This document shows, piece after piece, positions 1 to 64,000 of a DNA stretch of 64,000 nt. Below the pieces are notes generated by a model. The model saw nothing but the letters and a program-made list of their open reading frames with translations. It had not been told where the DNA came from and ran no database searches. This DNA comes from Patescibacteria group bacterium. Lineage in GTDB: Bacteria > Patescibacteriota > Minisyncoccia > Phycocordibacterales > SBAW01. A program made the translations under genes and the position numbers. Location: assembly GCA_019752125.1 (NCBI GenBank), contig JAIEMM010000012.1, forward strand, positions 3,437 through 67,436, written 5' to 3'. Every line of letters begins with the position of its first letter. Positions within the stretch are counted from its first letter, which is position 1.

Positions 1-441
1 ATATCTGCAGAGGGTGTTCCAGCAGGACTCGCACAAAATACGAAACTTGGGACGCCAGTAGATGTTGTCGTTGCGCTCGGTTCTGCGGCACGTGCAACCA
101 ACACAGGTGATGTCCGCCAAGCGGAACGCATTGTCGATATAGGAGACCGAACAACTCTTGCGTGGAGCAAAAAAATCAATAATGCCTCTTTTGTGTTGTG
201 GAACGGACCAACAGGTATCTACGAGCAAGGTTTTACGAAGGCGACACAGGTGTTAGCGCAAGCGCTTGTGCAGTCATCGTGCAAAGCACTTATTGGTGGA
301 GGGGACACGGCCGCGGCCCTTTCAAATTTTTCGTTCGACCCGTCGCGTATTTTTGTATCAACTGGCGGTGGGGCAATGCTTCAGTTGCTTGCAGATGGAA
401 CTCTGCCTGGCATTGAGGCTCTTAAAGGTTCTGCGGTATAA
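1..441 (+). CDS. pgk: phosphoglycerate kinase, C-terminal part (5' end outside window)
   Basis: Frame-1 translation to stop at 439-441 matches PGK C-terminus (IGGGDTAAAL...STGGGAMLQLL...LPGIEAL). Confidence 0.85.
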   Translation: MSAEGVPAGLAQNTKLGTPVDVVVALGSAARATNTGDVRQAERIVDIGDRTTLAWSKKINNASFVLWNGPTGIYEQGFTKATQVLAQALVQSSCKALIGGGDTAAALSNFSFDPSRIFVSTGGGAMLQLLADGTLPGIEALKGSAV

Positions 442-730
442 GGTGGATGTGGGCATGAGGCACGTCCTTACCAACAATAGAGAGATGGATATAATCGGCG
501 GAAGTTTCGTTCTTTAATTGTGCTGAAATTGTGCGCGCAACTCGGAAGAATTTATCTGAAAGTTCATCAGGTAAATCTAGGAACCATGCAAAGTGAGCTT
601 TTGGAACAACAAGGGTGTGTCCGGGCGCTTTAGGATGAATGTCTAAAAATGCAATAAAATCCTCGTCCTCGTATGTTTTGGTAGAAGGGATGTCGCCCGC
701 GACGATTTTGCAGAAAATACAGTTTTCCAT
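422..730 (-). CDS. HIT-family (histidine triad) nucleotide hydrolase
   Basis: 102 aa; HxHxHxx motif (HAHIHLIP) and FCKI N-terminus typical of HIT/Hint proteins. Confidence 0.8.
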   Translation of the reverse strand: MENCIFCKIVAGDIPSTKTYEDEDFIAFLDIHPKAPGHTLVVPKAHFAWFLDLPDELSDKFFRVARTISAQLKNETSADYIHLSIVGKDVPHAHIHLIPQNL

Positions 731-750
731 GAGTCTATTATACTGAACTG

Positions 751-2484
751 ATGCAGAAACAATACCGCCTACGGAAGCGAAGCCACGAAGACCTTATTTT
801 AGACCTGTTAAATGCTCGGGGCGTGGAACAAGAAGCCCAGGAACGATTTTTACAACCTGATTTTGAACGAGACTCTCATGACCCATTCCTTTTGCCAGAT
901 ATGGAAAAGGCTGTTGAGCGTATCTTGCGTGCAAAGAAAGATGGGGAAACAGTTGTTGTGTGGAGCGACTACGACGCAGATGGTCTCCCTGCTGGTGTGA
1001 TGCTTACGCAATTTTTGCGCGACATAGGTTTGAATGTCATTCACCACATTCCACATAGAAACAACGAGGGCTTTGGTTTAAATAAAAAAGGGATAGAGGA
1101 ACTCTCAAAACAGGGGGTAAAAGTGATGATCACTGCCGACTGCGGCACGACTGATGCGGAGCAAATTGCGTTTGCAAATGAACTAGGCATAGACACTATT
1201 GTGACGGATCACCATATGGTTCCTGCCTCCGCAGAGAAAACACTTTCTTCAGCTGCAGGCCAGCAAGGGGACGCTTCAGAAAGTGTTTTCTCTGCTCCGC
1301 TTGCATTAATAAATCCAAAACGTCTCGATAGCGCGTATCCATTTGATGGACTATGCGGCGCGGGGGTTGCATGGAAATTGGTTCAAGGAATTTTAAAAAA
1401 GAATCGTCCTGAAGGGTACGCAGATGGTCGCGAAAAATGGTTTTTAGATTTAGTGGGCATCGCGACGCTTTCTGATATGGTGCCGCTTGTTGATGAAAAT
1501 AGGATGCTCGCACATTTTGGACTGACGGTGATGCGCCGCGCCCGCAGACCGGGCTTGAGTGCGCTTCTTAAACTTTTAAAAATAAAGCCGCAAACACTTA
1601 CAGAAGATGATGTTGGGTTTATGATCTCGCCGCGCATCAATGCAGCGTCACGAATGGGTAACCCGCTTACTGCGGCGCGCCTGCTCGCCGCAGAAGGGGA
1701 AGAGGCAGCATCGCTCGCTCGCGAACTCCAAGCGCTTAACGATGAACGCAAAACTGTTGTAGCGACAACAGTCAAAGAAGCTAATAAGCGTCTTGCAGAA
1801 GCGACTCCAAGCTCTGTCATTGTGATGGGGAGCCCTAATTGGCGACCGGGCATTCTTGGCCTCGTCGCAAGCTCGCTTGTAGAGACGCATCAAAAGCCAG
1901 TGTTCCTATGGGGTCGCGAAGAAGGCCTGCCCCGCGAATCCGAAGGATTTTTGCGGGGGTCGTGCCGCTCGGACGGTGTCGCAAATGTCGTTGACTGTAT
2001 GCGCCTCGCCCATGAAGAAGATTTGTTCGTAGACTTTGGCGGGCATCACGGAGCAGGAGGTTTTTCTCTTACACAAGAACGCGTGCATGAACTCCATACA
2101 CGACTTGAACAAGCATACGAATCTTTACGTTCAGAAATTTCTGCAGCCGTTGAAGTGCAAATAGACAGAGAGCTAGATTTAGCGGAACTTCCTCACGCAC
2201 TTAAGGGTGTTCAAAAACTCGCACCATTTGGAGTAGGGAACACGAAGCCTTTATTTATTTTGCCAAACGTAACAATTTCTAATATTAAATTGTTTGGTAA
2301 AACTCAAAACCATCTTGGCCTGACTCTTGTAAAAAATACTGCACGAACCGAGGCAATAGCTTTTTTCTCAACTCCTGAATCATTTAAAAAACCAATCGCT
2401 AAAGATATGAAGGCCGACATCGTTGGCCATGTTGAGCTCGACTGGCGCGGCCAGCCTCGTGTAAGGATTGTTGATATACTCTAG
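751..2484 (+). CDS. recJ: single-stranded-DNA-specific exonuclease RecJ
   Basis: 577 aa; DHH phosphoesterase motifs (ITADCGTTD, TDHH) and DHHA1-like C-terminus. Confidence 0.9.
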   Translation: MQKQYRLRKRSHEDLILDLLNARGVEQEAQERFLQPDFERDSHDPFLLPDMEKAVERILRAKKDGETVVVWSDYDADGLPAGVMLTQFLRDIGLNVIHHIPHRNNEGFGLNKKGIEELSKQGVKVMITADCGTTDAEQIAFANELGIDTIVTDHHMVPASAEKTLSSAAGQQGDASESVFSAPLALINPKRLDSAYPFDGLCGAGVAWKLVQGILKKNRPEGYADGREKWFLDLVGIATLSDMVPLVDENRMLAHFGLTVMRRARRPGLSALLKLLKIKPQTLTEDDVGFMISPRINAASRMGNPLTAARLLAAEGEEAASLARELQALNDERKTVVATTVKEANKRLAEATPSSVIVMGSPNWRPGILGLVASSLVETHQKPVFLWGREEGLPRESEGFLRGSCRSDGVANVVDCMRLAHEEDLFVDFGGHHGAGGFSLTQERVHELHTRLEQAYESLRSEISAAVEVQIDRELDLAELPHALKGVQKLAPFGVGNTKPLFILPNVTISNIKLFGKTQNHLGLTLVKNTARTEAIAFFSTPESFKKPIAKDMKADIVGHVELDWRGQPRVRIVDIL

Positions 2485-2486
2485 CG

Positions 2487-3191
2487 ATGCAGAAAATTAC
2501 TATTTTTACTGACGGCGCGGCAAAGGGGAACCCAGGTCCAGGTGGGTGGGGCGCGATAGTTGCTGATAATGAGACTGTTACCGAGTTAGGAGGACGCGAA
2601 GATCATACAACCAACAATAGAATGGAACTTACGGGTGCTCTTGAAGCGCTCACTCGTGCAAAACATAAAGATGCGGATGTTGTTTTGTATACCGACTCAC
2701 GCTACGTCATAAACGGAATTACAAAGTGGGTGAAGGGCTGGGAGAGAAATGGATGGATGACTCAACAGAAGAAAGATGTGTTGAATAAAGATTTGTGGGA
2801 AAAGCTTGTGGAGGCCGTAGATTCGCGGACAGGAAGGATTTCGTGGAAATATGTTGGCGGGCATGTGGGTATTGCGGGCAACGAACGAGTTGATGAAATA
2901 GCGTCAAACTTTGCAGAAAAAATTCCAGTCACGCTCTACTCAGGTTCTACCGACGCCTACACAGTTTCTGTCCACGACATGTCCCTTGATGAGTCGAAAC
3001 AAAAAGCAAAATCTTCATCGAGCGCTCGCTCTAAAGCAAAAGCATATTCGTATGTAAGTAAAGTCGACGGAGTTGTGTTGGTTCACAAAACATGGGCTGA
3101 ATGTGAGGCTCGTGTAAAAGGAAAGGCGGCGCGCTTTAAAAAAGCGACATCACCCGAAGAAGAAACAGAAATCATAAAAGATTTTTCCTAA
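2487..3191 (+). CDS. rnhA: ribonuclease HI with C-terminal hybrid-binding (Cauli_VI-like) extension
   Basis: TDGAAKGNPGPGGWGA...NNRMEL...YTDSRYV RNase H core; ~80-aa C-terminal KVDGVVLVHKTWAECEARVKG-type domain. Confidence 0.8.
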   Translation: MQKITIFTDGAAKGNPGPGGWGAIVADNETVTELGGREDHTTNNRMELTGALEALTRAKHKDADVVLYTDSRYVINGITKWVKGWERNGWMTQQKKDVLNKDLWEKLVEAVDSRTGRISWKYVGGHVGIAGNERVDEIASNFAEKIPVTLYSGSTDAYTVSVHDMSLDESKQKAKSSSSARSKAKAYSYVSKVDGVVLVHKTWAECEARVKGKAARFKKATSPEEETEIIKDFS

Positions 3192-3231
3192 ATTTATCTT
3201 CTCTCTAGCGTCTTTTCGCTAGAGTAGGGAA

Positions 3232-4638
3232 GTGAGAAGAATATTTTTTATTACAGTAATGTGTGCTGGGTTACTGTGCATTTTTATTGCGAGGGTGGAA
3301 ATGTATGTTTCAGATTGGAATAAACAGAGTTTGGTTGCGCTTACGCGTACGTTGCCGGAGAAAGGCCCCTCGACTCTGCTCGGGGCAGGTAAAAAAGTTG
3401 TTGTGGAGGGAAGGGTGGTTGCGGACCCGGATATGCGGGATACGACACTGCACGCGAATATTAAAGTTGAGACAATAGATGGCAAAAAAGAAACAGGTAC
3501 ACTCATTGCGTTTTTTCCGACTGATACAAAACTAGAATACGGCCAGCGCATTGTTGCAAAAGGAACACTTCGTCTACCCGACCCGTTTGAAACAGACAAC
3601 GGCGGCACATTCGACTACCCGCACTACCTACAGGTGCAAGGAATTTCAGCGATGCTTACAAGTGGTAAACTCGCGTCCAGCACGCCGGCTGGGTTTTCAC
3701 TACGAGGTTCACTTTTTAATCTTAAACATAGCTTCGACCGTTCACTGGAGAGAATTTTTGTTCCACCACAGGGCGCGTTGATGCAGGGAATTATTTTAGG
3801 TGAGAGACACGGCATCCCCGACACACTCAACCATGCGTTTATTGTGGCGAGCCTTATTCATATTGTCGTGTTGTCGGGACATGTATTTACTCTCATTACT
3901 GATGCAATAATGCGGACGCTTTCTTTCTTGCCCAAGAGACCGCGCTACGTTCTTGCCGCATTGTTTAGCGTGCTTTTTATAATGATGGTTGGAGCCTCAT
4001 CCGTTGCGCTGCGTGCAGGAATAATGGCCGGCATTGGCATGCTCGCACGTTTTTACAACCGCAATGCAGATGCGTTAAGAGCACTCTTTGTGGCAGTACT
4101 CATTATGGGTTTGTTAAATCCACCCGCACTTCTTTGGGACACATCTTTTATATTGAGTGTACTTGCGACATTTGGGCTCATCACACTCTCTCCTTTAGTA
4201 GAGAAATGGTTATTTTGGATACCCAAGCGCTTTGATCTGCGAGGAATCGCAACTTCAACACTTTCAGTACAGATTTTTATTCTGCCCACGCTTCTGTATT
4301 ACACGGGCACACTTTCATACTTTGCGTTGCCTGCAAATGTAATTGCTCTACCGGTTTTGCCGTGGGCGATGTTGTTTGGATTTCTTGCAGGGCTTTTTGG
4401 AATGTTGCCTGGCGTCCTCGGTTTGGTTCTCGCGTTCGTGCCCGCATTTTTCGCACAGCTCTTACTGCGCTGGATTATTTTTATTGCCCAAGCAGTTGAA
4501 GCAATTCCGCATTCAGCGACAGTTATCCACGCCTTCCCTCTATGGGCGGCGCTTCTGTGTTACATACCACTTACGTTTATTGCGTACGTGTCAGTTTTTC
4601 GAAACGTTCCTCGACGAGCGACCAGTTCAAGTTCTTAA
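3232..4638 (+). CDS. comEC: ComEC/Rec2-family DNA internalisation membrane protein (no MBL domain)
   Basis: GTG start; N-terminal OB-like DUF4131-type region then polytopic competence domain; 468 aa. Confidence 0.7.
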   Translation: MRRIFFITVMCAGLLCIFIARVEMYVSDWNKQSLVALTRTLPEKGPSTLLGAGKKVVVEGRVVADPDMRDTTLHANIKVETIDGKKETGTLIAFFPTDTKLEYGQRIVAKGTLRLPDPFETDNGGTFDYPHYLQVQGISAMLTSGKLASSTPAGFSLRGSLFNLKHSFDRSLERIFVPPQGALMQGIILGERHGIPDTLNHAFIVASLIHIVVLSGHVFTLITDAIMRTLSFLPKRPRYVLAALFSVLFIMMVGASSVALRAGIMAGIGMLARFYNRNADALRALFVAVLIMGLLNPPALLWDTSFILSVLATFGLITLSPLVEKWLFWIPKRFDLRGIATSTLSVQIFILPTLLYYTGTLSYFALPANVIALPVLPWAMLFGFLAGLFGMLPGVLGLVLAFVPAFFAQLLLRWIIFIAQAVEAIPHSATVIHAFPLWAALLCYIPLTFIAYVSVFRNVPRRATSSSS

Positions 4639-5176
4639 AAAATGCGTCCATGTATTTTCCTTTGCCTTGAGTTCCATAGTCCAAAAGGAATGCATGTTCC
4701 CAGACATCCAGAGCAAGCACGATAGGGAGGGTTACGAAGTGGCCTTGATGTTGTTCGCCTGAGAAACCTGCAAGAAGCTGCTGACCCTCAGCGTCCCAAT
4801 AAAGAATTGCCCAACCTGGTCCGCGCATATTTCCAATTGCTTTGAAGTACGGCTCGAAGTGTTCAACCTTCGTGTATTCCTTTTCAAATTGTTTTGCAAG
4901 TGAGCTACTTGGGGTGAGCGGAGTCGAACCCCCTTCAAACTGTGCGAAATAGAGTTCGTGCAAACGCATACCGCCAAATTCAAACGAGCGGCGGCGAATA
5001 AGTTCTGAAAGCGCGTGAGCGTTTGCCTCGCTGTCTTGTGCGTATTCAGGGATCTTTTTTGAAATTGCGTTGAAGTTTTTAACGTAGCCCTGATACAGAC
5101 CAATATGATCCTCTACAGATTTAGTCGAAATCCCATCAAGGGCGGGGATGTTAAAAGTTTTTGGTGTGTATTCCAT
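4577..5176 (-). CDS. Fe/Mn superoxide dismutase
   Basis: Fe/Mn-SOD motifs (HH..H, DVWEHAF...Y); likely start at MEYTPKTF (5176) rather than ORF start 5221; 3' end overlaps convergent comEC by ~60 nt. Confidence 0.85.
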   Translation of the reverse strand: MEYTPKTFNIPALDGISTKSVEDHIGLYQGYVKNFNAISKKIPEYAQDSEANAHALSELIRRRSFEFGGMRLHELYFAQFEGGSTPLTPSSSLAKQFEKEYTKVEHFEPYFKAIGNMRGPGWAILYWDAEGQQLLAGFSGEQHQGHFVTLPIVLALDVWEHAFLLDYGTQGKGKYMDAFFKNLNWSLVEERFEKLTRTQ

Positions 5177-5296
5177 ATGCCAACATTGTACACCGGACAC
5201 GTTGTATACAGGTTGGCGCACGAAGATATTTGCTATTTTTACAAAATGTTGTATTGTGTACCTCGGTATGTTTTCAGTACATCCTTTAATAAAGGA

Positions 5297-5674
5297 ATGT
5301 TAGCTATGAGTATATGCGAAATTGGGACGGCATCTAGGCGGAAACCTGGCCCTCGCTGTGGTTCTCCGAATGGGCAAGCTGTAAGAGACGCATTGGAGGC
5401 TACGAGGAGGCTCATGCTTGCAGGCAATCTTTTCCCCACCATGAAAGAGATTGCAGATGTGGCGGGCTATACCGAACGGCATATATATTATTGCTGGGGA
5501 ACGCGTGCAGATTTGCACCACGCGGTGCTCGACGGCGATCCTGTTTTTGCCGCAAAGTGTGGCAGAATACTGCTCTCGCAGATCGGTGTCCCAGACATGC
5601 CTCATAGGTCAGACGAACTTGACGCCTGGTTCGACGGCCTTTGCAGAAAGACCTTGTTGGATAAGATTGGATAA
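5297..5674 (+). CDS. small HTH protein, TetR-like N-terminal domain
   Basis: TMKEIADVAGYTERHIYYCWGTRADL resembles TetR HTH; internal ATG chosen because the 5' part of the ORF overlaps the SOD gene; followed by the 'gcgaccc..gggccgcc-T-run' terminator. Confidence 0.4.
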   Translation: MLAMSICEIGTASRRKPGPRCGSPNGQAVRDALEATRRLMLAGNLFPTMKEIADVAGYTERHIYYCWGTRADLHHAVLDGDPVFAAKCGRILLSQIGVPDMPHRSDELDAWFDGLCRKTLLDKIG

Positions 5675-5722
5675 TCAAAAAGCGACCCTCTCGGGCCGCC
5701 TTTTTTCTATGTAAATATTAGT

Positions 5723-5965
5723 TTAGATAAGACCAGCCTTTTTGAGGGTCTTGTATGCGCCGTTCTTGGCGATAGTCTTGAGGCCTTGAGTCGAGACAGT
5801 GACAGTGATGGTCTTGTTGAGCTCAGGGACGAAAATGCGCTTCTTCTGGAGGTTTACCTGCTTACGGACATTGCCAGTAGGGTTGAATTTTGTAGCACGA
5901 ATACGGTTGCTGTAGCCGCCAGCAACTAGAGAGCTTTTATTCGTGATGGGACAAGTCTTTGCCAT
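5723..5965 (-). CDS. rpmB: 50S ribosomal protein L28
   Basis: 80 aa MAKTCPITNKSS...typical L28. Confidence 0.85.
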   Translation of the reverse strand: MAKTCPITNKSSLVAGGYSNRIRATKFNPTGNVRKQVNLQKKRIFVPELNKTITVTVSTQGLKTIAKNGAYKTLKKAGLI

Positions 5966-6002
5966 ATGTGTAGCCTGGACATGCTATCATGTTTTTGTTG
6001 AT

Positions 6003-6638
6003 ATGCAAACGGACCTCATCTTCGGCCTCATAATCCTTATAATCTCGGTTATTTTGCACGAGGTGGCCCATGGCTATATGGCCAACTATCTTGGCGACCC
6101 AACCGCTCGTCTCCAGGGCCGCCTTACCCTTAATCCTCTCTCCCACATAGATCCTATTGGCTCTATTCTTCTACCCGCCCTGCTCGTGTTCAGTAGTTCG
6201 CCATTCTTGATTGGCTATGCAAAGCCGGTTCCATACAATCCTTATAATTTGAAAGGGAAGTGGGCTGAAACGCTGGTGGCTGCAGCTGGCCCTGGCACAA
6301 ACCTTCTCCTCGCCTGTATCTTCGCCATCCTTATACGTGCTGGAAGCGTTGCGATGACCACTCAAACCCTGACCGCCTTTGCGACCATCGTCTACATCAA
6401 CCTTTTATTGGCCTTATTTAACCTCATACCTATCGCTCCGCTAGATGGATCAAAGGTGCTTTCAGGGTTGCTCGGCACCCGCACTGTGGTCGGCCGCGCC
6501 TATGAGTCTTTCCGATCAAGCCTTGAGCGCGTCGGCGTTTTCTCCGGCACGCTTATTATTTTGGTTATTTTGTACCTTCTCTATCCGTACTTCTCCTTTG
6601 TTGTTCAGGCAACCTTTACTCTTTTAGTAGGGCAATAG
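6003..6638 (+). CDS. site-2 protease-like M50 family membrane metalloprotease
   Basis: HEVAHG (HExxH) plus downstream LDG motif in polytopic membrane protein; internal ATG 6003 avoids overlap with rpmB. Confidence 0.7.
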   Translation: MQTDLIFGLIILIISVILHEVAHGYMANYLGDPTARLQGRLTLNPLSHIDPIGSILLPALLVFSSSPFLIGYAKPVPYNPYNLKGKWAETLVAAAGPGTNLLLACIFAILIRAGSVAMTTQTLTAFATIVYINLLLALFNLIPIAPLDGSKVLSGLLGTRTVVGRAYESFRSSLERVGVFSGTLIILVILYLLYPYFSFVVQATFTLLVGQ

Positions 6639-6723
6639 GACAGCAAAAATTGTTCTGCTTGCGCTGGCCATTTATATATAGTAGATTGTTGGCAACGCCT
6701 TGAGGGCGTTTTTAATTCAAGAA

Positions 6724-7137
6724 ATGGCACGTATATCACAGCTTGTCCGCAAAGGACGCACACAATTGAAGAGCAAGTCGAAGTCACCGGCCCTTGGTCG
6801 TGGTTTCAACGTTCTCAAAAATCGTCCTGTGTTCTACTCGTCTCCATTCAAACGCGGAGTCTGCACGAAAGTAACGACTATGACTCCCCGCAAACCAAAC
6901 TCAGCTATCCGTAAGATTGCCCGTGTTCGCTTGACCAACGGTCAGGAAATCACCGCATACATCCCAGGTGAAGGCCACAACCTCCAGGAACACTCAGTGG
7001 TTATGGTTCGTGCAGGCCGTGTGAAAGACATCAACGTTCGTTACCAGATCGTGCGCGGTCGCCTCGATGCAGGTGCGGTTGAGAAGCGTAATGTTTCTCG
7101 CTCACGTTACGGTGTTAAGCGCTCAACTAAGAAATAA
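6724..7137 (+). CDS. rpsL: 30S ribosomal protein S12
   Basis: [12 protein letters not shown]...PNSAIRK...; start set at conserved N-terminus. Confidence 0.95.
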
Positions 7138-7142
7138 TTTAT

Positions 7143-7613
7143 ATGCGTCGACCAGTTAAAAATCGCAATATCGTCGGTCCTGACATGAAGTTCAACTCAA
7201 CGAAGGTTGAGAAGTTCATCAACTCTGTTATGTGGGACGGCAAGAAGAGCACTGCTCGCAAGGTTGTCTACGATGCGTTCGATATCATTCAGGAGAAAAC
7301 TAAAGTAGAAAGCCCTCTCGAAATCTTTGAAGAAGCTATCCGCAACGTAGGTCCTGCAATGGAAATCCGTTCACGCCGTGTTGGTGGTGCAAACTACCAA
7401 GTTCCTCGCGAAGTTCGTCCAGAACGTAAGCAGGCTCTCGCGTACCGCTGGATACTCATTGCCGCTCGCGCTCGCAAGGGTATGCCTATGGCAAACCGCC
7501 TCGCAGAAGAAATCATTGCAGCATCTAAGAATGAAGGCCCTGCAATCAAGAAGCGCGAAGATACTCACAAGATGGCAGAATCAAACAAGGCGTTCGCACA
7601 CTTCGCCTGGTAA
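7143..7613 (+). CDS. rpsG: 30S ribosomal protein S7
   Basis: 156 aa with S7 signature ([13 protein letters not shown]...). Confidence 0.95.
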
Positions 7614-7629
7614 TTTCAAACACAAAAGA

Positions 7630-7660
7630 AAACACCGCCTCAAAAGGGCGGTGTTTTTAC
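7630..7660 (+). terminator. rho-independent terminator after rpsG
   Basis: caccgcc-tcaaaag-ggcggtg stem-loop followed by TTTTT. Confidence 0.7.
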
Positions 7661-7676
7661 ATGCTACATTTTTTGT

Positions 7677-8495
7677 ATGCCCTTAAGGTTGCGTGGGTTT
7701 ACGCTTATAGAGCTCCTTGTGGTTATTGCCATTATTGGTCTGCTTGGGGCCATTGTGATGGCCTCGCTCCAAAGTGCCCGCACAAAGGCGCGGCTGACTT
7801 CTGCAAAGGCGCAAGATGCAGCAATGCGAAATGGAATCGAACAGGTTGTGGGGCAGTGGCCTCTTGATGACTGTTCGGGCACGAACGCGAGCGACACCTC
7901 AGGTTCTGGTAACACGGGTGCATTTACAGGTAGTGGAAATACATGGGATACGGCCAACACTCCATATGGAACGGGATGTTCAGTGCTCTTAAATGGAAGT
8001 GGAGCGATTTCCGTTCCTGATAAAAGTACCTATGCGTTTGGAACAGGTGACTTTACGATGGCTGTTTGGATAAAGACAAATACTCAACAGACCGGAAGTA
8101 CAGGATTTATTGCAAAAAATTTAAGCGGCACAGGTCCTGGATTTGGAATCAGACCTAGTGGCGCAACAAATATTGAAATATGGCTGGCTGATGGCTCAAC
8201 GGCATCAAGCCCTAGCTGCACCAGCTGTAATTATGCTGACGGGAACTGGCATTTTATAGCAGGAACGCGAAGAAATTCTCAACTCAGTCTGTATTATGAC
8301 GGAGCTTTAGTTGTAACAGCAGCCTCAAGTCAAAATGTGACGAATGCACAGCCGCTTTACATAGGTTCGCGCGGAGGGACGACGTTCATTGGCAATGTGG
8401 ACGATGCGCGCCTCTACAGTGTTTCGATAAGCGCATATGAAATACGTGCGATGTACGCGCTTGGCGCTATCTTCCATGCGCTCGCACTTCGTTAG
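7677..8495 (+). CDS. prepilin-type (type IV pilin-like) protein with LamG/ConA-like C-terminal domain
   Basis: Short leader then GFTLIELLVVIAIIGLL prepilin cleavage/methylation motif; C-terminal ...DDARLYSVSIS... jelly-roll-like region. Confidence 0.7.
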   Translation: MPLRLRGFTLIELLVVIAIIGLLGAIVMASLQSARTKARLTSAKAQDAAMRNGIEQVVGQWPLDDCSGTNASDTSGSGNTGAFTGSGNTWDTANTPYGTGCSVLLNGSGAISVPDKSTYAFGTGDFTMAVWIKTNTQQTGSTGFIAKNLSGTGPGFGIRPSGATNIEIWLADGSTASSPSCTSCNYADGNWHFIAGTRRNSQLSLYYDGALVVTAASSQNVTNAQPLYIGSRGGTTFIGNVDDARLYSVSISAYEIRAMYALGAIFHALALR

Positions 8496-8523
8496 GTGTT
8501 GTTGTAGTGTGGTTTCAGAAACT

Positions 8524-8552
8524 TTCCCCCGTTGTGGGGGATTGTAGTTTTT
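8524..8552 (+). terminator. rho-independent terminator after pilin-like gene
   Basis: ccccc-gttgt-ggggg hairpin followed by ttgtagttttt. Confidence 0.6.
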
Positions 8553-8582
8553 AGCGTTCTTCATAAAGAGAAGGGAAAGACA

Positions 8583-9923
8583 ATGACCAAGAAGTTTTTT
8601 GGCACGGATGGTATTCGGGGAGAAGCGAATAAGAAGCTCACTCCGAAGCTGGCGCTTGAAGTTGGGATGGCGGCCGGAATTCATTTCCGGAACAACAATC
8701 CCCATCATCGGCATCGGGTGCTTATCGGCAAGGACACACGGCTTTCCTGCTACATGTTGGAGCAGGCACTTACCGCCGGCTTTTTGTCGGCTGGTATGCA
8801 TGTGTTTTTGACAGGACCTATTCCGACGCCTGGAGTGGCAGCCCTGACACGTTCCATGCGCGCCGACTTGGGCGTCATGATTACCGCGTCTCACAATCCT
8901 TTCGAGGACAATGGCGTCAAACTCTTCGGACCCGACGGCTACAAACTCTCGGATGACGAAGAGCGCAGCATCGAGCAGTTGATGTTGAGGGACCATTCAG
9001 AGCAGCTCGCGTATGGAGACCGTATCGGCCGGGCACAACGCATTAACGGTGTTGCTGACCGCTACATCGAACTCGTCAAAAGTGTCGTGCCTGATATCGA
9101 CTTCGAGGGGTTTCGTGTTGTCATCGACTGCGCGAATGGTGCCGCATATAAGGTTGCTCCACTGGCTCTTGAGGAGTTGGGCGCAGAAGTGTTCGCCATC
9201 GGCGTCGAGCCCAACGGAGTGAACATCAACAGCGGCTGTGGTTCTACAAACCCACTCAAACTTCAAGCCGAAGTCCGTCGTCTGCGTGCCGACATTGGTA
9301 TTGCGCTCGACGGAGACGCCGACCGCGTGCTGCTCGTGGACGAGAAAGGAAACGTAGTGGACGGCGATCAAATCCTTGCGCTTATCGCGACGAATTTGAA
9401 GAACAGGGGTTTGTTGAAAAACGGTGTCGTTGGGACAGTCATGACCAACGGCGGCTTCGAGAGATATTGTGGGGAAACGCTCGAGACTGCCTTTTTTAGG
9501 GCAGATGTAGGCGACCGCTATGTGCTCGAGCGCATGCGTAAGTTCAACGTCACGCTCGGTGGGGAACAGTCTGGGCACATCATCATGTCTGACTATGCGA
9601 CAACAGGTGATGGCTTGATGGCGGCTCTTCAAGTCCTCTCCATCCTCAAGGAAACTGAGCAGCCAATGTCGGCAATCGCGGACTGTTTCGAGCCGATTCC
9701 ACAGGAGCTCCGGAATATCCGAGCTCCCAAGGAGCGGCTGGGACTTCCTACTGTCATCGCCGCGATCGAGGCTGCTAAGCGTGGACTTGGAGAGCTTGGA
9801 CGGCTGATCGTCCGTCCTTCCGGAACAGAGCCTCTAATCCGCGTGATGGTGGAACATCCCGACCGCAAGCTCATTGAGCAGATCTTACAGGACCTGACTC
9901 CTGTCATCGTCACAGCTCAATAA
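8583..9923 (+). CDS. glmM: phosphoglucosamine mutase
   Basis: FGTDGIRG...TASHNP phosphohexomutase signatures; RBS aagggaaag upstream of ATG 8583. Confidence 0.85.
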
Positions 9924-9929
9924 CAAAGC

Positions 9930-9969
9930 AAGCCGTCCCCCTTAATAAAGGGACGGCTTTTTCTTTTTG
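9930..9969 (+). terminator. rho-independent terminator after glmM
   Basis: agccgtccc...gggacggct hairpin followed by tttttcttttt. Confidence 0.7.
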
Positions 9970-10037
9970 CATTTTTGGCTATCTAAGGTATTGTGTAGTC
10001 AACGCGCATTTGCGCTATTTTTAATCCTCAATTATTT

Positions 10038-12191
10038 ATGGCTGACACTAGAGACTACCCATTGGAGAAGGTTCGTAACTTCGGAATCATCGCGCACATC
10101 GATGCAGGCAAGACCACCACGTCTGAACGCATTTTGTATTACACCGGCTCACAGCACAAAATCGGCGAAGTGCACGATGGCGGAACCACCACCGACTGGA
10201 TGGAACAGGAAAAGGAGCGCGGTATCACTATCACTGCCGCTGCCATCACTTGTTTCTGGAGCCGCACCGACGAAGCAGATAAAAAAGATATCTCTAAGAA
10301 GTATCGCTTCAACATCATCGACACTCCTGGCCACATCGACTTTACCGTAGAAGTGAAGCGCTCAATGCGCGTACTCGACGGCGCAGTTTGCGTTTTCGAC
10401 GGCGTTGCCGGCGTAGAACCTCAGTCTGAAACAAACTGGCGCTATGCCGATGAAGCTAACGTGCCTCGCGTATGTTTTATCAACAAGCTCGACCGCATGG
10501 GCGCATCGTTTGAAAAATCGTACCAGTCTATTCTCGACCGCCTCACTAAGAATGCAGTTCGCATGCAGCTCCCAATTGGCGCAGAAGAAGCGCTTGCCGG
10601 CGTTGTCGACCTTCTTTCTATGAAGGCTTACAAGAACGAAGGAGCTATGGGAGACAATGTTGTCGAGATGGAAATCCCTGCAGCAATGATGGACGATGTT
10701 AAGAAATATCGCGCGGAGCTCATCGAAAAGATCGTTGAAAACGATGACCAGATGATGACCGACTACCTCGATGGCAAAGAGCCAACACTTGAAGCACTCA
10801 AGGCAACTCTCCGCAAAGCCGTTATCGCAAATAAAATTTTCCCGGTATATACCGGTTCAGCATTGAAGAACAAAGGCGTACAGCTTGTGCTCGACGCAGT
10901 TGTAGACTACTTGCCATCTCCTTTGGACATGCCGCCAGTTACAGGCACAGACCCTCGCACAGGTGAGCCAACAACTCGCACTGCGTCAGACTCTGAACCA
11001 TTCTGCGCACTCGCATTTAAACTCCAGGCAGACCCATTCGTCGGCCAGCTTACATTCTTCCGCGTGTATTCCGGTTCTATTGAAGCAGGTTCATATATCT
11101 ACAACTCAACAACGGGTTCAAAAGAACGCCTCGGCCGCATTGTGCGCCTCCAGGCAAACCAGCGCGAAGAAGTGAAGAAAGTGTATGCAGGTGAAATTGC
11201 AGCAGCAGTAGGTTTGAAGGACACAAAAACTTCTCACACGCTCTGCGATGAAGCAAATCCAATTGTCCTCGAACAAATTAAATTCCCTGAACCAGTTATC
11301 TCGCTCCGCATTGAACCTAAGACAAAAGCTGACCAGGAAAAAATGGGTATGGCTATGAAGAAGCTCGCAGACGAAGACCCAACCTTCCGCGTCTCGACTG
11401 ATACAGAAACAATGGAAACATTGATCTCAGGCATGGGTGAACTCCACTTGGAAATTTTGGTCGACCGCATGAAGCGCGAGTTCGGCGTTGAAGCAAACGT
11501 TGGTACGCCACAAGTTGCATACCGCGAAACAATTCTCCAGGAAGCAGAAGCAGAAGGTAAGTACGTCAAACAAACGGGAGGTAAGGGTCAGTACGGTCAC
11601 GTCCGTTTGCGCCTCAAACCGCTTGAACCGCTTGATCCTGAAAAGAAAATCGCAAAGAACATCACTCGCGAAGACCACTTCGAATTTATCAACAGCATTA
11701 AGGGAGGTGTTATTCCACAAGAATTCATCGGCCCAGTTGAAAAGGGTATCCGTGAAGCAATGGAGCGCGGTATCGTTGCCGGCTACAAGATGGTTGATAT
11801 CTCTGCAGAACTCTACGACGGTTCGTACCACGATGTGGACTCATCAGAAATTGCCTTCAAAATTGCAGCATCGATGGGCTTCCAGGATGCAGCTAAGGCA
11901 GCAAAGGCAGTATTGCTCGAGCCTATTATGAAAGTCGAAGTCGTTGTCCCAGAAAAATTCATGGGTGACGTTACTGGCTCTCTTTCAAGTAAGCGCGGTT
12001 CTATCGAAGGCATGGAAGAACGCGGTCTCGCACGCGCAGTTAAAGCAAAGGTGCCGCTTGCAGAAATGTTCAGCTACACCAGCGCACTCCGCTCTATGAC
12101 AGAAGGTCGCGGTTCGTTCACGATGGAATTCGACCACTACGAAGTCGTTCCGCCAAACGTTGCCGCTGAAATCATCGCCGCAAGAAAATAA
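10038..12191 (+). CDS. fusA: elongation factor G
   Basis: 717 aa, [10 protein letters not shown]-domain and full EF-G domain order. Confidence 0.95.
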
Positions 12192-12239
12192 TTATCCCCA
12201 CACACTCGCTTGTGCGAGTAGTGAAGGAGACATAGAATC

Positions 12240-13922
12240 ATGAGTAACAGGGCATCCCGGAAACGGGACGCCCTTTCTCGTATTTATTTCCTTAATTTTA
12301 TAAAAAGTTCTATGACCATTCATCGTTTGTCGCGAATATTTGCACTCGGCAATTTTGCCCTCGCTGCTGGAGTGCTGTTGGCTATGGTGATTGTCTTGCA
12401 ATCGCCCGAGACATCGTTCGCGCAGACGACAGGTACGACTGCACAAAAATCTGGTTGTGTAGCGCCTTCGTTCTATTCTTTTAATGTGCCTCCCGCTGTC
12501 CTTAACTCTCCTTGGACCTTGCCGCTGCTTTCAACGTTAGATGGAACATATGCCCCAACAGTAACTGCCACGGGCTTGGCTCCAGGCATTGAACTTCAAG
12601 ATCAAAAATCCACTATTGCTGCAGGTGGCGCCTCTCTACACATTTGGGTGCTCACTGGCACGCCGTCCCAACTAGGGACATATACAATCACCGTTACGGC
12701 TCAAAATAGCTGTGGAGGATCCTCAGCCGTCGTTACGCTCCCAGTGAATAATTCAACAGCGGCGACAGGCAGCGCGTGTCCTTCTGGTACGACAGGCACA
12801 TATCCAAACTGTGCAACAGTCCCTACAAACACAGCGTTCGATAAGACGTCTCTAGTAACTTCTACCTCAAGTCCGACAATAACCGGCACGTCAAACACCG
12901 CCAAAGTTAGTTTGGAAGTAAAGAATACTGTAGGGAATGTATATACGAGTCCGCTTGTGTCAGTGTTGAACGGGCGCTGGGCTATTCCTCTTACAAATAT
13001 TTCCACAGGCACATACTCTCTTTCTCTCTACGGAGAAAACAATTTGTTACTGATTCTCGGGACGTTAATAGCCGCAATTCCTTCTACCTCTGGTTCGGTG
13101 CCACAAATTACGTCGCCGGTGTCATCTACGGCTGCCCCCTCTGTAACCGCTTGCGCGGATTTACCTACCGCAACCATGCAGATAGGAGGGCGGGGGACTG
13201 GTGTAACAAACCTCCAAAACTTCTTGATACAAAAAGGATTGCTTCCTGAAGGTTCGGCAACTGGTTATTTTGGCCCGCTGACACGTGCGGCAGTACAGCA
13301 ATTCCAATCCAGTGCAGGCATTGTCTCGTCGGGTGATGAGAAGACAACCGGCTTTGGTTTAGTTGGCGCACGAACTCGCTCCTTGATTGCATGTCAGGGG
13401 ACTGCTCCTACAAATAGCGCACAGCAACCTACACAACGCATAAGTTGCCCATTAGTTCCACAGCCTGTCTGTGGGGTGGGGGGCACTCTTATTCCTCTTG
13501 GGTTTGATAACAATGGATGTTCGCTTGGAAAGGTGTGCCAGATGCCCGTAGGTCAAACTCAAAACATATCGTGTCCAGTCGTAAAAAACCCTTCATGTCA
13601 GTATGGGACGCTCATATCACTCGGAACTGACTATGATGGATGCTCGCTAGGTTCTTACTGCCAGCCGGCTCAATGTAGCTACATACAACAGATTACGTCT
13701 TGCCCTGCAGGACAAACTCTCGTGTCTGGGACCGACCAGTACGGTTGCCCAAACGTTTCATATTGTTCCGGCGGCTCTTCAGCTACATCCAGCGTCCCTG
13801 TCCCGGGAACCACGTGCCTCCAATCTGCGTACCAAGTGGCCAATTGCCCAGCGGGATATCATTCATCGTCCATAAACGACCTTAACGGTTGCCCTATGGC
13901 ACCTTTGTGCGTTCCAAACTAG
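12240..13922 (+). CDS. secreted/membrane-anchored protein: putative Ig-like domain + peptidoglycan-binding (PG_binding_1-like) domain + four Cys-rich repeats
   Basis: RBS gaaggaga upstream; N-terminal hydrophobic anchor; GVTNLQNFLIQKGLL...GYFGPLTRAAVQQFQ PG-binding motif; four tandem C-P..C..GTLI.LG.D..GCSLG..C modules. Confidence 0.6.
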   Translation: MSNRASRKRDALSRIYFLNFIKSSMTIHRLSRIFALGNFALAAGVLLAMVIVLQSPETSFAQTTGTTAQKSGCVAPSFYSFNVPPAVLNSPWTLPLLSTLDGTYAPTVTATGLAPGIELQDQKSTIAAGGASLHIWVLTGTPSQLGTYTITVTAQNSCGGSSAVVTLPVNNSTAATGSACPSGTTGTYPNCATVPTNTAFDKTSLVTSTSSPTITGTSNTAKVSLEVKNTVGNVYTSPLVSVLNGRWAIPLTNISTGTYSLSLYGENNLLLILGTLIAAIPSTSGSVPQITSPVSSTAAPSVTACADLPTATMQIGGRGTGVTNLQNFLIQKGLLPEGSATGYFGPLTRAAVQQFQSSAGIVSSGDEKTTGFGLVGARTRSLIACQGTAPTNSAQQPTQRISCPLVPQPVCGVGGTLIPLGFDNNGCSLGKVCQMPVGQTQNISCPVVKNPSCQYGTLISLGTDYDGCSLGSYCQPAQCSYIQQITSCPAGQTLVSGTDQYGCPNVSYCSGGSSATSSVPVPGTTCLQSAYQVANCPAGYHSSSINDLNGCPMAPLCVPN

Positions 13923-13931
13923 CCCCGCCAG

Positions 13932-13959
13932 TTGCGTTTTTGTAGTGCTTTGCTACTAT
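13932..13959 (+). promoter_or_regulatory. candidate sigma70-type promoter for tuf (TTGCGT-N16-TACTAT)
   Basis: Hexamer match by eye ~75 nt upstream of tuf ATG. Confidence 0.45.
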
Positions 13960-14032
13960 GGCTCTAACACGTACAAAAGCCGTGTTTGGCTGTGCTTAAT
14001 TATTGTGTAATTAGTATTTAACCCATTTTTGT

Positions 14033-15226
14033 ATGGCAACATTTGACAGACAAAAGCCGCACATGAACGTCGGCACCATTGGTCACGTCGACCACGGAAA
14101 AACAACGCTCACTGCGTCTATCCTCCACACCCTCGACATGCTCAAGGCAGAGGGCTACAGCTCTCGCGTTGAAGGAGTTGACGGTATCGACAACGCTCCT
14201 GAAGAAAAGGCGCGCGGTATTACTATCGCTCTCCACCACTCGGAATATGAGTCGCCAAAGCGCCACTATGCGCACATCGACGCTCCGGGCCACGCAGACT
14301 ACATTAAGAACATGATCACCGGTGCCGCTCAAATGGACGGCGCAGTGCTCGTAGTTGCTGCAACTGACGGCGTTATGCCCCAGACTCGTGAACACATCCT
14401 TCTTGCAAAGCAGGTTGGTGTGCCTAAGATCATCTGCTTCCTCAACAAAGTAGACATGGTTGATGACAAGGATCTCGTAGACCTCGTCGAAGAAGAAGTC
14501 AAAGAAGCTCTTGCAAAACAAGGCTACGCTGACGCTCCAGTTATCAAGGGTTCAGGTCTCAAGGCTCTTGAAAGCACTGACGTAAGCAGCGAATGGTCTC
14601 AGAAGGTTAAAGACCTTATCGACACCATGGACAGCTACTTCCCAGACCCAGTCCGCGAAACTGACAAGCCATTCCTTATGCCTATCGAAGACATCTTCTC
14701 TATTGAAGGTCGCGGTACGGTAGTTACAGGCCGCATTGAACGCGGTTCAGTCAAAGTAGGTGAAGAAATCGAAATCATCGGTCTCGTTCCAACTACTAAG
14801 ACCACTGTCACTGGTATCGAAATGTTCAACAAACAGCTCGAATCTGGTATGGCAGGCGACAACGCAGGTATCTTGCTCCGCGGTACAAAGAAGGAAGACA
14901 TCCACCGTGGTCAGGTTCTTGCAAAGTCAGGCTCAGTAACTCCTCACACAGACTTTGAAGCAGAAATTTACGTCCTTACAAAGGATGAAGGTGGTCGTCA
15001 CACACCATTCTTCACCGGCTACAAGCCTCAGTTCTACGTTCGTACTACGGACGTAACTGGCGAAGTAACCCTTCCTGCAGGCGTAGAAATGGTTATGCCA
15101 GGCGACACGGTTACCTTTAAGGTAAAACTTACAGCACCAGTTGCGCTTGAAGAGAAGACTCGTTTCGCAGTCCGCGAAGGCGGTAAGACCGTCGGCGCAG
15201 GTGTCGTTACAAAGATCGTTGCGTAA
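14033..15226 (+). CDS. tuf: elongation factor Tu
   Basis: [17 protein letters not shown] and full EF-Tu length. Confidence 0.95.
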
Positions 15227-15262
15227 TCACTTATTGGAGTAAGCTAATCAAGGTATAGGTTA

Positions 15263-15290
15263 CCCCTCTCCGCCAGCTGGCGGAGAGGGG
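15263..15290. promoter_or_regulatory. perfect 28-nt palindrome downstream of tuf (CCCCTCTCCGCC-AGCT-GGCGGAGAGGGG)
   Basis: Perfect 12-bp arms around AGCT; no T-run, so attenuator/processing or protein-binding site rather than a classical terminator. Confidence 0.5.
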
Positions 15291-15309
15291 AGAACTAGAC
15301 CAAACAACT

Positions 15310-15681
15310 ATGGCTACCGAAGAAATAAAAAAAGCACCAGCCAAGCGTGCAAAGAAGACTGCAGCTCCGGCCGCAGTCCAGAAGCTCCGCATTAAAGTGC
15401 GCGCATACGAGCACAAAGTGCTTGATGCGTCAGTTCGCCAGATTATGGACACCGCACTTCGCTACGATGCGAAGATCGCAGGCCCAATACCTCTGCCAAC
15501 TGAGATCAAAAAGTACACCGTCAACCGCTCAACCTTCGTCTACAAAGACGCACGCGAACAGTTCGAGATGCGTATCCACAAGCGCGTGATCGACATCCTT
15601 GAACCAAACGCAAAGGTTATCGAAGCTCTCACCAATCTCTCACTCCCATCTGGCGTGACGATCGAGGTGAAGATGGTCTAA
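15310..15681 (+). CDS. rpsJ: 30S ribosomal protein S10 with Lys/Ala-rich N-terminal extension
   Basis: LRIKVRAYEHKVLDASVRQIM...core S10; ~20 extra N-terminal residues. Confidence 0.9.
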   Translation: MATEEIKKAPAKRAKKTAAPAAVQKLRIKVRAYEHKVLDASVRQIMDTALRYDAKIAGPIPLPTEIKKYTVNRSTFVYKDAREQFEMRIHKRVIDILEPNAKVIEALTNLSLPSGVTIEVKMV

Positions 15682-15699
15682 TCAACAATCAAGTCGAAA

Positions 15700-15742
15700 A
15701 GAAAAAAAGAACTCCTCCACTCCGGGGGAGTTCTTTTTATTT
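15700..15742 (+). terminator. rho-independent terminator after rpsJ
   Basis: gaactcc...ggagttc hairpin followed by tttttattt. Confidence 0.75.
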
Positions 15743-15909
15743 ATCCACTTGAAGTAATAATTTTTTCTTATATACTTAGAAAAAGTTGCTCATTGGTTAG
15801 TTTGTTCGCGATCGCACTTGTTTTGAAACGATTTCTGCCTGATATCATGAATCGGGTTTTTTGTTTGGAGCGTTTTGTAGGAGACTACGCCCCGAGCAAA
15901 GAAATTCTA

Positions 15910-15946
15910 CGAAAAACCTCTCTACGGCCGTAGAGAGGTTTTTCGT
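15910..15946. promoter_or_regulatory. perfect palindrome cgaaaaacctctctacgg/ccgtagagaggtttttcg in rpsJ-rplC spacer
   Basis: 18-bp perfect arms with A/T runs on both sides (bidirectional terminator-like). Confidence 0.5.
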
Positions 15947-15954
15947 ACCTGTAT

Positions 15955-15983
15955 TTGCATAAAATAGCGACCCCGTGTATAGT
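15955..15983 (+). promoter_or_regulatory. candidate promoter for rplC operon (TTGCAT-N17-TATAGT)
   Basis: Near-consensus hexamers with 17-nt spacer ~70 nt upstream of rplC. Confidence 0.55.
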
Positions 15984-16053
15984 CTTGTGGACTCTTACAT
16001 AAGGAGTTGATCCATGTCCCGGGCACCGGCGCCCAGAGGGACCACTAGACAAC

Positions 16054-16677
16054 ATGAAGTTTATACTCGGAACAAAGCAACACATGGTTACCGTCTTTGA
16101 TGAAGGCGGTATTGCGCATGCGGCAACTATCATCGTTGCTCAGCCTGCGGTTATAACCCAGCTCAAAACTAAGGAAAAAGAAGGCTATAACGCCGTTCAG
16201 ATTGGTTCAGGCGAGGTTAAAGAAGGCCGTGCTAACAAGGCACAGGTTGGCCACGCTAAGGGCAAGTCACTCAAGAACTTTAAAGAAATTCGCCAGCGCG
16301 ACGGCAAGCTCCCAGAGGGTGTCGAAGTTGGTGGAACTATCGACGTGACTGTATTTACAGCAGGCGAGAAGGTGCAGGTATCTGCAATCTCAAAGGCAAA
16401 GGGTTTCCAGGGTGTTATCAAACGCCATGGCTTCCACGGTGGCCCTCGTTCTCACGGTCAGAAGCACTCTGAACGCGCACCAGGTTCTATCGGCGGTTCA
16501 GGCGGTCGCGCAGGCGGTCGTGTGGCCAAGGGTATGCGCATGGCAGGCCGCATGGGTGGCGACCGTGTTACAGTTCGAAATCTCGCAATCTTGCAGGTAC
16601 ACCCTGAAACAAACGAAATCGTCATCGCAGGTGCCGTCCCAGGCCGCCGCGGTACGCTCGTAGAAATTCGCGGCTAA
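16054..16677 (+). CDS. rplC: 50S ribosomal protein L3
   Basis: 207 aa, L3 signature. Confidence 0.95.
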   Translation: MKFILGTKQHMVTVFDEGGIAHAATIIVAQPAVITQLKTKEKEGYNAVQIGSGEVKEGRANKAQVGHAKGKSLKNFKEIRQRDGKLPEGVEVGGTIDVTVFTAGEKVQVSAISKAKGFQGVIKRHGFHGGPRSHGQKHSERAPGSIGGSGGRAGGRVAKGMRMAGRMGGDRVTVRNLAILQVHPETNEIVIAGAVPGRRGTLVEIRG

Positions 16678-16686
16678 TACAATTTT

Positions 16687-17355
16687 ATGGAAGCACCACT
16701 TTACAACATCAAAGGCGAAAAGAAGGGAACAGTCACGATCCCTGAAAACATTTTCGGTTTGCCATTTAATGCAGACCTTCTTCACAGTGTCGTAACTGCG
16801 ATGCAGGCAAATGCCCGCACACCGGTTGCGCACGTAAAGACTCGCGGTGAAGTTCGTGGCGGCGGTAAGAAGCCATGGCAGCAGAAGGGAACTGGCCGCG
16901 CACGTCACGGTTCATCTCGTTCTCCAATTTGGCGCGGCGGCGGTGTTACTCACGGCCCACGCAATGAAAAGAGCTACGCTCAGAAGATCAACCGCCAAGC
17001 TCGCCAGAAGGCATTGCTTGTAGCACTCTCACGCAAGTGGAAAGATGGTGAAATTATCTTTGTCGATAATCTTGAAATGGCAGCACCTAGAACTGCTGAA
17101 GCAAAGAACATCATTGCAAACCTCGGCAAGGCAGGGCTTGTTATGAAGAAGAAGTACAACGGTGCACTCATTGCACTTCCTGAACGCCACACCGCAACAG
17201 TAAAAAGCTTTGCAAACATTGGTAACGTCAACGTCGAAGAAGTTCGCACGCTCAACCCAGTCAACGTACTTTCGAGCAAATACCTCATCATCGCAAACCC
17301 TGAAGCCGCATTTGTAACCCTCGGCAGCAAGCGTGTCGTAAAGAAAGACAAATAG
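16687..17355 (+). CDS. rplD: 50S ribosomal protein L4
   Basis: 222 aa, L4 signature. Confidence 0.95.
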   Translation: MEAPLYNIKGEKKGTVTIPENIFGLPFNADLLHSVVTAMQANARTPVAHVKTRGEVRGGGKKPWQQKGTGRARHGSSRSPIWRGGGVTHGPRNEKSYAQKINRQARQKALLVALSRKWKDGEIIFVDNLEMAAPRTAEAKNIIANLGKAGLVMKKKYNGALIALPERHTATVKSFANIGNVNVEEVRTLNPVNVLSSKYLIIANPEAAFVTLGSKRVVKKDK

Positions 17356-17356
17356 T

Positions 17357-17644
17357 ATGAAAAAGCACCCTGGACACATAATCATCTCTCCGCGCATCAC
17401 TGAAAAAGGCGCATACATGAGCGAAAGCGGCGTCTACGTCTTTAACGTTGCAAACACTGCAAATAAGAAGGAAATCGCAGAGGCTATCACCGAGCTTTTT
17501 AAAGTAACTCCACGTTCAGTTCGCGTTGCGCACATCCCACGCAAGCAGGTTATGACACGCAACACGAACCGCAAGGGTATGACTGCAGGCGGCAAGAAGG
17601 CCTATGTCTACCTTAAGAAGGGAGATAAGATCGAGATCGTGTAA
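17357..17644 (+). CDS. rplW: 50S ribosomal protein L23
   Basis: 95 aa L23. Confidence 0.9.
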   Translation: MKKHPGHIIISPRITEKGAYMSESGVYVFNVANTANKKEIAEAITELFKVTPRSVRVAHIPRKQVMTRNTNRKGMTAGGKKAYVYLKKGDKIEIV

Positions 17645-17660
17645 TTTCTAAGACACCATT

Positions 17661-18509
17661 ATGAAATCCTATAAACCATACACAAAATCGCGTCGCCACA
17701 TGACTGGCATCAACTTCCGTGAGAAGTTGTCGGGCCACGCGCCATTTAAGGCTCTTACCACGGGAGGTAAGCGTTCAGTTGGTCGCAACAATGCGGGCCG
17801 CATCAGCGTTCGCCACAAAGGAGGTGGGCACAAGCGCCTCTACCGCGAAGTGGATTTCACATACAAAAAATTGGTTCCTGCGGTTATTGAAACTATCGAA
17901 TACGATCCAAACCGCTCAGGCTTTATCGGCCTCGCACTCTACAAAGATGGTGAGCGCCGCTACATGCTTTTGCCAGGTAGTGCAAAGGTGGGGGACACGA
18001 TCCAGACTGGTGAAAACGTTCCTGCACTCCCGGGTAACCGCATGCCTCTTAAGGATATGCCTATCGGTGCCTTTGTATACAATGTAGAAATTAAGCCAGG
18101 TAACGGTGGCAAACTTGGCCGCTCAGCAGGTACTCATATCGAACTTATCGCTCGTGACCAAGGCTACGCAGACTTGAAGATGCCTTCTTCAGAAGTCCGC
18201 AAAGTTCTCGACACGTGTTACGCAACTCTTGGTGAAGTGTCTAACGATGAACACCACTTGGTTGTTGTTGGTAAGGCGGGCCGTTCGCGCTGGATGGGTA
18301 TTCGCCCAACAGTCCGCGGTACTGCGATGAACCCAGTAGACCACCCACACGGCGGCGGTGAAGGCCGTCAGGGTCGCGGTCTCCGCCGCGCAAAGTCTGC
18401 GTGGGGTAAACCAACCGGTAAGGGTCAGAAGACTCGTACTCCGAAGAAGTACTCAAACTACCTCATCGTTTCTCGCCGAAAGGTTGGTAAGAGAGGCAGC
18501 GCACAGTAA
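17661..18509 (+). CDS. rplB: 50S ribosomal protein L2
   Basis: 282 aa L2 (GGGHKRLYR...HPHGGGEG). Confidence 0.95.
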   Translation: MKSYKPYTKSRRHMTGINFREKLSGHAPFKALTTGGKRSVGRNNAGRISVRHKGGGHKRLYREVDFTYKKLVPAVIETIEYDPNRSGFIGLALYKDGERRYMLLPGSAKVGDTIQTGENVPALPGNRMPLKDMPIGAFVYNVEIKPGNGGKLGRSAGTHIELIARDQGYADLKMPSSEVRKVLDTCYATLGEVSNDEHHLVVVGKAGRSRWMGIRPTVRGTAMNPVDHPHGGGEGRQGRGLRRAKSAWGKPTGKGQKTRTPKKYSNYLIVSRRKVGKRGSAQ

Positions 18510-18530
18510 AACCAAACTCAATAAAAAAAT

Positions 18531-18566
18531 AAAAACTCTCGCCTCACGGCGGGAGTTTTGTTTCTT
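18531..18566 (+). terminator. rho-independent terminator after rplB
   Basis: ctcgcc-tcac-ggcggg stem then ttttgttt. Confidence 0.65.
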
Positions 18567-18589
18567 GCTCTTTGGAGAAAATATCCTAT

Positions 18590-18820
18590 AGTAACGCCTA
18601 GATAGTTCGGGGCCACACTCTACGCTAATGCTGGGATGCCTAGAATTGAAGGTATATGGAGGCCCCACCGTCCTTCGTGTTCCTTGTCCTTCGGCCAGCC
18701 GGGACCAGGGTGCCCGTAATCGCTATGCAGACAGACTCTTGGAACGGTATGTGTGTTGGAAATAGCGAACCCAGATTTTTCAGTTTTGCCTGCCTAGTCC
18801 TTTAGGCAGGTTTTTCTTTT
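18590..18820 (+). ncRNA. candidate small RNA / structured transcript ending in a + strand terminator (18789-18820)
   Basis: ~200 nt non-coding stretch after the rplB terminator, ending in cctgcct...aggcagg + T-run; no family recognised by eye. Confidence 0.25.
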
Positions 18821-18821
18821 G

Positions 18822-18851
18822 TAAAAAAGAAATCCCCGCTGCAGGGCGGGG
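18822..18851 (-). terminator. minus-strand terminator (ccccgc..gcgggg + T-run) after gene 18854-19198
   Basis: Hairpin immediately 3' of the minus-strand stop; near-identical copy at 19259-19287. Confidence 0.6.
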
Positions 18852-18853
18852 GT

Positions 18854-19198
18854 TTAATAGTCGTAGGAGGCGAGCTTGTCGAGGAATTTCATCAGATCGG
18901 AAACATATTCCTTGCCTAATGGAATGCTCGCAGATTCCGTCTCCTCTTTCATGGGATCTTCGTAGCACAGCTTCAGCGACTGGCCGTCGATGTAGACCTT
19001 CAGGTAAATCAGTGTGCTTGGTTTCCCCGGACTATCTTCATCCAGGAATCCAACCTGCACAGCTTCGACCTCGAGGTCGGGGTACAGAGGATGGGAGATC
19101 ATAGAGCACCAAATTCCCAAACCCTTTTTATAGCTAAGCCGTTGTTGCGTTTTTCGGTGGATATCTCCGAAAACGGCTTCAGCAACTTCATACGCCAT
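18854..19198 (-). CDS. hypothetical protein (114 aa), antisense insertion in r-protein cluster
   Basis: ATG with RBS gggaga; own terminator; no recognisable domain. Confidence 0.45.
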   Translation of the reverse strand: MAYEVAEAVFGDIHRKTQQRLSYKKGLGIWCSMISHPLYPDLEVEAVQVGFLDEDSPGKPSTLIYLKVYIDGQSLKLCYEDPMKEETESASIPLGKEYVSDLMKFLDKLASYDY

Positions 19199-19258
19199 AG
19201 AGCAATCTCCCGCGTTATGATTGCCATCTATTCTAGATATAAAAAGTTGTCACTGCAA

Positions 19259-19287
19259 GTAAAAGAAATCCCCGCTGCAGGGCGGGG
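19259..19287 (-). terminator. minus-strand terminator after gene 19297-19500
   Basis: Same aaaagaaatccccgctgcagggcgggg module as 18822-18851. Confidence 0.6.
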
Positions 19288-19296
19288 AAGGGTGTT

Positions 19297-19500
19297 TCAG
19301 GACAGCTCTTGAAGCTGTCTCTTCATGTGGCCACGCAGGTCAGCCTCGAGAGCCTGGGAAGTTGCGGTAACCCAGCACTCGACAAACTCGGCCTCTGTCT
19401 GTTCGCTGAACGGCTTGTACAGGCCGGCGCCCTTGTCGAGACCTTCAAGGTCTTGTGATACGGTCGCCTTTGAAATTGCAACTTCAGGTGCGTCAGTCAT
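19297..19500 (-). CDS. hypothetical small acidic protein (67 aa)
   Basis: Internal ATG 19500 has RBS aggaggg 8 nt upstream; own terminator; no recognisable domain. Confidence 0.4.
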   Translation of the reverse strand: MTDAPEVAISKATVSQDLEGLDKGAGLYKPFSEQTEAEFVECWVTATSQALEADLRGHMKRQLQELS

Positions 19501-19660
19501 CGGTCCTGCCCTCCTTCTAGGCTCTAGTATAGCGCACAGCACACCTGCCGGTAGACAGGTTTGACTCATAAGAGCCTACCTGCTAGTATCTCTGTACTTC
19601 CGTGCCGCAAGGTCTAGCCGCTCTTTGGCTACGACGGGCAGGGAATTTAATTTTGGAAAG

Positions 19661-20011
19661 ATGGCTCGATCACTTAAAAAAGGACCATACGTAGACGAAA
19701 AGCTCCTCAAGAAGATTGAGGGTAAGAAACCGCAGACAGCTGAGGTTATTAAGACGTGGGCACGCCGCAGCCAGATCGCACCAGAAATGGTGGGGTTCAA
19801 ATTCGGCGTTCACAACGGTAAAACACACATAGAGGTGCTTATTTCAGAAGACATGGTGGGTCATCGCTTGGGTGAATTTGCTCTTACGAAGAAATTCGTT
19901 CGCCACGGCGGTAAGATGCAGAAAGAAATGGAACAGAAGGCGAAAGAGTCTGAAATCGCTTCTGCACAGGCCGCAAAAGCAGCTACCGACACTAAGGATA
20001 AGAAGAAATAA
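19661..20011 (+). CDS. rpsS: 30S ribosomal protein S19 with Lys-rich C-terminal extension
   Basis: [12 protein letters not shown]...GHRLGEFA S19 core; ~25-aa extra C-terminus. Confidence 0.9.
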
Positions 20012-20014
20012 TAT

Positions 20015-20377
20015 ATGGCAGGCGCAACCGCAAAACTTAAGAATTACCGCCAGTCGCCCCGCAAGGTGCGCTTGGTTGCTGATTTGGTTCGCGGCAAGCG
20101 CGTAGTCCAGGCTCTCGCAGAACTTTCCATGCTCCCTAAGCGTGCGTCTGAGCCAATGCAAAAGCTTATCAAGTCTGCTATGGCAAATGCAGGGGAGGGC
20201 GCAAGCGACCTCGTCATTTCGAAAATCGAAGTTAACGGAGGTATTGTCTTCAAGCGTTTTATGCCACGCGCCCGCGGCAAGGCATCGCCTATCCGCAAGA
20301 AGACAAGCATTGTTACACTCACCGTGACCCCAATGCCAAAGAAGCCAAAGCAAAAGAAGGCAGAAACCACAAAATAA
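20015..20377 (+). CDS. rplV: 50S ribosomal protein L22
   Basis: 120 aa L22. Confidence 0.95.
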   Translation: MAGATAKLKNYRQSPRKVRLVADLVRGKRVVQALAELSMLPKRASEPMQKLIKSAMANAGEGASDLVISKIEVNGGIVFKRFMPRARGKASPIRKKTSIVTLTVTPMPKKPKQKKAETTK

Positions 20378-20378
20378 T

Positions 20379-21047
20379 ATGTCTAAAGTAGTAAATCCAT
20401 TTGCACATCGTTTGGGAATCATCCATGACTGGCGTCATCGCTGGTTTGCGACGGGCCCTAAATTTCAGGAATATCTGAAAGCGGACATTCTCCTGCGCCA
20501 GTTTTTGCAGAAGGAGCTTCGCGGTATGTACATTGGTGGTATTGAGCTTGAACGCAATGACAAGACTCTCCGCGTCAAGATCTCAACCTCACGCCCAGGC
20601 GTTATCATTGGCCGCTCAGGTGAAGGTTCTACTAAGTTGAAGAACAAGATCACTGAATTTTTGACACGTCACAAATTAAACGCGCCTGAGATCAAACTCG
20701 ATATCGAAGAAATCCGCTCTCCTGAAAGCAACGCAGCTATCGTTGCGTATATGATCGCAGAGGGTCTCGAGAAACGCCTCCCATTCCGCCGTGTGTTGAA
20801 ACAAACAGTTGAGAAGGTGATGGCAAACCGCGATGTTAAGGGTGTTCGTATCGCTCTTGGCGGCATGCTCGGCGGTGGTTCTATGTCCCGCACTGAAGAG
20901 CTCAAGAAGGGTCGCGTACCACTCCAGACCTTCCGTTCAAACATCGACTACGCAAAGGAGCGCGCAAACCTTCCACTCGGCGTCATCGGTATCAAAGTAT
21001 GGATCTACAAAGGCGAAGTCTTTGCTGACAAGGCAAAAGAAAAATAA
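20379..21047 (+). CDS. rpsC: 30S ribosomal protein S3
   Basis: 222 aa S3 (KH + S3-C). Confidence 0.95.
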   Translation: MSKVVNPFAHRLGIIHDWRHRWFATGPKFQEYLKADILLRQFLQKELRGMYIGGIELERNDKTLRVKISTSRPGVIIGRSGEGSTKLKNKITEFLTRHKLNAPEIKLDIEEIRSPESNAAIVAYMIAEGLEKRLPFRRVLKQTVEKVMANRDVKGVRIALGGMLGGGSMSRTEELKKGRVPLQTFRSNIDYAKERANLPLGVIGIKVWIYKGEVFADKAKEK

Positions 21048-21050
21048 TTT

Positions 21051-21473
21051 ATGTTGTTTCCTAAAAAAGTAAAATTTAGAAAGTCTCACACGATGCGTCG
21101 CAATCCTAAACGCGAGATGGTTGCTTCTCGTGGTGCAACGATTGCCTTTGGCAGCCATGGTTTGAAGGCTACAACTGCTGCACGCGTTCGCTCAAACCAG
21201 ATCGAAAGCGCCCGCAAAGTTATCGCTCGCTCACTCGGTAAGACAGGTAAGTCATGGGTCCGCATCTTCCCCGATAAGCCATACACTCAAAAGCCGGCTG
21301 AAGTTAAGCTCGGTAAAGGTAAGGGAGATCCAGTTGGATACGAGGTCCAGATTTGGCCAGGCCGCATTTTGTTTGAAGTCGATGGCGTAGACGCAAAGCT
21401 TGCAACTACAGCGCTTATCAGCGCTTCAAAGAAGCTTCCGCTTAAGGCAAAAGTCGTAACACGCACCCACTAA
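21051..21473 (+). CDS. rplP: 50S ribosomal protein L16
   Basis: 140 aa L16. Confidence 0.95.
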   Translation: MLFPKKVKFRKSHTMRRNPKREMVASRGATIAFGSHGLKATTAARVRSNQIESARKVIARSLGKTGKSWVRIFPDKPYTQKPAEVKLGKGKGDPVGYEVQIWPGRILFEVDGVDAKLATTALISASKKLPLKAKVVTRTH

Positions 21474-21479
21474 ATCTAT

Positions 21480-21674
21480 ATGGCAAAGAAAACATCAATA
21501 AAAAATCATTCTGTCGAAGATTTGAACCGCCTTGTCAAAGACAAGCGTGAAGAACTCCGTACCTTGCGCTTTTCGGTCGCAGGTAGTAAAAATCGTAATG
21601 TGAAGCAGAGCAGAACGCTCCGCAAGGACGTTGCGCGCGCCCTCACGGCAATAAACGCTCACAAGAACGCATAA
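21480..21674 (+). CDS. rpmC: 50S ribosomal protein L29
   Basis: 64 aa L29. Confidence 0.9.
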   Translation: MAKKTSIKNHSVEDLNRLVKDKREELRTLRFSVAGSKNRNVKQSRTLRKDVARALTAINAHKNA

Positions 21675-21679
21675 CCTAT

Positions 21680-21931
21680 ATGGAAACCACTACACAAAAA
21701 AACATCAAAACCCTCCGAGGCGTTGTTACTTCGGACAAGATGCAGGAAACTGCGGTGGTTTCCGTGCAGCGCTATGTAAAGCACCCTAAATACAAGAAGT
21801 TCTTGAAGCAACATAAAAAGTACCACGTGCACAATCCGGGCAACCGCGCAAAGGAAGGCGAGAAAGTCGTCATCCGCTCATGCCGCCCACTTTCCAAGAC
21901 CAAATCGTTTGAAATCGTATTTGAGAATTAA
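21680..21931 (+). CDS. rpsQ: 30S ribosomal protein S17
   Basis: 83 aa S17. Confidence 0.9.
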   Translation: METTTQKNIKTLRGVVTSDKMQETAVVSVQRYVKHPKYKKFLKQHKKYHVHNPGNRAKEGEKVVIRSCRPLSKTKSFEIVFEN

Positions 21932-21934
21932 TTT

Positions 21935-22315
21935 ATGATCCAAGACCGCTCACTCGTTGTTGTTGCAGATAATTCAGGCGCCAAGATTGGCCGCATTTTC
22001 AAGATTCCTGGATCTTCTAAGAAGCGTTATGCGCAGATAGGGGAGATTGTTGTCTTGTCTGTACAGACAGCTGAACCTCGCAAGGCAGTTAAAAAGAAAG
22101 ACATCCTCAAGGGTGTTGTTGTTCGCCAGCGCCAGCCATTCCGCCGCAAAGATGGTTCGTACATCCGTTTTGATGAAAACGCAGTTGTTATCATCGAAGG
22201 CACAGGCAAGAACCCTAAAGAACCAAAAGCAGGACGCATCTTCGGTCCTATCCCACGCGAACTCCAGGAGCTCGGGTACCAGACAATCATCTCCCGTGCG
22301 CCGGAAGTCGTGTAA
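21935..22315 (+). CDS. rplN: 50S ribosomal protein L14
   Basis: 126 aa L14 (MIQDRSLVVVADNSGAK). Confidence 0.95.
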   Translation: MIQDRSLVVVADNSGAKIGRIFKIPGSSKKRYAQIGEIVVLSVQTAEPRKAVKKKDILKGVVVRQRQPFRRKDGSYIRFDENAVVIIEGTGKNPKEPKAGRIFGPIPRELQELGYQTIISRAPEVV

Positions 22316-22347
22316 AAATTTATTTTTACACCAATAAAAAGAATTTT

Positions 22348-22575
22348 ATGAATACATTACACATCAAGAAAGGCGATACCGTGGTAGTCCTATCAGGTAA
22401 CCACAAGGGCAAGTCTGGCAAAATCGTTAAGGCTTTCCCAAAGACCGGCATGGTATTGGTAGAAGGCATCGGCATGCACAAGAAGCATCAGAAGGCTCGC
22501 CGCGAAGGTCAGCAAGGACAGATAGTCGACAAGCACCACCCAATTGCCGCAAGCAAAGTAGCGAAGAAGAAATAA
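22348..22575 (+). CDS. rplX: 50S ribosomal protein L24
   Basis: 75 aa KOW-type L24. Confidence 0.9.
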   Translation: MNTLHIKKGDTVVVLSGNHKGKSGKIVKAFPKTGMVLVEGIGMHKKHQKARREGQQGQIVDKHHPIAASKVAKKK

Positions 22576-22578
22576 TAT

Positions 22579-23115
22579 ATGGCTAACCTCATTCAGGAAC
22601 AACAGAAAACTGTTTTCAATGACCTCAAAAAAGAATTTGAGTGGGCTAACGTCATGCAAGTTCCAAAAATTCAAAAAGTAGTTGTTTCAGTTGGTATTGG
22701 TTCAACTAAAGACAAAAACAAAATTAAGCTTATCGCAGAACGCTTGGCTACTATTACGGGCCAGAAGCCAGCAACTCGTATCACAAAGAAGGCTATTGCG
22801 TCGTACAAGACTCGCGTTGGTGATACTGTTGGCTACCAAGTAACACTCCGCGGTATTCGTGCACAGAATTTCTTGAACCGCTTGCTCCACATCGCGCTTC
22901 CTCGTACGAAAGACTTTAAGGGTATCCCAGCAAACTCAGTCGACGAGATGGGTAACTACACTCTTGGTATCAAAGAACACAGTGTGTTCCCTGAAACTGC
23001 AGACGAAGAACTCAAGGATATCTTCGGAATGGCTATCACTGTCGTTACTACTGCAAAGAACAAAGCAGAAGCAAAAGCATACCTCACACACCTCGGTTTT
23101 CCCTTCAAGAAATAA
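22579..23115 (+). CDS. rplE: 50S ribosomal protein L5
   Basis: 178 aa L5. Confidence 0.95.
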   Translation: MANLIQEQQKTVFNDLKKEFEWANVMQVPKIQKVVVSVGIGSTKDKNKIKLIAERLATITGQKPATRITKKAIASYKTRVGDTVGYQVTLRGIRAQNFLNRLLHIALPRTKDFKGIPANSVDEMGNYTLGIKEHSVFPETADEELKDIFGMAITVVTTAKNKAEAKAYLTHLGFPFKK

Positions 23116-23135
23116 TTTTTAAGAAATATGAAATT

Positions 23136-23163
23136 GGCCCCATGCGGGGCCTTTTTCTTTTTA
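23136..23163 (+). terminator. rho-independent terminator after rplE
   Basis: ggcccc-atgc-ggggcc then tttttcttttt. Confidence 0.75.
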
Positions 23164-23246
23164 TAAATCTACCTTGCTTTATGTTCCACAATTAGGCATA
23201 TTTCCTTTAGAGTTTTCGAGTACACCGTCCACACGAGGAGGATTCC

Positions 23247-23870
23247 ATGGACGTACATCATGAGCCTAAGCGGGCAGCGTTGAGTTCATATGGAGGAGGT
23301 GGAATAAGCCTCAACGGCCTGAACCGCGCGGAAGAGGATATCCTTGAAGGCGCATTCAGGACTGGCCACCACTGGGTCCGTATGGGGCAGAATGGCCGCA
23401 TCGAGCACACACCATCTTTCAATGCCTTGCCGAGTCCGGCTGACGATGACCGTATGCTCCCGTTTTGGAGGGAGGGTGAGAAAAAACCTCCTGTCCAACT
23501 GGAACTGTTCAGCCACGCTGAAACTGGTGACCAGCGCCTACACTCGAGTCGCTCATTCACCATCCAGCACCTGTGCGGCTACGGCTACACGCCGGAGAAG
23601 TACAAGGCGCAAGCTGCCCTCCTTGAGAGTTGGGGGTTCGAGTGTCTACGTTCCCGCCGGGGCAAGACTGGAGAGTTCTGGGAAATCTGGTTCTTGCCTG
23701 GTGTTTGGGCCGCCAAGGGCAGTCTAAAAACGGCAGTGCATCGACTCCCACAGAAAGAGCGGAACGAAGAGACTCAAGCAAAGCTTGCACTTGAATTTAT
23801 CCGTCGTAACGCAAGCTTCGGCACCTTGGACGTATCGGTTCAGCGTCTTGCCCAAGTGCTGGACGACTAA
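23247..23870 (+). CDS. hypothetical protein (207 aa), cassette gene 1
   Basis: ATG ORF; followed by cassette terminator; no recognisable domain. Confidence 0.5.
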   Translation: MDVHHEPKRAALSSYGGGGISLNGLNRAEEDILEGAFRTGHHWVRMGQNGRIEHTPSFNALPSPADDDRMLPFWREGEKKPPVQLELFSHAETGDQRLHSSRSFTIQHLCGYGYTPEKYKAQAALLESWGFECLRSRRGKTGEFWEIWFLPGVWAAKGSLKTAVHRLPQKERNEETQAKLALEFIRRNASFGTLDVSVQRLAQVLDD

Positions 23871-23893
23871 CATTCACGTGGCGACCCCGCAAG

Positions 23894-23946
23894 GGCCGCC
23901 CTTTTTCTTTTGACAAAGAAGTAGTGGGTAGGTAGGGTGGTTTCAG
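23894..23946 (+). repeat. 53-nt repeat copy A: terminator 3' half + promoter (TTGACA-N17-TAGGGT-ggtttcag)
   Basis: Identical to 24344-24396; TTGACA at 23910-23915, TAGGGT at 23933-23938. Confidence 0.7.
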
Positions 23947-23969
23947 ACTGCAACGTAAGGAGGTTCAAC

Positions 23970-24314
23970 ATGTCCGACTGGCTCGATCAGCTCCCATTAT
24001 TGCCCAAAAGTAAGGGGCGGTTGGAACATAAGGAGAGTTGGCCTGAAAAGCTGGCGCTTCAGGTGTTCGATCGGAAAGTACCTACCGACCAAAGGACCCA
24101 CGGTAACGCACTTTTCCAGATCCGCTCCGTGCTCGACCCTGTCACCGTGCAGGAAGACATCACCCACGTAAGGTCGTCAGCCCCTTTGCCTTTCTCGGAG
24201 CGCGATCAGCAGGTGTTCCTTGCGGTAATCCAATGGCTCGGCACTAATATTGGCCGAGGCTTCATGAGCGACTTTCAAAAGCAGCTGGACTCTGAATTTG
24301 AGCGTCGGCGTTAA
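23970..24314 (+). CDS. hypothetical protein (114 aa), cassette gene 2
   Basis: RBS aaggagg before ATG 23970; the upstream GTG (23937) lies inside the promoter repeat. Confidence 0.5.
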   Translation: MSDWLDQLPLLPKSKGRLEHKESWPEKLALQVFDRKVPTDQRTHGNALFQIRSVLDPVTVQEDITHVRSSAPLPFSERDQQVFLAVIQWLGTNIGRGFMSDFQKQLDSEFERRR

Positions 24315-24343
24315 TGTAAGAGCGACCCATCCAGGCCGCCCTT

Positions 24344-24396
24344 TTTCTTTTGACAAAGAAGTAGTGGGTAGGTAGGGTGGTTTCAGTTGATCAACG
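24344..24396 (+). repeat. 53-nt repeat copy B: terminator 3' half + promoter
   Basis: Identical to copy A; TTGACA 24360-24365. Confidence 0.7.
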
Positions 24397-24409
24397 AAAG
24401 GGGCTAGTT

Positions 24410-25045
24410 ATGCTCAGCATAGAGGAAAGATTTGTCGGAGCGTACATGTATGCGCTCAGTGAGGCGCTCATGCAGACGCGCGTAAAGGCTGTTGTGGACA
24501 CGGAAGCATCCGCGCTCTTCACTTTGGTAAAGTCGATTACGAATGGCGGTCTCACAAGCAAAAAGAAGCCTCACTCGCTCATTGAGCTACCCATCATTTT
24601 TGCTCTTCGCTTCCAGCGTGACCCCACAATGCGTACGCAGTTTGTGAAACACCAATTTCTTGAGTGTTCGAGGCAGGAGAAACGGAATGCACATGACCGT
24701 GCAATTCTCCGTAGTGCGTATCTGGCTGAGTTGCTTGAGGGTAGGGGTTCGAAAGGTGTCCAAGATTTCGTTCTTCGGAGCTACAGCACCGGCGTGCTCT
24801 TTACGACGGATGTCGGCGGGTTAGCGAAGGACGGGTTCTTCTTCCCTCTACCGGGCGGTGAGAAATCGATCTTTCCTTTTGTGCCGGGGGACGCACGTAT
24901 GTTCACCGCGGCATGCTTTGGGGCGCTCTACGGTCCAAAGAAGCTTACCTTTGCGGACTGGCAGGAAAAGCTGATCGAGAATCACTCCGGAATCAAGGAT
25001 CTCGGCCGCATGCTCTTCAGGGCAGCTTATGGTTACGAGGTCTAG
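24410..25045 (+). CDS. hypothetical protein (211 aa), cassette gene 3
   Basis: ATG 24410 after gaaagggg; no recognisable domain. Confidence 0.5.
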   Translation: MLSIEERFVGAYMYALSEALMQTRVKAVVDTEASALFTLVKSITNGGLTSKKKPHSLIELPIIFALRFQRDPTMRTQFVKHQFLECSRQEKRNAHDRAILRSAYLAELLEGRGSKGVQDFVLRSYSTGVLFTTDVGGLAKDGFFFPLPGGEKSIFPFVPGDARMFTAACFGALYGPKKLTFADWQEKLIENHSGIKDLGRMLFRAAYGYEV

Positions 25046-25056
25046 AACGATACAGG

Positions 25057-25110
25057 CGACCCATCCGGGCCGCCTTTTTCTTTTGCAATAAATTTTTTGG
25101 GTGGTATGGT
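25057..25110 (+). promoter_or_regulatory. cassette terminator (gcgacccatccgggccgcc + T-run) and degenerate promoter (TTGCAA-N16-TATGGT)
   Basis: Related to copies A/B but diverged after the T-run. Confidence 0.5.
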
Positions 25111-25167
25111 TGGCGCGGTTTGCCTCTCGCCAGAAAGGAGGGGTTAGTTCTACGTCAGGAGACCGTT

Positions 25168-26028
25168 ATGTCCAAGTCAACCGTTCTGCGTCATCCTTTG
25201 GCAGCACAGGGTGCTGTAATTCACGATGTTAGGAACTTTAAACACTGGGTCTCACTCTGGGATGAAATGTGGAAAAAGACTCCCGTCCAGAGCGAGTATG
25301 CAGAAGGTCTGCTACACGCAATCTTCAGCCCCACCCATACGATTTCTGAGCTTCGGGAAGTGTTCCATATCTGCGCCGTCCTTGCTGATGGACACAACTG
25401 TGAACGCTATTTCGTTGCGGAAGGGGAGAAGTACGGTGACTTTAGTCTTGCAGACATCGATTCGCCGCATTTGAACTACCATCCTCGTTGCAACTTGGCT
25501 CGGCGGGCATGGAGGGAGCTCTGCAACAACATGTTTGTCAGAGACACCTACAAGTCCCAATACACGTTGGCTCAGCTCTACGACTTCAGTCAGGGGATGG
25601 AGCCAAATGTGGTCGCGGAGGACATGCTCAGGCTGTTCCATCCTTCGCCTCCATATATGACTTCTCCAGACCATAGAAACTTCTACGGCAATACCAAGGA
25701 GGCGGGGAAGCACATCGAGACCTTTAAGCGTTTCCTGCGAGAGCTGTGGTGCCTGCATGATCCTGAGCGAGTGCCTAAGTATCTGCGTGAGCTGAGGGTG
25801 CGTTCCATCCCACATCTCGTCTGGTCGGGTATGGCCCCGGAGCTCATGAGGGACACTCCGGAAGTCTCTATGGAGGATGAGAATTGGCCTTACGATGAAA
25901 TCCTTGAGTATCTCAAGAGCAGGATTGCGTTCGGCGCGAAGGGCTTGTTGTCCAAGCAGCTTGCCAGCGGATCAGAGCTGACGATGCTCTATATCCAGTT
26001 CACTGCTCGTCGGAAGCTGCACAAGTAG
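25168..26028 (+). CDS. hypothetical protein (286 aa), cassette gene 4
   Basis: ATG 25168 preceded by gaaaggagg/caggag RBS; the longer ORF-track start overlaps gene 3 in another frame. Confidence 0.55.
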   Translation: MSKSTVLRHPLAAQGAVIHDVRNFKHWVSLWDEMWKKTPVQSEYAEGLLHAIFSPTHTISELREVFHICAVLADGHNCERYFVAEGEKYGDFSLADIDSPHLNYHPRCNLARRAWRELCNNMFVRDTYKSQYTLAQLYDFSQGMEPNVVAEDMLRLFHPSPPYMTSPDHRNFYGNTKEAGKHIETFKRFLRELWCLHDPERVPKYLRELRVRSIPHLVWSGMAPELMRDTPEVSMEDENWPYDEILEYLKSRIAFGAKGLLSKQLASGSELTMLYIQFTARRKLHK

Positions 26029-26042
26029 CGACCGTCGATGCG

Positions 26043-26072
26043 GGCGGCCCCAAAAAGGCCGCCTTTTTCTTT
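26043..26072 (+). terminator. cassette terminator D (ggcggcc...ggccgcc + T-run)
   Basis: 7-bp GC stem followed by tttttctttt. Confidence 0.7.
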
Positions 26073-26126
26073 TGCAAATCGAAATTTTAGAAATATTTCA
26101 GTACTCATTTTGCTATTCTCGTCAGA

Positions 26127-26193
26127 GCTGGCAGCACGGTGCGGCACAGGATTGCTAATCCAGGCGTCGAAGGTTCGAGTCCTTCTGCCAGCG
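26127..26193 (+). ncRNA. tRNA-like element / probable pseudo-tRNA (67 nt; good acceptor and T arms, collapsed D-arm; nominal anticodon GCU)
   Basis: GCTGGCA/TGCCAGC acceptor pairing, GAAGG-TTCGAGT-CCTTC T-arm, TTGCTAA loop; only 13 nt where the D-arm should be; no CCA. Confidence 0.35.
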
Positions 26194-26263
26194 TACGTTG
26201 ACCTTAGTAGCTTTGCGGAAGTATCATTACTAACGAGGATAATCCTCTGGCGCTGGCAGAAAC

Positions 26264-26295
26264 AAAACCCCCGTTTGAGCGGGGGTTTTTGTTTT
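26264..26295 (+). terminator. strong rho-independent terminator (aaaaccccc-gtttgag-cgggggttttt)
   Basis: Ends the tRNA-like transcription unit. Confidence 0.75.
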
Positions 26296-26318
26296 ATATG
26301 GCGGAGTATAGAATTTGT

Positions 26319-26347
26319 TTGACTTCCAGGGTGGGGTCAAGTATATT
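26319..26347 (+). promoter_or_regulatory. candidate promoter for rpsN-secY block (TTGACT-N17-TATATT)
   Basis: Near-consensus hexamers; followed by hairpin+T-run (26352-26378) and a ~115-nt leader. Confidence 0.55.
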
Positions 26348-26493
26348 GCTTGAAGCCCATCAGGGCTCCTTTTTTCTGTAAGGTGCCGCTTAGTCGCAAG
26401 GCGAGGCATACCCCCAGAATCATCCTTCGACAGGCTCAGGATAAATAACCAGAGCTCGATCGGAGAAAAGATAAAGAAAGGGATACTATATCC

Positions 26494-26679
26494 ATGGCAA
26501 AGAAATCTACAGTCGCACGCTCAAACAAGACCCCGAAGTTTAAGTCGAGGGTCGTTCGCCGTTGCTTCCGCTGTGGTCGCAAGCGCGCCTTTATGCGTGA
26601 CTTCGGTATGTGCCGCGCTTGCTTCCGTGAAGCAGCCAACGAAGGTCTTATTCCGGGCGTCCGCAAATCATCTTGGTAA
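26494..26679 (+). CDS. rpsN: 30S ribosomal protein S14, Zn-ribbon (type Z)
   Basis: 61 aa with CxxC...CxxC. Confidence 0.9.
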
Positions 26680-26682
26680 TTT

Positions 26683-27072
26683 ATGTTAATGGACCCAATC
26701 TCAGATTTCATAATTCGTATCCAAAACGCTTCTCGCGCAAAGCTTAGTGTTGTCTCTTTGCCGTACTCAAATATGAAAGAGGCAATTGCTGAAGTTCTCG
26801 AGCAAGAAGGCTACATCACAGGAATCGACAAGAAGGCAAAGAAAGAAGGCGTGCTCTCAGTTACCCTTGCATACAAAGATGGTGTGCCAGTCGTACAGGG
26901 AGTAAAGCGCATCTCTAAACCATCACGTCGCCTTTATGTTGGTGTTCGCGATATCAAGCCAGTTAAACGCGGATATGGTGCAGTTGTCCTTTCAACTCCA
27001 GCAGGTGTTATGAGCGGCAAGCAGGCCAAGATCAAGAATGTTGGCGGCGAAATCCTTTTCGAAATCTGGTAA
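26683..27072 (+). CDS. rpsH: 30S ribosomal protein S8
   Basis: 129 aa S8. Confidence 0.95.
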   Translation: MLMDPISDFIIRIQNASRAKLSVVSLPYSNMKEAIAEVLEQEGYITGIDKKAKKEGVLSVTLAYKDGVPVVQGVKRISKPSRRLYVGVRDIKPVKRGYGAVVLSTPAGVMSGKQAKIKNVGGEILFEIW

Positions 27073-27085
27073 TTCTGAAATTTAT

Positions 27086-27619
27086 ATGTCACGTCTTGCA
27101 AAACAACCAATCGCGATACCGCCTAAAGCTGAAATTTCTATTTCAGATAATTCTATCGTGGTAAAAGGACCAAAAGGCACACTTACAAAGCCTACACACC
27201 GCCTCGTAAGCGTTGAGGTTGTGCCTGAAGGTGTGCAGGTTGCTGTCCGCGGTACTTCGCTTGAGGGCAAGGCACTTGTCGGCACCTACGCATCGCATGT
27301 CAAAAATATGTTCAAGGGCGTTACTGAAGGCTACACAAAGAAGCTTTTGATCGAAGGTGTCGGCTACAAGTGGGATGTCGCAGGAACAAAGCTCAACCTT
27401 GCGCTTGGCTTCTCGCACCCAGTTCATGTAGAAATCCCTGCAGGTCTTACGGTTAAAGCAGACAAGGGTGCCCTCACAATTGAAGGTCATGACAAAGAAG
27501 AGGTTGGACAATTTGCCGCAAACATCCGTGCGATGAAGAAGCCAGAGCCGTACAAAGGCAAGGGCATCCGCTACGATGGGGAAGTTATCCGCCGCAAGCA
27601 AGGTAAGAAAGCCGCATAA
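27086..27619 (+). CDS. rplF: 50S ribosomal protein L6
   Basis: [12 protein letters not shown] start; two L6 domains. Confidence 0.95.
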
Positions 27620-27624
27620 ACTAT

Positions 27625-27930
27625 ATGGATACTAATCGGCAACGCCGCCACAACCGAATACGCGCAAAAGTTAAGGGTACTCCTGAACGCCCACGCCTGT
27701 GTGTGTACAAATCGAACAAGTACCTCGAAGCGCAAATCATCGATGATGTTAGCGGCCGCACCTTGGTCGCAGGCAAAATGGATGATGCCCAGAAGTTGGG
27801 CACAGAACTTGCTAAGAAGGCAAAAGCAGCCGGTATTACCAAGGTTGTGTTCGATCGCGGAGGTTTCCGCTATACTGGCGCAGTTGCAACACTTGCTGAT
27901 GCGGCACGAACGGGAGGTCTGGAATTTTAA
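27625..27930 (+). CDS. rplR: 50S ribosomal protein L18
   Basis: 101 aa L18. Confidence 0.9.
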
Positions 27931-27965
27931 AGAAAATTTGAAGTTTACGAAGATAAATTAAAAAG

Positions 27966-28571
27966 ATGGCTGAATTAGAACAAAACGTCACAGAAACACC
28001 AGAAGTAGCTACTGAAGAAGCAGTGGCTGTTGACGCTACGTCTGCACCTGCAGAAACCTCTCCTGCTCGTGCTCCTCGTGGCCGTGGTGGTCGTCCTGAG
28101 CGTGGTGGTCGCCGCCCATCAAGCCGCCCTCCTCGTCCAAAAAGCGAATTTGATCAGCGCATGATCAATATCCGCCGCGTTGCCCGCGTTGTTGCAGGTG
28201 GCCGCCGCTTCTCTTTCAGCGTTGCTATCATTTTGGGTAACAAGAAAGGAAAAGTTGGCGTAGGTCTCGGCAAGGCAGGGGACACAACACTCGCTATTGA
28301 AAAAGCAGTTCGCGATGCAAAGAAAAACATGATCACTGTGCATCTTACGAAGGACAGCTCTATTGCACACGAAGTCTCAGCAAAATACTGTGCCGCACGC
28401 GTTTCAATGATGCCAGCAAGCGGCCGTGGGTTGGTTGCAGGTTCATCGGTTCGCCCAGTGCTTGAGCTTGCCGGTGTTACTAACACGGTTGCAAAGATCC
28501 ACTCAGGTAGCAAAAACGGTCTTAACAATGCACGCGCCGCAGTCGAGGCGCTTCGTAAGCTCAAAGCCTAA
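27966..28571 (+). CDS. rpsE: 30S ribosomal protein S5 with Arg/Gly/Pro-rich N-terminal extension
   Basis: S5 dsRBD + C-domain; low-complexity N-terminus. Confidence 0.9.
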   Translation: MAELEQNVTETPEVATEEAVAVDATSAPAETSPARAPRGRGGRPERGGRRPSSRPPRPKSEFDQRMINIRRVARVVAGGRRFSFSVAIILGNKKGKVGVGLGKAGDTTLAIEKAVRDAKKNMITVHLTKDSSIAHEVSAKYCAARVSMMPASGRGLVAGSSVRPVLELAGVTNTVAKIHSGSKNGLNNARAAVEALRKLKA

Positions 28572-28579
28572 ATACCAAC

Positions 28580-29020
28580 ATGCAACTTCACGAACTTAAA
28601 CGCAAAACTGAAAATAAGGAAACCAAAAAGGTTGGCCGTGGTGGGTCCAGGGGTAAGACCTCTGGCCGTGGTACTAAGGGTCAGAACGCACGCGCAGGTC
28701 ACAAGAAGCGCCCAGAAATCCGCGAAATCTTGAAGAAGCTTCCTAAGCGCCGCGGTCGTGGTATCGCAGGTCTTGTCAGCATCAAAAACAAGCCGTCAGT
28801 TGTAAATGTCTCATCTATCGAGAAAGCATTTACAGCAGGGGAGACCATTACAGCAAAGTTGTTGCTTGAACATGGTATCGTACGTGGACGCAAGGGTGTC
28901 ACTCCAGTAGTAAAGATTTTGGGCGACGGTGAGCTCACAAAGAAGTTCACGTTCTCAGGTCTCGTTGTTTCAGCATCTGCAAAAGAAAAAATAGAAAAAG
29001 CCGGAGGTTCGATCGCATAA
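28580..29020 (+). CDS. rplO: 50S ribosomal protein L15
   Basis: 146 aa L15. Confidence 0.9.
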   Translation: MQLHELKRKTENKETKKVGRGGSRGKTSGRGTKGQNARAGHKKRPEIREILKKLPKRRGRGIAGLVSIKNKPSVVNVSSIEKAFTAGETITAKLLLEHGIVRGRKGVTPVVKILGDGELTKKFTFSGLVVSASAKEKIEKAGGSIA

Positions 29021-29031
29021 ATACATACTAT

Positions 29032-30303
29032 ATGGGAAGTTTTTCTGAAAAATTAACGCTTCTCCTCACAGACAAGCTGTTGCGTAACCGCTTGTTGTTT
29101 GTGTTTGGCGCACTTGCTGTATTTCGTGTGCTTGCCTCTATCCCAATTCCTGGTATTGATGTCGCCCAGCTTACGCTTTTCTTCAACAACAACCAATTCT
29201 TTGGCCTCTTAAACCTCTTCTCAGGTGGCGGGTTGAGCAATCTTTCCCTCGTACTCCTCGGCGTTGGCCCATACATCACCGCGTCTATCATTCTCCAGCT
29301 TCTTACTATGATGGTGCCAGCACTTAAACAGCTGTACCAGGAAGAAGGGGAGATAGGTCGTCAGAAATTTAGCCAATACACCCGTTTTCTCACACTTCCT
29401 CTTGCTGTTGTGCAGGGCATCAGCTTCCTGTTGATCTTGCAGCGTGAAGGTATTATGCCTGGCCTCACGTCATTCCAGTTTGGCGTTAACCTCCTTGTTA
29501 TTGTCGCAGGCTCACTACTCTTGATGTGGATCGGCGAACTTATTTCTGAGTTCGGTCTTGGTAACGGCGTTTCAGTACTTATCTTTGCCGGTATCGTTGC
29601 CCGCCTACCTCGCGATGCTTCACAGTTGTTGTTTTCGTTCAACGCATCGCAGCTTCCTGTATACATCGCGTTTATCGCGGCAGCTATAGCTATTGTTGCG
29701 GCGGTTGTAGTTATTACAGAAGCGGAACGTCCAGTGCCGGTGACATATGCAAAACGCGTACGCGGCATGAAGTTCTTCGGTGGCGCTTCTACCTACCTCC
29801 CACTTCGCCTTAACCAGGCAGGTGTTATCCCAATCATCTTTGCGCTCTCACTTCTTTTGATTCCACAAATGATAGCAAGCTTCTTCGCGACGTCGTCTAT
29901 TGGATGGCTTGCAAGCGCTTCACATACAGTCATGAGCCTCTTCCAGCACCTTGGTGTGTACGGAGCAGTCTACTTCGTGCTTGTATTTCTCTTTACGTAC
30001 TTCTACACTGCGGTCACGTTTGACCCACATCAGATCTCAGAGAACCTCCAGAAGAACGGCGCATTCATTCCAGGTGTTCGCCCAGGCGGCTCAACCATGG
30101 AATATCTAGGTCGCGTTATCACTCGGATCACCTTTGTTGGCGCGCTCTTCCTTGGTGTCATTGCCGTACTCCCAATCATCATGCAGTCTCTCACGGGCAT
30201 CACATCACTCGCACTTGGTGGCACCGCACTCCTCATCGTTGTCTCAGTCATCCTTGATCTTGCACGCCGCATTGACGCGCAAATCTCAATCCGCGAATAT
30301 TAA
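29032..30303 (+). CDS. secY: preprotein translocase SecY
   Basis: 423 aa, 10-TM SecY signature. Confidence 0.95.
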   Translation: MGSFSEKLTLLLTDKLLRNRLLFVFGALAVFRVLASIPIPGIDVAQLTLFFNNNQFFGLLNLFSGGGLSNLSLVLLGVGPYITASIILQLLTMMVPALKQLYQEEGEIGRQKFSQYTRFLTLPLAVVQGISFLLILQREGIMPGLTSFQFGVNLLVIVAGSLLLMWIGELISEFGLGNGVSVLIFAGIVARLPRDASQLLFSFNASQLPVYIAFIAAAIAIVAAVVVITEAERPVPVTYAKRVRGMKFFGGASTYLPLRLNQAGVIPIIFALSLLLIPQMIASFFATSSIGWLASASHTVMSLFQHLGVYGAVYFVLVFLFTYFYTAVTFDPHQISENLQKNGAFIPGVRPGGSTMEYLGRVITRITFVGALFLGVIAVLPIIMQSLTGITSLALGGTALLIVVSVILDLARRIDAQISIREY

Positions 30304-30306
30304 GCA

Positions 30307-30882
30307 ATGAAAGGCAAACTCATTCTTGTTGTCGGGCCGACCGGTAGCGGAAAGGGGACACTCCTCTCGTATTTACGCGAAACAGAAGGAAGCTCGTATG
30401 TCTTTCCTATATCGTGCACTACCCGCGCACCTCGTCCTGGAGAAAAAGACGGAGAGACGTACTATTTCTTAACAAAAGAAGAATTTGAAAAGCGCGAAGC
30501 GCAGGGCGATTTCCTTGAATGGGCTGCGTACGGCAGCAATTACTACGGCACGCTAAAATCAGAAATCCTTCCGTTTATAGAACAAGGTAAAACGGTTATT
30601 CGAGAAGTTGAGGTTCAGGGTGCCCGTCAGATCCAGACATTGATTTCTAAGGATGATCTTCAAATTATCTTTATTGATGCCGGGGAATGGGCGGATCTTG
30701 AGCGTCGCATTCTTGCACGCGCCTCCATGAGTGAAGTTGAACTGCTCGCGCGCCGCAAGCGTTACGAAGACGAACTTACATTTAAAGGTGAAGCCGCTCG
30801 TGTGGTTGTAAATCCTGATGGCGGCCTTGAGCAGGCAAAAATTGATTTTATAAACGCCGTCCATGAATTGGCGGCGCAGTAG
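30307..30882 (+). CDS. gmk: guanylate kinase
   Basis: GPTGSGKGTL P-loop, CTTRAPRPGE..G..Y.F guanylate kinase motifs. Confidence 0.8.
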   Translation: MKGKLILVVGPTGSGKGTLLSYLRETEGSSYVFPISCTTRAPRPGEKDGETYYFLTKEEFEKREAQGDFLEWAAYGSNYYGTLKSEILPFIEQGKTVIREVEVQGARQIQTLISKDDLQIIFIDAGEWADLERRILARASMSEVELLARRKRYEDELTFKGEAARVVVNPDGGLEQAKIDFINAVHELAAQ

Positions 30883-30888
30883 TGTACA

Positions 30889-31488
30889 ATGTCTAGCGTG
30901 AATAAACAGACACTGATATTTCTAGGTCCCCAAGGTTCAGGGAAGGGAACGCAGATAGATTTATTAAAAGAACATCTCGCAAAGGTTGATACGGGCCGCA
31001 CCATACTCCAGTTTGGAATGGGGCAAGGTCTTCGTGAGCTTGCAACCCACGCAGATTTTACTGGCAAAAAAACTGATGCAATTTTGCGAGCCGGCGGCCT
31101 TATTCCGTATTCAGTAAGCTGTGCAGTATTTGCTCAGTATCTGATGAACAACGCACAAGGAGACGAACACATCATCATTGATGGGTTCCCACGTACTCCA
31201 GACCAGGTGCCAATGCTCGACTCAGCGCTCGATTTTTTTGAAGCAAAGCCTGCAACTGTTGTGTGCATCAATATATCCGATGAAGAGGCGGTAACGCGTC
31301 TTTTGAAACGTGGCCGCAATGACGATACAGAAGAAGGTATTCGCAAACGTCTTGCATGGTCTCGCAAAGATACTATGCCTAACGTTGAATGGTTCCGCGC
31401 AAACCCATCATACAAAGTGCTCGACATAGACGGCGAGCGTAGTGTTGAAGAAATTCAAAAAGATATCATCGCACAGCTCGGTTTATAA
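30889..31488 (+). CDS. adk: adenylate kinase
   Basis: GPQGSGKGTQ P-loop; adk position after secY. Confidence 0.9.
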   Translation: MSSVNKQTLIFLGPQGSGKGTQIDLLKEHLAKVDTGRTILQFGMGQGLRELATHADFTGKKTDAILRAGGLIPYSVSCAVFAQYLMNNAQGDEHIIIDGFPRTPDQVPMLDSALDFFEAKPATVVCINISDEEAVTRLLKRGRNDDTEEGIRKRLAWSRKDTMPNVEWFRANPSYKVLDIDGERSVEEIQKDIIAQLGL

Positions 31489-31491
31489 AAA

Positions 31492-32259
31492 ATGATTGCG
31501 ACATCTCAAGCAGAAATAGAACAACTCAGGATTTCGGGCAAGATTCTTGCAGAAGTTTTGAAGGAGTGTATCCAAATGGTGAAGCCGGGGGTTACTACGG
31601 CCGCTCTTGATATTGCTGCAGAAAAAGGGATTCGCGATAGAGGTGGAGTACCAGTGTTTTTGAACTACAAACCATCTGGTGCTTCGTACCCATATCCAGC
31701 AGCACTTTGCGTGACTATCAATGATGAAGTTGCACACGGTATACCAAGCGAGGATCGAGTTATTCAAGAAGGCGATATCGTTTCTCTTGACCTCGGTGTC
31801 TCATACAACGGCTATGTTACTGATGCAGCGCTTGCGTGCATCGCGGGAGAAGGGGATGAAGATTCAAAACGTCTCCTTGAAGCGGCTCGGGAGACCTTGA
31901 AAGTCGCGCTCAGCGCGATGAAAGCAGGTGCGCACGCAGAAGATGCGGGTGCTGCAGTAGAACTTGTTGCAAAAAAATATAAGGTCGCGATTGTAGAAGA
32001 TTTGGGAGGACACGGAGTAGGAAAAGGTGTTCATGAAAAACCATATATCTCAAACGTTGGCACAAAAGGGAAGGGCGAAATTTTGCCTGCGGGGATGGTC
32101 CTTGCGCTTGAGCCGCATCTTACGCTCGGCAAGGGCGATATCGTGCTTGAAGACGACCAGTGGACCTATTCAACTCTCGACGGCTCCCGCGCTGCACACT
32201 TTGAGCAGACTATTATGCTCACTGAGAATGGGTGTGAAATCCTAACGCCGCTCTTGTAA
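31492..32259 (+). CDS. map: methionine aminopeptidase type I
   Basis: 255 aa pita-bread fold motifs. Confidence 0.9.
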   Translation: MIATSQAEIEQLRISGKILAEVLKECIQMVKPGVTTAALDIAAEKGIRDRGGVPVFLNYKPSGASYPYPAALCVTINDEVAHGIPSEDRVIQEGDIVSLDLGVSYNGYVTDAALACIAGEGDEDSKRLLEAARETLKVALSAMKAGAHAEDAGAAVELVAKKYKVAIVEDLGGHGVGKGVHEKPYISNVGTKGKGEILPAGMVLALEPHLTLGKGDIVLEDDQWTYSTLDGSRAAHFEQTIMLTENGCEILTPLL

Positions 32260-32287
32260 TTTTCCGTATATATTGTAGAGTAGCGCA

Positions 32288-32872
32288 ATGATACATCCGA
32301 AGGAGGAAAAGACGTTTGTGCTTATTAAGCCAGACGGCGTCCGTAAGGGTTTGGTGGGGGAGATTCTAAATCGCTTCGAGCGTCGCGACCTTAAGGTTGT
32401 TGCTCTGGAGATGTTCCAGCCGACCCGCGCCGAAATGGATAATCACTATCCTAAGGATGAGAAGTGGATTGCGCGCATAGGTGAACGCACATCTGCAACC
32501 TATTCAAAATACGGCCATGACATTAAGCGTGACTTCGGCACTACCGACACGGTTAAGATCGGGAAAGAGGTGCGCAAGTGGCTTATCGAGTTCATGATAT
32601 CGGCACCTCTCGTCAAAATGGTTGTCCAGGGTCCGCATGCAGTAGATATGGTTCGCAAGATTGTCGGACCTACAATGCCGTATTTGGCCGAAATGGGTAC
32701 CATCCGCGGAGACTATTCAGCTGACTCAGCAATTTCAGCCAATATAGAAAAGCGCGCAATATACAACCTCATCCATGCGTCAGAAACTCCTGAAGAAGCA
32801 AAGCACGAAATCAGCCATTGGTTTGGCAAAAACGCCATCTATAAATACAAACGTTTCGGTGTAGACGAGTAA
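32288..32872 (+). CDS. ndk: nucleoside diphosphate kinase (with insertion)
   Basis: TFVLIKPDGV...NLIHASE (cf NIIHGSD); 194 aa. Confidence 0.75.
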   Translation: MIHPKEEKTFVLIKPDGVRKGLVGEILNRFERRDLKVVALEMFQPTRAEMDNHYPKDEKWIARIGERTSATYSKYGHDIKRDFGTTDTVKIGKEVRKWLIEFMISAPLVKMVVQGPHAVDMVRKIVGPTMPYLAEMGTIRGDYSADSAISANIEKRAIYNLIHASETPEEAKHEISHWFGKNAIYKYKRFGVDE

Positions 32873-32912
32873 TTTAGAAATATTTCATCTAGTAGTTTGA
32901 TATACTAGTGCT

Positions 32913-33125
32913 ATGTATACTGCTGCATTCAAAAAAGATGGTAAGTGGATTGCGGCCTGGATTGAAGAAGTTCCCGGTGTGGTTACCCAAGGACGTACTC
33001 TCAAAGAAGCCCGAGAAAATCTCCAAGAAGCATTACAGCTTATGTTAGAGATTAATAGGGAGTCGGCGGTAAAAACTTATAAAGGAAAAATACGTCGGGA
33101 ACGCTTTATCTTAAAAGGTGCGTGA
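32913..33125 (+). CDS. hicB: HicB-family antitoxin (UPF0150-like)
   Basis: 70 aa, ...EEVPGVVTQGRTLKEARENLQEALQLML... Confidence 0.6.
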   Translation: MYTAAFKKDGKWIAAWIEEVPGVVTQGRTLKEARENLQEALQLMLEINRESAVKTYKGKIRRERFILKGA

Positions 33126-33316
33126 AACGGCGCGATTTAATCGCGTATCTTGAATACCACAACTGCGTATTTTCCCGAGAAGGTGCCAACCACACAATTT
33201 ATATAAATACTCGGAATAATCGGAGAAGTGCTGTCCCGCGGCATACAGAAATTAGTCCGTGGGTAAGTAAGAAAATCTGCATGTTTCTGCGTATACCTCC
33301 ACCCCGAACAAAATAG
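33122..33316 (+). CDS. hicA: HicA-family mRNA interferase toxin
   Basis: 64 aa KRRDLIAYLEYHNCVFSREGANHTIY... YcfA/HicA-like; overlaps hicB stop by 4 nt. Confidence 0.6.
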   Translation: MKRRDLIAYLEYHNCVFSREGANHTIYINTRNNRRSAVPRHTEISPWVSKKICMFLRIPPPRTK

Positions 33317-33366
33317 CTCTGCTTGCAGCTTTGGACAAAATGATATACTAGAAGCAGACTGCTGGG

Positions 33367-33500
33367 GCAAATGTCCTTAAGTGAATCTTCCGGGAGCTCG
33401 CTGTCCGGACACTCTGTGGAGTGCTCGGTAGGGCACCCACCTAACACAGGGAGACACTTGCTCCTGCGGTCTACAAAGAACCCCCTTAAGGGGATTTTTT
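33367..33500 (+). promoter_or_regulatory. candidate structured 5' leader/riboswitch-like element ending in a terminator (33479-33500) 12 nt before the RNase gene
   Basis: ~135-nt GC-rich non-coding stretch; aaccccc-ttaa-ggggatttttt terminator directly upstream of the GTG start. Confidence 0.3.
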
Positions 33501-33511
33501 GTTGATATACT

Positions 33512-34885
33512 GTGTCAGTGCAGTCAACAATATACTTTTACGGGGGCGCAGGAACAGTCACAGGTTCTAATTTTTTATTAGATACGGGTGGTGCAAAATT
33601 TTTAATAGACTGCGGGCTCTTTCAGGGCGCACACGCCTTTGATGATGAAAACTGGAAACCGTTTCCATTTGATCCATCTAGCATTACGCATCTCATAAAT
33701 ACGCATGCACACATCGACCATATTGGCCGTATACCGAAGCTGGTAAAAGATGGGTATCGGGGACGAATACTTTCAACTGAAGCAACAAAGTCACTTGCTG
33801 AGCCAATGCTCTTAGATGCAATGGAGCTGTCGCGTAAAACAGCGCTCAAAATCGGCAAAGAGCCACTGTATACCGAAGATGATATTGTCCAAGCCCTGTC
33901 GCAGTGGGATACGGTGCCGTACCACAAGAAAGTTGAATTGCCCGACGGGGTGACAGTGGAATTTTTGAACAGCGGACATATCTTAGGTTCTGCGATGGCA
34001 AAATTTACCCGTGGAGAAAAATCCATTGTGTTTACGGGAGACTTGGGCGGAGGCGCTTCGCCGCTCTTGGCTGCGTGCGAAATTCCCCAGGGCATAGACT
34101 ACATGGTTATGGAAAGTGTCTACGGTGACAGGACACAAAGCGACAAGTCGCGCGAGAGTCGTCTGGAGCAGCTTGCGGCACGGATAAAAGAAGTGGCACA
34201 GTCGCATGGCACATTGCTTATCCCGGCATTTTCTACTGAACGTACACAGGATTTAATCTTCGATATACGTGAATTGCTCCACGATAAAAAAGTCCCTTCA
34301 ATGCCCGTGTTTCTCGATTCTCCGCTTGCGCAGAAGATTACGGCAAGTTATGTAAGCCATCCGCAGTACTTCAGTGAGGATATGCAGGAGCGCATGAAGG
34401 CAGGAGAGCATCTCTTTGAGTTTGACGGACTGCACTATATCCATGATGCGGAGGAATCACGTAATATAGGCTCACGCAGTGGCCCTAGAATTATTATCGC
34501 AGGCTCTGGCATGAGTAATGGCGGCCGCGTTGTACAACACGAGCTTGATGTGCTTGGCGACACCCGCTCCACCATTCTTATTGTCGGATACCAGGCCGCA
34601 GGAAGCTTGGGCCGTAAGTTGGCCGAAGGTTTTAAAAGCGTGCCTATCAAAGGAAAGAAAATCTCTGTTCGCTGCCGTATCGAAAAAATCTACAGCTATT
34701 CAGCACACATGGACGGCTCGCAGCTACTTGAATTTGTTGAACAAATTGGACCATCGCTTACACAAGTGTTTGTAACCATGGGGGAGCCTGCATCGTCTGC
34801 ATTTTTAGCGCAGCGTATTCGTGAATACGCCGGCATCCAGGCACTTACTCCAGATGCAGGCACCGAGCAACAAGTAGAGTTATAA
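33512..34885 (+). CDS. MBL-fold beta-CASP family RNA-processing ribonuclease (CPSF73/RNase J-like)
   Basis: GTG start; HAHIDHIG metallo-beta-lactamase motif and beta-CASP region; 457 aa. Confidence 0.75.
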   Translation: MSVQSTIYFYGGAGTVTGSNFLLDTGGAKFLIDCGLFQGAHAFDDENWKPFPFDPSSITHLINTHAHIDHIGRIPKLVKDGYRGRILSTEATKSLAEPMLLDAMELSRKTALKIGKEPLYTEDDIVQALSQWDTVPYHKKVELPDGVTVEFLNSGHILGSAMAKFTRGEKSIVFTGDLGGGASPLLAACEIPQGIDYMVMESVYGDRTQSDKSRESRLEQLAARIKEVAQSHGTLLIPAFSTERTQDLIFDIRELLHDKKVPSMPVFLDSPLAQKITASYVSHPQYFSEDMQERMKAGEHLFEFDGLHYIHDAEESRNIGSRSGPRIIIAGSGMSNGGRVVQHELDVLGDTRSTILIVGYQAAGSLGRKLAEGFKSVPIKGKKISVRCRIEKIYSYSAHMDGSQLLEFVEQIGPSLTQVFVTMGEPASSAFLAQRIREYAGIQALTPDAGTEQQVEL

Positions 34886-34892
34886 TTGAGCG

Positions 34893-35495
34893 ATGGAATT
34901 ACTCGAACAAGGGCAGAAAATAAAACTTGGCGTGTCGGGTGCCGCAGAGACTGGACACTGCGGGATAGATGCATATGAAAAGGGGATGGAGCTTGGGCGA
35001 CAGATTGCTGCGCAAGGAGCAATCCTTCTTACAGGAGCTACTACAGGGTTCCCAATGTGGTCGGCTATGGGCACTAAAGAGGCGAATGGTATTTCCATAG
35101 GTGTTTCTCCAGCAAATTCAGAAAAAGAGCATATCGAAACCTACAATTTGCCGCTCGAGTACATGGATCTAATTTTGTACACAGGCTTTGGTTTTCCTGG
35201 GCGGGATATTATTTTCACACATTCATCCGATGGCATGCTCTTTGGGTGCGGGCGCATTGGTACCGTACATGAATTTACCGTAGCGTTTGAGGATGGAAAA
35301 CCAATAGGCATTCTTGAAGGCTCATGGGACACAGATGAAGTCATTAAGGATATATTGGCCAACGGCCATCGACCCAACGACAACATTGTGTTTGATAGTG
35401 ACCCTAAAATTCTTGTCGAAAAGGTACTAGAGCTCGTAAAAAAGAATAGGGCAGCCAGATCGGCTACCCATATTCCTGTTACTGCTCAGGTTTAG
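34893..35495 (+). CDS. LOG/TIGR00725-like Rossmann-fold protein
   Basis: GVSGAAETGHCGIDAYEKGMELGRQIAAQGAILLTGATTG pattern. Confidence 0.55.
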   Translation: MELLEQGQKIKLGVSGAAETGHCGIDAYEKGMELGRQIAAQGAILLTGATTGFPMWSAMGTKEANGISIGVSPANSEKEHIETYNLPLEYMDLILYTGFGFPGRDIIFTHSSDGMLFGCGRIGTVHEFTVAFEDGKPIGILEGSWDTDEVIKDILANGHRPNDNIVFDSDPKILVEKVLELVKKNRAARSATHIPVTAQV

Positions 35496-35496
35496 T

Positions 35497-35847
35497 TTAT
35501 TTTACTTTTGCTACGATTCGAGCAAAGGTTTCTGGAGACTGTTCTGCGAGGGCAGAAAGCATTTTGCGGTTTATTTCGATATTGGCTTTCTTGAGTGCGC
35601 CGATGAATTTGCTGTATGAGAACTTTTCGTCGATCATGTCGAGACCTGCGTTGATGCGAACGTTCCAGAGCTTGCGATAATCGTTCTTCTTGTCGCGGCG
35701 GTGCGCAAATGCATATTTGCCGGCGTGGAAGATAGCTTCACGTGCCTGCTTCTTTTTTGTAGAGCGGCCAAAGCGGTAGCCTTTGGTCATCGCAAGAATA
35801 TTCTTGCGGCGTTTTAGTGAATTTACTCCTCCTTTTGAGCGTGCCAT
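35497..35847 (-). CDS. rplT: 50S ribosomal protein L20
   Basis: 116 aa L20. Confidence 0.9.
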   Translation of the reverse strand: MARSKGGVNSLKRRKNILAMTKGYRFGRSTKKKQAREAIFHAGKYAFAHRRDKKNDYRKLWNVRINAGLDMIDEKFSYSKFIGALKKANIEINRKMLSALAEQSPETFARIVAKVK

Positions 35848-35865
35848 AGTAGTGATTTAATAGAA

Positions 35866-36078
35866 TTAACGTTTTGATGGGGAAACAGTGCCAATATAGC
35901 GCTGCGAAACCTTTGCGGACAAAGAAAGTAGTTGAGAACGGTTACCGGCCATCTGGGTTGAACGACCCTCTTTTGCATTGAAATGGTTCTGTCCTGGCTT
36001 GCGGGCAACTATCTTACCGTTCTTGGTAATCTTGATGCGCTTCGTAAATGATTTGTTGGTTTTCATGGGGTTTTTCAA
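35866..36078 (-). CDS. rpmI: 50S ribosomal protein L35
   Basis: 70 aa basic protein in infC-rpmI-rplT context. Confidence 0.8.
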   Translation of the reverse strand: MKNPMKTNKSFTKRIKITKNGKIVARKPGQNHFNAKEGRSTQMAGNRSQLLSLSAKVSQRYIGTVSPSKR

Positions 36079-36080
36079 CC

Positions 36081-36105
36081 AAAAAGGCCCAAATCAGGCC
36101 TTTTT
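36081..36105 (-). promoter_or_regulatory. hairpin between infC and rpmI (aaaaaggcc-caaatca-ggccttttt)
   Basis: Symmetrical stem-loop in the infC-rpmI spacer; possible attenuator. Confidence 0.4.
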
Positions 36106-36155
36106 GAAAGACTCGTGCACTATACCACCAAGGTTCTAGAAGTTCAAGCGAAAGG

Positions 36156-36671
36156 CTATTTCTTGGCACCTGCACGCTCTATCACAGTACTAAGGCCCTT
36201 GGGGCTCTTGGTTATAGGGTCACTGAGCTTATATTCTGCGGGGATGATCTTCAAAAAGCGCTCTAGACGGTCCTTCAAGAATGCGAATTCCATGTACTTG
36301 TAGCGGCCCCATAGAAATAGGTCTACTTTGACGCGGTGCCCTTCTCCTAGCCACTCTGCAGCACGCTTTGCCTTGAGCATCATGTCGTTTTCGCCAGTGC
36401 CTATCTTGACCTGGACGGACTTAGTCTCCGTCGTGTGAGATTTGGCCTTGATTTCTTTTCGTTTCTTTTCCTGTTCGTATTGGTATTTACCGAACTCCAT
36501 TATCTTGGCAACTGGAGGTACGGCGTTAGGGGAGATCTCGATAAGGTCGAGGCCGGCTGCGTCGGCGTGTGCGAGGGCTTCTGCAAGGGTAATTACACCA
36601 AAGTTCTCTCCCTCTGCACCTATGACGCGGAGCTCGGCTGCACGTATTTGTTTATTGATGCGAGTATCCAA
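36156..36671 (-). CDS. infC: translation initiation factor IF-3
   Basis: 171 aa IF3 N and C domains; non-ATG (TTG) start. Confidence 0.9.
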   Translation of the reverse strand: MDTRINKQIRAAELRVIGAEGENFGVITLAEALAHADAAGLDLIEISPNAVPPVAKIMEFGKYQYEQEKKRKEIKAKSHTTETKSVQVKIGTGENDMMLKAKRAAEWLGEGHRVKVDLFLWGRYKYMEFAFLKDRLERFLKIIPAEYKLSDPITKSPKGLSTVIERAGAKK

Positions 36672-36744
36672 AGCGGTTTGTGAAGGCAGTATACCATATC
36701 AGCCCTTTTTAGGTAATGCGGTACAATTACTCACGTCTACTTAT

Positions 36745-37281
36745 ATGGAGGATATACAGAAGCAATTTTCGGACATATTTGAGAAGCATTCTGATGAGCT
36801 CTTCAGACATGCTTTCATGAGGCTCTCGGACCGTGAGCGGGCTTTGGAGCTGACCCAAGAAACCTTCTTTAAGGCATGGAACCATGTCTCAAAGGAAGGC
36901 GCTGAGGAGATCCGCCAGTGGCGCTCCTTTCTATATCGCATTCTCAACAACCTGGTCATCGACGAATACCGCAAGCACAAGACACAGTCATTGGATGCCA
37001 TGCTCGCGAACGAAGAGACCAGCGTTATGATGGAGGGGGAATTACTGCGGGACGAAACCAATGAGCTTGAAGCAGCTATTGTGCGGTTTGATGGTGCGAA
37101 AGCGCTTGCGGCGCTTGAGGAGTTGGGGGAGCAGCACAAGACTGTCCTTATGCTTCGCTATATCGATGGGCTGTCTCCGCGCGAAATCGCAGAAAGTCTT
37201 GGTGAAAGTGAAAATACCGTATCGGTCCGCATTCATCGCGGCATCAAGAAGTTGCAGCAGATCCTTACTCAGGAGAAATAA
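36745..37281 (+). CDS. ECF-type RNA polymerase sigma factor
   Basis: Sigma70 region 2 and region 4 motifs; internal ATG 36745 chosen to avoid overlap with infC. Confidence 0.8.
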   Translation: MEDIQKQFSDIFEKHSDELFRHAFMRLSDRERALELTQETFFKAWNHVSKEGAEEIRQWRSFLYRILNNLVIDEYRKHKTQSLDAMLANEETSVMMEGELLRDETNELEAAIVRFDGAKALAALEELGEQHKTVLMLRYIDGLSPREIAESLGESENTVSVRIHRGIKKLQQILTQEK

Positions 37282-37283
37282 CT

Positions 37284-38156
37284 ATGAACGACCTAGAACA
37301 ACATTTTAAAAAAGCGGCAGAGCAGATCCGCATGACCAGCGACGAAAAGAGCGCGATGCGTTTTCGTATTCAGCAAGAAACAGCTTCAGCTACTCCAGCT
37401 CCTGTTTCTTCAGCCACGCCTAGCCCGTATGTATGGATGTTTGCGCCGCGTTCACTCGCAATGCTCAGCGTTGCGTTGCTTGTGATTTTTTCAACGGGTA
37501 GTGCGTACGCTTCAGAGGGGTCATTGCCCGGTTCTCCTCTTTACCCAGTAAAGACAAAAATTGTAGAGCCTCTAAAGGTTGCGCTTGCGTCAACAGTGCA
37601 GGCTAAGGCGCAGGCAAATGCAGATATTGCACAAGTTCGTGTACAGGAAGCGCAGACCTTGGCTGCAAAGGGAGCGCTCACTCCAGAGGCAGTAAAACAA
37701 ATTTCTGATAACTACAATGAACACGCACGCGCAGCGCTCGCGCTTGCTGCACACATAGACACTCACAATGGGGAAGATGATGATGTTGCTGTTATAACAA
37801 CAACGATGGCGGAGCCAGTAGAGCCTGAAGCGGAACATTCAGATGCGGCCGGTGATGTTGTTGCCGTTGCTCCTACTGCGCCAGTAACATTTTCAGCACG
37901 CATCCAAGAAGCTTCGTCTGAGGACACAGTAGATGAGGCTACTTCCTCTCCTTCAACTATGCGTATTCAGAGAACGATGAAGGCTGTTCCGCCTGTTGCG
38001 ATAAAAGCCACAAGCACGGCAACGACCACTGCGCGACAAAGCAATTCACATGATTTTGTTCGCACACTGCGTGCCTCGCTCTCTGCGCAGGCAGAAATTC
38101 TCCAGCAGCTTAATGAAGAAGTCCACTCGGATAGGGGAGAGAAAGGAGATAAATAA
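37284..38156 (+). CDS. putative anti-sigma factor: N-terminal cytoplasmic segment, one TM, DUF5667-like exo-domain
   Basis: Gene immediately follows sigma; TM helix (MFAPRSLAMLSVALLVIF); LPGSPLYPVK motif. Confidence 0.5.
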   Translation: MNDLEQHFKKAAEQIRMTSDEKSAMRFRIQQETASATPAPVSSATPSPYVWMFAPRSLAMLSVALLVIFSTGSAYASEGSLPGSPLYPVKTKIVEPLKVALASTVQAKAQANADIAQVRVQEAQTLAAKGALTPEAVKQISDNYNEHARAALALAAHIDTHNGEDDDVAVITTTMAEPVEPEAEHSDAAGDVVAVAPTAPVTFSARIQEASSEDTVDEATSSPSTMRIQRTMKAVPPVAIKATSTATTTARQSNSHDFVRTLRASLSAQAEILQQLNEEVHSDRGEKGDK

Positions 38157-38165
38157 TATACATAA

Positions 38166-38194
38166 CAAAAACTCCCTCTACGGGGAGTTTTTGT
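38166..38194. terminator. bidirectional terminator (actccc-tctacg-gggagt)
   Basis: A-run upstream and T-run downstream. Confidence 0.7.
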
Positions 38195-38213
38195 TATGTA
38201 AGAGTTTGGTGTG

Positions 38214-38876
38214 CTAGTTGGTCATGAACGTTGATGGCCATGTGACAGAGATCTGTCCGCTGGCATTCACCGCAAGAATCATATAGTAGTACGTCGTGTG
38301 TGCGTAGAGGTTAGTGAGGTTCACTGAATTTGTTGTACCTATAGCAACAGTGCTCGTCTGGAGGTTTACACCTGTTATGCCAGGAGACTGTCCAGGACCT
38401 GTGGTTTCAGTAACAGTGAGAGGGGATGTGCTGTAGTAGATTGTTCCGGTTGCAGGTTGGCTTGTATTCCACATCACAGTCATGCCGGTGTTATTCGCAG
38501 CAAGTGCTGGGATACTGATTATCGGAGCTGATGCTGTGCTTACCACACCGCCACCATATACCGCGTTGAAGGTTGCTATGGTCGATGGGCCGACGCGACC
38601 GTAGCCAGTTGATGCTGCGGTTCCACTCGACACAATACTATTACGAGCTTGGAAGCGTTTTACTGCTCCTGAACTTAGGGAGCCAAAGTACCCTGTCACT
38701 AAGCCTTCTGGGTATAGGGATGAGTCTGATGCGAACGTCTGCTGGAGCGTTGTAACGTCGGAACCTTTAGTGCCGATGTCCATCTGTGTCGAAATTGTTG
38801 CAGCAAGTGCGGGTGTTGCCAACATAAGTGCTGAAAGACCAAGTGCTGCGGCTGAAAGACCAAGTGTTTTTTTCAT
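38214..38876 (-). CDS. secreted protein with PG_binding_1-like and FN3-like domains
   Basis: Signal peptide (...ATPALA), GSDVTTLQQTFASD...GYFGSLSSGAVKRFQ, then beta-rich Thr/Ser-rich domain. Confidence 0.6.
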   Translation of the reverse strand: MKKTLGLSAAALGLSALMLATPALAATISTQMDIGTKGSDVTTLQQTFASDSSLYPEGLVTGYFGSLSSGAVKRFQARNSIVSSGTAASTGYGRVGPSTIATFNAVYGGGVVSTASAPIISIPALAANNTGMTVMWNTSQPATGTIYYSTSPLTVTETTGPGQSPGITGVNLQTSTVAIGTTNSVNLTNLYAHTTYYYMILAVNASGQISVTWPSTFMTN

Positions 38877-39002
38877 AAAATGTGTTACTTAATGTGCTAA
38901 TGGTTACTAATCGAAACCTATTGCTAGGTCACTAATGATGACGCGTGCGTACTGAGCCCGTTACTACCAAGCAACTCAACAATAGAAGATATCTAATGAA
39001 GC

Positions 39003-39401
39003 ATGCATGAAGAAGATATTTTCTGTGATACGCTATCCTCAATGCACGTAAGAACACTCCGCACCCCAGAGATGGAGGCAAAATACCAAGAGATGAAGGA
39101 TAGCGGCATTATGAATAACAGCTGCCGGCTGTGTGATGAAGATGTAACAATGACTTTTACGCATTGGAGGCTTATACCTAACCGCTTCCCATACGACCAG
39201 GTGTTTGAGCCACATGACATGCTTATCCCTATTCGCCACACGGCCGACATCAACGAAGAGGAGCGGCTCGAGTTGGAAGAAATAAAAAAGTCGTATATCA
39301 ACCACCACTATCGTTACATTATGGAAGCGACCCACTCGACCAAATCCATTCCGCAGCACTACCACTTGCATTTGGTGGAGATAAAGAAGGAAGAGATCTA
39401 A
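39003..39401 (+). CDS. HIT-like fold protein
   Basis: ...LIPNRFPYDQVFEPHDMLIPIRH... and HYHLHLV (HxHxHxx) motif. Confidence 0.5.
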   Translation: MHEEDIFCDTLSSMHVRTLRTPEMEAKYQEMKDSGIMNNSCRLCDEDVTMTFTHWRLIPNRFPYDQVFEPHDMLIPIRHTADINEEERLELEEIKKSYINHHYRYIMEATHSTKSIPQHYHLHLVEIKKEEI

Positions 39402-39402
39402 G

Positions 39403-39846
39403 GTGAACAAAAAGCAGTTTTTAAAATCTCTAAATGATGTGTGGTGCCGGCTCGCAGTGACCGCACATGGGGTGGGGGTAGTTGCCATACGCGACATCCC
39501 TAAAGGTATTGACCCATTTAAAAACTGCGACCCTCACGGCGACGTGCTTGAGATTTCAGAAAAAGAATTGGACGCTAGTCTCGCGCCAAAAGAGGCGAAG
39601 CAATTGGTGCGTGATTTCTGTGCACTGCAAGATGGCGTGTATTTTGTACCCGACTATGGCATTGATGCGATAGATAAATCGTATTTCTTAAATCATTCTG
39701 ACAAGCCCAACATGGTAGCAAAGGATAAAGGAGAAGTGTTTGTCACTGCCCGTCGGATAAAGAAAGGGGAGGAGCTCGTAGCTGACTACGAGCAGTATCA
39801 CGAGTACGTAGAAGTGTTTACCAAAAAACAAAAGCTCACTAACTAA
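39403..39846 (+). CDS. SET-domain protein (putative protein-lysine methyltransferase)
   Basis: GVGVVAIRDIPKG, YFLNHSDKPN, EELVADY motifs in SET order. Confidence 0.7.
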   Translation: MNKKQFLKSLNDVWCRLAVTAHGVGVVAIRDIPKGIDPFKNCDPHGDVLEISEKELDASLAPKEAKQLVRDFCALQDGVYFVPDYGIDAIDKSYFLNHSDKPNMVAKDKGEVFVTARRIKKGEELVADYEQYHEYVEVFTKKQKLTN

Positions 39847-40004
39847 GGGAATGTAGATAAAAATCTGCCTGTATACTTCTTGTGTGAGCATTGGACATCG
39901 ACATCAATCACTCCGCCGTAGGGGAGTGATTAAGACAAAGAACAATAACTTCATATTTAGTATCGGAAGAATTGGGGTCAGGTACCAAATAAATTGAAAA
40001 GTTA

Positions 40005-40032
40005 TGGTGTGATCAAAAACCGCCCTTGAGGC
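40005..40032. terminator. bidirectional terminator (accgcc-cttga-ggcggt + T-run)
   Basis: Read directly. Confidence 0.7.
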
Positions 40033-40095
40033 GGTTTTTGTATTTTGTGGACGTCGCACGAAAAACTTTGTTTTGGAGTGGTATACAATACTGTC

Positions 40096-40653
40096 ATGTC
40101 TTCACAGCGATCAACCTTTGCTTCAAAAATTAAATGGAATGAAGTAACGTGGTATTCAAAACTAGGAGCAATAATTTTTTTCATTGGTGTGGCGCCCGCG
40201 CTTTCTTTTTATATAGGGATGCAGTACCAAGCAGCGACACAACCATTTACACCTCATATTTCTGACCTACATAAGGCAGCTGGAGTTCATAGAGGAGAAA
40301 TACTAGTGTCTGACTCTACGACAGTATTCACTTTAAGTGGAAAACTCGTAGAAGAACAATTTTTTGGCCCACCAAATTATGGTGAAAGTCCACAGACGGA
40401 TTCAAAACAGAATATGCTTATGCTTCTTTTATCTAAACCTGTAAATGTACAAGGAAATGAAACAAATTTTGTAAATAATGAATATTACCCAAATATAAAT
40501 AAAATTCAGCTTGAGCTTGTTGGTAGTCCAATAGTGGATGCACTGGTTGGTAAAGAGATAACAGTGAGCGGAACTTTCCATGACGCTCACAATGCACACC
40601 AGCACACTCCAGTGTTGCTCAAGGTGGAGACGATCACTGCTGGTTCGAAGTAA
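40096..40653 (+). CDS. hypothetical membrane-anchored protein
   Basis: ATG 40096; one N-terminal TM; start lies 8-14 nt after a TATACAAT -10-like element. Confidence 0.4.
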   Translation: MSSQRSTFASKIKWNEVTWYSKLGAIIFFIGVAPALSFYIGMQYQAATQPFTPHISDLHKAAGVHRGEILVSDSTTVFTLSGKLVEEQFFGPPNYGESPQTDSKQNMLMLLLSKPVNVQGNETNFVNNEYYPNINKIQLELVGSPIVDALVGKEITVSGTFHDAHNAHQHTPVLLKVETITAGSK

Positions 40654-40684
40654 TAGGTCAGAAATCTTTCTATCGAAAAAACAC

Positions 40685-40713
40685 CCTAATTGGGTGTTTT
40701 TTAACTATTGTGG
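40685..40713. terminator. bidirectional terminator (aacaccc-taatt-gggtgtt)
   Basis: Read directly. Confidence 0.7.
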
Positions 40714-40923
40714 AGGAGGTCTCAGGAAGTTGGAACCAACTGGAAGCGCTTGTATTTGAGTGGTACGGCATCCTATCGAGCTCCAAACTCGTGCCCCAGA
40801 GGGCATAAAACGAGCCACACCACACGTTATCTGCGAAACGTAGGGTCACATAGGAGTTATGCAACCATGTAGGGTAATAGGAAACTCCCTCTATGGGTCA
40901 CATAGAGGGAGTTAACGAGAGAC

Positions 40924-41184
40924 TTAACCAGGGGAGTTTGCCGGATCGCGATCGCCTGGGAATGTGCGCTCTTCCTGAATGCGCGCACTCTCTTTAAGCT
41001 GGATTTTCACCGAGCCGCCGTTGGCACCCAATGCTCTTTCGAGGACGCCACCTTTTGTGGCCTTTTCTTTGGTCGTGAATGTTTTAACGACCTGGTGGGT
41101 TTTATTTTTGAACAATTCCCACTTTTCCTTGCCCTCGTTGAACCCGAGTGTGTACTGCGGTAGCGGAGGTAATTTTTTACCCAT
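40924..41184 (-). CDS. DUF2188-like small protein
   Basis: 86 aa; KWELFKNKTHQVVKTFTTKEKA...GGSVKIQLKESARIQEERTFPGDRDP pattern. Confidence 0.45.
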   Translation of the reverse strand: MGKKLPPLPQYTLGFNEGKEKWELFKNKTHQVVKTFTTKEKATKGGVLERALGANGGSVKIQLKESARIQEERTFPGDRDPANSPG

Positions 41185-41266
41185 AGCTATTAATTAATAT
41201 TACGTACGCGCAAAGCAGTTCGCAGGGGTGAGCCCGGGGCGTTCCGGGCGCCGCACTGCGTGGTCG

Positions 41267-41728
41267 TTAAGACCAGGGAGACGTAACAGCGAGTGGGAGT
41301 ACGTTAGGGAAGCGGTCGCCCACCTTGGGTTTCCACGTGTCCGCTAAGTATCGTTCCACAGCATCAAGCTTGGAGGAGTGAACCGGTGCCCAAGTCACGA
41401 ACAAGCCGAGGTGCTTGTAGGCCATGATAGTTGGGTCGTCGCGGTGGGATGCGAGGCGGTCGCGGATGATTCCTTGACCGATGCGCACTACCGCTGGGCT
41501 CAATCCGCCGTGCCAGATGATGTAGACCCCAACCATATCGTCGAAATGGGTATGACCCAGATTGACCGTAGGAAGGGGACACCAGCCGTTCGTACACTGC
41601 TGCCATGAGGCTGTTTGCATAAGTACGTCGGGGATAATCGAACGGGTTGTTAATGAGCGGGCATGGTAAGCTTTAGTTGTAAGACTTTCGCGATCTACCG
41701 TCCTAAGAAACGCCCTCCGGGCAGACAA
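41267..41728 (-). CDS. hypothetical protein, possible GIY-YIG-like nuclease fold (start uncertain; alternative ATG at 41620)
   Basis: GVYIIWHGG...VVRIGQG.IRDRLASH resembles GIY...YIG...R..H. Confidence 0.3.
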   Translation of the reverse strand: MSARRAFLRTVDRESLTTKAYHARSLTTRSIIPDVLMQTASWQQCTNGWCPLPTVNLGHTHFDDMVGVYIIWHGGLSPAVVRIGQGIIRDRLASHRDDPTIMAYKHLGLFVTWAPVHSSKLDAVERYLADTWKPKVGDRFPNVLPLAVTSPWS

Positions 41729-41859
41729 TCAGCGGGCTTACTCGCCCTAAACCTTCGCAGGAGCGTCGGTTCTACTTCATATGATACTCACTTTGGGGCT
41801 TTTGTCCAGAGGCTGTACAAGAGATGGACACGGGGATAAGCTGGGGATATAATGGGGAT

Positions 41860-42507
41860 ATGCATGAGATTCAAAAAGTGCTCCTCACCATCCTTCAAGA
41901 GAGGGGAATACAGGTGCTTCCACCTTTACGAAAACTTGGCGAACTGACTGGCAAGACCCTTTCCGCGCAACAGGTCAAACACCACTTAGAACAACTACAG
42001 AAGAAAGGATTTATTTCAATAGATAAAAATACAAAAAAGATTGAAATCACAGTTGGTACTGAAAAAAAATCGCAAAAACAATCTTTCTATACACTCCCGC
42101 TGTATGGCGCAGTTAACTGTGGCCCGGCCTTGAGTCTGGCAGAACAAATACCTGAGAGTTTTATAAAAATTTCTTCAAATATTCTTAAGGGTTTTAGATC
42201 CGAGAATCTTTTTGTTGTAAGGGCAAGCGGAGATTCAATGAATAAGGCTGTTGTAGGAGGTAAAAGAATTGAAGATGGTGACTTTTTAGTTGTAGATACT
42301 TCAAAAGTTAACATTCGGGGTAAGGGGGAAATAGTTCTTTCTATTATTGATGGAGCGGCAAATATTAAAAGATTATATAAAGAACAAGATTCTTTTGTTT
42401 TGGTTTCAGACTCCACTAAAGATTATCCTCCAATCTATATTTCAATAAGTGATGATTTTTCAGTAAATGGAACTGTGGTTGCAGTGATGAAAAAGCCAAA
42501 AGGATAG
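41860..42507 (+). CDS. lexA: LexA-like repressor (winged-helix N-domain + S24 peptidase domain)
   Basis: S24 Ser-Lys dyad context (ASGDSMNKA...IVLSI); LexA-type wHTH N-terminus. Confidence 0.6.
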   Translation: MHEIQKVLLTILQERGIQVLPPLRKLGELTGKTLSAQQVKHHLEQLQKKGFISIDKNTKKIEITVGTEKKSQKQSFYTLPLYGAVNCGPALSLAEQIPESFIKISSNILKGFRSENLFVVRASGDSMNKAVVGGKRIEDGDFLVVDTSKVNIRGKGEIVLSIIDGAANIKRLYKEQDSFVLVSDSTKDYPPIYISISDDFSVNGTVVAVMKKPKG

Positions 42508-42528
42508 GGCTAAAGTTCCAAGAGTAAT

Positions 42529-42726
42529 TTATCTCCCCAATAGTCTATCAATCTTTTCTTCGACGTTTCTAAATTTGTCTTCAAAGTAGCTCCATACGAT
42601 GTAGAGAATTAGACCTGCCCCTGCAAAAGTTTCTACTGTATATGAGAAACTCTGGGTGCCAGCGATAAGCCATGCTACGAGGAGAAATAAACAAATAGCC
42701 ACCCAGTTCCAAATTTTATGTTTCAT
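42529..42726 (-). CDS. small 2-TM membrane protein
   Basis: 65 aa, two hydrophobic helices; no other support. Confidence 0.3.
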   Translation of the reverse strand: MKHKIWNWVAICLFLLVAWLIAGTQSFSYTVETFAGAGLILYIVWSYFEDKFRNVEEKIDRLLGR

Positions 42727-42744
42727 GCGAATTAATTAACTGGT

Positions 42745-42895
42745 AACAAAAAGCCCGCCGCGGGTAGTGGCCGAAGCCACTCATGCAAGTTTCCCTGCAC
42801 GGCCGGTGAAGGCAGACCCCACGACGGGTTTTCTGGCCTTCACCGGACTTTCGACCTTGCCGATAGGGAAGCTATCGGGTTAGGTCCTTTTTATT
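42745..42895 (+). ncRNA. candidate structured RNA/leader with long imperfect hairpins and a terminator (42853-42895) upstream of the AbiV-like gene
   Basis: gtggc-cgaa-gccac tetraloop hairpin; ccggtgaaggc...gccttcaccgg 11-bp arms; gacc..cgatag-ggaagc-tatcg..ggtc + T-run. Confidence 0.3.
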
Positions 42896-42942
42896 CAGTT
42901 GTGCATTTATGATACGTCATTTCAGTTATTAGTAAACGATGG

Positions 42943-43638
42943 TTGAATGGAGGGGTGATTACCAACCAGAAGCTGGATAGAATGGCATTTTTGGCCTTCT
43001 GCAATGCAATTCGTTTGCACGAAGATGCGATAGAACTCTACAAGATCAAGAGCTACTCATCGGCTTTCTTTTTGTCGGTTTTGTCACAAGAAGAGATTGG
43101 GAAAATGCATTTGATAAATGATTATACTTGGCAGCGAGGCACAAGCGATGATCCAAAAGCATACGCTAAAGGTGTCGAAAAAATGTTTGTGGAAGCAATT
43201 TTTCTACATAAACTAAAGCAAGCTCATTTTTTACTAAATTCTCCCATAGAAAATAATTATTCGGCTCGTGGAAGGAGGATTATGGAAGAAGCGTGGAAGG
43301 GGGTACTGGATGGTGAAAAACAAAATGCAGTTTACGTCGGTTTTGGTAGAAAGAACGGGAAAATAGATACTTCTGGGCCAATCAAACACCCATGGCAAGT
43401 TACCGAAAAAGAAGCAGAAACTCAGATCACTAAAATGAATGATTATCTATTAGTATTTGGTCTCGGTCTTCGCTACACCAACTTCGTTTTTGAGAACGAA
43501 GATATAGAATATATGTGGAAGGGAAAAAAGTTTCTCCGTAAAATTTCGTCTCTGTGGAAGAGTTACAGCAGGTCAGCAAAGAAACAAATTAAAACTTATC
43601 AAAAACTGCTTAAAGAAAATATCGTCAACGTCTCCTGA
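42943..43638 (+). CDS. AbiV-like (HEPN-type) abortive-infection candidate
   Basis: N-terminal ...AIELYKIKSYSSAFFLSVLSQEEIGK... resembles AbiV family. Confidence 0.35.
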   Translation: MNGGVITNQKLDRMAFLAFCNAIRLHEDAIELYKIKSYSSAFFLSVLSQEEIGKMHLINDYTWQRGTSDDPKAYAKGVEKMFVEAIFLHKLKQAHFLLNSPIENNYSARGRRIMEEAWKGVLDGEKQNAVYVGFGRKNGKIDTSGPIKHPWQVTEKEAETQITKMNDYLLVFGLGLRYTNFVFENEDIEYMWKGKKFLRKISSLWKSYSRSAKKQIKTYQKLLKENIVNVS

Positions 43639-43661
43639 TAGCGTTTTATAATAAAACTAAG

Positions 43662-44198
43662 ATGACTAAAAAGAACTTGTCACAGAAAGCAAAACTCTCT
43701 CTGGAGGAAAAGGCTAAAAAGGATAAGGAATTTGGGGGTGGGGTTGGTCGTGGCAACAAGTTGGAGCGCACTCGAGGAATATTTAGGACCTGGCTATTAG
43801 TGCCAAGGAATTTCCTTGGTGCCAACGAACAAATCTTCAGGGCTCTCGGGTTTATAGATGCAGAAACTATCGAATTGTATTCAATAAAATCTCAGGCAGA
43901 ATTTGCAGAAAAGTTCGGGGTAGCCGAACCCACTCTTTCTCGCTGGAAGGGGGAGATAGAAAAAGCAGGCAATGATCTCGCCGATTTTAGGCAGGAAATG
44001 AAACACTTGAGCATCAACCTTATGGGTGCTTTGTATCGAAAGGGATTGAGTACGGGAGATCCAGCTGCTATAAAACTTTGGCTCCAAGTAATGGAGGGAT
44101 GGAATGAACGTACTGTGCACCAGGTTGATGTAAGCGGGTACCAACTCTCAGAGGAGGAAAAAGCTGAATTGGATCAACTAATGGAAGCAAACTTATAA
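43662..44198 (+). CDS. phage terminase small-subunit-like HTH protein
   Basis: SQAEFAEKFGVAEPTLSRWKG HTH and ...DPAAIKLWLQVMEGW... as in TerS (Terminase_2-type). Confidence 0.4.
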   Translation: MTKKNLSQKAKLSLEEKAKKDKEFGGGVGRGNKLERTRGIFRTWLLVPRNFLGANEQIFRALGFIDAETIELYSIKSQAEFAEKFGVAEPTLSRWKGEIEKAGNDLADFRQEMKHLSINLMGALYRKGLSTGDPAAIKLWLQVMEGWNERTVHQVDVSGYQLSEEEKAELDQLMEANL

Positions 44199-44241
44199 AA
44201 TATAAAAGTTTTATAAACAGGGGATAACCCATCAAGTTTTA

Positions 44242-44269
44242 TTGGGAAATTTTTAGTGCTTGGTATAAT
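44242..44269 (+). promoter_or_regulatory. candidate promoter (TTGGGA-N16-TATAAT) upstream of small ORF + recombinase
   Basis: Consensus -10 with TG-like extension. Confidence 0.5.
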
Positions 44270-44350
44270 TGGGTTACGAAATAACTTAAAGAGCGACCGT
44301 TCTTTAAGGCCGGTATAATCCGGAATTTGGTGGGAAGAATAGGCAAAGGG

Positions 44351-44394
44351 CCCCCAAACTCAATCTGAATTTATATTCGGACTAAGTTTGGGGG
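44351..44394. repeat. 44-bp imperfect palindrome (cccccaaact...ttata...agtttggggg): terminator or recombinase att-like site
   Basis: 10-bp perfect outer arms plus 7/10 inner matches around central TTATA; ~230 nt upstream of the recombinase. Confidence 0.35.
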
Positions 44395-44428
44395 CGTTCG
44401 TTTTCTCACCAGCGAAGCCTCCGACAAA

Positions 44429-44623
44429 ATGTTGTCGGTTGAAGAATGTAGAAAATATGTCGGTAACGACATGTCAGACAAGGAAGTGGAGAATCTTCGA
44501 GATACTCTCTACTCGTTTTCGAGCATGGTGCTCGAGGCCTACTTTGATGCCCAAAAGAGGGCGGGGAATAGTGGTTTGCTTTCGGTTCCAAAGCACGACA
44601 GCGTGAAGGAGGAAAAGAATTGA
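44429..44623 (+). CDS. hypothetical small protein co-transcribed with recombinase
   Basis: 64 aa, stop 1 nt before the recombinase ATG. Confidence 0.3.
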   Translation: MLSVEECRKYVGNDMSDKEVENLRDTLYSFSSMVLEAYFDAQKRAGNSGLLSVPKHDSVKEEKN

Positions 44624-44624
44624 T

Positions 44625-46238
44625 ATGGCAAAGAAAGCACTAATTTACTGCCGAGTATCTTCCGTTAGGCAGGCTACTGAAGGTCATGGCTTGGATGCTC
44701 AAGAACATCGATGCCGTGAATTTGCACGCGCCAAAGACTATGAAGTCGTAACTGCTTTCAAAGATAGTTTTAGCGGCGGAGGCGATTATAGAAATCGTCC
44801 TGGAATGACCAGTCTTTTGGAATATATCGATAAGTATCCACATATAGAGTTCGTGGTTCTTTTTGATGATCTTAAGCGTTTGGCAAGAGATACTATTTTC
44901 TATCTTGAACTGCTGCAGGAATTTAAAATACGAGGTGTGGCGCTTGAGAGCCCGAACATTGTTTTGGGAAATTCAGCGGAAGATGAATTTGTGCAAACTG
45001 TCCTGATGGGTGCTGCACAATTGGAACGCAAACAAAATAAACGACAAGTAGTTCAAAAAATGAAAGCACGATTGGAGAAAGGCTACTGGGCTTTTTATCC
45101 GCCTCCTGGTTACAGACAAGTGAAAGATCCTGTACATGGAAGGATATTAATCCCCACCGATGTAGAAGCCCCCATTATTAAAGAAGCCCTTGAGGGTTTT
45201 GCATCTGGCAGATTTCCGCACCTTACGGATGTAATGAATTTTCTCCGGGAGGTCGGCTTCCGTGGCCGTCCCATCTATGTAGAAGGCGTCAGGCGTTTAT
45301 TAAAGCGAATTATATATGCCGGCTATATCGAATACCCTGCATGGGATGTGGCAACTACAAAAGGTCATCACGAGGCTCTTATAAGTCTTGAGACATATCA
45401 AATTATTCAAGATCGTCTCGCTGGACGTTACAAAGCGCGTGCTCGCAAGACAGATAATCTTTATTTCGTTCTGCGAGGTTTCCTTTTGTGTGCATCTTGT
45501 AGCCATGCATATACCGGCAGCTGGTCGAAAGGGAGGAATGGTAAGTTTCGATATTACCGTTGCAACAAGCCAGGCTGCGAACGTTTAAATAAGAGCATCC
45601 GTGCAGACAAAATTGATAAGGAGTTCGAAGTATTACTCAAATCTGTTCTCCCTAAGCAAGAGATGGCGCAATTCGCCAAGGCGGTAGTCTTGGATATATG
45701 GGCAAGCAAAGTAAAAGATTTTAAAAATGATCAGGCGATGCTTGAACGACGGCTCGCGGCCATCAAGCAGGATATCGACGCTTTGTCCCGTCGCATTGCA
45801 AAGACAGTCGAAGAATCTTTAATACGTAATTACGAGCAACAGATCCTGAGTTTGACCAACGAAAGTAGGGTTTTGCAGGAGCAACTCAAGAATTTGGGTT
45901 TATCAGCAGTAAGTTTTGAAACCGCATTGGAAGTGGTCATGGCGTTTCTCAATAATCCTTTGGCTATATGGGAAAACGGCGACCTAAACGCAAAAAGATT
46001 AGTCTTGCGACTAATCTTTGCGGACAAATTGGCGTACCATCACGAACTTGGTTTTGGAACCGCTCAAAAATCCTTGCTTATAGGTCTTTTTGAGCAGGTT
46101 CATGCCAAAAAATCTCAGGATGTGGAGATGCCGGGAGTTGAACCCGGGTGCAAAGCAAATTCTTTACGCGATCTACCAAACGTAGTTCGTTCTAAGTTCT
46201 CGTCTATCTGCATCAAGAGCGAACAAAAGCGCAGATAG
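44625..46238 (+). CDS. large serine recombinase (resolvase catalytic domain + recombinase domain + zinc ribbon + coiled coil)
   Basis: ALIYCRVSSVRQ catalytic Ser; Cys cluster CASCSHAY...YYRC; 537 aa. Confidence 0.85.
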   Translation: MAKKALIYCRVSSVRQATEGHGLDAQEHRCREFARAKDYEVVTAFKDSFSGGGDYRNRPGMTSLLEYIDKYPHIEFVVLFDDLKRLARDTIFYLELLQEFKIRGVALESPNIVLGNSAEDEFVQTVLMGAAQLERKQNKRQVVQKMKARLEKGYWAFYPPPGYRQVKDPVHGRILIPTDVEAPIIKEALEGFASGRFPHLTDVMNFLREVGFRGRPIYVEGVRRLLKRIIYAGYIEYPAWDVATTKGHHEALISLETYQIIQDRLAGRYKARARKTDNLYFVLRGFLLCASCSHAYTGSWSKGRNGKFRYYRCNKPGCERLNKSIRADKIDKEFEVLLKSVLPKQEMAQFAKAVVLDIWASKVKDFKNDQAMLERRLAAIKQDIDALSRRIAKTVEESLIRNYEQQILSLTNESRVLQEQLKNLGLSAVSFETALEVVMAFLNNPLAIWENGDLNAKRLVLRLIFADKLAYHHELGFGTAQKSLLIGLFEQVHAKKSQDVEMPGVEPGCKANSLRDLPNVVRSKFSSICIKSEQKRR

Positions 46239-46548
46239 ATAAAGTTCAAGTCTTAGACAAACGGGCGAACAATCCGTTTATAGCAACTCGATGTTATAAC
46301 ACTTGATCCTTCCTCACGAGTGTTGGAAGGGAAGTGACACGTTAAGCCTTAGCGTAGGCGAACGCGAAATCATTCGCCGTGAAAAACGGCGATGCAACTG
46401 ATTTGCCAGTTAGAGTTTGGAGCAGTTTAAAGAATTACCCCAGTTCTGATTGGCAACGTAAAGAGTGGTTGCAATGTCTAGGCCTGTCATCCCCAAGAAG
46501 TTCGCGACGCTAACCCGTGCTTCTTGCAGATTTTTGACCTATTCACCT

Positions 46549-47025
46549 TTATTGATTTTTCAAAGTCCTTCGAATGTCGCGATCAGTGTCTCTTTTCTTT
46601 AAGACGGCGCGCTTGTCGTATTTCTTACGTCCGCGCCCCACAGCGACCTTCACCTTCAATTTACTGCCCTTATTATACACTGAAATTGGCACAATTGTCA
46701 AGCCTTTCTGGCTTTCATATGCTGCAAGTTCAGGAAGTTCTTTCTTTGTAAGGAGAAGTTTACGGCTACGGTCGGGGTCGTAGTCGTCTGGGGTATTGGC
46801 TGCCTGGTAGGGTGGGATATGCATCCCTACTATATATGCTTCGCCCCCGCGCACTACCACGTGAGAACCTTCAAGCTTGCCGTGGCGAGCACGAATGCTC
46901 TTTACTTCGTGTCCGAGCAATTCGATGCCCGCCTCGAATTCTTCGAGGATCTCGTAGTCCAACCGCGCTTTCTTGTGTTCTATAAGATTCACGCTCTGAA
47001 TATACCATTTTCTTTTGTTTTTCAT
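46549..47025 (-). CDS. smpB: SsrA-binding protein SmpB
   Basis: 158 aa; ...DYDPDRSRKLLLTKKEL... Confidence 0.9.
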   Translation of the reverse strand: MKNKRKWYIQSVNLIEHKKARLDYEILEEFEAGIELLGHEVKSIRARHGKLEGSHVVVRGGEAYIVGMHIPPYQAANTPDDYDPDRSRKLLLTKKELPELAAYESQKGLTIVPISVYNKGSKLKVKVAVGRGRKKYDKRAVLKKRDTDRDIRRTLKNQ

Positions 47026-47051
47026 ATTCCAAAGTGTTACTATGTTTGCAA

Positions 47052-49019
47052 ATGGCTGAACAAAAAAATCTCAAACATAGCGGGCAGAAAAAGGGCAATG
47101 GCAAGGTCCATTTACCAAAGATTCCAAAAAATTCTTTTTGGGTAAATGTTGCTACGACCGTTTTGATACTTCTTATACTTACAAGCGCGTATTCATACTT
47201 CACTGCAAGTAAAGAGAGTGCGCCAGAGGTTATTCCTGTATCGCAGCTTGCGCAAGATATACAGTCGGGCAAAGTTTCGCAGATAACGGTAAGCGGTGAC
47301 GAGCTCACCATCAACTACGCACCTGTTGGAGAAGCTGCCTCTGTAAAAAAGATTTCTAAAAAAGAACCTGACGCTGCACTTACTGAGACGCTCAACAACT
47401 ACGGAGTTTCAAAAGATTCTCTCGACAAAGTAACAATTAGTATTGAGCGCCAGAGCGGCTGGCAGTACTGGCTCGGTATTCTTGCGCCCTTTGTTGCGCC
47501 ACTGCTTTTGATTGCATTCTTTGTATGGTATCTCTCTCGCCAAGTAAAAGGGGCGGGCATGCAGGCATTTTCTTTCGGCCAGTCAAAACACCGAGTCATA
47601 GACCCAAACGACAAATCTCAGAAAGTTACATTTAAAGATGTTGCGGGTGCGAAAGAAGCGAAAATAGAATTGCTGGAAATTGTGGACTTCTTGAAGAATC
47701 CTAAAAAATTCTTAGACATTGGTGCGCGTATTCCAAAAGGCATCTTGCTTATGGGCCCTGCTGGTACCGGTAAAACATTGCTCGCCCGTGCGGTGGCAGG
47801 GGAGGCAGGTGTGCCGTTCTACTCCATCTCTGGTTCTGAATTCGTTGAAATGTTTGTAGGTGTCGGCGCATCACGCGTACGCGATTTGTTCCATATGGCA
47901 AAGCACGCAGCACCTGCAATTATCTTTGTTGATGAAATTGATGCGGTCGGCCGTGTCCGTGGTACAGGTGTGGGTGGCGGTAACGATGAGCGCGAACAAA
48001 CTCTCAACCAGATTCTTGTTGAAATGGACGGCTTTGAGCCGAATGAAAAAGTTATAGTCATGGCGGCAACGAACCGCCCAGACGTACTCGACCCAGCGCT
48101 TGTGCGCCCGGGCCGCTTTGACCGCCGCGTTGCAATTGATTTGCCTGACCGCCAAGACAGAAAAGATATTTTGACAACTCACGCGCGCAAAAAACCGCTT
48201 GCAGAGGACGTAAACTTGGAAGTTATTGCAGAGAGAACCCCTGGTTTTTCTGGCGCAGACTTGGCAAACCTTATGAACGAAGCGGCAATTCTTGCTGCAC
48301 GTGAAGGTCGTAAGACGGTCGCGCAATTTGACCTCGTTCGCTCAATAGAAAAAGTGATGCTCGGACCGGAGCGCAAGTCGCATGTAATGAATGCGAAAGA
48401 AAAAGAGATCACTGCGTACCACGAAGCAGGCCACGCTATTGTTGCCTCGCTCTTGCCGCACGCAGACCCAGTACACAAAATCTCTATCATTTCTCGCGGC
48501 CGCGCAGCAGGGTATACGCTCAAGCTTCCATTTGAAGACAAGCGCATGCAGAGCAAGAAAGAATTCCTCGACGACATCGCAATGTCACTTGGTGGCTATG
48601 TTGCTGAAAAGACTGTGTTTGATGATGTAACCACAGGCCCTTCAAACGACCTCCAGGTTTCAAGTGCCTTGGCACGCGACATGGTGACGCGCTACGGCAT
48701 GTCAGAGAAAGTTGGAACTGTTGCGCTTGAAGGCGCTGATGGCCGCGCACTCTTTGGTGCGGGCGTAAACGGAAAAGAATATTCTGAAAAGGTATCTGCG
48801 GAGATAGATGGGGAAGTGAAGCGCATTATGGACGAGGCATACAAAAAAGCCCAGCACATAATCGACACACATCGCCCGCTCCTTAACGCTATCGCACATC
48901 GCTTGGTAGAAGTTGAGACTCTCGAACGCGAAGAGTTTGAAACTATCCTCGTCGCTCACGGCGTCACTCCAAAAAAGAAACAAGAAATAGAAGTAAAGCC
49001 AGTTACGGTTAACTTCTAA
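47052..49019 (+). CDS. ftsH: ATP-dependent zinc metalloprotease FtsH
   Basis: AAA Walker [13 protein letters not shown] zinc motif. Confidence 0.9.
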
Positions 49020-49021
49020 AA

Positions 49022-49058
49022 AGAAAACACCATCCTTAAGGATGGTGTTTTCTTTTCT
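49022..49058. terminator. bidirectional terminator (aaaacaccatcc-ttaa-ggatggtgtttt)
   Basis: 12-bp stem. Confidence 0.75.
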
Positions 49059-49061
49059 CTG

Positions 49062-49133
49062 TGGGCGCGGAAGGGATCGAACCTTCGACCATTCGTGTAT
49101 AAGACGAACGCTCTACCACTGAGCTACGCGCCC
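49062..49133 (-). tRNA. tRNA-Ile, anticodon UAU (AUA-decoding)
   Basis: GGGCGCG acceptor, GCTC/GAGC D-stem, anticodon arm TTCGT-CTTATAC-ACGAA, T-arm GAAGG-TTCGATC-CCTTC; CCA not encoded. Confidence 0.7.
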
Positions 49134-49207
49134 CAATGCAAAGATAGTAACCCATTGTGCTTTAGTTGTCTTGGGTCTAGACTTTTAGAAGAAGAAAGGA
49201 GGCCGCC

Positions 49208-49549
49208 GTGCGGCACATTATCAGGCCAAAAGGTACTGTCGAAGCCTTCCTTGAAGGTCCGGTTTCTGGGCACTTGGTGGAGATGGGTGTGCTCGTTTTT
49301 TGCGGGTTCATTGCTGAGTGTGCGGCTATGCTCGAGGATTTCTCTAAAGGAGATGCGTTTATTCTCACCCTCCTCGCGCTGCTTCTACTCGCATTGTGGC
49401 TGGTGCCAGCCTTCGCTCGCCTCAGTCATCGTATCGAACACCCTTCGTGGTACAAGCGTGACAAGATCGTCACTCACGTCACGTACGAAGACGGCAAAGA
49501 GATCAAGCGGAAAGCACGCGGCTCGTTCGCCGATATGTACGAGGAGTAA
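49208..49549 (+). CDS. hypothetical small membrane protein
   Basis: GTG start with aaggagg RBS; two TM helices; terminator follows. Confidence 0.45.
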   Translation: MRHIIRPKGTVEAFLEGPVSGHLVEMGVLVFCGFIAECAAMLEDFSKGDAFILTLLALLLLALWLVPAFARLSHRIEHPSWYKRDKIVTHVTYEDGKEIKRKARGSFADMYEE

Positions 49550-49595
49550 GAATCCTTTCTGTCCTCACGATAGGCCCCTCAAGGGCCTTTTCTTT

Positions 49596-51857
49596 TTATT
49601 CAAAATGCACGGCGTTCGCGCGAGCAAAGAGTGCGTGCTGGAGTAGAGGATACTTTTTCAAGTTCTCTTCGCCAGCTGGCGAATTTATTAATTTAAGCGC
49701 TTCTGTGCGTGCAGCTTCTACAAGTTTTAGATTTTTCAACGCTTCCATTCCAATGTCGGAGATGCCCCATTGTTTGCGGCCGGAGAGTTCGCCAGGACCG
49801 CGCTGGAGCAGATCTTGTTCTGCAAGTTCAAATCCATTTTTTGCAGTCACTAAGGCTTTAAGTCGTGCGAGTGTAGTTTCGCCCGTCCGCCGGCCGGCGG
49901 ATTCAGGGCAGACGAAACAATATGCTTGATGGTTTGAACGCACCACGCGGCCGCGAAGCTGGTGGAGTTGGGCCAGCCCAAAGCGTTCTGCGCCTTCAAT
50001 AAATATCATCGTTGCGTTGGGGACGTTCACGCCCACTTCAACCACTGAGGTTGCAACTAAAATATCTATCTCGTGGTCAGAAAACTTTTTCATCACTTCG
50101 TCTTTTTCCTTCGGCGTCATTTTGCTGTGCAAAATTCCAATCTCGTATTCTGTAAAGACTTTTTCTTTAAGGCGTTTCGCTTCTGCTTTTACCGACTTTG
50201 CCTGAAGTGCAAACGCTTTGTCTGGGTCCGGTTCATCGATGCGCGGACAAATAACATATGCCTGACGACCTTCTTTCAACTGCTCGTGAATTTTTGCATA
50301 CGCCTCGCCGCGTTTTTCTGGCTTAACAATTTCTGTAATGATTCGCTTGCGGCCAGCAGGCATTTCATCAAGGAGGGTCAGATCGAGGTCTCCATATATA
50401 GTCAGTGCAAGGGTGCGAGGAATAGGTGTGGCGGTCATTGAAAGCAGGTGGGGAAGAACTACATCTTTCGTCGCTAGCTTCTGTCGCTGTGCCGTGCCGA
50501 AGCGATGCTGTTCGTCTATGACAACGAGCGCTAAGTGTTTAAATTTTACGGATTTTTGAATAAGGGCATGCGTGCCTATGAGCACAGGAATTTCACCGTT
50601 CGCCACCCATTTTAAAAGTTGGGTGCGGGAGATCGTTGTTGATTTACCGCGTCCAATTTTTGAAGGGAATTTATAACATCCGCTTCCTGTAATAAGCCCG
50701 ATGTTTATAGGAAATGTTTCAAAGTATTTTATAAACGATTCAAAATGCTGTTTCGCCAAAATTTCGGTTGGCGCCATATATGCAACCTGTAGTGTTCCAA
50801 AATTTTGCTTTGCGGGGCGGGTACGCACTGCAGCATATGCGGCGGTAGCTGCAACGGCGGTTTTACCTGAACCCACATCGCCTTCAAGCAGGCGCGACAT
50901 AGGATGGCCGCTTCGCATGTCTTCCAAAATAGCCTCTATAGCTTTTTGTTGCGCGTTCGTTGCTTGGAAGGGGAATGTCCCAATAAAGTCATTAATTGCT
51001 TGTGTGGGCGCATCAACAGCAAAGCTTTTTTCTTTGAGTTGCTTGCGGCGTTCTATACCGCGCTCGAGCTGGATCATAAACACCTCTTCAAATGCAAAGC
51101 GCTTTTTTGCCGCTCCAAAATCTTTTAGCTTCTCCGGCGCATGGATCCACACAAGAGCTGTCTTTAATGTGGGCAGGTTGTAGCGTTTTAAAATCTCTGG
51201 CGGAATAGGATCTTCGGCTGCTTCTACTGCGCCTTCGGCAATTAATTTCTTGATCGCATGCCTAAACCAAAGAGATGTAATACCTTTCGTTTCTGGGTAG
51301 ATTGCAAAGAAAGCCTGCGCAGAATCAAGCTTCCCGGAACGCGGAGAATTCTCTGCTAAGAATTCTCCTACGTACGGCGCCGTCGCGCCTCCCTGCATTC
51401 CGGATAAACTTGTTTCCTGCGCAGGCTTGGAAAAAATTCCAACTTCCTCTAAAGAAATTTTTTCTAACTGAGGGTTTGCAAGGTAGAGTTTTCCAGCCGA
51501 GCCAGTCACTTTGCCTGTTGCTTTTACATGCGTCCCTTCCGCATACATCTTTGCAATGTAGGGCTGGTTAAACCACATCAGCTTAACCCGTCCGCTTTGA
51601 TCGCGAAGATATCCTTCTGACATGGGGATTTTACTTCTCCATGATTTTTTCGTTACCAATTTTTCAAGCGTTCCAACAAGTGTAACTTCTTGTCCTATCG
51701 CAAGTTGGCCTACATTAGATTCTCCCCCTGCTTGGTCAAAGCGGGCAGGGAAATGGTACAGAAGGTCGCGAACTGTCTTAATAGCAAGCTTTTTAAGCGC
51801 TAGTCTTTGGAGTTCAGTTAGGCGGAAATGTTCGGAGAGTTGGTCGTTTGGAGTCAC
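49596..51857 (-). CDS. recG: ATP-dependent DNA helicase RecG
   Basis: 753 aa; wedge N-domain, DEQHRFG helicase motifs. Confidence 0.9.
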   Translation of the reverse strand: MTPNDQLSEHFRLTELQRLALKKLAIKTVRDLLYHFPARFDQAGGESNVGQLAIGQEVTLVGTLEKLVTKKSWRSKIPMSEGYLRDQSGRVKLMWFNQPYIAKMYAEGTHVKATGKVTGSAGKLYLANPQLEKISLEEVGIFSKPAQETSLSGMQGGATAPYVGEFLAENSPRSGKLDSAQAFFAIYPETKGITSLWFRHAIKKLIAEGAVEAAEDPIPPEILKRYNLPTLKTALVWIHAPEKLKDFGAAKKRFAFEEVFMIQLERGIERRKQLKEKSFAVDAPTQAINDFIGTFPFQATNAQQKAIEAILEDMRSGHPMSRLLEGDVGSGKTAVAATAAYAAVRTRPAKQNFGTLQVAYMAPTEILAKQHFESFIKYFETFPINIGLITGSGCYKFPSKIGRGKSTTISRTQLLKWVANGEIPVLIGTHALIQKSVKFKHLALVVIDEQHRFGTAQRQKLATKDVVLPHLLSMTATPIPRTLALTIYGDLDLTLLDEMPAGRKRIITEIVKPEKRGEAYAKIHEQLKEGRQAYVICPRIDEPDPDKAFALQAKSVKAEAKRLKEKVFTEYEIGILHSKMTPKEKDEVMKKFSDHEIDILVATSVVEVGVNVPNATMIFIEGAERFGLAQLHQLRGRVVRSNHQAYCFVCPESAGRRTGETTLARLKALVTAKNGFELAEQDLLQRGPGELSGRKQWGISDIGMEALKNLKLVEAARTEALKLINSPAGEENLKKYPLLQHALFARANAVHFE

Positions 51858-51916
51858 TGATATATTATAGGCGCAACCCCTCGACTTCGCTCGGGGTAAA
51901 TTTTTAGGAAAAATTT

Positions 51917-53059
51917 ATGAAAAAAACCGACACTGCTAAGAAGGCTATTGCGTTACACAAGAAATGGGGTGGAAAAATTCGTATCTCACCAACAACTCCT
52001 ATCAAAAATCGCGAAGATATGTCACTGGCCTACACGCCCGGTGTTGCGGCAGTATCTATGCTTGTCGCAAAAAACAAAAAACTTGCGCGTGAATACACAA
52101 TAAAAGGAAAGATGATCGCTGTTATTTCAGACGGCTCGGCAGTGCTAGGCCTTGGCAACATTGGTGCGCTCGGTGCACTTCCTGTTATGGAAGGGAAGGC
52201 GGCGCTTTTTAAGACCTTTGCAAACGTAGATGCGTTTCCAATTGTTCTAGACACTCAGAACGTAGATGAAATTGTAAAAACAATAATTAACATCGCGCCT
52301 GCGTTTGGCGGCATAAACTTAGAAGATTTTGCTGCGCCTAATTGTTTTGAAATAGAAGACCGCGTAAAAGCAGCGCTCGATATTCCTGTTATGCACGACG
52401 ACCAGCACGGCACTGCTATTGCCGTACTTGCTGCGCTTATCAATGCGGCCAAGGTTGTTAAAAAAGATTTTAAAACATTAAAAGTAGTTGTTGCTGGTGC
52501 GGGTGCTGCAGGTACAGCAGTAACAAAGCTTCTGCTTAAAGCAGGAGTACGCGACGTGATTGTACTCGACCGTAAAGGAACTCTCTCCAAGAAGCGAACA
52601 GACCTTTCAGGCCACAAGAAAGAATTGGCTGCTAAAACTAATCCACGCGGTGTTGACGGGACTTTGCAGGACGCACTTACGGGGGCAGATGTAGTACTTG
52701 GTGTGTCTGGTCCTGGCCTTATGAGCGCATCCGATGTGCGTTTGATGGCAAAAAACCCAATCGTGTTTGCGATGGCAAACCCAACTCCAGAGATAATGCC
52801 GGAAGAGGCAAAGAAGGGTGGGGCGGCAGTTATTGGAACTGGCCGCAGCGACTATCCAAACCAAATAAACAACTCACTGGTATTCCCAGGAGTGTTCCGT
52901 GGCGCACTCGATAACAAAGTTACGAAAATTACTGATGATATGAAACTCAAGGCTGCAAAAAATCTCGCAGCGCTCGTCAAAAAACCAACGGCGGACAAAA
53001 TTGTCCCAGGGCCGTTCGACAAAGGGGTAGTGGAAGCGGTTGCAAAGGCAATAAAATAA
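51917..53059 (+). CDS. NAD(P)-dependent malic enzyme (short bacterial type)
   Basis: ...AYTPGVA...VISDGSAVLGLGNIGALGALPVMEGKAALFK... Confidence 0.85.
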   Translation: MKKTDTAKKAIALHKKWGGKIRISPTTPIKNREDMSLAYTPGVAAVSMLVAKNKKLAREYTIKGKMIAVISDGSAVLGLGNIGALGALPVMEGKAALFKTFANVDAFPIVLDTQNVDEIVKTIINIAPAFGGINLEDFAAPNCFEIEDRVKAALDIPVMHDDQHGTAIAVLAALINAAKVVKKDFKTLKVVVAGAGAAGTAVTKLLLKAGVRDVIVLDRKGTLSKKRTDLSGHKKELAAKTNPRGVDGTLQDALTGADVVLGVSGPGLMSASDVRLMAKNPIVFAMANPTPEIMPEEAKKGGAAVIGTGRSDYPNQINNSLVFPGVFRGALDNKVTKITDDMKLKAAKNLAALVKKPTADKIVPGPFDKGVVEAVAKAIK

Positions 53060-53106
53060 TCTACAGTATACGAGGCTATAGATCTCGAGCCAGAAAGAGA
53101 GGGAAG

Positions 53107-53499
53107 GTGGGCAATTCTACCCTGACTGACGTAACTGAGAAGAGGCACGACAATGTGCTCCCGAACTCCTATTATCGGGCAGAGTACGCGCAACTCATGG
53201 CAGAGGCATTTGATGCGGCTGCGAATGCCCTGCACGATATGGCTGACAAGATGCGGATGAATCCGAACGGGATGTTGGCGAAGGCGTTCCACCCGACCGT
53301 CATCGGAATGGATCCGGCTCTGGCGGCTGTGTTCGAAATTGGCTATGTGCCTGGCGACCCTCAGAGGGTCGTAGTAAAGGGGGTGACCCGTGTGGTCCAG
53401 GCCGAGCTTGGTTTCCGAGCTGTGTGGACGGCAAGCACCGAGGACGGCGTTACCCTCGGCACCATAGTGCCTCTCCCCGACAACTCCTTTGGAGGGTAA
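53107..53499 (+). CDS. hypothetical protein (130 aa)
   Basis: ATG ORF with own terminator (53508-53537); no recognisable domain. Confidence 0.4.
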   Translation: MGNSTLTDVTEKRHDNVLPNSYYRAEYAQLMAEAFDAAANALHDMADKMRMNPNGMLAKAFHPTVIGMDPALAAVFEIGYVPGDPQRVVVKGVTRVVQAELGFRAVWTASTEDGVTLGTIVPLPDNSFGG

Positions 53500-53572
53500 C
53501 TTCAAGAGTCCGTGCAATGCACGGACCTTTTCTTTTTCACAAAAAGAAATCCCCGGAGATGTGCTCCGGGGG

Positions 53573-53908
53573 TTAGCGCGCTTGCAGCCGTCGATCAATC
53601 TCGTACTTCCAGGCCGCGTCGAGCATCGTAGCGTGCGTTCTATTTGAACAGATAAAACCAAGCATGGCGTCCATTTCACCCTTCAACGCAAGGCGTTCTA
53701 CGCCTGCGTCGTGGCTACCATAGAGCTGGCCCAGAATGCATTTGCTGGTGGTCGACGTGTCGAGCTTCTTGGTATCGATACGTTTATACCACTCGGAATC
53801 CTTCGAATCGAGTACCGCTGCGCCGCCGACGGCGAGCGTGTTTGCAACGTACCGCTCGCGGCCTTCGTGGCCTATACCAAGTTCGCGCAGTTCCATTTCT
53901 GTCAGCAT
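53573..53908 (-). CDS. hypothetical protein (111 aa)
   Basis: Internal ATG 53908 with ggagagga RBS; minus-strand terminator 53541-53571 of the 'aaaagaaatcccc...gggg' family. Confidence 0.4.
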   Translation of the reverse strand: MLTEMELRELGIGHEGRERYVANTLAVGGAAVLDSKDSEWYKRIDTKKLDTSTTSKCILGQLYGSHDAGVERLALKGEMDAMLGFICSNRTHATMLDAAWKYEIDRRLQAR

Positions 53909-53996
53909 TACCAAATCCTCTCCAATGAATCCAAAAAGACTATACACAACTCTTATATATTTGTCTTCTTTAAATAAAAAAGAACCCCGGAGGGTT

Positions 53997-54386
53997 CTAG
54001 AATCTGTTCGCGTCTTTGTAGTTCTGTGCAAAATGTGCAACATCGAACGTGCCGGACACCGTGCTGTAGTAGAGCACGAGATATCTTGCGATCACTTCAC
54101 GAATGGGACCTACGCTGTGGAGTTCTCCCTGCGCGGCGATGTAGACAAACACGGCGCGACAGAGCCGGTATTGATTCACCATTTCGTGCAGACTGGTGCG
54201 CTTGAACAGCACAACCACCTGATTGTAAGGAATCATGCGATCATACAGGTCAGCCGCAATCTCCTCGCGCTGCTGGGCGCGTAAGGCGGCCCACTGAGTC
54301 GCTCTATTCTCCACGACTCCCCACTGCTCTACATAGGCGCAGAGTTTCCCCCAGTTCTCCTGGACTCCCACCAGATCTCTTTCCAT
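53997..54386 (-). CDS. hypothetical protein (129 aa)
   Basis: ORF with terminator-like hairpin (aaccccggagggtt) just downstream of its stop; no recognisable domain. Confidence 0.4.
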   Translation of the reverse strand: MERDLVGVQENWGKLCAYVEQWGVVENRATQWAALRAQQREEIAADLYDRMIPYNQVVVLFKRTSLHEMVNQYRLCRAVFVYIAAQGELHSVGPIREVIARYLVLYYSTVSGTFDVAHFAQNYKDANRF

Positions 54387-54503
54387 GTGATGTACCCTCT
54401 ATGGTTGCCGAGAGTGAGGGTACCACCATGTTGTATTAAATTCCAGTTAGTTTCGTTTTAGGCGTAAAAATGATAAGGTTGTGTGTGTTCGCGCTCAATA
54501 CAA

Positions 54504-54593
<90 letters not shown>

Positions 54594-54595
54594 GG

Positions 54596-54662
54596 ACAAT
54601 TTTTTATCGGCATGACCCGCAGTGTTGCGAGCAAGCTGTGACCCGAGTGCCTAAAAAATTGT
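54596..54662. repeat. inverted repeat (acaatttttta / taaaaaattgt, 11-bp arms) directly 3' of tRNA-Ser: candidate att site
   Basis: Arms flank a 45-bp GC-rich core between tRNA and recombinase. Confidence 0.35.
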
Positions 54663-54665
54663 AAC

Positions 54666-54696
54666 AAAAAAGAACGATTTCGATCGTTCTTTTTTG
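54666..54696. terminator. bidirectional terminator (gaacgat-ttcg-atcgttc with A- and T-runs)
   Basis: Read directly; serves the tRNA and the convergent recombinase. Confidence 0.7.
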
Positions 54697-54702
54697 TTTA
54701 CT

Positions 54703-56055
54703 CTACTCCTCAAGCATCGTTATCTTTTTGTCTTTGTAGTTCAGTCTGCTTCGTAGGTTGGCGAGTAATTCTCTTTTGTCTGATGTGCTTCCTTCTTTGA
54801 GTAGGTACTTTGCGTATTGCCTGATATTCACATCGTCCTCCTCCACCAGTGAGTTGCCTGATTTTCCATTCACTATCTTTTGCAGTTTGTTGAATCGCCG
54901 TATTTCATCTTCGAGCTTTTGCCTCATGCCCAGCTCGTTAATATTTACGATGTCTATTATTTTCAATAGCTCATCTATCAGCTCTTCCTCACGAATGTAC
55001 TTGTTCTTGCAGTTTCTGTCTCGTGCACGACTGCATCCGTAGTAGATGTAGTGTGCCGATGTGCCGTCTTTGAGTGGTTTCCACTTCTCTTCTGCCGATA
55101 TACCACTCTGGCAGTATCCGCAGGTAAATAATTTCGTGAAGGCGAACTCTTTATTCTCACGCACTATCTGGTCGCGTTTCAGTTGTGCTTGAGCTTTCTC
55201 AAACAACTCTTGAGTGATGAGCGGTGTATGTTTGCCTTGATACCAGTTTCCACTTTCTCGCGGATATTCAAATGGTCCGTAGTAGAAGGGATTATCGAGT
55301 ATGCGGTACACACCACTTAGCGTCAGTGGTTTGTTTCCGCGTGTATGAAAGTTCAGTTCAAACTTTAGCCAGTTGTATATCTTTCTCCCCGAATAGCGTT
55401 CGTACGAGACTTTCTCGAACATTTTCTTTACTATCGGTGCGCGTAGGGTATCGACTGCAATCTGGCACTTCTTGTCCATTAACTTTTGGTTCAAGTATCC
55501 GAGTGGTGCCACCCCAGGCCATAGTCCCATCTCCACCCTCGTTCGTAGTCCGCGCTTTACGTTGATACCTCGGTTGTCATTCTCTAGCTTTGCCTGTGAC
55601 CCCAGAATCATCAACAGGAATTTCTCACTCGGGCTATTGGTGAACCGTTGTCCGAAGGTACGTATCTCCACCAATAACTTTGCGTCCATCAAGTCCACTA
55701 TCTTTCCGAGGTCGCCAGCATTTCTGCTGATACGATCTGGTGCCCACGTCAGTATTCCCGTGAACTTGCCTTGTCGTATTTCCTCGATAATCTCGTTGAA
55801 GACAGGACGTTGCCCCGTCTCTTTTGCCGAGTGTGATTCTCTCTTGATTTCGACAATCTCAAGACCCTCGCGTTCTGCGAGTTGAATCATCTCTTTTATC
55901 TGACTATCTATAGAGAGGATTTGTCGCTCCTCACTTTCGGTCGACTTTCTCGCATAGAGGCAGTACTTAATGATAGGAGCTGGCTCAGCCTGCCTCACGC
56001 CGAGGTTAGTCCTTGATGTTGTTGTTTTTTCCATACAACACAAGGAATGACGCAA
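54703..56055 (-). CDS. large serine recombinase
   Basis: 450 aa; YARKSTESEE catalytic Ser region, recombinase domain, Cys zinc ribbon, C-terminal coiled coil. Confidence 0.85.
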   Translation of the reverse strand: MRHSLCCMEKTTTSRTNLGVRQAEPAPIIKYCLYARKSTESEERQILSIDSQIKEMIQLAEREGLEIVEIKRESHSAKETGQRPVFNEIIEEIRQGKFTGILTWAPDRISRNAGDLGKIVDLMDAKLLVEIRTFGQRFTNSPSEKFLLMILGSQAKLENDNRGINVKRGLRTRVEMGLWPGVAPLGYLNQKLMDKKCQIAVDTLRAPIVKKMFEKVSYERYSGRKIYNWLKFELNFHTRGNKPLTLSGVYRILDNPFYYGPFEYPRESGNWYQGKHTPLITQELFEKAQAQLKRDQIVRENKEFAFTKLFTCGYCQSGISAEEKWKPLKDGTSAHYIYYGCSRARDRNCKNKYIREEELIDELLKIIDIVNINELGMRQKLEDEIRRFNKLQKIVNGKSGNSLVEEDDVNIRQYAKYLLKEGSTSDKRELLANLRSRLNYKDKKITMLEE

Positions 56056-56170
56056 AGCCTTCTAGGAGTCCAGAGCGTCCCAAATGCCCAAGTGTTGGTA
56101 ACTAGAACGCCGTATTTCTGCTAAGATTTTGGACTTTTCCTCGTGTAAAAATTCGGCTATACTGTTGGTA

Positions 56171-56584
56171 ATGACTTTCCAGAGCACTGCCAAAATACTT
56201 CTCCTTTTTGGACTTGCCACGTTCCTATTTTTGGGAGTCTTTGGTATGCCGCACTCGATGATCATGGGTCCGGATGGAAACATGACAATGTCGAACTGTC
56301 CGTTTATGTCGGGGCAAGCTGCTGTATGCAACATGAATCCCCTCGAACACATCGCTGCGTGGCAGAGCATGTTCACGAGCACATTCCAGCAAAATGGCTC
56401 GACCTTGATTTTGTTGCTGTTGGCCGCACTCGCCCTTGCGCTTGTTTGGACTAGATTACGATGGCCTACTTCTCAAAGAGCGCTTCGGCCGCTATTCCGT
56501 ATCGCGCGTAGAGAAACATATCTACCGCCGCCACTTCTACAGGAGCTTTTTTCAAACGGCATCTTAAATCCGAAGGTTTTCTAA
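56171..56584 (+). CDS. Met/Cys-rich membrane protein (possible Cu(I)-binding)
   Basis: TM anchor, MPHSMIMGPDGNMTMSNCPFMSGQAAVCNMNPLEH Met-rich motif, second TM. Confidence 0.4.
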   Translation: MTFQSTAKILLLFGLATFLFLGVFGMPHSMIMGPDGNMTMSNCPFMSGQAAVCNMNPLEHIAAWQSMFTSTFQQNGSTLILLLLAALALALVWTRLRWPTSQRALRPLFRIARRETYLPPPLLQELFSNGILNPKVF

Positions 56585-56653
56585 CAACGTCTTTCTGCGA
56601 CTGCACAGCTTGGTTGTGCAGTCTTTATTATTTGCAGTAATTAACGTCATTAC

Positions 56654-57379
56654 ATGGAAACCGAATCGAAAAAGTTTAGTCTCTCAACACCTGTAGCGAT
56701 AGTCATTGCCGGTGCCTTCGTTGCCGTCGCACTGTTCTTTGGTATGCGAGGGACTCCCTCGACTGGCTCATTGCCTCAACAGCCACAGGCAGCCGCACAA
56801 CAAACCGGAGACCTTGAGCAAATGAGGGCGATTACAAGTGCGGATCACATTCGAGGCGATACAAACGCACCAGTTAAAATCGTCGAGTATTCGGACCCGG
56901 AGTGTCCGTTCTGCAAGCGATTCCACGACACCATGAAGCAAATCATGGATGAATACGGCAAGGACGGGAAAGTAGCATGGGTGTACCGAAACTTTCCGCT
57001 CGATCAACTTCACCCTAAGGCCCGCAATGAGGCTACAGCTATTGAGTGTGCCGGAGAGCTCGGCGGCAATGACAAATTCTGGGCGTACGCAGACCGGCTC
57101 TACGAAGTGACGCCATCAAACAATGGACTCGATCCGATGGAACTTCACAACATCGCGCAATACGTTGGTCTTGATATGACGAAATTCAACACTTGTCTCA
57201 CAAGTAATAAGTTCTCTCAGCATATCGAGGACGATGTGCAAAATGCCACTGCAACGGGTGGCAACGGTACGCCGTGGAGTATTGTGGTCACGAAAAGCGG
57301 CAAGAAATATCCGCTCTCGGGTGCGCAGCCGTATGAGGCAGTGAAGCAGCTCATTGAGCTCGCGTTGAAGGACAAATGA
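56654..57379 (+). CDS. DsbA-like thioredoxin-fold thiol:disulfide oxidoreductase, membrane-anchored
   Basis: N-terminal TM; CPFC active site in thioredoxin-fold context. Confidence 0.7.
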   Translation: METESKKFSLSTPVAIVIAGAFVAVALFFGMRGTPSTGSLPQQPQAAAQQTGDLEQMRAITSADHIRGDTNAPVKIVEYSDPECPFCKRFHDTMKQIMDEYGKDGKVAWVYRNFPLDQLHPKARNEATAIECAGELGGNDKFWAYADRLYEVTPSNNGLDPMELHNIAQYVGLDMTKFNTCLTSNKFSQHIEDDVQNATATGGNGTPWSIVVTKSGKKYPLSGAQPYEAVKQLIELALKDK

Positions 57380-57382
57380 TCT

Positions 57383-57931
57383 ATGGAAGCATTCCGGATG
57401 GTCTTCAAAAATTGGAGATTTGCCGCTCTAGCGGCAGTCGTGAGTAGCACGGTCTTTGCTGTGGCAACCTGGCTTCCCAACACGCGTCTCTTGTGGTCCA
57501 TCTGGTCTGATGCATCGCTTCCAATCGCTGACAAACTGACATTCCCGATACGCCTACTTGAGTCGATAATCACCAACTTCACTACGCTCTCTGCGCTCTA
57601 CACGGTCGCGATTGCGCTTCTTGTAGGCATCAATATCGCATTCATTGCATATCTGATCCACCGACAACAGAAGCTTTCGCAATCTGGAGCGGTGGCCGGG
57701 ACATTCGGAATTCTCAGTGGGACTGTGGGGATGGGATGCGCCGCGTGCGGCTCGCTTATTCTTACATCTCTTCTCGGGACTGTCGGCGGAGCTGGTTTTG
57801 CAGCTGCGCTTCCCCTAAGAGGCGGCGAGTTTGGAATTATCGGTGTTGTACTTCTTAGCGCATCAACGTACTTCCTAGTAAAACAAATTACCAAGCCGCT
57901 CGTGTGCGAACCTGCAGATCTCAAAGCATGA
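57383..57931 (+). CDS. polytopic membrane protein with CAAC motif (possible DsbB/VKOR-like partner)
   Basis: 4-5 TM helices, GMGCAACGS; adjacency to the DsbA-like gene. Confidence 0.35.
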   Translation: MEAFRMVFKNWRFAALAAVVSSTVFAVATWLPNTRLLWSIWSDASLPIADKLTFPIRLLESIITNFTTLSALYTVAIALLVGINIAFIAYLIHRQQKLSQSGAVAGTFGILSGTVGMGCAACGSLILTSLLGTVGGAGFAAALPLRGGEFGIIGVVLLSASTYFLVKQITKPLVCEPADLKA

Positions 57932-58500
57932 ACACTCCATTATCAATCGCCCTTGTAATAGCAGTGCTCCTCATTGGCAGTGCATATTACTTCGGCGCGA
58001 AGCCAGCCATCGTTCCTACCCCGATTGCCAATCAAGCATTAGCAGCCAAGTTCGACATCTTAAGCAAAAACGGAAACTCGACATGCTCGGCATCGTTTGC
58101 AGATTCCATCGACACGATGCCCGATTCAGGCAGAATTCAAGGCTCCTGCTGTTCTCCGATGGATGCACACCGCTACGAAGAACAAGTGACGGGACTTAAG
58201 AAATTCAAAGACATTCCTGAAATTCCGAGCGACCCCTACGACATTGATGCGGCGCTCGCAAAGCAACTCAAAGCGTACTACGACGTAGAGCTAACACCGG
58301 AACAGCAAAAAGCATACGACTATGCGATGGCGAACTCGAATGAAAAGGGCCCCTGCTGTTGCAAATGCTGGCGCTGGTATGTCTACGGGGGCTTAGCAAA
58401 ATTACTCATCCAAAAATATCAATTCACCGGCGAACAGGTCACGGAAGTCTGGAATCTTTCAGACGGCTGTGGTGGTCCCGGCGATCACGCAAATCACTAA
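57928..58500 (+). CDS. Cys-rich secreted/anchored protein
   Basis: ATG 57928; signal anchor; CC, CCC and CGGPGDH clusters. Confidence 0.4.
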   Translation: MNTPLSIALVIAVLLIGSAYYFGAKPAIVPTPIANQALAAKFDILSKNGNSTCSASFADSIDTMPDSGRIQGSCCSPMDAHRYEEQVTGLKKFKDIPEIPSDPYDIDAALAKQLKAYYDVELTPEQQKAYDYAMANSNEKGPCCCKCWRWYVYGGLAKLLIQKYQFTGEQVTEVWNLSDGCGGPGDHANH

Positions 58501-58505
58501 CAGTT

Positions 58506-58961
58506 ATGAAAACCATACTTATTATTGCAGGCGTCGCTGTCGCCGTGCTTGTCGGAGGCGTGTGGCTCTCAAACAACTTGCAATCAAATGATCCCGACAT
58601 CGTTTCTCGGAGCGGCATCCATTGGCATCCCTCCATTGCTATCTATGTAAAGGGCGAAAAAGTCGAAATCCCCGCAAACGTTGGCATCGGGCCGGAGCAT
58701 GCCAGTATGCCGGGCTACGACCCCATGATGAAAATGGCGGCGTCGCATACGCATGACGCCTCGGGCACCATCCACTTCGAATTCATGGAAGGCCCCGTGC
58801 GGAAAGCTGATACTACGCTCGGCCAGTTCTTCACCATGTGGGGCAAGGATATGCGCTCATTCGGATCTAACATGCGCATGACGGTTAACGGCAAAGAAAA
58901 CACCGAGTACGAGAGCTACATGATGCGCGACGGAGACAAGATAGAACTGCGATATGACTAA
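58506..58961 (+). CDS. His/Met-rich anchored protein (possible metal-binding)
   Basis: ATG 58506; TM anchor; HWHP, SMPGYDPMMKMAASHTHD motifs. Confidence 0.45.
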   Translation: MKTILIIAGVAVAVLVGGVWLSNNLQSNDPDIVSRSGIHWHPSIAIYVKGEKVEIPANVGIGPEHASMPGYDPMMKMAASHTHDASGTIHFEFMEGPVRKADTTLGQFFTMWGKDMRSFGSNMRMTVNGKENTEYESYMMRDGDKIELRYD

Positions 58962-58978
58962 TAATCACTTCATCAAAT

Positions 58979-60124
58979 ATGAAAACAATATATTGGATTG
59001 GGGGTACCGTGGCGCTCATAGGGGTTGCAGCGCTTGTAGCGCTCAGCTCGTCGAATAGTACGCCCGCGAGCACCCTCTCAACAGAAAGAACCATCAGTGA
59101 AAAAGTCTACATAGCGCTCGAAGGCGAAGGAAAGGTTGCCGTACTCAATGCGGCTGACAACAGGATTCTAAAAACCATTGATCTCTCTGACAGTGCAAAT
59201 GGCGGAACAGTCCGCTATATGGCGCACAACGTTCAAGTCGCGCCAGACGGTAAAAGCGTACTGGTTACGGCAAATGTCGAGGAAGGAATGGATATGGAAG
59301 ACAGTGAGACGCAGGGTATGCAAATGTCCCACGGAGAAGCATTCGATCAACTGGTTGTTATCGATCCTTCGCGGGACGAAATCGCGCGAAGAATTACGAT
59401 AGACACCGACAGCCACCTCGCACACGTGGTCATTGCCCCGGATAGCAGGACCGCGTACGTGACGCTCCAGGAAAAAGGAAAGGTTTATTCCGTCGATCTG
59501 ACGACCGGCAGTATCGCCAACAAAGTTGACTTGGGGAAAAAAAGCGGACCGCATGGGTTGCGCCTCACGCCGGATGGATCGGAAGCATACATAGCGCTTC
59601 TTGATGGAAAAGGTGTCGACGTCCTTGATACCAGGTCGGGTAGTGTTCGAAAGATTAAACTTCCGGGAGCAGGCGTACAAGCAGCGGTCACTCCGGATGG
59701 AACTTTTGTGCTCGCTTCCGTCTACAATACCAAGCAGGTGTTCTGGCTGAATCGACAAACAGGCGAACAAGGACTCATCAATCTTCCATCTGGATCGAAA
59801 GGTCCTGTGCAGTTGTACCCAACACCGGATTCGCAATATCTGTACGTAGCTGATCAGGGATATTACTTCGATCAACCGACAGGAAATGTTGTCTACCGAA
59901 TAAACATTGCAGACAAAGTGGTTGATCAAACGATCAGCGGCGGTTCGGCTCCGCACGGAGTCGTGGTGAGCCACGACGGGGCGAGAGTCTTCGTGACCAA
60001 CCTACTAAGCGACGACGTGTCGGTGATAGATACAGCAACGGGAAAGGAAATCGCACGCGTTCCGGTCGGTGACATGCCGAACGGCATTAGCATCTGGAAT
60101 GCACAGACAGGAGGTACGCCTTAG
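58979..60124 (+). CDS. YVTN-family beta-propeller repeat protein
   Basis: Repeated ...GPHGL.LTPDGS.AYI...D... units; signal anchor. Confidence 0.7.
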   Translation: MKTIYWIGGTVALIGVAALVALSSSNSTPASTLSTERTISEKVYIALEGEGKVAVLNAADNRILKTIDLSDSANGGTVRYMAHNVQVAPDGKSVLVTANVEEGMDMEDSETQGMQMSHGEAFDQLVVIDPSRDEIARRITIDTDSHLAHVVIAPDSRTAYVTLQEKGKVYSVDLTTGSIANKVDLGKKSGPHGLRLTPDGSEAYIALLDGKGVDVLDTRSGSVRKIKLPGAGVQAAVTPDGTFVLASVYNTKQVFWLNRQTGEQGLINLPSGSKGPVQLYPTPDSQYLYVADQGYYFDQPTGNVVYRINIADKVVDQTISGGSAPHGVVVSHDGARVFVTNLLSDDVSVIDTATGKEIARVPVGDMPNGISIWNAQTGGTP

Positions 60125-60184
60125 GGCTACCTCCTGTTCGCATAGTATAGTTGCACATATACCCCCATAGGGTATAATGGTGGC

Positions 60185-60457
60185 ATGAAAGCAGACATCA
60201 AGAAAAAAGCATTACGGCGACTTAGCCTTATCCGTGGACAGGTTGAGGGAGTCCGTAAGATGGTTGAGGACGAGCGATACTGCGTCGACATCATTACGCA
60301 GTCGAGCGCAATCAAAGAAGCACTCTCGGGCGTTGAAGACCTCCTGCTCCAAAACCACCTTTCTACGCATGTGATTGAGCAAATGAAAAACGGCAAAGGC
60401 ATACACGCCACTGAAGAAATATTAAAAGTATATAGATTGGCGCAGCGAAAGAAATAA
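60185..60457 (+). CDS. CsoR/RcnR/FrmR-family metal-sensing transcriptional repressor
   Basis: 90 aa; R.Y(C)VDI..Q..AI and NHL..H metal-ligand positions. Confidence 0.75.
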   Translation: MKADIKKKALRRLSLIRGQVEGVRKMVEDERYCVDIITQSSAIKEALSGVEDLLLQNHLSTHVIEQMKNGKGIHATEEILKVYRLAQRKK

Positions 60458-60672
60458 TGTCTATGGCAAACAAAACAACGATTCGATGGGTTTTGGTCGG
60501 TCTGATCGTACTTGCGGGTATATATGTTATCGCGGATCACGGACAGCACGTCCTTCCGTACCTACCACTCGCGTTCCTATCGGGCTGTCTCTTTATGCAT
60601 CTCTTTGGACATGGCGGTCATGGGATGCATGATCAACACGCTCATGACGAACCTACGAAAAAGGACTCTTAA
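60457..60672 (+). CDS. small membrane protein with His-rich tail
   Basis: 71 aa, 2 TM, HLFGHGGHGMHDQHAHDE; start overlaps repressor stop (ATAATG). Confidence 0.45.
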   Translation: MSMANKTTIRWVLVGLIVLAGIYVIADHGQHVLPYLPLAFLSGCLFMHLFGHGGHGMHDQHAHDEPTKKDS

Positions 60673-60677
60673 TATCT

Positions 60678-61211
60678 ATGAATCCTATCAAAACGAATTG
60701 GTATGTAATCACAGGAGGCCCCAGTTCCGGCAAGACTACGACGGTCAATCTCCTAGCGGGTCGCGGATACAAAACAACAATCGAACACGCCCGGCACTAC
60801 ATCGATACGCAGAAAATCACGGGGAAAACGGTCGAGGAAATCAGAGCAAACCAGCTGGTGTTTCAACGCGGTGTCTTAGACATGCAGATCGCCCAGGAAA
60901 ATGAACTTACTCTCGATGAAGCAGTGTTTCTTGATCGTGCATTACCTGATGCGCTTGCATATTATCGCTTTCTCAATCTGCCTGAAGACAGAGACCTGCT
61001 TCAGGCGCTCCAAGCGCATCTCTATAAAAAGGTTTTTATCCTCGACCCGCTACCACTCGTTAAGGACTATGCACGCACCGAGAATTCAAACGACCAGAAC
61101 GTCATCCATGGTCTACTCATTGAAGCCTATGAGTCGCTTGGGTACCACGCTATGCACGTACCGGTTCTTCCTCCAGAAGAACGCGTGGACTTCATTCTAA
61201 AAAACGTATAA
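60678..61211 (+). CDS. P-loop NTPase (AAA_28-like)
   Basis: ITGGPSSGKTTT Walker A. Confidence 0.55.
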   Translation: MNPIKTNWYVITGGPSSGKTTTVNLLAGRGYKTTIEHARHYIDTQKITGKTVEEIRANQLVFQRGVLDMQIAQENELTLDEAVFLDRALPDALAYYRFLNLPEDRDLLQALQAHLYKKVFILDPLPLVKDYARTENSNDQNVIHGLLIEAYESLGYHAMHVPVLPPEERVDFILKNV

Positions 61212-61216
61212 ATCGT

Positions 61217-62077
61217 ATGACTAACACCCACGCAGAAATTTTCGTCACAAAAGCGTCCGGGGAGCAGGAACCGTTCTCAGAAATGAAACTGCGTCGCTCG
61301 CTCGAACGTGTGCATGCGTCGTCAGATGCGATTGATGCAATCGTCGCGCAAATCAGAGCTGAACTACAGGAAGGGATGAAGACGGCAGATATATATCGCA
61401 AAGCTTTCGCGTATCTCCGAAAAAAGAGTCGGCCGGTCGCGGCTCGCTACAGTTTGAAAAATGCGCTCATGGAGTTGGGTCCGACAGGCCGCCCGTTCGA
61501 GCATTTTGTTGGTGAGCTGATGAAATTTGAAGGGTTTGATGTCGAGGTCGCGAAGATAGTACCGGGTGTGTGCGTAAAGCACGAAGTCGATGTGGTCGGT
61601 ACTAAGGATGACCGGCACGTAATGGTCGAATGCAAGTTCCATAACCGACCAGGGCTTCGTTCCGACGTAAAGATTTCCCTCTACGTGCAAGCACGGTTTG
61701 AGGACGTCGAGCGTCGATGGAAAAAACAGCCGCAGCACGGCGAGAAATTCCACGAAGTATGGCTCGTCACAAACACAAAACTCACGTCCGATGCGACTGA
61801 CTATGCGAAATGTGTCGGCATGACCGCGATTGGTTGGAGTTACCCGCAAGGTAATAGTCTTGAGAACCGCATCGAACGTGCCGGGCTTCACCCCATTACC
61901 TGTCTCACAACCCTCACGCGCTTTCAAAAGAACGCTTTGATGCAGAAAGGTATCTATTTGTGCAAAGAATTACTTCTGCGTGCAGATGTTTTATCGTCCG
62001 TTGGTGTAAAGGGAGATGCTGCTGAGAAAATTCTTAACGAAGCGCAACAGCTTTGCCAGAAAACAAAAGAGGTATGA
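61217..62077 (+). CDS. ATP-cone-like N-domain + Mrr-like PD-(D/E)xK nuclease domain protein
   Basis: VDVVG.KDDRHVMVECKFH restriction-endonuclease-like motif. Confidence 0.45.
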   Translation: MTNTHAEIFVTKASGEQEPFSEMKLRRSLERVHASSDAIDAIVAQIRAELQEGMKTADIYRKAFAYLRKKSRPVAARYSLKNALMELGPTGRPFEHFVGELMKFEGFDVEVAKIVPGVCVKHEVDVVGTKDDRHVMVECKFHNRPGLRSDVKISLYVQARFEDVERRWKKQPQHGEKFHEVWLVTNTKLTSDATDYAKCVGMTAIGWSYPQGNSLENRIERAGLHPITCLTTLTRFQKNALMQKGIYLCKELLLRADVLSSVGVKGDAAEKILNEAQQLCQKTKEV

Positions 62078-62820
62078 AGAATACAATTATCATTGTAGTA
62101 ATCGGTGTAGCTGTGCTTGGTAGCATTGGGTACTTTCTTTTTGGGAAAAATAAGGATGCTGATATCCCCACATCTCAATCCAGTGAAGCGGAGGAGATTG
62201 TAGTTTCTCCCCAGGAAGCACGCACAAGTGTCAGCATAGATTCAGCAACGCTTACTAAAGGCGGCTATGTTGTTGTGCGGGGCGGTGATGGCAAGAGGAT
62301 TGGCCAAGTTATTGAGATCAGTAGCTATCTTCCACCTGGTACACATACAAACATTACAATCGAGCTCGGCGAGTTTTACCCGTACAACCAAGAGGATCAG
62401 CTTGTCGCGATGATCTATCGCGATGATGGCGATCAATCATTCAGTGAACTCGACGTGCCTGTGGACACCTCTGCCATATTTGCCAAAACCGGAGCTCCCG
62501 TACCGCTTTCGATATTTGCAGAGCAAATTGCGCCAAGCGATGGCATGGGAATGGTAACGGTTCGATATACCGATGCAGGTTTTCAGCCCGCAAAACTCAC
62601 CATTCCGGTCGGCACGATGGTGGAGTTCATAAATCAAAGCGGAAGCGAGATGTGGGTCGCATCGAATATACATCCATCGCACGAGATATTGCCCACATTT
62701 GATCAATTCAAAGGAGTCGCAAAGAATAAGGGCTATATGTACACCTTTGATAAAAAGGGCTCATGGCCCTATCACGACCACATCAATCCGGCACTCGAAG
62801 GAGTAATAGAGGTCAAATGA
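62074..62820 (+). CDS. membrane-anchored cupredoxin-like domain protein
   Basis: RBS aaaagagg; C-terminal TMVEFINQSGSEMWVASNIHPSHE...WPYHDHINPALEG cupredoxin-like pattern. Confidence 0.5.
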   Translation: MKNTIIIVVIGVAVLGSIGYFLFGKNKDADIPTSQSSEAEEIVVSPQEARTSVSIDSATLTKGGYVVVRGGDGKRIGQVIEISSYLPPGTHTNITIELGEFYPYNQEDQLVAMIYRDDGDQSFSELDVPVDTSAIFAKTGAPVPLSIFAEQIAPSDGMGMVTVRYTDAGFQPAKLTIPVGTMVEFINQSGSEMWVASNIHPSHEILPTFDQFKGVAKNKGYMYTFDKKGSWPYHDHINPALEGVIEVK

Positions 62821-63074
62821 TTATGATGGATCCAAAACAAAGAGCTCTCAATAGTGTTATGCAGGTCGGGCTTGTCGGTTTTACGATGCTCGGTTTTTTG
62901 CTCACGTCGTTGAAGTTGCCTGAGTATGGCCTTATTGCAAATCTGGTCTCGGAAGTTTTCTGGCTCTACAGCACGTACAAGGCCTGGAAAGAAGCGAATC
63001 AAGTGGGCATGTTTATAAACACGCTCATTGTGACAGCGATCCTCATCTTTGGAGTTATCAACTATTGGCTATAA
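62817..63074 (+). CDS. small 2-TM membrane protein
   Basis: ATG overlaps upstream stop (ATGA). Confidence 0.35.
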   Translation: MIMMDPKQRALNSVMQVGLVGFTMLGFLLTSLKLPEYGLIANLVSEVFWLYSTYKAWKEANQVGMFINTLIVTAILIFGVINYWL

Positions 63075-63078
63075 TGTT

Positions 63079-64000
63079 ATGAACCACAACCACCACAATT
63101 CTGAAGAAACCCGCTACACGTGCCCCATGCACCCAGAAGTGGTGAAAAACTCGCCAGGCAAATGTCCGGGTTGCGGCATGGAGCTTATTCCAGTCTCCGC
63201 TAAAGCTACAGCGGGCAAAGCTACAAAGAAGTCGTCTGATCCTCACGCCGGACACGATATGCAGAAGATGAGCCATATGGATCACGAGGCAGCAATGACA
63301 AACCCCGCTATGGCCAAAAAGATGGAGGCCGACATGCGCCGCCGCTTTTGGATATCGCTTATTCTCTCCATTCCAATTTTTCTCTACTCACCGGTTGGTA
63401 TAAACTTTTTTGGTCTCAATCTTCCAACGCCGATTCCGGTAAGTTGGATTCTTTTAATCCTCACAACACCAATCGTTTTCTGGACTGGCTCGATATTTAT
63501 TACCGGCACGTACTACTCGCTCAAGGCCCGCGTCCTGAATATGTCAGTCTTGATCGCAACCGGCGTCCTCGCGGCGTACCTTTTCAGCGTGCTACTGACC
63601 TTCATACAGCCTGAAAGCGAAACATTCTATGAAGCCGCAGCGCTTCTGGTTACATTCGTGCTCTTTGGCCATTGGATGGAGATGAAATCACGTCGCGGCA
63701 CATCGGATTCGCTCCGTGCCCTATTTGATCTCGTACCGCCGAAGGCAAGCGTGATTCGCGATGGAAAGGAGCTTTCCATTCCGAGCGCGGAAATTGTGCA
63801 GGGCGACATTGTTATGTTGCGACCTGGCGACAAGGTACCGGTAGACGGTGAGGTGACAGAAGGAGAAAGCTCGATCGACGAGTCGCTTGTTACCGGTGAG
63901 TCGATCCCTGTTATCAAGAAGTCCGGCGATAAAGTTGTCGGGGGGTCGGTCAATCTCACAGGCGCTGTGCGTTTCAAGGCTACAAAAGTGGGATCTGATA
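63079..64000 (+). CDS. heavy-metal (Cu-type) P1B ATPase, N-terminal part (3' end outside window)
   Basis: N-terminal YTCPMHPEV...GKCPGCGM metal-binding domain, TM helices, actuator domain (...TGES.PV.K..GD.V..G..N); open frame to window end; not in ORF track because no stop. Confidence 0.85.
   Translation, partial: MNHNHHNSEETRYTCPMHPEVVKNSPGKCPGCGMELIPVSAKATAGKATKKSSDPHAGHDMQKMSHMDHEAAMTNPAMAKKMEADMRRRFWISLILSIPIFLYSPVGINFFGLNLPTPIPVSWILLILTTPIVFWTGSIFITGTYYSLKARVLNMSVLIATGVLAAYLFSVLLTFIQPESETFYEAAALLVTFVLFGHWMEMKSRRGTSDSLRALFDLVPPKASVIRDGKELSIPSAEIVQGDIVMLRPGDKVPVDGEVTEGESSIDESLVTGESIPVIKKSGDKVVGGSVNLTGAVRFKATKVGSD

Follow-up and report, generated by a model that had tools for sequence, protein, structure and literature searches.

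A repeated terminator- and promoter-like junction separates accessory genes in the hypervariable uL5-uS14 island of a Patescibacteria chromosome

Introduction

The promoter-early stem-loop (PeSL) elements of T4-type phages are short intergenic sequences in which a terminator stem-loop is joined to a sigma70-like promoter that has an AT-rich tract upstream of it (PMC2839356). They concentrate upstream of ORFans in hyperplastic regions, where modules are shuffled via recombination (Arbiol et al. 2010, PMC2839356; Comeau et al. 2014, PMC4122927).

Here we describe a repeated intergenic cassette in a bacterial chromosome, for which the PeSL cassettes of T4-type phages are the closest described analogue. 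Like a PeSL, the cassette combines a sigma70-like promoter with a terminator stem-loop and with an AT/T-rich tract that precedes the -35. It also precedes ORFans in a hyperplastic region among conserved core genes, and its near-identical copies are associated with indels and replacements between close relatives. Unlike PeSLs, these elements reside in a Patescibacteria chromosome, where the hyperplastic region interrupts the spc ribosomal-protein cluster. Four copies were found, compared with about 50 per phage genome, and there is no sequence similarity between the two kinds of element. The stem-loop here always lies upstream of the -35, the U-tract overlaps the -35, and the -10 is TAGGGT, not TATAAT. 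Judged by this analogy, the Patescibacteria cassettes may be called PeSL-like in architecture and setting, not members of the PeSL family, and recombination between them is something that we infer.

No gene cluster of bacteria is more conserved than the S10-spc-alpha ribosomal-protein block, whose genes serve as the standard markers when uncultured lineages are placed. Within this block, the uL5|uS14 junction of one Patescibacteria lineage is a fast-turnover insertion hot spot, and the cargo genes inserted there are each wrapped in what appears to be a conserved terminator-promoter module.

Results

Structure of the 53-nt repeat and its cassettes

The sequence GGCCGCCCTTTTTCTTTTGACAAAGAAGTAGTGGGTAGGTAGGGTGGTTTCAG was found as an exact direct repeat of 53 nt at positions 23894-23946 and 24334-24386 of the window, that is, the whole 64,000-nt stretch that was analysed. 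The first-pass annotation had described this pair, and the repeat was exact as claimed, but the second interval given there (24344-24396) was off by 10 nt and was not identical to the first. The pair is the longest exact repeat of the whole 64-kb window. Besides this pair, exact direct repeats of 20 nt or more were limited to three: a 20-mer at 20000/22564, a 27-mer at 18825/19261 and a 21-mer common to c3 and c4, two of the cassettes listed below. Identity ended abruptly, with no further matching base on either side, and the flanks of c1 and c2 had no significant similarity except for the 7-nt left hairpin arm and the Shine-Dalgarno region. The 53-mer extends from the descending arm of a GC hairpin to about the predicted transcription start, which lies about 7 nt past TAGGGT. 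Four cassettes and one outlying hairpin were located as follows.

23880-23946, + strand: cassette c1, with hairpin GGCGACCC-cgcaa-GGGCCGCC at 23880-23900 (A.C mismatch), U-tract at 23902-23911, -35 TTGACA at 23910-23915 and -10 TAGGGT at 23933-23938
24322-24386, + strand: cassette c2, with hairpin GCGACC-catcca-GGCCGC at 24322-24339 (A.C mismatch), U-tract, -35 TTGACA at 24350-24355 and -10 TAGGGT at 24373-24378
25055-25110, + strand: cassette c3, with hairpin GGCGACCC-atcc-GGGCCGCC, U-tract, -35 TTGCAA at 25083-25088, a 16-nt spacer and -10 TATGGT at 25105-25110
26042-26077, + strand: cassette c4, with a perfect hairpin GGGCGGCC-ccaaaaa-GGCCGCC, U-tract and TTGCAA
5682-5706, + strand: outlying mismatched hairpin GCGACCC-tctc-GGGCCGCC followed by a T-run, between the convergent genes of a TetR-like protein (5309-5674) and bL28 (5723-5965, minus strand)

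The cassettes shared a common order of parts: stop codon, GC hairpin, TTTTTCTTTT, -35, a spacer of 16-17 nt, -10, a 5'UTR of about 20-50 nt, ribosome binding site (RBS) and ATG. The -35 hexamer begins with the last TTG of the U-tract TTTTTCTTTT, and it reads TTGACA in c1 and c2 and TTGCAA in c3 and c4. The -10 is TAGGGT in c1 and c2 and TATGGT in c3, where it is preceded by TGG and resembles an extended -10. No convincing -10 was found downstream of TTGCAA in c4. The arrangement can be generalized as a hairpin followed by TTTTTCTTTTG[AC][AC]A-N16-17-TA[AGT]GGT. The two diverged relatives of the repeat that had been placed at 25064-25110 and 26044-26085 were both recovered in this search, at 25055-25110 (hairpin, T-tract, TTGCAA-N16-TATGGT) and at 26042-26085 (hairpin, T-tract, TTGCAA).

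In all four cassettes, and also in the uL5 terminator upstream of them, the GC hairpin begins 10-14 nt past the stop codon and is followed by TTTTTCTTTT. In the stems of c1 to c3, GCGACCC is paired with GGGCCGC, which leaves an A.C mismatch. The predicted folding energy was -11.4 kcal/mol for c1 (z -1.0) and -6.9 kcal/mol for c2 (z -1.8), neither clearly better than shuffled sequences; c3 (-13.3 kcal/mol, z -3.4) and c4 (-16.3 kcal/mol) both beat the shuffles. For comparison, the uL5 terminator had -17.8 kcal/mol (z -4.0), and the perfect hairpins of two relatives, L119 and L025, had -15.4 and -19.7 kcal/mol. Because the A.C-mismatched hairpins are weak (-6.9 to -13.3 kcal/mol), termination at c1 to c3 may be partial.

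The terminator core GGCCGCCYTTTTTCTTTTG, searched with up to three mismatches, had four matches in the window compared with 0.04 expected, and GCGACCC-N3-7-GGCCGCC had four compared with none expected. All other terminator hairpins of the window have stems unrelated in sequence to the cassette hairpin. The proposal that the same motif follows the TetR-like gene proved right, since 5682-5700 (GCGACCCtctcGGGCCGCC plus T-run) has both arms and the same A.C mismatch. A related promoter element that had been suggested ahead of that gene, at 5239-5275, found no support: the region did not align with the cassettes and contained no -35/-10 pair at 16-18 nt spacing.

The island and its cargo genes

Both copies of the 53-mer are located in an island of 3.2 kb with four genes, between the genes of uL5 (22579-23115) and uS14 (26494-26679). 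The features of the island are as follows.

23136-23161, + strand: intrinsic terminator of uL5, GGCCCCatgcGGGGCC plus TTTTTCTTTT; left edge of the island
23174-23202, + strand: gene 1's own predicted promoter, TTGCTT-N17-CATATT
23247-23870, + strand: cargo gene 1, 207 aa, from a widespread Patescibacteria family of unknown function
23970-24314, + strand: cargo gene 2, 114 aa, preceded by RBS AAGGAGG at 23957-23963; a short representative of a family whose C-terminal domain contains ...VIQWLGTN.GR.F
24410-25045, + strand: cargo gene 3, 211 aa
25168-26028, + strand: cargo gene 4, 286 aa, with a 45%-identical homologue in the uL5-uS14 island of the relative L114
26127-26193, + strand: degenerate tRNA-like sequence 3' of c4 (Rfam tRNA score 29.6 bits, threshold 29)
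26319-26493, + strand: predicted uS14 promoter (TTGACT-N17-TATATT at 26319-26347) and conserved structured leader; right edge of the island

No match to Pfam, PHROG or PADLOC was obtained for any of the four cargo genes, and no paralogy was detected among them. Gene 1 has 199 homologues, whose contexts elsewhere are unrelated to the island and which carry their own conserved promoter, TTGCTT-N17-CATATT. For example, a 55%-identical homologue in L120 has another genomic context and the same upstream hexamers and spacing. The AlphaFold2 model of gene 1 (pLDDT 82) gave no significant fold match in the PDB, with just generic ferredoxin-like folds at E>0.02. The structure model of gene 3 was unusable (pLDDT 50). 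Homologues of gene 3 were 56-68% identical, and all of those with recoverable context, on related metagenomic contigs, sit between or beside uL5 and uS14.

Apart from the tRNA-like sequence at 26127-26193, an Rfam search of the island (gathering thresholds and E<=1) returned sub-threshold, terminator-driven noise and nothing else. ARAGORN did not call this sequence, and it was absent from the relatives. We also considered it as a copy of the tRNA-Ser(GCT) gene at 54504, and this was rejected because the two are unrelated.

A phage origin of the locus was considered and rejected, because the window is bacterial chromosome: it encodes RecJ, GlmM, EF-G, EF-Tu, the S10 and spc ribosomal clusters, SecY, FtsH, RecG and tmRNA. 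It further encodes two large serine recombinases and a LOOT RNA. Proteins of the window match exactly those of an NCBI metagenome-assembled genome of a Patescibacteria group bacterium (locus tags K2Q00_03330-03345). Megablast of 21000-29000 and tblastn of gene 3 against phages gave no match, nor did blastn of the island against plasmids. Two matches to the promoter pattern in IMG/VR lacked hairpins and look like chance.

The uL5-uS14 junction is an insertion hot spot

When 47 related loci with both genes were compared, the distance between uL5 and uS14 ranged from 65 to 6954 nt. The contents of the junction varied likewise and were found in both orientations, including toxin-antitoxin pairs, a peptidase, tRNA genes and ORFans. 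In L029, L031 and L032, which are the closest relatives, uL5 is 93% identical, uS14 is identical and the flanks have 83-93% nucleotide identity, yet just 504 nt with one 75-aa gene are present at this junction. The four-gene island is absent from the closest of them, L032, whose homology to the window is interrupted at 23115 and 26314. The uL5-uS14 junction is a hypervariable insertion hot spot in this lineage. Since uL5 has a strong predicted terminator and uS14 has its own predicted promoter and conserved leader, the junction appears to be a boundary between transcription units, which would explain why insertions are tolerated there.

Conservation of the promoter elements in relatives

In L119 and L124, the region upstream of the gene-3 orthologue has the form hairpin-TTTTTCTTTTGACAAAG-N13-GTAGGGT-N5-CAG. 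Across the window, L119 and L124, there was full identity (100%) in the T-tract, both hexamers, their spacing and the CAG. The 13 central positions of the spacer, in contrast, matched the window at 7/13 positions in L119 and at 3/13 in L124, with coding DNA about 71% identical. Because both hexamers and their spacing were kept at 100% while the central spacer diverged, we concluded that the c1/c2-type promoter is probably under selection; such a pattern is the footprint that would be expected of a primary-sigma promoter. The earlier description of the repeat as a terminator half followed by a promoter gained support from these comparisons, as a hairpin and U-tract precede each unit and the -35/-10 pair at 17-nt spacing is perfectly conserved in two relatives.

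A deeper orthologue of gene 3, in L115, is preceded by TTGCTT-N16-TAAGGT, which overlaps a U-tract here too. For the cassette c3 and the hairpin in its 5'UTR, an orthologous region was found in L114, where it precedes the gene-4 homologue (45% identical).

The promoter parts have the sequence features of primary-sigma promoters, namely TTGACA-N17-TAGGGT in c1 and c2 and TTGCAA-N16-TATGGT in c3. The most important -10 positions for primary sigma factors are T-12, A-11 and T-7. TAGGGT fits TAnnnT and retains all three, so a special sigma factor seems unnecessary, and nothing indicates that this -10 element, described earlier as unusual, needs a sigma factor of its own.

Distribution of the cassette

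The pattern TTG[AC][AC]A-N16-18-TA[AGT]GGT had three matches in the 64-kb window, all of them in the island (shuffle mean 0.35). In 729 kb of DNA from relatives, it had 11 matches, five of which were located directly behind a U-tract (4/5 with a clear GC hairpin), and these five were all in uL5-uS14 islands. A stricter junction motif was searched in 668 kb of relatives' DNA and in the window; it had four copies in the window island and four in the island of L025, and two more matches in relatives fell within coding sequence and look like chance. We also scanned 185,579 species-representative genomes, among which the source genome was not included, with the pattern GGCCGCC-N0-1-TTTTTCTTTTGMMA. 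Of the 28 loci obtained, those outside L025 were single, chance-like matches in unrelated genomes; L025 was the sole genome with multiple copies, and these too were in its uL5-uS14 island.

L025 is a 'Ca. Paceibacterota' metagenome-assembled genome that is 76% identical to the window across uS19-uL5. Its island, from uL5 to the uS14 leader, has five genes split by hairpin-TTTTTCTTTTGCAA-N16-TA(G/A)GGT junctions, one of which is 87% identical to c3 across 47 nt. The cargo proteins of L025 had no resemblance to those of the window, and they likewise had no match to Pfam, PHROG or PADLOC. As the same cassette type stands in front of unlike cargo in L025 and in the window, one promoter type seems to serve non-homologous genes.

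The first-pass annotation had proposed a genome-wide family of portable expression cassettes or a dedicated regulon. Portability held up locally, as unrelated genes follow this cassette type both in the window and in L025 and the copies are mosaic. The genome-wide family or regulon was not supported: the promoter matches of the window were all in the island, and the hairpin-fused form was confined to uL5-uS14 islands in the 729 kb of relatives' DNA. The pattern search for further copies, which covered 64 kb of a roughly 1-Mb genome, gave promoter-type matches in the island and one extra hairpin, at 5682.

Mosaic structure and history of the copies

Comparison of the copies revealed that c2 is identical to c3 across the left arm and the loop (GCGACCCATCC) and identical to c1 from the right arm onward; the loop of c1 is CGCAA. 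All the differences between c1 and c2 sit in the 5-6 nt loop of a unit of about 66 nt. Uniform mutation would hardly produce such a concentration, so the 53-mer probably has a boundary of recombination or conversion at its left end. The identity of c1 and c2 (53/53) includes the spacer, which diverges in orthologues and would thus be unselected, so it presumably results from recent copying, by duplication or gene conversion.

In L119 and L124, a gene of 179 aa is located ahead of the cassette and the gene-3 orthologue, and its C-terminal '...VIQWLGTN.GR.F' domain is also present in gene 2. This suggests that the order gene 2, c2, gene 3 is ancestral, and c2 appears to be the native, ancestral promoter of gene 3. 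In the simplest history, the gene-1 unit would have come in upstream of gene 2, with c1 being copied from c2 during or after this event.

Discussion

On the basis of these sequence comparisons, we consider it probable that the repeat is a composite of a Rho-independent terminator and a sigma70-type promoter, a cassette that has been copied locally and that separates accessory genes in the hypervariable uL5-uS14 island. Each cassette would end one monocistronic accessory gene and restart transcription for the next, and the cassettes would insulate the cargo from the flanking ribosomal-protein genes, which are strongly transcribed. The copy c1 would be a recent exact copy placed before gene 2 by recombination or gene conversion between cassettes, at or after the insertion of gene 1. 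All parts of the cassette are standard for a terminator and a primary-sigma promoter placed back to back (hairpin, U-tract, -35, 16-17 nt spacer, TAnnnT and RBS), and their conservation is of the textbook kind. Ordinary intergenic regions, however, do not have 100% identity across 53 nt including the spacer, nor are they common to non-homologous genes of different genomes.

It is possible, though rather less than probable, that the cassettes also work as PeSL-like recombination modules. They would then be homology tracts through which units are inserted, deleted or swapped by unequal crossover or excised circles, driving the variability of the island; this reading extends the composite-cassette reading and is compatible with it. 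One cargo gene sits between identical direct repeats, the signature of Campbell-type integration, and the mosaic cassettes have their breakpoint in the hairpin loop. Wholly different cargo is found on the same cassette type in L025, the gene 1 family occupies different contexts in different genomes, and a second indel of the window (18565-19318) is tied to an identical 27-nt terminator duplication. There is also a documented precedent in the T4-type phages (PMC2839356, PMC4122927). Against this, the number of cassettes is four here compared with about 50 per phage genome, most other relatives have equally variable islands without this cassette type, neither circular junctions nor polymorphic arrangements were observed, and 53 nt is short, yet workable, for RecA-dependent exchange.

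A dedicated regulon is improbable. In such a case, the G-rich -10 region GGTAGGTAGGGTGG would be read by an alternative sigma factor or by a specific regulator that controls the island genes together, with the TetR-like protein as a candidate. The TA[AGT]GGT form of the -10 is indeed common to island promoters of five genomes, while the predicted housekeeping promoters of the window are TATAAT-like (TATATT for uS14, TATAGT at 18566 and TATCAT at 26222), and the terminator of the TetR-like gene belongs to the same hairpin family. The -35 is, however, the perfect primary-sigma TTGACA at the canonical 17 nt from a -10 that keeps T-12, A-11 and T-7. Moreover, conservation does not reach beyond the two hexamers and the bases right next to them and shows no operator-like palindrome, and gene 1 has a different promoter in the same island. 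No gene for an alternative sigma factor was seen in the window, and the region upstream of the TetR-like gene fails to align with the cassettes.

It is very unlikely that the repeat is a selfish REP/MITE-like extragenic palindrome which is intergenic by happenstance. Similar to REP/BIME elements, the cassettes contain imperfect GC-rich palindromes 3' of genes that are repeated, four times in 64 kb, and that have a conserved mismatch, and the relative L115 has a Y1 transposase gene in its ribosomal cluster. Unlike them, the cassettes are few, clustered and fused to a promoter, and they are positionally orthologous across genomes, with orthologous copies at the same junctions in relatives. Three of the four copies are in one island, exactly at junctions from stop codon to promoter. 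They have no terminal inverted repeats and no target-site duplications, tblastn detected no RAYT or Y1 transposase in the window, and the stems of the window's other terminator hairpins are of unrelated sequence. We therefore did not assign the cassettes to the REP/BIME elements.

An assembly artefact, in which two strains or loci were joined chimerically via the shared 53-mer, is equally unlikely: the source is a metagenome-assembled genome, L029 has a run of N precisely at its cassette, and an exact repeat of 53 nt would fall just under the k-1 limit of a k=55 assembler, but the 53-mer would still be needed at two real junctions, the order gene 2, cassette, gene 3 is independently present in L119 and L124, and unique coding sequences flank the repeat on both sides.

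Integron arrays with attC sites were compared as well. They resemble the island in being tandem arrays of single, unrelated genes, most of them unknown, with an imperfect inverted repeat behind every gene and with contents that differ between relatives. Integron cassettes are typically promoterless, unlike the genes here, each of which has its own predicted promoter. The integron reading was rejected, since the flanks are uL5 and uS14 with no adjacent integrase, the only recombinases being the large serine recombinases 18-28 kb away, and since the hairpins are of 7-9 bp with U-tracts and lack R/L core sites (GTTRRRY).

Returning to the composite terminator-promoter cassette, the comparison provides a promoter model for unculturable organisms, TTGACA-N17-TA(G/A/T)GGT fused to the U-tract of a terminator. 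It also suggests that small genomes may gain accessory genes without upsetting the stoichiometry of the ribosomal proteins. More speculatively, and with considerable doubt, the cassettes might be a cellular counterpart of PeSLs in Patescibacteria: portable adaptors for both recombination and expression that capture, duplicate and exchange single promoter-gene-terminator units at fixed hot spots of the S10-spc ribosomal-protein cluster (uL5|uS14 and uL2|uS19), which is ultra-conserved elsewhere, free of integrase and insulated from ribosomal transcription. The locus would then offer a testable cellular parallel to the modular shuffling mediated by PeSLs in phages. If the cassettes merely regulate, the repeat would be a tidy but ordinary local duplication of a regulatory region.

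Cargo-gene families of the island

Two of the cargo genes in the island between uL5 and uS14 could be placed in wider protein families. Gene 1 (23247-23870) belongs to a conserved Patescibacteria-wide family of about 200 members with invariant Cys, Trp and Arg positions; among the invariant residues are C110, C133, R135, S136, R138 and W148. Its AF2 model had a pLDDT of 82, and comparison of the model with the PDB gave no significant fold match. Gene 2 (23970-24314) has a domain in common with 179-aa genes on two related contigs (L119, 3536-4075; L124, 406-945); the domain is ~100 aa long, and its motif is RD..VA..V(I/V)QWLGTN.GR.F. Elsewhere the domain was found, single or in tandem, in metagenomic proteins of 125-220 aa; it is unannotated, with no Pfam family.

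Hairpins elsewhere in the window and in relatives

The A.C-mismatched GCGACCC/GGCCGCC hairpin of the island cassettes was also found as the terminator of a TetR-like gene, where it forms a fourth copy.

5309-5706, region containing the gene for a small TetR-like HTH protein (121 aa; TetR_N 22.9 bits, slightly below the cut-off)

This copy is located between convergent genes. Read on the minus strand, the hairpin contains G.U, has its own T-run and follows bL28. The same mismatched hairpin was found in L124, 3' of the gene-3 orthologue (about 1707-1726).

L029, a related public MAG (GCA_001775515.1), has one cassette between uL5 and uS14, and a run of N at 9823-9832 coincides exactly with the hairpin of that cassette. 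In L031 and L032, its sister assemblies, the hairpin sequence is continuous, which suggests that such cassettes disturb assembly.

A second indel between uL2 and uS19

When the window was compared with its closest relative (L032), a second indel was found at 18565-19318, between uL2 and uS19.

18566-18811, possible small-RNA unit (promoter-like TTGCTC-N17-TATAGT, ~210 nt, terminator at 18788-18811)
18854-19198, minus strand, inserted ORF (114 aa)
19297-19569, minus strand, resident ORF

The inserted ORF had no match in the family search. The inserted and resident ORFs end with an identical 27-nt terminator (18825-18851 and 19261-19287), and the indel repeats the pattern of the island, in which a gene was inserted and a regulatory element was duplicated. 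The ~210 nt between the promoter-like sequence and the terminator at 18788-18811 held no convincing ORF, Rfam gave no match at E<=1, and the unit was absent from the relatives fetched. It could possibly encode a small RNA.

The right edge of the island

26127-26193, degenerate tRNA-like sequence (Rfam tRNA model, 29.6 bits, threshold 29)
26198-26227, promoter-like TTGACC-N18-TATCAT
26264-26289, strong terminator
26319-26493, uS14 promoter (TTGACT-N17-TATATT) and conserved leader

The tRNA-like sequence has UUGCUAA as its anticodon-loop sequence; ARAGORN made no tRNA call there, and the sequence was not found in relatives. It proved unrelated to the tRNA-Ser(GCT) at 54504, which had been considered as kin. 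The promoter-like sequence and the terminator on its 3' side would bound a very short unit.

The uS14 leader is common to 12 relatives and consists of a hairpin with a U-run, GAAGCCCAUCAGGGCUCCUUUUUUCUG, and of a variable stem enclosed by a long-range helix (UUCUGU...ACAGAA). Compensatory changes were observed at seven of the 12 predicted pairs, and an Rfam search gave no match. The leader is a candidate for a lineage-specific autoregulatory leader of a ribosomal protein (S8?) or an attenuator.

Further along the window (27966-29020), no uL30 gene is present between uS5 and uL15, in line with CPR/Patescibacteria being known to lack uL30.

Serine recombinases and RNA genes

42766-42886, minus strand, LOOT RNA (full-length match, Rfam RF03000, 86.8 bits)
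44625-46238, large serine recombinase gene
46120-46494, minus strand, tmRNA gene (its 3' side is overlapped by the preceding recombinase gene)
54504-54593, tRNA-Ser(GCT)
54703-56055, minus strand, second large serine recombinase gene, adjoining tRNA-Ser(GCT)

GC content falls to 0.40-0.44 at 42-46 kb of the window. The two regions in which serine recombinases abut RNA genes, 44625-46494 and 54504-56055, are probably integrated elements.

Follow-up and report, generated by a model that had tools for sequence, protein, structure and literature searches.

Besides canonical tRNAs, several kinds of RNA are known that adopt only part of the tRNA architecture. The tRNA-Ser(AGY) of animal mitochondria has a short variable region and a short loop in place of the D-arm, whilst YrlA and the tRNA-like domain of tmRNA keep the 'top half' formed by the acceptor and T arms and have a reduced D region. 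In bacterial 3' external transcribed spacers such as 3'ETS-leuZ, the tRNA-miRNA transcripts of the herpesvirus MHV68 and the mascRNA of MALAT1, a tRNA-shaped module is combined with a structured non-tRNA RNA in one transcript. Pseudo-tRNAs at att sites are partial, usually 3', copies of a host tRNA found beside an integrase, with direct repeats of the 3' part. The Patescibacteria (CPR) have tiny genomes, and to our knowledge almost nothing is known of their non-coding RNAs; literature searches turned up no relevant work on tRNA-like RNAs of CPR bacteria, and no described family was found in which a trailer duplicates the 5' acceptor strand.

The element described here is a 67 nt tRNA-like sequence in a 64,000 nt stretch of DNA, referred to throughout as the window. 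The host is a Patescibacteria MAG of the Paceibacteria (Adlerbacteria-like), the S14, S8 and L5 proteins of which cluster with those of Candidatus Adlerbacteria. Judged by sequence comparison, the element is real and conserved, and is known from two lineages.

A tRNA-like cassette in the rplE-rpsN gap

The element lies in a 3.4 kb gap between rplE (22579-23115) and rpsN (26494-26679). The four ORFs of this gap are orphans with no match in Pfam, PHROG or PADLOC and no recombinase domain, each equipped with a separate promoter and a GGCCGCCTTTTTCTTTTG-type terminator; the ORF at 25168-26028 is annotated by NCBI as K2Q00_03345. One terminator-promoter module of the gap is present as a 53 nt perfect repeat. 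The sequence-only reading had referred to an 'other' serine recombinase beside the genuine tRNA-Ser, implying that one lay nearer to the element; the only such gene found is that at 54703-56055 on the reverse strand, which is the one adjacent to the real tRNA-Ser.

In every lineage fetched, the rplE-rpsN gap contains different genes. A 75 aa orphan, an RHH and RelE-like pair, a MerR regulator with a hydrolase, a PG-binding protein, an IMP cyclohydrolase and an M16 peptidase were all found at this position in relatives. From these comparisons, the gap appears to be a hypervariable general hotspot for accessory genes in the Paceibacteria. A landing site of this kind, within the operon that is the most conserved of the genome, matters wherever that operon is used for binning or as a phylogenetic marker.

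In the relatives L001 and L004, the upstream terminator abuts the rpsN -35 with nothing between them, the junction reading GGCCGCCTTTTTCTTTTG(T) followed directly by TTGACTTC. The window, and one other lineage, L006 (CAYGIN010000004.1, labelled Saccharibacteria), have an additional 240 nt or so at exactly this point between the terminator and the rpsN promoter. The features of this cassette are as follows, with coordinates in the window.

26076-26318, + strand: whole cassette, about 240 nt, an insertion relative to L001 and L004
26082-26126, + strand: upstream A/T-rich block, the same in L006 at 44 of 45 positions (98%)
26111-26119, + strand: extended -10-like motif TGcTATTCT, read from the sequence, its last base 7 nt before G26127
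26127-26193, + strand: tRNA-like element, 67 nt (RF00005, 29.6 bits over a full-length alignment; called by ARAGORN -ps)
26127-26133 with 26186-26192, + strand: acceptor stem GCUGGCA/UGCCAGC, 7 perfect pairs
26134-26146, + strand: D region, GCACGGUGCGGCA, 13 nt
26147-26163, + strand: anticodon arm CAGGA-UUGCUAA-UCCAG, with one A.A mismatch in the stem
26154-26156, + strand: anticodon GCU
26164-26168, + strand: variable loop GCGUC, 5 nt
26169-26185, + strand: T-arm GAAGG-UUCGAGU-CCUUC, 5 bp stem and canonical loop
26193, + strand: discriminator G
26194-26263, + strand: trailer, approximately 70 nt
26194-26204, + strand: linker UACGUUGACCU, directly 3' of the discriminator, 11 of 11 positions the same in L006
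26198-26203, + strand: -35-like TTGACC of a possible internal promoter (promoter scan)
26204-26233, + strand: hairpin P1, UUAGUAG/UUACUAA with inner UGC-GGAA-GUA (predicted folds)
26235-26247, + strand: hairpin P2, GAGGA-UAA-UCCUC (GAGGAUAAUCCUC), present in every predicted fold and identical in L006
26250-26261, + strand: trailer strand GCGCUGGCAGAA, a second copy of the 5' acceptor 8-mer GCUGGCAG
26264-26297, + strand: intrinsic terminator (stem-loop 26264-26289) with an 11 bp stem, 4 nt loop and U-run (terminator call)
26298-26318, + strand: spacer between the terminator and the rpsN -35 (TTGACT at 26319), absent from L001 and L004

The 67-mer can be written in order as GCUGGCA-GCACGGUGCGGCA-CAGGA-UUGCUAA-UCCAG-GCGUC-GAAGG-UUCGAGU-CCUUC-UGCCAGC-G. 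All of the features that the sequence-only reading had described are present at these positions, namely a perfect acceptor stem of 7-8 bp (seven pairs, an eighth, G26134-C26185, being possible at the cost of the T-stem), a canonical T-arm with a TTCGAGT loop, a D region of only 13 nt, a nominal GCU anticodon shared with a normal host tRNA-Ser(GCU), and a strong terminator with a T-run about 70 nt downstream. The T-arm has the G53-C61 pair and UUCRA loop of a regular tRNA, and the anticodon loop UUGCUAA is 7 nt long with U33 and A37; the A.A mismatch in the anticodon stem is present in both lineages, and ARAGORN selected a different register of this stem for the window copy. The D-arm does not have the U8/N9 spacer, the stem of 3-4 bp and the loop with A14 and G18G19 of a regular tRNA: in the RF00005 alignment, positions 8-9 are deleted and the D-stem is 2 bp long, whilst ARAGORN draws it as 3 bp including a weak pair. 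Nor does the 5 nt variable loop correspond to the long variable arm of a class II tRNA-Ser, which the host tRNA-Ser (54504-54593) does possess.

The resemblance of the 67-mer to tRNA is nevertheless beyond chance. It aligns end to end with RF00005 (model positions 1-71), scoring 29.6 bits in the window and 29.2 bits in L006, which exceeds the gathering score of 29 by a margin of less than 1 bit; the E-value is 0.042 when the 64 kb window is searched with all 4227 families, and 4.6e-4 for a 701 nt region. A score far below the tRNA threshold, by which the sequence-only reading would have been abandoned, was hence not obtained. The relaxed mode of ARAGORN (-ps), also proposed as a check, calls the element and otherwise only two genuine tRNAs in the whole 64 kb window, and in default mode it is not called. 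As those two genuine tRNAs, Ile-UAU and Ser-GCU, score 75.8 and 55.1 bits respectively, 'degenerate' is a fair description of the element; other tRNA(GCU) genes with short variable arms score 48-55 bits, in comparison to approximately 29 for this one. Folded in isolation and without constraints, the 67-mer does not adopt a cloverleaf as its minimum-energy structure, and its z-score is only -1.75.

No -35 was found before the element, and the promoter scan, which requires one, made no call there. We infer that the TGcTATTCT block is a promoter, from which transcription would start at A26126 or G26127 to leave a leader of 0-1 nt. A -10-like TATCTT also stands 6 nt ahead of G1 in the window's genuine tRNA-Ile gene, hence such near-leaderless starts may be a local habit of tRNA genes. 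The element does not encode a CCA at its 3' end. Of the two genuine tRNAs in the window, tRNA-Ser encodes CCA and tRNA-Ile does not, which suggests that the host has a CCA-adding enzyme; the missing CCA in the element is therefore not decisive. Within the trailer, the promoter scan marked TTGACC-18-TATCAT, with two sites found in comparison to 1.4 expected by chance. By eye, the stem of P2 resembles the anticodon stem (CAGGAU[UGCU]AAUCCAG).

Other readings of the cassette were considered and rejected. It is not protein coding, as the only ORF spanning it (26038-26322) is broken by a 2 nt indel in L006. Attenuation of rpsN was also rejected, since L001 and L004 have the same rpsN promoter and leader but no cassette, and no pairing of an antiterminator kind could be seen. 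Nor is the RNA tied to a neighbouring protein gene: upstream of the cassette is ORF-D in the window and an unrelated IMP-cyclohydrolase-like ORF in L006, whilst the only homologue of ORF-D is in the same gap of L004, where the RNA is absent. Together with the lack of domain matches, this led us to reject a functional link to the gap ORFs.

Conservation and distribution of the cassette

The window, L006 and L001 are about equidistant, with 60-62% identity at third codon positions of secY. Between the window and L006, the ribosomal protein genes are 84-92% identical in DNA, and 252 of 701 third codon positions (36%) differ across rpsH, rplO and secY. The cassette is a mosaic by comparison, having a core in which 6 of 166 positions (3.6%) differ and variable patches in which 23 of 71 (32%) do so; the core differs significantly both from the patches (Fisher p = 5e-9) and from the third codon positions (p = 2e-20). 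Differences are few in the upstream block (1/45), the tRNA-like part (3/67), the linker (0/11) and the segment from the 3' strand of P1 through the trailer seed (2/43). They are more numerous in the terminator (9/34) and the spacer (4/21, counted here as part of the insertion), and the 5' strand and loop of P1 form the most diverged part of the cassette (10/16, in addition to a 2 nt deletion in L006).

Some of these changes preserve pairing. Three base pairs of the terminator are changed on both sides with the pairing kept, and on the strength of these compensatory changes the terminator is taken to be real. The diverged 5' strand of P1 in L006 can still pair with the conserved 3' strand, in a new register. 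The tRNA-like part has three substitutions: two fall at unpaired positions, and the third alters G5-C68 to G5.U68, such that the pair is kept. A relic would be expected to have diverged evenly and a recently shared tract to be evenly similar; hence this combination of a conserved core, diverged patches and a compensated terminator points to purifying selection on an RNA.

The neighbouring rpsN gene and its leader are also unusually conserved, rpsN being approximately 99% identical between the window and L006, which might be explained by a recombination tract spanning both cassette and rpsN. However, rpsN is equally conserved in L001, which is without the cassette, and this conservation therefore seems to be a property of rpsN rather than evidence for a shared tract. 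Such a tract is also argued against by the diverged patches within the cassette, although a small residual chance should still be allowed for it.

Complete cassettes were found in just one lineage outside the window. When 185,579 species-representative genomes were searched with a pattern comprising the anticodon arm and T-loop, seven matches were obtained, of which only that in L006, at the same place before the rpsN promoter, was the cassette. Contigs of several samples, those behind ERZ27247837 and ERR3094302 among them, carry the same L006-type sequence, such that two distinct cassette sequences are known overall. The same pattern gave 31 matches in metagenome contigs, all of which were ordinary-looking tRNA(GCU) genes with short variable arms, or fragments of these, and none in viral contigs. 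About 30 related rplE-rpsN gaps were reached through the protein clusters of S14, S8 and L5, and of these only three identical L006-type contigs had the element; a covariance model of the tRNA-like part and trailer (R1), applied to 336 kb of fetched loci, detected only itself, the L006 type and ordinary tRNAs.

The cassette is single copy in the window, with one per related genome. An association with a mobile element, as also proposed from the sequence, is only loosely borne out, by the hotspot location and patchy distribution. However, no mobility genes were found near the cassette, nor any convincing terminal inverted repeats or target duplication, the only candidate being a 4 nt TTTG microhomology at the junction; three cassette-specific viral scans and BLAST searches against phages and plasmids similarly returned nothing relevant.

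Alternative folds and possible functions

The trailer has the potential to remodel the tRNA-like part. The strand GCGCUGGCAGAA (26250-26261) can pair with UUCUGCCAGCGU (26183-26194) in a 12 bp helix, which covers the 3' acceptor strand and its flanks and so excludes the acceptor stem. This helix is unchanged in L006, and of 5000 dinucleotide-shuffled trailers only 9 gave a helix as good. Folding of the full transcript places the helix in the minimum-energy structure, which is favoured over an enforced cloverleaf by approximately 8 kcal/mol in both lineages.

In the fold with the 12 bp helix, the displaced 5' strand is available for other pairings. The sequence GCAG can pair with CGGC to give a D-stem around the loop CACGGUG, in which the A and GG expected of a D-loop are found; the four positions of this stem comprise three standard pairs and an A.G mismatch, and it can form only if GCAG leaves the acceptor stem. 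The loop resembles the D-loops (CAYGGYGA) of the organelle-like tRNA(GCU) genes of L015 and L026, which suggests that the GCAG...CGGC reading of the D-stem may be correct, although a likeness of this extent could arise by chance. When the anticodon and T arms are enforced, the open cloverleaf without a D-arm has predicted energies of -60.0 and -56.0 kcal/mol in the two lineages, and the closed fold, with the D-arm restored and the acceptor end closed by the trailer, -61.3 and -54.2 kcal/mol. As the two folds are within 2 kcal/mol, and so roughly isoenergetic, the RNA looks in these models to be bistable between two tRNA-like topologies. The single stem substitution between the window and L006 is compatible with both, in what is a comparison of two sequences.

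Taken together, these observations suggest that the cassette is probably a functional, independently transcribed, tRNA-derived non-coding RNA gene, which some Paceibacteria carry as an accessory cassette in their rplE-rpsN hotspot. Its independence as a discrete gene is indicated by the precise insertion between the upstream terminator and the rpsN promoter, and by the compensatory pairs of its terminator. Among the possibilities raised by the sequence-only reading, that of a tRNA-like regulatory RNA is thus favoured, by the promoter-like block, the compensated terminator and a core conserved above both the synonymous sites and the patches. Its most likely role would be as a non-decoding decoy or regulator rather than a translational adaptor.

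In such a gene, the extended -10 promoter would start the transcript at, or 1 nt before, G1, and the intrinsic terminator would end it about 170 nt further on. The 5' 67 nt, for which the fold is possible, would form first as a cloverleaf with a canonical acceptor/T top half and the D-arm sacrificed. The GCUGGCAG copy in the trailer could then take the place of the 5' strand opposite the 3' acceptor strand, a strand swap that would close the acceptor end and free GCAG to restore the D-stem, the two topologies having similar computed energies. The product would be a tRNA mimic with a 3' end that is either masked or open; when open, this end could be reached by RNase Z, by the CCA-adding enzyme or by some tRNA-binding protein.

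A modest chance should be given to the 3' RNA being the functional product, acting through base pairing, with the tRNA-like part serving only as a handle for processing and stability. It might be released as an RNA of approximately 100 nt by RNase Z cleavage after G26193, to which the U immediately following the discriminator is suited, given the established preference in Bacillus; alternatively, the internal promoter (TTGACC-N16/18-TATCAT) could produce an sRNA of about 62 nt, comprising P2, the single-stranded UGGCGCUGGCAGAAAC and the terminator. sRNAs typically have such a layout, with a hairpin, a single strand and a terminator; only two of the 43 positions from the 3' strand of P1 through the seed differ, and both promoter hexamers are conserved around a diverged spacer. 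However, that spacer is 18 nt long in the window and 16 nt in L006, keeps its hairpin potential and so better fits a structure than a promoter, and promoter-like sites occur at the frequency expected by chance. The tRNA-like part is equally conserved, including the D region and anticodon loop, for which a mere handle would have no need. No other target was found in the window, and the best match in hand is the 3' end of the tRNA-like part itself, which would make the two an RNA-only pair. It is unlikely that the 67-mer is instead a working, structurally reduced tRNA, cut by RNase Z, completed with CCA and aminoacylated, for use in translating AGY codons or as an aminoacyl donor off the ribosome. 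ArgRS recognises C35 and U36, whereas the main identity element for bacterial SerRS is the long variable arm that the 67-mer lacks; hence, by its anticodon, ArgRS would be the better candidate for charging. The perfect acceptor stem, canonical T-loop with G53-C61 and anticodon loop with U33 and A37 are all fully conserved in L006 and consistent with decoding, as are the placement of the -10-like motif, matching that of the tRNA-Ile gene, the probable CCA-adding enzyme, and the established function of a D-armless tRNA-Ser(GCU) in animal mitochondria. Against this are the low score (about 29 bits, versus 55-76 for host tRNAs and 48-55 for other tRNA(GCU) genes with short variable arms), the lack of a U8/N9 spacer and regular D-stem, the mismatched anticodon stem, and the masking of the 3' acceptor strand by a conserved trailer. 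Furthermore, a normal tRNA-Ser(GCU) is already present in the genome, and the element is found in only 2 of about 30 related gaps and, by the pattern used, 1 of 185,579 species representatives. Should charging nonetheless occur, the element would rank as the first tRNA with a reduced D-arm from a free bacterial genome.

The proposal that the element is a functionless, decaying pseudo-tRNA or att relic, the conservation of which reflects a recently shared tract of DNA, is quite improbable. The marginal covariance model score, defective D-arm, patchy distribution in a hotspot of gene turnover, and near identity (approximately 99%) of the adjacent rpsN between the lineages are what might be anticipated of such a relic. 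Set against these are the uneven divergence (3.6% in the core, 32% in the patches, p = 5e-9) and compensatory changes in the terminator, as well as the equal conservation of rpsN in L001 without a cassette. Comparison with the host tRNA-Ser(GCU), suggested as a means of detecting such an origin, found no relation beyond generic tRNA positions, and the same is true of tRNA-Ile. The gap contains no integrase or recombinase; the element forms a complete cloverleaf rather than a 3' fragment, and has a promoter-like block to itself; and the repeated 8-mer corresponds to the 5' strand, the wrong polarity for the att duplication of a tRNA 3' end. The preferred reading thus remains that of a tRNA-derived non-coding RNA gene.

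A more speculative extension of the non-coding RNA gene, to which we attach very little confidence, is a self-gated tRNA mimic that switches between the open cloverleaf, the free acceptor ends of which could undergo processing and perhaps charging, and a closed four-arm form, in effect a circularly permuted tRNA. In its boldest version, this would be an RNA-only addiction module: the open form may be a harmful tRNA that misreads AGY codons, for instance after charging by ArgRS through C35/U36, and the trailer, or an sRNA from the internal promoter, may be the antisense antidote. A module of this kind would account for its selfish and patchy occurrence in a hotspot where a RelE-type toxin-antitoxin pair is found elsewhere.

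A non-standard tRNA-shaped RNA that is selectively kept would be an addition to the short list of bacterial tRNA mimics, which includes tmRNA and YrlA. The competition between the 5' acceptor strand and its copy in the trailer could also provide a simple natural model for the gating of a tRNA 3' end.

Comparison with known RNAs

The element shares with canonical tRNAs (RF00005), and tRNA-Ser(GCU) in particular, the 7 bp acceptor stem, G73, the T-arm and T-loop, the 7 nt loop with a GCU anticodon and the possession of its own terminator. It differs in having no U8/N9, a D-stem of 2-3 bp, an A.A mismatch in the anticodon stem and, in place of the long arm that defines tRNA-Ser, a variable loop of 5 nt. 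Its score is approximately 25-45 bits lower than those of genuine tRNAs, and the 5' strand has a rival for the 3' acceptor strand in the conserved trailer of about 70 nt. A GCU anticodon, short variable region and replacement of the D-arm by a short loop are found in the tRNA-Ser(AGY) of animal mitochondria, and in its mitochondrial mode ARAGORN labels the element mtRNA-Ser(gct). However, the element is bacterial and chromosomal, being present in contigs of several samples, has no dedicated SerRS and keeps the canonical T-loop that is absent from most reduced mitochondrial tRNAs; the likeness is at most convergent.

As in YrlA and the tRNA-like domain of tmRNA, the acceptor/T top half is retained and the D region reduced, and the masked fold of the element resembles YrlA in that the acceptor end is closed by other RNA. 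In contrast to both, the anticodon arm is kept. There is no mRNA-like or pseudoknot part as in tmRNA, nor, in any predicted fold, a stem of paired 5' and 3' ends like that by which YrlA binds Ro/Rsr, and no tmRNA or Y-RNA-like Rfam family matched the region at E <= 10. The window contains a tmRNA of its own at 46120-46494.

The overall organisation resembles in outline that of the tRNA-linked sRNAs and related transcripts (3'ETS-leuZ, the MHV68 tRNA-miRNA transcripts and MALAT1 mascRNA), since a tRNA-shaped module and a structured RNA share one transcript, and tRNA-processing enzymes could separate the two parts. Yet the bacterial examples follow genuine tRNAs, whereas the tRNA-like part of this element is reduced; and whilst the tRNA part of these RNAs does not pair with its own trailer, that of the element does so through a 12 bp helix.

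Gene content of the rplE-rpsN and rplB-rpsS intervals

Across Paceibacteria, the interval between rplE and rpsN (window 23116-26493) is a hotspot for accessory genes, the ORF content of which differs in each lineage fetched (the window and loci L001-L004, L006, L043-L066 and L073-L082). Examples include a 75-aa orphan, a pair of RHH and RelE-like genes, MerR with a hydrolase, a PG-binding protein, IMP cyclohydrolase and an M16 peptidase. The window itself has four orphan ORFs at this position, each with its own promoter and a terminator of a shared type (GGCCGCCTTTTTCTTTTG):

23247-23870, orphan ORF
23970-24314, orphan ORF
24410-25045, orphan ORF
25168-26028, orphan ORF

A perfect direct repeat of 53 nt, found at 23894-23946 and 24334-24386, spans a terminator tail, a TTGACA-17-TAGGGT promoter and a 5' UTR. 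The two copies precede unrelated orphan ORFs, and this arrangement suggests that cassettes are shuffled through recombination between shared terminator-promoter modules.

The ribosomal protein cluster is broken a second time between rplB and rpsS (window 18510-19700), where relatives have a different minus-strand ORF of 64-67 aa. Neither of the two orphan ORFs in this interval had a match in Pfam:

18854-19198, minus strand, orphan ORF
19297-19569, minus strand, orphan ORF

The rpsN leader and coding region

Upstream of the rpsN coding sequence, the following features were identified:

26319-26420, rpsN promoter (TTGACT-17-TATATT) and leader region
26354-26367, terminator-like hairpin (AGCCCAUCAGGGCU and a U-run) directly 3' of the promoter
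next after this hairpin, conserved segment GGUGCCGCUUAGUCGCAAGGCGAGGCAUACC

Both the hairpin and the conserved segment are retained in the relatives L001 and L004, which lack the tRNA-like RNA cassette, and in L006, the other lineage that has it. The leader region had no match in Rfam; the combination of promoter-proximal hairpin and conserved segment is a candidate ribosomal protein leader or attenuator.

Synonymous sites within rpsN itself (26494-26679) are near-invariant: third-position identity between the window, L001 and L006 is 93-98%, as opposed to 60-72% in rpsH, rplO and secY. In two relatives (L043 and L047, positions 4046-4137 in the numbering of each locus), ARAGORN at default settings called a 92-nt 'tRNA-Asn' within the rpsN coding region. 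The rpsN mRNA may be subject to constraint at the RNA level.

Structured RNAs elsewhere and short-variable-loop tRNA(GCU) genes

Further RNA genes, with their neighbours, are:

41824-42507, plus strand, LexA/S24-peptidase-like gene flanking the LOOT RNA
42766-42886, minus strand, LOOT RNA (86.8 bits)
42943-43638, plus strand, HEPN AbiV-family gene on the other flank of the LOOT RNA
49061-49133, minus strand, tRNA-Ile, anticodon UAU, without encoded CCA (75.8 bits)
54504-54593, plus strand, genuine tRNA-Ser(GCU), CCA encoded
54703-56055, minus strand, gene for a large serine recombinase with Resolvase, Recombinase and zinc-ribbon domains

A distance of 110 nt separates tRNA-Ser(GCU) from the recombinase gene downstream, and this is probably an integrated element with the tRNA gene as its attachment site. 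Reading of AUA by a tRNA-Ile(UAU) is unusual among bacteria; since this gene lacks an encoded CCA, we infer that the host possesses a CCA-adding enzyme.

Metagenomes repeatedly hold tRNA genes combining a GCU anticodon with a short variable loop (a class I shape), which score 48-55 bits against the Rfam tRNA model RF00005 (L012, L016, L019, L027, L030, L013, L015/L039 and L026). Some lie in phage-like tRNA arrays, and others on organelle-like contigs also bearing a UGA-reading tRNA. Some of these tRNAs might read AGY as arginine, as C35 and U36 would fit arginine identity.

Follow-up and report, generated by a model that had tools for sequence, protein, structure and literature searches.

A probable ssrA-specific serine-integrase defence island in a Parcubacteria-group (Patescibacteria/CPR) bacterium

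Our analysis of a 64,000-nucleotide stretch of DNA (the window) indicates, with a probability of about 0.8, that a segment of ~5.4 kb at the 3' end of the tmRNA gene ssrA is an ssrA-specific serine-integrase defence island in a Parcubacteria-group (Patescibacteria/CPR) bacterium. A CcrB/XisF-like recombinase occupies the ssrA-proximal end of this island and is convergent with ssrA; upstream of it lie a promoter-like site, a hairpin and the gene for a conserved, tightly coupled 64-aa protein. The other parts of the island are cargo or accessory DNA, i.e. genes for an AbiV protein, a LexA-like protein, an HTH protein and two small unassigned proteins as well as a LOOT RNA with a membrane-protein gene (table 1). 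The window island is a member of a widespread family of such islands.

Table 1. Features of the island and its flanks (window coordinates).
Feature	Coordinates	Strand	Remarks
Extra DNA relative to L126	39844-40707		homology stops at 39843
DUF4431 gene	40045-40653	+	DUF4431 match 8e-9
Terminator hairpin of DUF4431 gene	40666-40697		read from sequence
Probable distal junction (attL-type, B-O-P')	40708-40742		TGTGGAG, then GAGGTCTCAGGAAGTTGGAACC
86-aa DUF2188-like small protein	40924-41184	-	cargo; PF09954 4e-4 (below cutoff), phrog_3220 1e-5
153-aa protein (ORF153)	41267-41728	-	high-GC segment, recurrent island cargo
LexA-family repressor/autoprotease	41824-42507	+	PF00717 3e-19; TIGR00498 1.5e-24
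65-aa protein, predicted transmembrane helices	42529-42726	-	immediately 3' of LOOT
Terminator-like tail	42745-42765	-	short GC hairpin and U-run ACCCGCGGCGGGCUUUUUGU, directly after LOOT
LOOT RNA (Rfam RF03000)	42766-42886	-	86.8 bits, gathering score 46.4, full model
AbiV-family HEPN abortive-infection protein	42943-43638	+	PF18728 1e-17, TIGR04498 5e-16
178-aa all-helical HTH protein	43662-44198	+	weak HTH and phrog_309 matches only
Promoter-like site TTGGGA-16-TGnTATAAT	44242-44269	+	consensus match, upstream of the 64-aa ORF/int pair
Inverted repeat	44285-44308		CTTAAAGA-N8-TCTTTAAG, after the promoter-like site
Palindrome/hairpin	44350-44395		46 bp, 21-nt arms, 86% complementary
64-aa helix-loop-helix protein	44429-44623	+	stop 1 nt before int ATG
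Large serine recombinase (integrase)	44625-46238	+	Resolvase, Recombinase, Zn_ribbon_recom domains; phrog_95 7e-72
Proximal junction (attR-type, P-O-B')	within about 46100-46145		around the 3' end of ssrA
tmRNA gene (ssrA), integration target	46120-46494	-	RF00023 86.8 bits, model positions 1-374
smpB	46549-47025	-	host gene, PF01668 7e-48
ftsH	47034-49019	+	host gene, after smpB

An insertion at the 3' end of ssrA

A reading of this DNA from sequence only had proposed an integrative module, and an empty site, rarity in relatives and atypical GC content now support the region at 40.7-46.1 kb as a horizontally acquired insertion. The empty site, for which a search in related genomes had been suggested, is that of locus L126, the nearest relative found (SmpB 93%, FtsH 93% and RecG 88% identity). 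Its flanks are those of the window region, but only 19 nt separate the 3' end of ssrA from the stop codon of a homologue (90% identity) of the window ORF at 39403-39846, where the window has ~6.3 kb; the window region is therefore an insertion. Homology between the two is lost at 39843 and regained at 46122, and the 3' 45 nt of ssrA are identical in both. The smpB-ssrA/ftsH synteny is common to the window, L126, L001, L003 and L004, and smpB is indeed adjacent to the recombinase module. Among the SmpB-anchored relatives, 30 distinct loci extend for 1.7 kb or more past the tmRNA gene, and none of them has the integrase there; one shorter SmpB-anchored locus (L098, <1.7 kb) does have it. GC content is 0.39-0.43 over 42-45 kb, as against about 0.49 elsewhere in the window and 0.53 at 41-42 kb, i.e. 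it is mosaic.

The ssrA gene, absent from the sequence-only reading, is an intact, complete and single tmRNA gene, and its 3' end is overlapped by the terminal 119 nt of the recombinase ORF. Codons 499-537 of this ORF run antisense to the acceptor/T-arm of the tmRNA, so that the ORF appears to cross the attachment site. The attachment site is thus placed at the ssrA 3' end and not at the palindrome upstream of the recombinase.

At the probable distal junction, TGTGGAG is the ssrA 3'-end heptamer and GAGGTCTCAGGAAGTTGGAACC is a P'-arm-like motif. This junction lies directly past a convergent terminator, as do the L015 left junction and the empty L126 site; it agrees with the former in 25 of 29 columns and is similar to the P' arms of L004 and L003. 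It is nevertheless degenerate, with identity to ssrA down to about 7 nt. Its similarity score is no higher than the best of 40 shuffles and only the heptamer is left, so that neither the left boundary nor the point of crossover is fixed. A search for att duplicates ends with the heptamer at 40708, with no displaced ssrA copy detectable at the distal end of the window island beyond this ~7 nt identity. The inserted DNA extends to the left of 41267, to about 40708 or, measured against L126, to 39844. This gives an island of ~5.4 kb (about 40708-46131) within ~6.3 kb of extra DNA; the stretch from 39844 to 40707 is probably a host flank of the lineage or an older insertion outside the integrase-bounded island.

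The integrase and its upstream region

The recombinase at the end of the module is, as had been recognized, a large serine recombinase with all three domains. Its NCBIfam matches to XisF (1e-24), CcrB (5e-23) and CcrC (2e-19) are all far below the equivalog cutoffs, but every family-invariant residue is kept, including C289, C292, C313 and C318. Of 80 genome loci with homologous recombinases, 30 have the recombinase gene next to a tmRNA gene and 39 next to a tRNA gene, in convergent orientation throughout, and t(m)RNA adjacency of the clade holds for 69 of the 74 loci that could be assessed. The int ORF overlaps the tmRNA gene in the window, L001, L003 and L004, each with different cargo, and the C-terminal consensus of the family, SQDVEMxGxEP, corresponds to the acceptor/T-arm read in antisense. 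At the far end, the 3' end of the ssrA or tRNA gene recurs as a direct repeat in L001, L003, L004, L015, L023, L024, L028, L035 and L067; islands bounded by such repeats are 3.5-10.9 kb long, and L034 shows a tandem arrangement of islands. The cargo of 31 related islands consists mostly of restriction-modification and other defence genes (methylases, ResIII, Z1, AAA_21/AAA_15, HATPase_c_3, M78+HTH_3, PLD), with no capsid, portal, terminase or relaxase among its most frequent families.

The small ORF noted upstream of the recombinase is present, and it has tblastn matches in 23 integrase loci, those listed being directly upstream of int. Its product forms 34 representative clusters with the motif MLSxEECRKYLG..SDxExExxRDxLY; an AF2 model has a pLDDT >95 for residues 1-44, and a fold search with this model gave no match. 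The 64-aa protein is a conserved core partner of the integrase, and its position makes it a candidate directionality or regulatory factor. The palindrome 34-79 nt upstream of this ORF had been described as a 44-bp att-like site. It exists (with 46 bp), but it is located inside the element, where an integrated element would have no att site, so that this role was rejected; we assign it as a regulatory or insulating hairpin. Long hairpins of other sequence occupy the same relative position (-87 to -11) in L010, L012, L019/L032, L008, L047 and L039. A TATAAT promoter attributed to the recombinase itself corresponds to the promoter-like site in table 1, but such sites are no commoner in the region than in shuffled sequences.

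LOOT RNA and cargo genes

The structured leader previously assigned to abiV was rejected: the structure is a LOOT RNA on the opposite strand, divergent from abiV and upstream of the 65-aa membrane-protein ORF. Our own model (R1), applied to the integrase loci, the window and 80 SmpB-anchored loci, yielded 25 LOOT matches in the integrase loci and the window, which represent 19 distinct related islands plus the window, and a single match in the 80 SmpB-anchored loci, i.e. LOOT is nearly absent from unoccupied relatives. In the island loci it is located 0.4-2.4 kb upstream of int. The structure is borne out by compensatory changes in 27 of 33 pairs, by 85.5% of alignment cells being paired as compared with 29-44% when the alignment is slid, and by a fold z-score of -6.5. 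In most loci LOOT is followed by a GGCGGGCTTTTTG-type tail, with a hairpin in the MFE structure, and in nearly all 25 by a gene for a predicted transmembrane protein, the sequences of which are unrelated (Kyte-Doolittle maximum of 2.17 over 19 residues for the 65-aa protein). LOOT is a recurrent component of Patescibacteria islands; what roles LOOT and the 65-aa protein may have is suggested only by where they are located.

AbiV was correctly recognized as a HEPN-like protein, with the Pfam and NCBIfam matches both above cutoff and a PADLOC AbiV match of 3e-6. A homologue (56%) is found in L010 at the same place, the LOOT-int interval, and by homology AbiV would be defence cargo. The S24-peptidase repressor could likewise be confirmed. 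Its TIGR00498 match is full-length (residues 30-224) and below the equivalog cutoff; an N-terminal winged helix is joined to the S24 domain, and alignment to UmuD/LexA structures shows the GDSM serine, the IKRL lysine and a UmuD-like VNCG cleavage site. Translation probably starts at the ATG at 41860; a TATAAT is found at 41848-41853. LexA-box-like operators had been anticipated, but no operator motif is common to the lexA-like promoter and the other promoters. ORF153 has no Pfam, PHROG, NCBIfam or PDB match; a homologue (59%) is present inside another island (L059 6994-7326, 2.7 kb upstream of the integrase). No transfer genes are encoded in the window island.

The 178-aa HTH protein had been labelled as similar to the small terminase subunit TerS, a label backed by one weak PHROG match to its HTH region (phrog_309, 8e-5); other weak terminase small-subunit matches are phrog_24579 (0.028) and PF13022 (0.03). 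This assignment is not supported, since there is no significant terminase match by profile or fold: a sequence-profile search of the PDB found nothing significant, terminase or other, and the best Foldseek match, phage protein 2ao9, has E = 0.9 and a probability of 0.2 (model pLDDT 62). The protein has eight homologues, all in Patescibacteria islands of the window type, and is absent from most islands of the family; it is a rare accessory gene of an island subset.

Discussion

How would such an island work? The element-borne att half would reside within the 3' end of int and re-create the tmRNA 3' end upon integration, with crossover by the serine recombinase in the last about 7-20 nt of ssrA, from the acceptor strand to the T-loop. 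Excision would require a directionality factor, possibly the 64-aa protein. From its position, the LexA-like protein may make some function of the island responsive to DNA damage or RecA activation, and AbiV would shield the host from phage. Because the island has no transfer genes, it would spread between cells passively by transformation or transduction. As the distal junction is degenerate, the window copy may no longer excise precisely.

The earlier proposal of a PICI-like phage satellite, which would be induced by a helper or the SOS response via the LexA-like repressor, excised and packaged with the 178-aa protein as small terminase, could draw on an integrase together with an S24 repressor and a small HTH protein of TerS-like size, on the weak terminase matches and the non-significant resemblance to 2ao9, and on remote integrase relatives in IMG/VR proviral contigs (predicted proviruses). 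We regard it as very improbable, however, since Pfam, PHROGs, NCBIfam and PADLOC reveal no replication, packaging or capsid-remodelling gene in the island, nor is there a cos/pac-related one. The island is also small, the HTH protein is missing from most family members, with all its homologues in similar non-phage islands and no PDB sequence or fold support, and the cargo of the 31 related islands is of the defence and restriction-modification kind, with no packaging genes among the most frequent families. The same remote proviral relatives would fit a decayed prophage, i.e. a temperate phage at ssrA that later lost genes and gained cargo. ssrA is a classic prophage site, an S24 repressor of LexA/CI type beside an integrase is prophage-like (phrog_4, 5e-24), and the attL side is degenerate. 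Yet dozens of independent Patescibacteria islands of 3.5-11 kb have the same compact layout of LOOT, small ORF and int, and their most frequent cargo families are free of structural genes, which is easier to reconcile with a type of element than with decay in parallel; moreover, conservation of the S24 repressor does not extend across these islands, and we give a prophage origin very little credence.

Alternatively, the island could have arrived in the same way and then lost excision, with the recombinase serving as a landing pad or in another role, e.g. in resolving tandem islands. Such a fixed island or integration hotspot is unlikely, if far from negligible: it would accommodate the ~7 nt of ssrA identity and undetectable displaced fragment at the distal junction, the mosaic GC content suggestive of accretion, the tandem arrangement in L034 and the many Dehalococcoides ssrA islands without integrase (PMC3146451). 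Against it stands an integrase that has every family-invariant residue, with its coupled small ORF and the hairpin upstream both intact. For serine integrases, little identity between the sites is enough, so that a short repeat alone is no proof of immobility.

An integrase-bounded defence island also bears comparison with known systems. The Dehalococcoides ssrA islands (DsiB; 2011, PMC3146451) are likewise small islands at the 3' end of a single-copy tmRNA gene, with an ssrA-proximal CcrB-like large serine recombinase of about 540 aa, an integrase ORF that runs across the att site into ssrA with a variable C-terminal tail, a short ssrA 3'-end repeat at the far boundary (here in L001, L003, L004 and L015), variable cargo, and tandem or integrase-less arrangements. 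They differ in belonging to Chloroflexota rather than Patescibacteria, in carrying reductive dehalogenases where the present family carries anti-phage defence and restriction-modification genes, and in a six-gene DsiB/DsiA/RecF/ParB/Mom integration module with an embedded tRNA-like locus, which is missing in the window island, the conserved partners here being the 64-aa helix-loop-helix ORF and LOOT; the likeness to DsiB is one of description. SCCmec-type cassettes (CcrA/CcrB, CcrC), XisF and phage integrases (A118, Bxb1) have the Resolvase/Recombinase/Zn-ribbon architecture in common with the window integrase, and SCCmec-type and other large-serine-recombinase elements are likewise small, without transfer genes and at one conserved chromosomal site. 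The window integrase is not an orthologue of CcrB, XisF or CcrC, however, because it scores far below the equivalog cutoffs; its target is a tmRNA/tRNA gene, whereas SCCmec uses a protein-coding gene, e.g. orfX/rlmH, and unlike SCCmec the window island has no second recombinase. Tyrosine-integrase t(m)RNA islands (Islander/TIGER; Williams 2002) similarly occupy the 3' part of a t(m)RNA gene that the element restores, with int beside the target and the displaced 3' fragment as a direct repeat, but use another recombinase family. PICI/SaPI satellites share integrase, repressor, small size and in some cases defence genes; some SaPIs have their own TerS, whereas TerS homology in the window island is not significant. 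They are larger (10-15 kb versus 5.4 kb), and the window island has no primase or replication gene, ori, capsid-size or packaging-interference gene, and no known helper phage.

New here are three observations on LOOT: that it is linked to serine-integrase islands, that it has a terminator-like tail and that a membrane-protein gene comes next. LOOT belongs to the 224 motifs reported by Weinberg et al. 2017 and is listed in Rfam only as an sRNA gene; the searchable literature, which did not extend to the supplement of the original paper, yielded no paper on its function or genomic context. Of 297 serine-integrase islands, Mageeney et al. 2020 found only 14 at t(m)RNA genes, a use they called previously unreported and in need of proof (PMC7192596), in contrast to the 69 of 74 assessable loci in the clade of the window integrase. 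Thus, a whole clade of serine recombinases uses t(m)RNA genes as targets.

Insertion at the 3′ end of the tmRNA gene

We read this feature as an ssrA-specific serine-integrase defence island, with a probability of about 0.8. An SmpB-anchored metagenome scan returned 80 related loci, and the closest of these with long flanks, L126, shares 93% identity with the window in SmpB, 93% in FtsH and 88% in RecG. There, the order recG-ftsH-smpB-ssrA is followed, 19 nt beyond the 3′ end of the tmRNA, by the stop codon of a homologue (90% identical) of the window ORF 39403-39846, and then by homologues of the window ORFs at 39003, 38214 and 37284. Since nucleotide homology between the two sequences ends at 39843 and restarts at 46122, about 6.3 kb of the window is absent from L126; over the first 45 nt of the tmRNA 3′ end the two do not differ. 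Among 57 distinct related tmRNA loci assessed, 30 continue for 1.7 kb or more past the tmRNA gene, and the integrase was found there in none of these 30 and in one shorter contig (L098). GC content is 0.39-0.43 across 42-45 kb and about 0.49 around it. That the module is integrative, as the sequence-only reading had proposed, is borne out by the unoccupied site in L126, with the same flanks, and by the integrase-free relatives; the block is not syntenic in all relatives, as that reading would have expected of a non-mobile segment, and this favours mobility.

The 3′ flank of ssrA is a variable hotspot even without an integrase: L087, L150/L152 and L154 carry integrase-less inserts of 1.5-4 kb between ssrA and conserved flank genes, unlike the window island. 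Elsewhere in the window, a gene for tRNA-Ile with anticodon TAT (UAU), an uncommon isoacceptor in bacteria, lies between ftsH and recG (49061-49133, minus strand), and a borderline tRNA match at 26127-26193 on the plus strand (29.6 bits, gathering score 29, no ARAGORN call) may reflect chance or a tRNA that is degenerate or affected by an intron.

Features of the island and its insertion site (positions in the window)
Feature	Position	Strand	Evidence
Probable distal junction	40708-40742		TGTGGAG-GAGGTCTCAGGAAGTTGGAACC; ssrA terminal heptamer and P′-like motif
ORF153 (153 aa)	41267-41728	-	
S24 peptidase, LexA-type N-terminal domain	41824-42507	+	PF00717 3e-19; TIGR00498 1.5e-24
LOOT RNA (RF03000)	42766-42886	-	Rfam 86.8 bits, gathering 46.4, full model
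AbiV (HEPN_AbiV domain)	42943-43638	+	PF18728 1e-17; TIGR04498 5e-16; PADLOC AbiV
178-aa protein	43662-44198	+	
TATAAT-type site	44242-44269		
Palindrome	44350-44395		
64-aa ORF	44429-44623	+	
Large serine recombinase (int)	44625-46238	+	Resolvase, Recombinase and Zn-ribbon domains; phrog_95 7e-72
tmRNA gene (ssrA)	46120-46494	-	Rfam 86.8 bits, model positions 1-374; directly downstream of smpB

The integrase is the large serine recombinase recognized from the sequence alone, as its Pfam domains and phrog_95 match bear out. Its Resolvase domain (PF00239, 4.7e-23) covers residues 5-154, the protein contains a YCRVSS motif, and the C-terminal part matches PF07508 (4.7e-6) and PF13408 (7.2e-9), each above cutoff. 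In an alignment of 40 family sequences, R10, S12 and S13 are nearly invariant and the zinc-ribbon cysteines C289, C292, C313 and C318 invariant. The nearest NCBIfam models are XisF and CcrB. More than 1,500 homologues were found at E < 1e-20, the best with 45-59% identity and, where named, from the Parcubacteria group; identical-sequence look-ups for the window SmpB and integrase found none on record. The ORFs listed in the sequence-only reading are real where it placed them, and its smpB neighbour is confirmed by Pfam, but the tmRNA gene had been overlooked. By the Rfam model this gene is complete and intact; the int ORF extends 119 nt into its 3′ end on the opposite strand, and the final 39 int codons (DVEMPGVEPG...) are an antisense reading of the tmRNA acceptor stem and T-arm. 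ARAGORN misses the window tmRNA despite its Rfam score and called only 22 tmRNAs in the fetched integrase loci, compared with about 45 found by an nhmmer profile; it appears to under-call Patescibacteria tmRNAs.

At the opposite end, no significant copy of the ssrA 3′ end was found in the window by blastn-short, Smith-Waterman alignment, a 3-mismatch pattern or an HMM of 89 distinct tmRNA 3′ ends. The junction proposed at 40708 lies a few bases past a convergent terminator hairpin, like the empty L126 site and the left junction of L015. With the latter it agrees in 25 of 29 columns, and it is similar to the arms on the element side in L004 and L003; because its score does no more than equal the best of 40 shuffles, we grade it as probable. 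Two other candidates, at 39881 and 41137, were discarded. The integrase-bounded island would then span approximately 40708-46131 (5.4 kb), and the DUF4431 segment at 39844-40707 would be a lineage-specific flank or an older insertion; no relatives were recovered when metagenomes were scanned with the DUF4431 protein of this flank. The distal site of the window copy may be eroded, so that this copy may be unable to excise precisely. GC content is 0.53 at 41-42 kb (DUF2188 and ORF153) versus 0.39-0.43 in the remaining island, which suggests a mosaic origin.

A recombinase family at t(m)RNA 3′ ends

Three independent genomes (L001, L003, L004) carry a recombinase homologue followed by ssrA, smpB and ftsH, as in the window, with int and tmRNA overlapping by 44-215 nt. 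Their upstream cargo is unrelated: one has a Dam-type methylase and a 439-aa protein, another a CD-NTase, a HARE-HTH protein and a type III restriction-modification system, and the remaining one Z1 and a C5 methylase. A scan of GTDB species genomes with the recombinase gave 80 loci that were kept, of which 30 adjoin a tmRNA gene, 39 a tRNA gene (Ala, Tyr, Arg, Ser, Thr, Leu, Lys or Val) and five neither, with six at a contig edge; a t(m)RNA 3′ end is thus the neighbour in 69 of the 74 assessable loci, from Patescibacteria, Proteobacteria and Melainabacteria, and int and the t(m)RNA gene are convergent in every case. The clade itself ranges over Patescibacteria, Alpha- and Gammaproteobacteria and Melainabacteria, and its C-terminal consensus in the 40-sequence alignment, SQDVEMxGxEP, is the antisense of a t(m)RNA 3′ end. 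A few distant members occur in IMG/VR proviral contigs, again adjoining tRNA genes.

In L001, L003, L004, L015, L023, L024, L028, L035 and L067 the t(m)RNA 3′ end recurs as a direct repeat that marks the far end of the island; the islands delimited in this way are 3.5-10.9 kb long. The distal ssrA repeats measure 16 nt in L001, about 20 nt in L003 and 13 nt in L004. In tRNA-Ala islands repeat identity stops within the T-loop, which suggests where the crossover region lies.

Some loci are more complex. In L034 (10001-18937) the end of the integrase, at 11527, is 7 kb away from the tmRNA gene (18531-18937), and a second LOOT RNA lies between them at 16336-16452, which looks like two islands in tandem, an accretion similar to that in Dehalococcoides. 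Group I introns are present in L017 (2050-2309) and L018 (11874-12121), the latter some 300 nt past the tRNA-Ala gene adjoining the integrase. Small GIY-YIG ORFs occur near ssrA, one between tmRNA and smpB in L004 (12073-12339), the other beside the ssrA repeat at the distal end of the L003 island (753-1019), and may represent a second type of selfish element in the same neighbourhood.

Directly upstream of int, the 64-aa ORF has its stop 1 nt before the int ATG. Homologues were found by tblastn in 23 integrase loci, those listed lying just upstream of int, and a phmmer search yielded 34 representative clusters, the motif of this family being MLSxEECRKYLG..SDxExExxRDxLY. A high-confidence AF2 model consists of a short and a long helix, and a Foldseek search with it gave no informative structural match. 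From its position only, we would guess that the protein is a candidate directionality or regulatory factor. The palindrome upstream of this ORF is present, as had been noted, but an att role is not borne out: it is internal to the integrated element, and its equivalents in relatives differ in sequence, which rules it out as attP. Several relatives have a long hairpin of unrelated sequence 11-87 nt upstream of the 64-aa ORF, and since position but not sequence is shared, the palindrome is a positional and structural feature. The predicted TATAAT-type site is also in place.

LOOT RNA as a component of the islands

What had been taken for a structured leader of abiV is a LOOT RNA on the opposite strand, and this strand rules it out as an abiV leader; LOOT and abiV diverge, and downstream of LOOT comes an ORF for a 65-aa membrane protein. 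After the 64-aa ORF, LOOT is the second component that recurs in the islands. With five copies as the basis of a covariance model, 25 matches were obtained across the window and the integrase loci, representing the window itself and 19 distinct related islands. Every match lies upstream of int, at a distance of 0.4-2.4 kb and in one orientation or the other, and all belong to non-proteobacterial loci, mostly those of Patescibacteria; the proteobacterial loci gave none. Across 600 kb of SmpB-anchored loci there was a single match, right after a tmRNA. Covariation is strong: across 24 distinct island copies compensatory changes occur at 27 of 33 pairs, and 85.5% of cells are paired, compared with 29-44% in slid controls. 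A conserved GGCGGGCUUUUUG-type tail comes after nearly every copy, and within about 30-70 nt follows a gene for a protein with a predicted transmembrane helix that is highly variable in length and sequence. In L089 (2290-3077) a LOOT RNA lies 300 nt past the tmRNA 3′ end, an integrase homologue being absent across the 12-kb locus, which may be an integrase-less remnant island.

LOOT RNA, hitherto an orphan motif, might be a terminator-coupled leader gating the variable membrane-protein gene, or an sRNA for maintenance, immunity or excision. In the searchable literature, limited to open-access text, we found no paper on its function or context. With a reproducible genomic context, its function now becomes testable.

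Defence cargo versus a phage satellite

Two of the cargo assignments of the sequence-only reading hold. The S24 protein is, from its sequence features, a LexA-family member: alignment to UmuD and LexA structures locates the GDSM serine, the IKRL lysine and a UmuD-like Cys-Gly cleavage site, and TIGR00498 matches residues 30-224 with 86.7 bits, below the equivalog cutoff of 110.95; it may be the SOS repressor of the cell or one specific to the island. The abiV product is, by its domain scores, an AbiV abortive-infection family member, well above the curated thresholds for PF18728 (65.1 bits, cutoff 27.1) and TIGR04498 (59.3 bits, cutoff 27), and AbiV again lies between LOOT and int in L010. ORF153 has a homologue in L059; a nuclease assignment for it is unsupported by Pfam, NCBIfam and PDB. 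LexA-box operators had been suggested as well, and no 12-mer, with up to one mismatch, is common to the upstream regions of the lexA-like gene, LOOT/abiV and int.

The same gene content had been interpreted as a PICI-like phage satellite on account of a TerS-like protein, and this reading is not supported. The best terminase-type match of the 178-aa protein is to phrog_309 (8e-5) and concerns its HTH stretch. The protein is not conserved in the island family, having just eight homologues, all in similar islands; a profile search against PDB gave no match, and the best Foldseek match had E = 0.9, a weak fold test because the AF2 model reaches a pLDDT of only 62. Neither homologues and genomic contexts nor structure searches thus support TerS. 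Searches of the island ORFs against Pfam, PHROGs, NCBIfam and PADLOC found no primase/helicase or Rep families, so the island shows no replication module; for packaging hijack (TerS, capsid-size redirection or Ppi-like genes), the phrog_309 match was the only one obtained. Among 142 ORFs upstream of 31 integrases, the cargo consists mainly of DNA methylases, ResIII, Z1, AAA_21/AAA_15 and HATPase_c_3, together with M78+HTH_3 pairs, PLD and kinase domains; capsid, portal, terminase, primase and relaxase are absent from the most frequent families.

Relation to known islands and implications

The closest described system is the ssrA-specific genomic island (ssrA-GI) of Dehalococcoides, in which a 20-bp ssrA repeat marks the far end, the cargo varies, and copies occur in tandem or lack the integrase (PMC3146451). 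Like it, the window island sits at the tmRNA 3′ end with the gene left intact and the site unoccupied in a relative, and its int ORF overlaps the att site on the opposite strand; in place of the distal repeat, however, it shows only TGTGGAG and the P′-like motif at 40708, which are non-significant. The six-gene module of ssrA-GI comprises DsiB, the small serine recombinase DsiA, and RecF-like, ParB-like, Mom-like and large proteins, the Mom-like member carrying an embedded tRNA-like locus, whereas in the window island int is the only protein with a Resolvase domain, the ParB, Mom and RecF families gave no match and there is no tRNA. It therefore acts like an ssrA-GI but is outside the six-gene-module family, in another phylum and with other conserved partners. 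According to Mageeney et al. (2020), only 14 of 297 islands had serine integrases at t(m)RNA genes, a use for which the authors requested proof (PMC7192596). We found no paper in the searchable open-access literature on serine-integrase ssrA islands in Patescibacteria.

What goes beyond these systems is that a serine-integrase family targets t(m)RNA genes clade-wide and that LOOT RNA, together with a membrane-protein gene, is linked to its islands. The wider joint reading, in which LOOT would be functional in undescribed mobile mini defence islands of Patescibacteria and the integrase would belong to a phylum-spanning serine-recombinase clade specialised for t(m)RNA 3′ ends, is tentative and clearly less probable than the assignment of the window island itself. 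As targets, t(m)RNA 3′ ends are generally credited to tyrosine integrases only, an assumption that this serine-integrase clade counters; for genome engineering, the clade also supplies unidirectional integrases whose natural landing sites are conserved.

CPR/Patescibacteria have tiny genomes with few recognized mobile elements or defence systems. Common, compact islands of this kind would be one concrete route for the exchange of defence genes, i.e. restriction-modification, CBASS-like and Abi systems, among these bacteria, as they would shuttle such genes into a tmRNA or tRNA-Ala locus.
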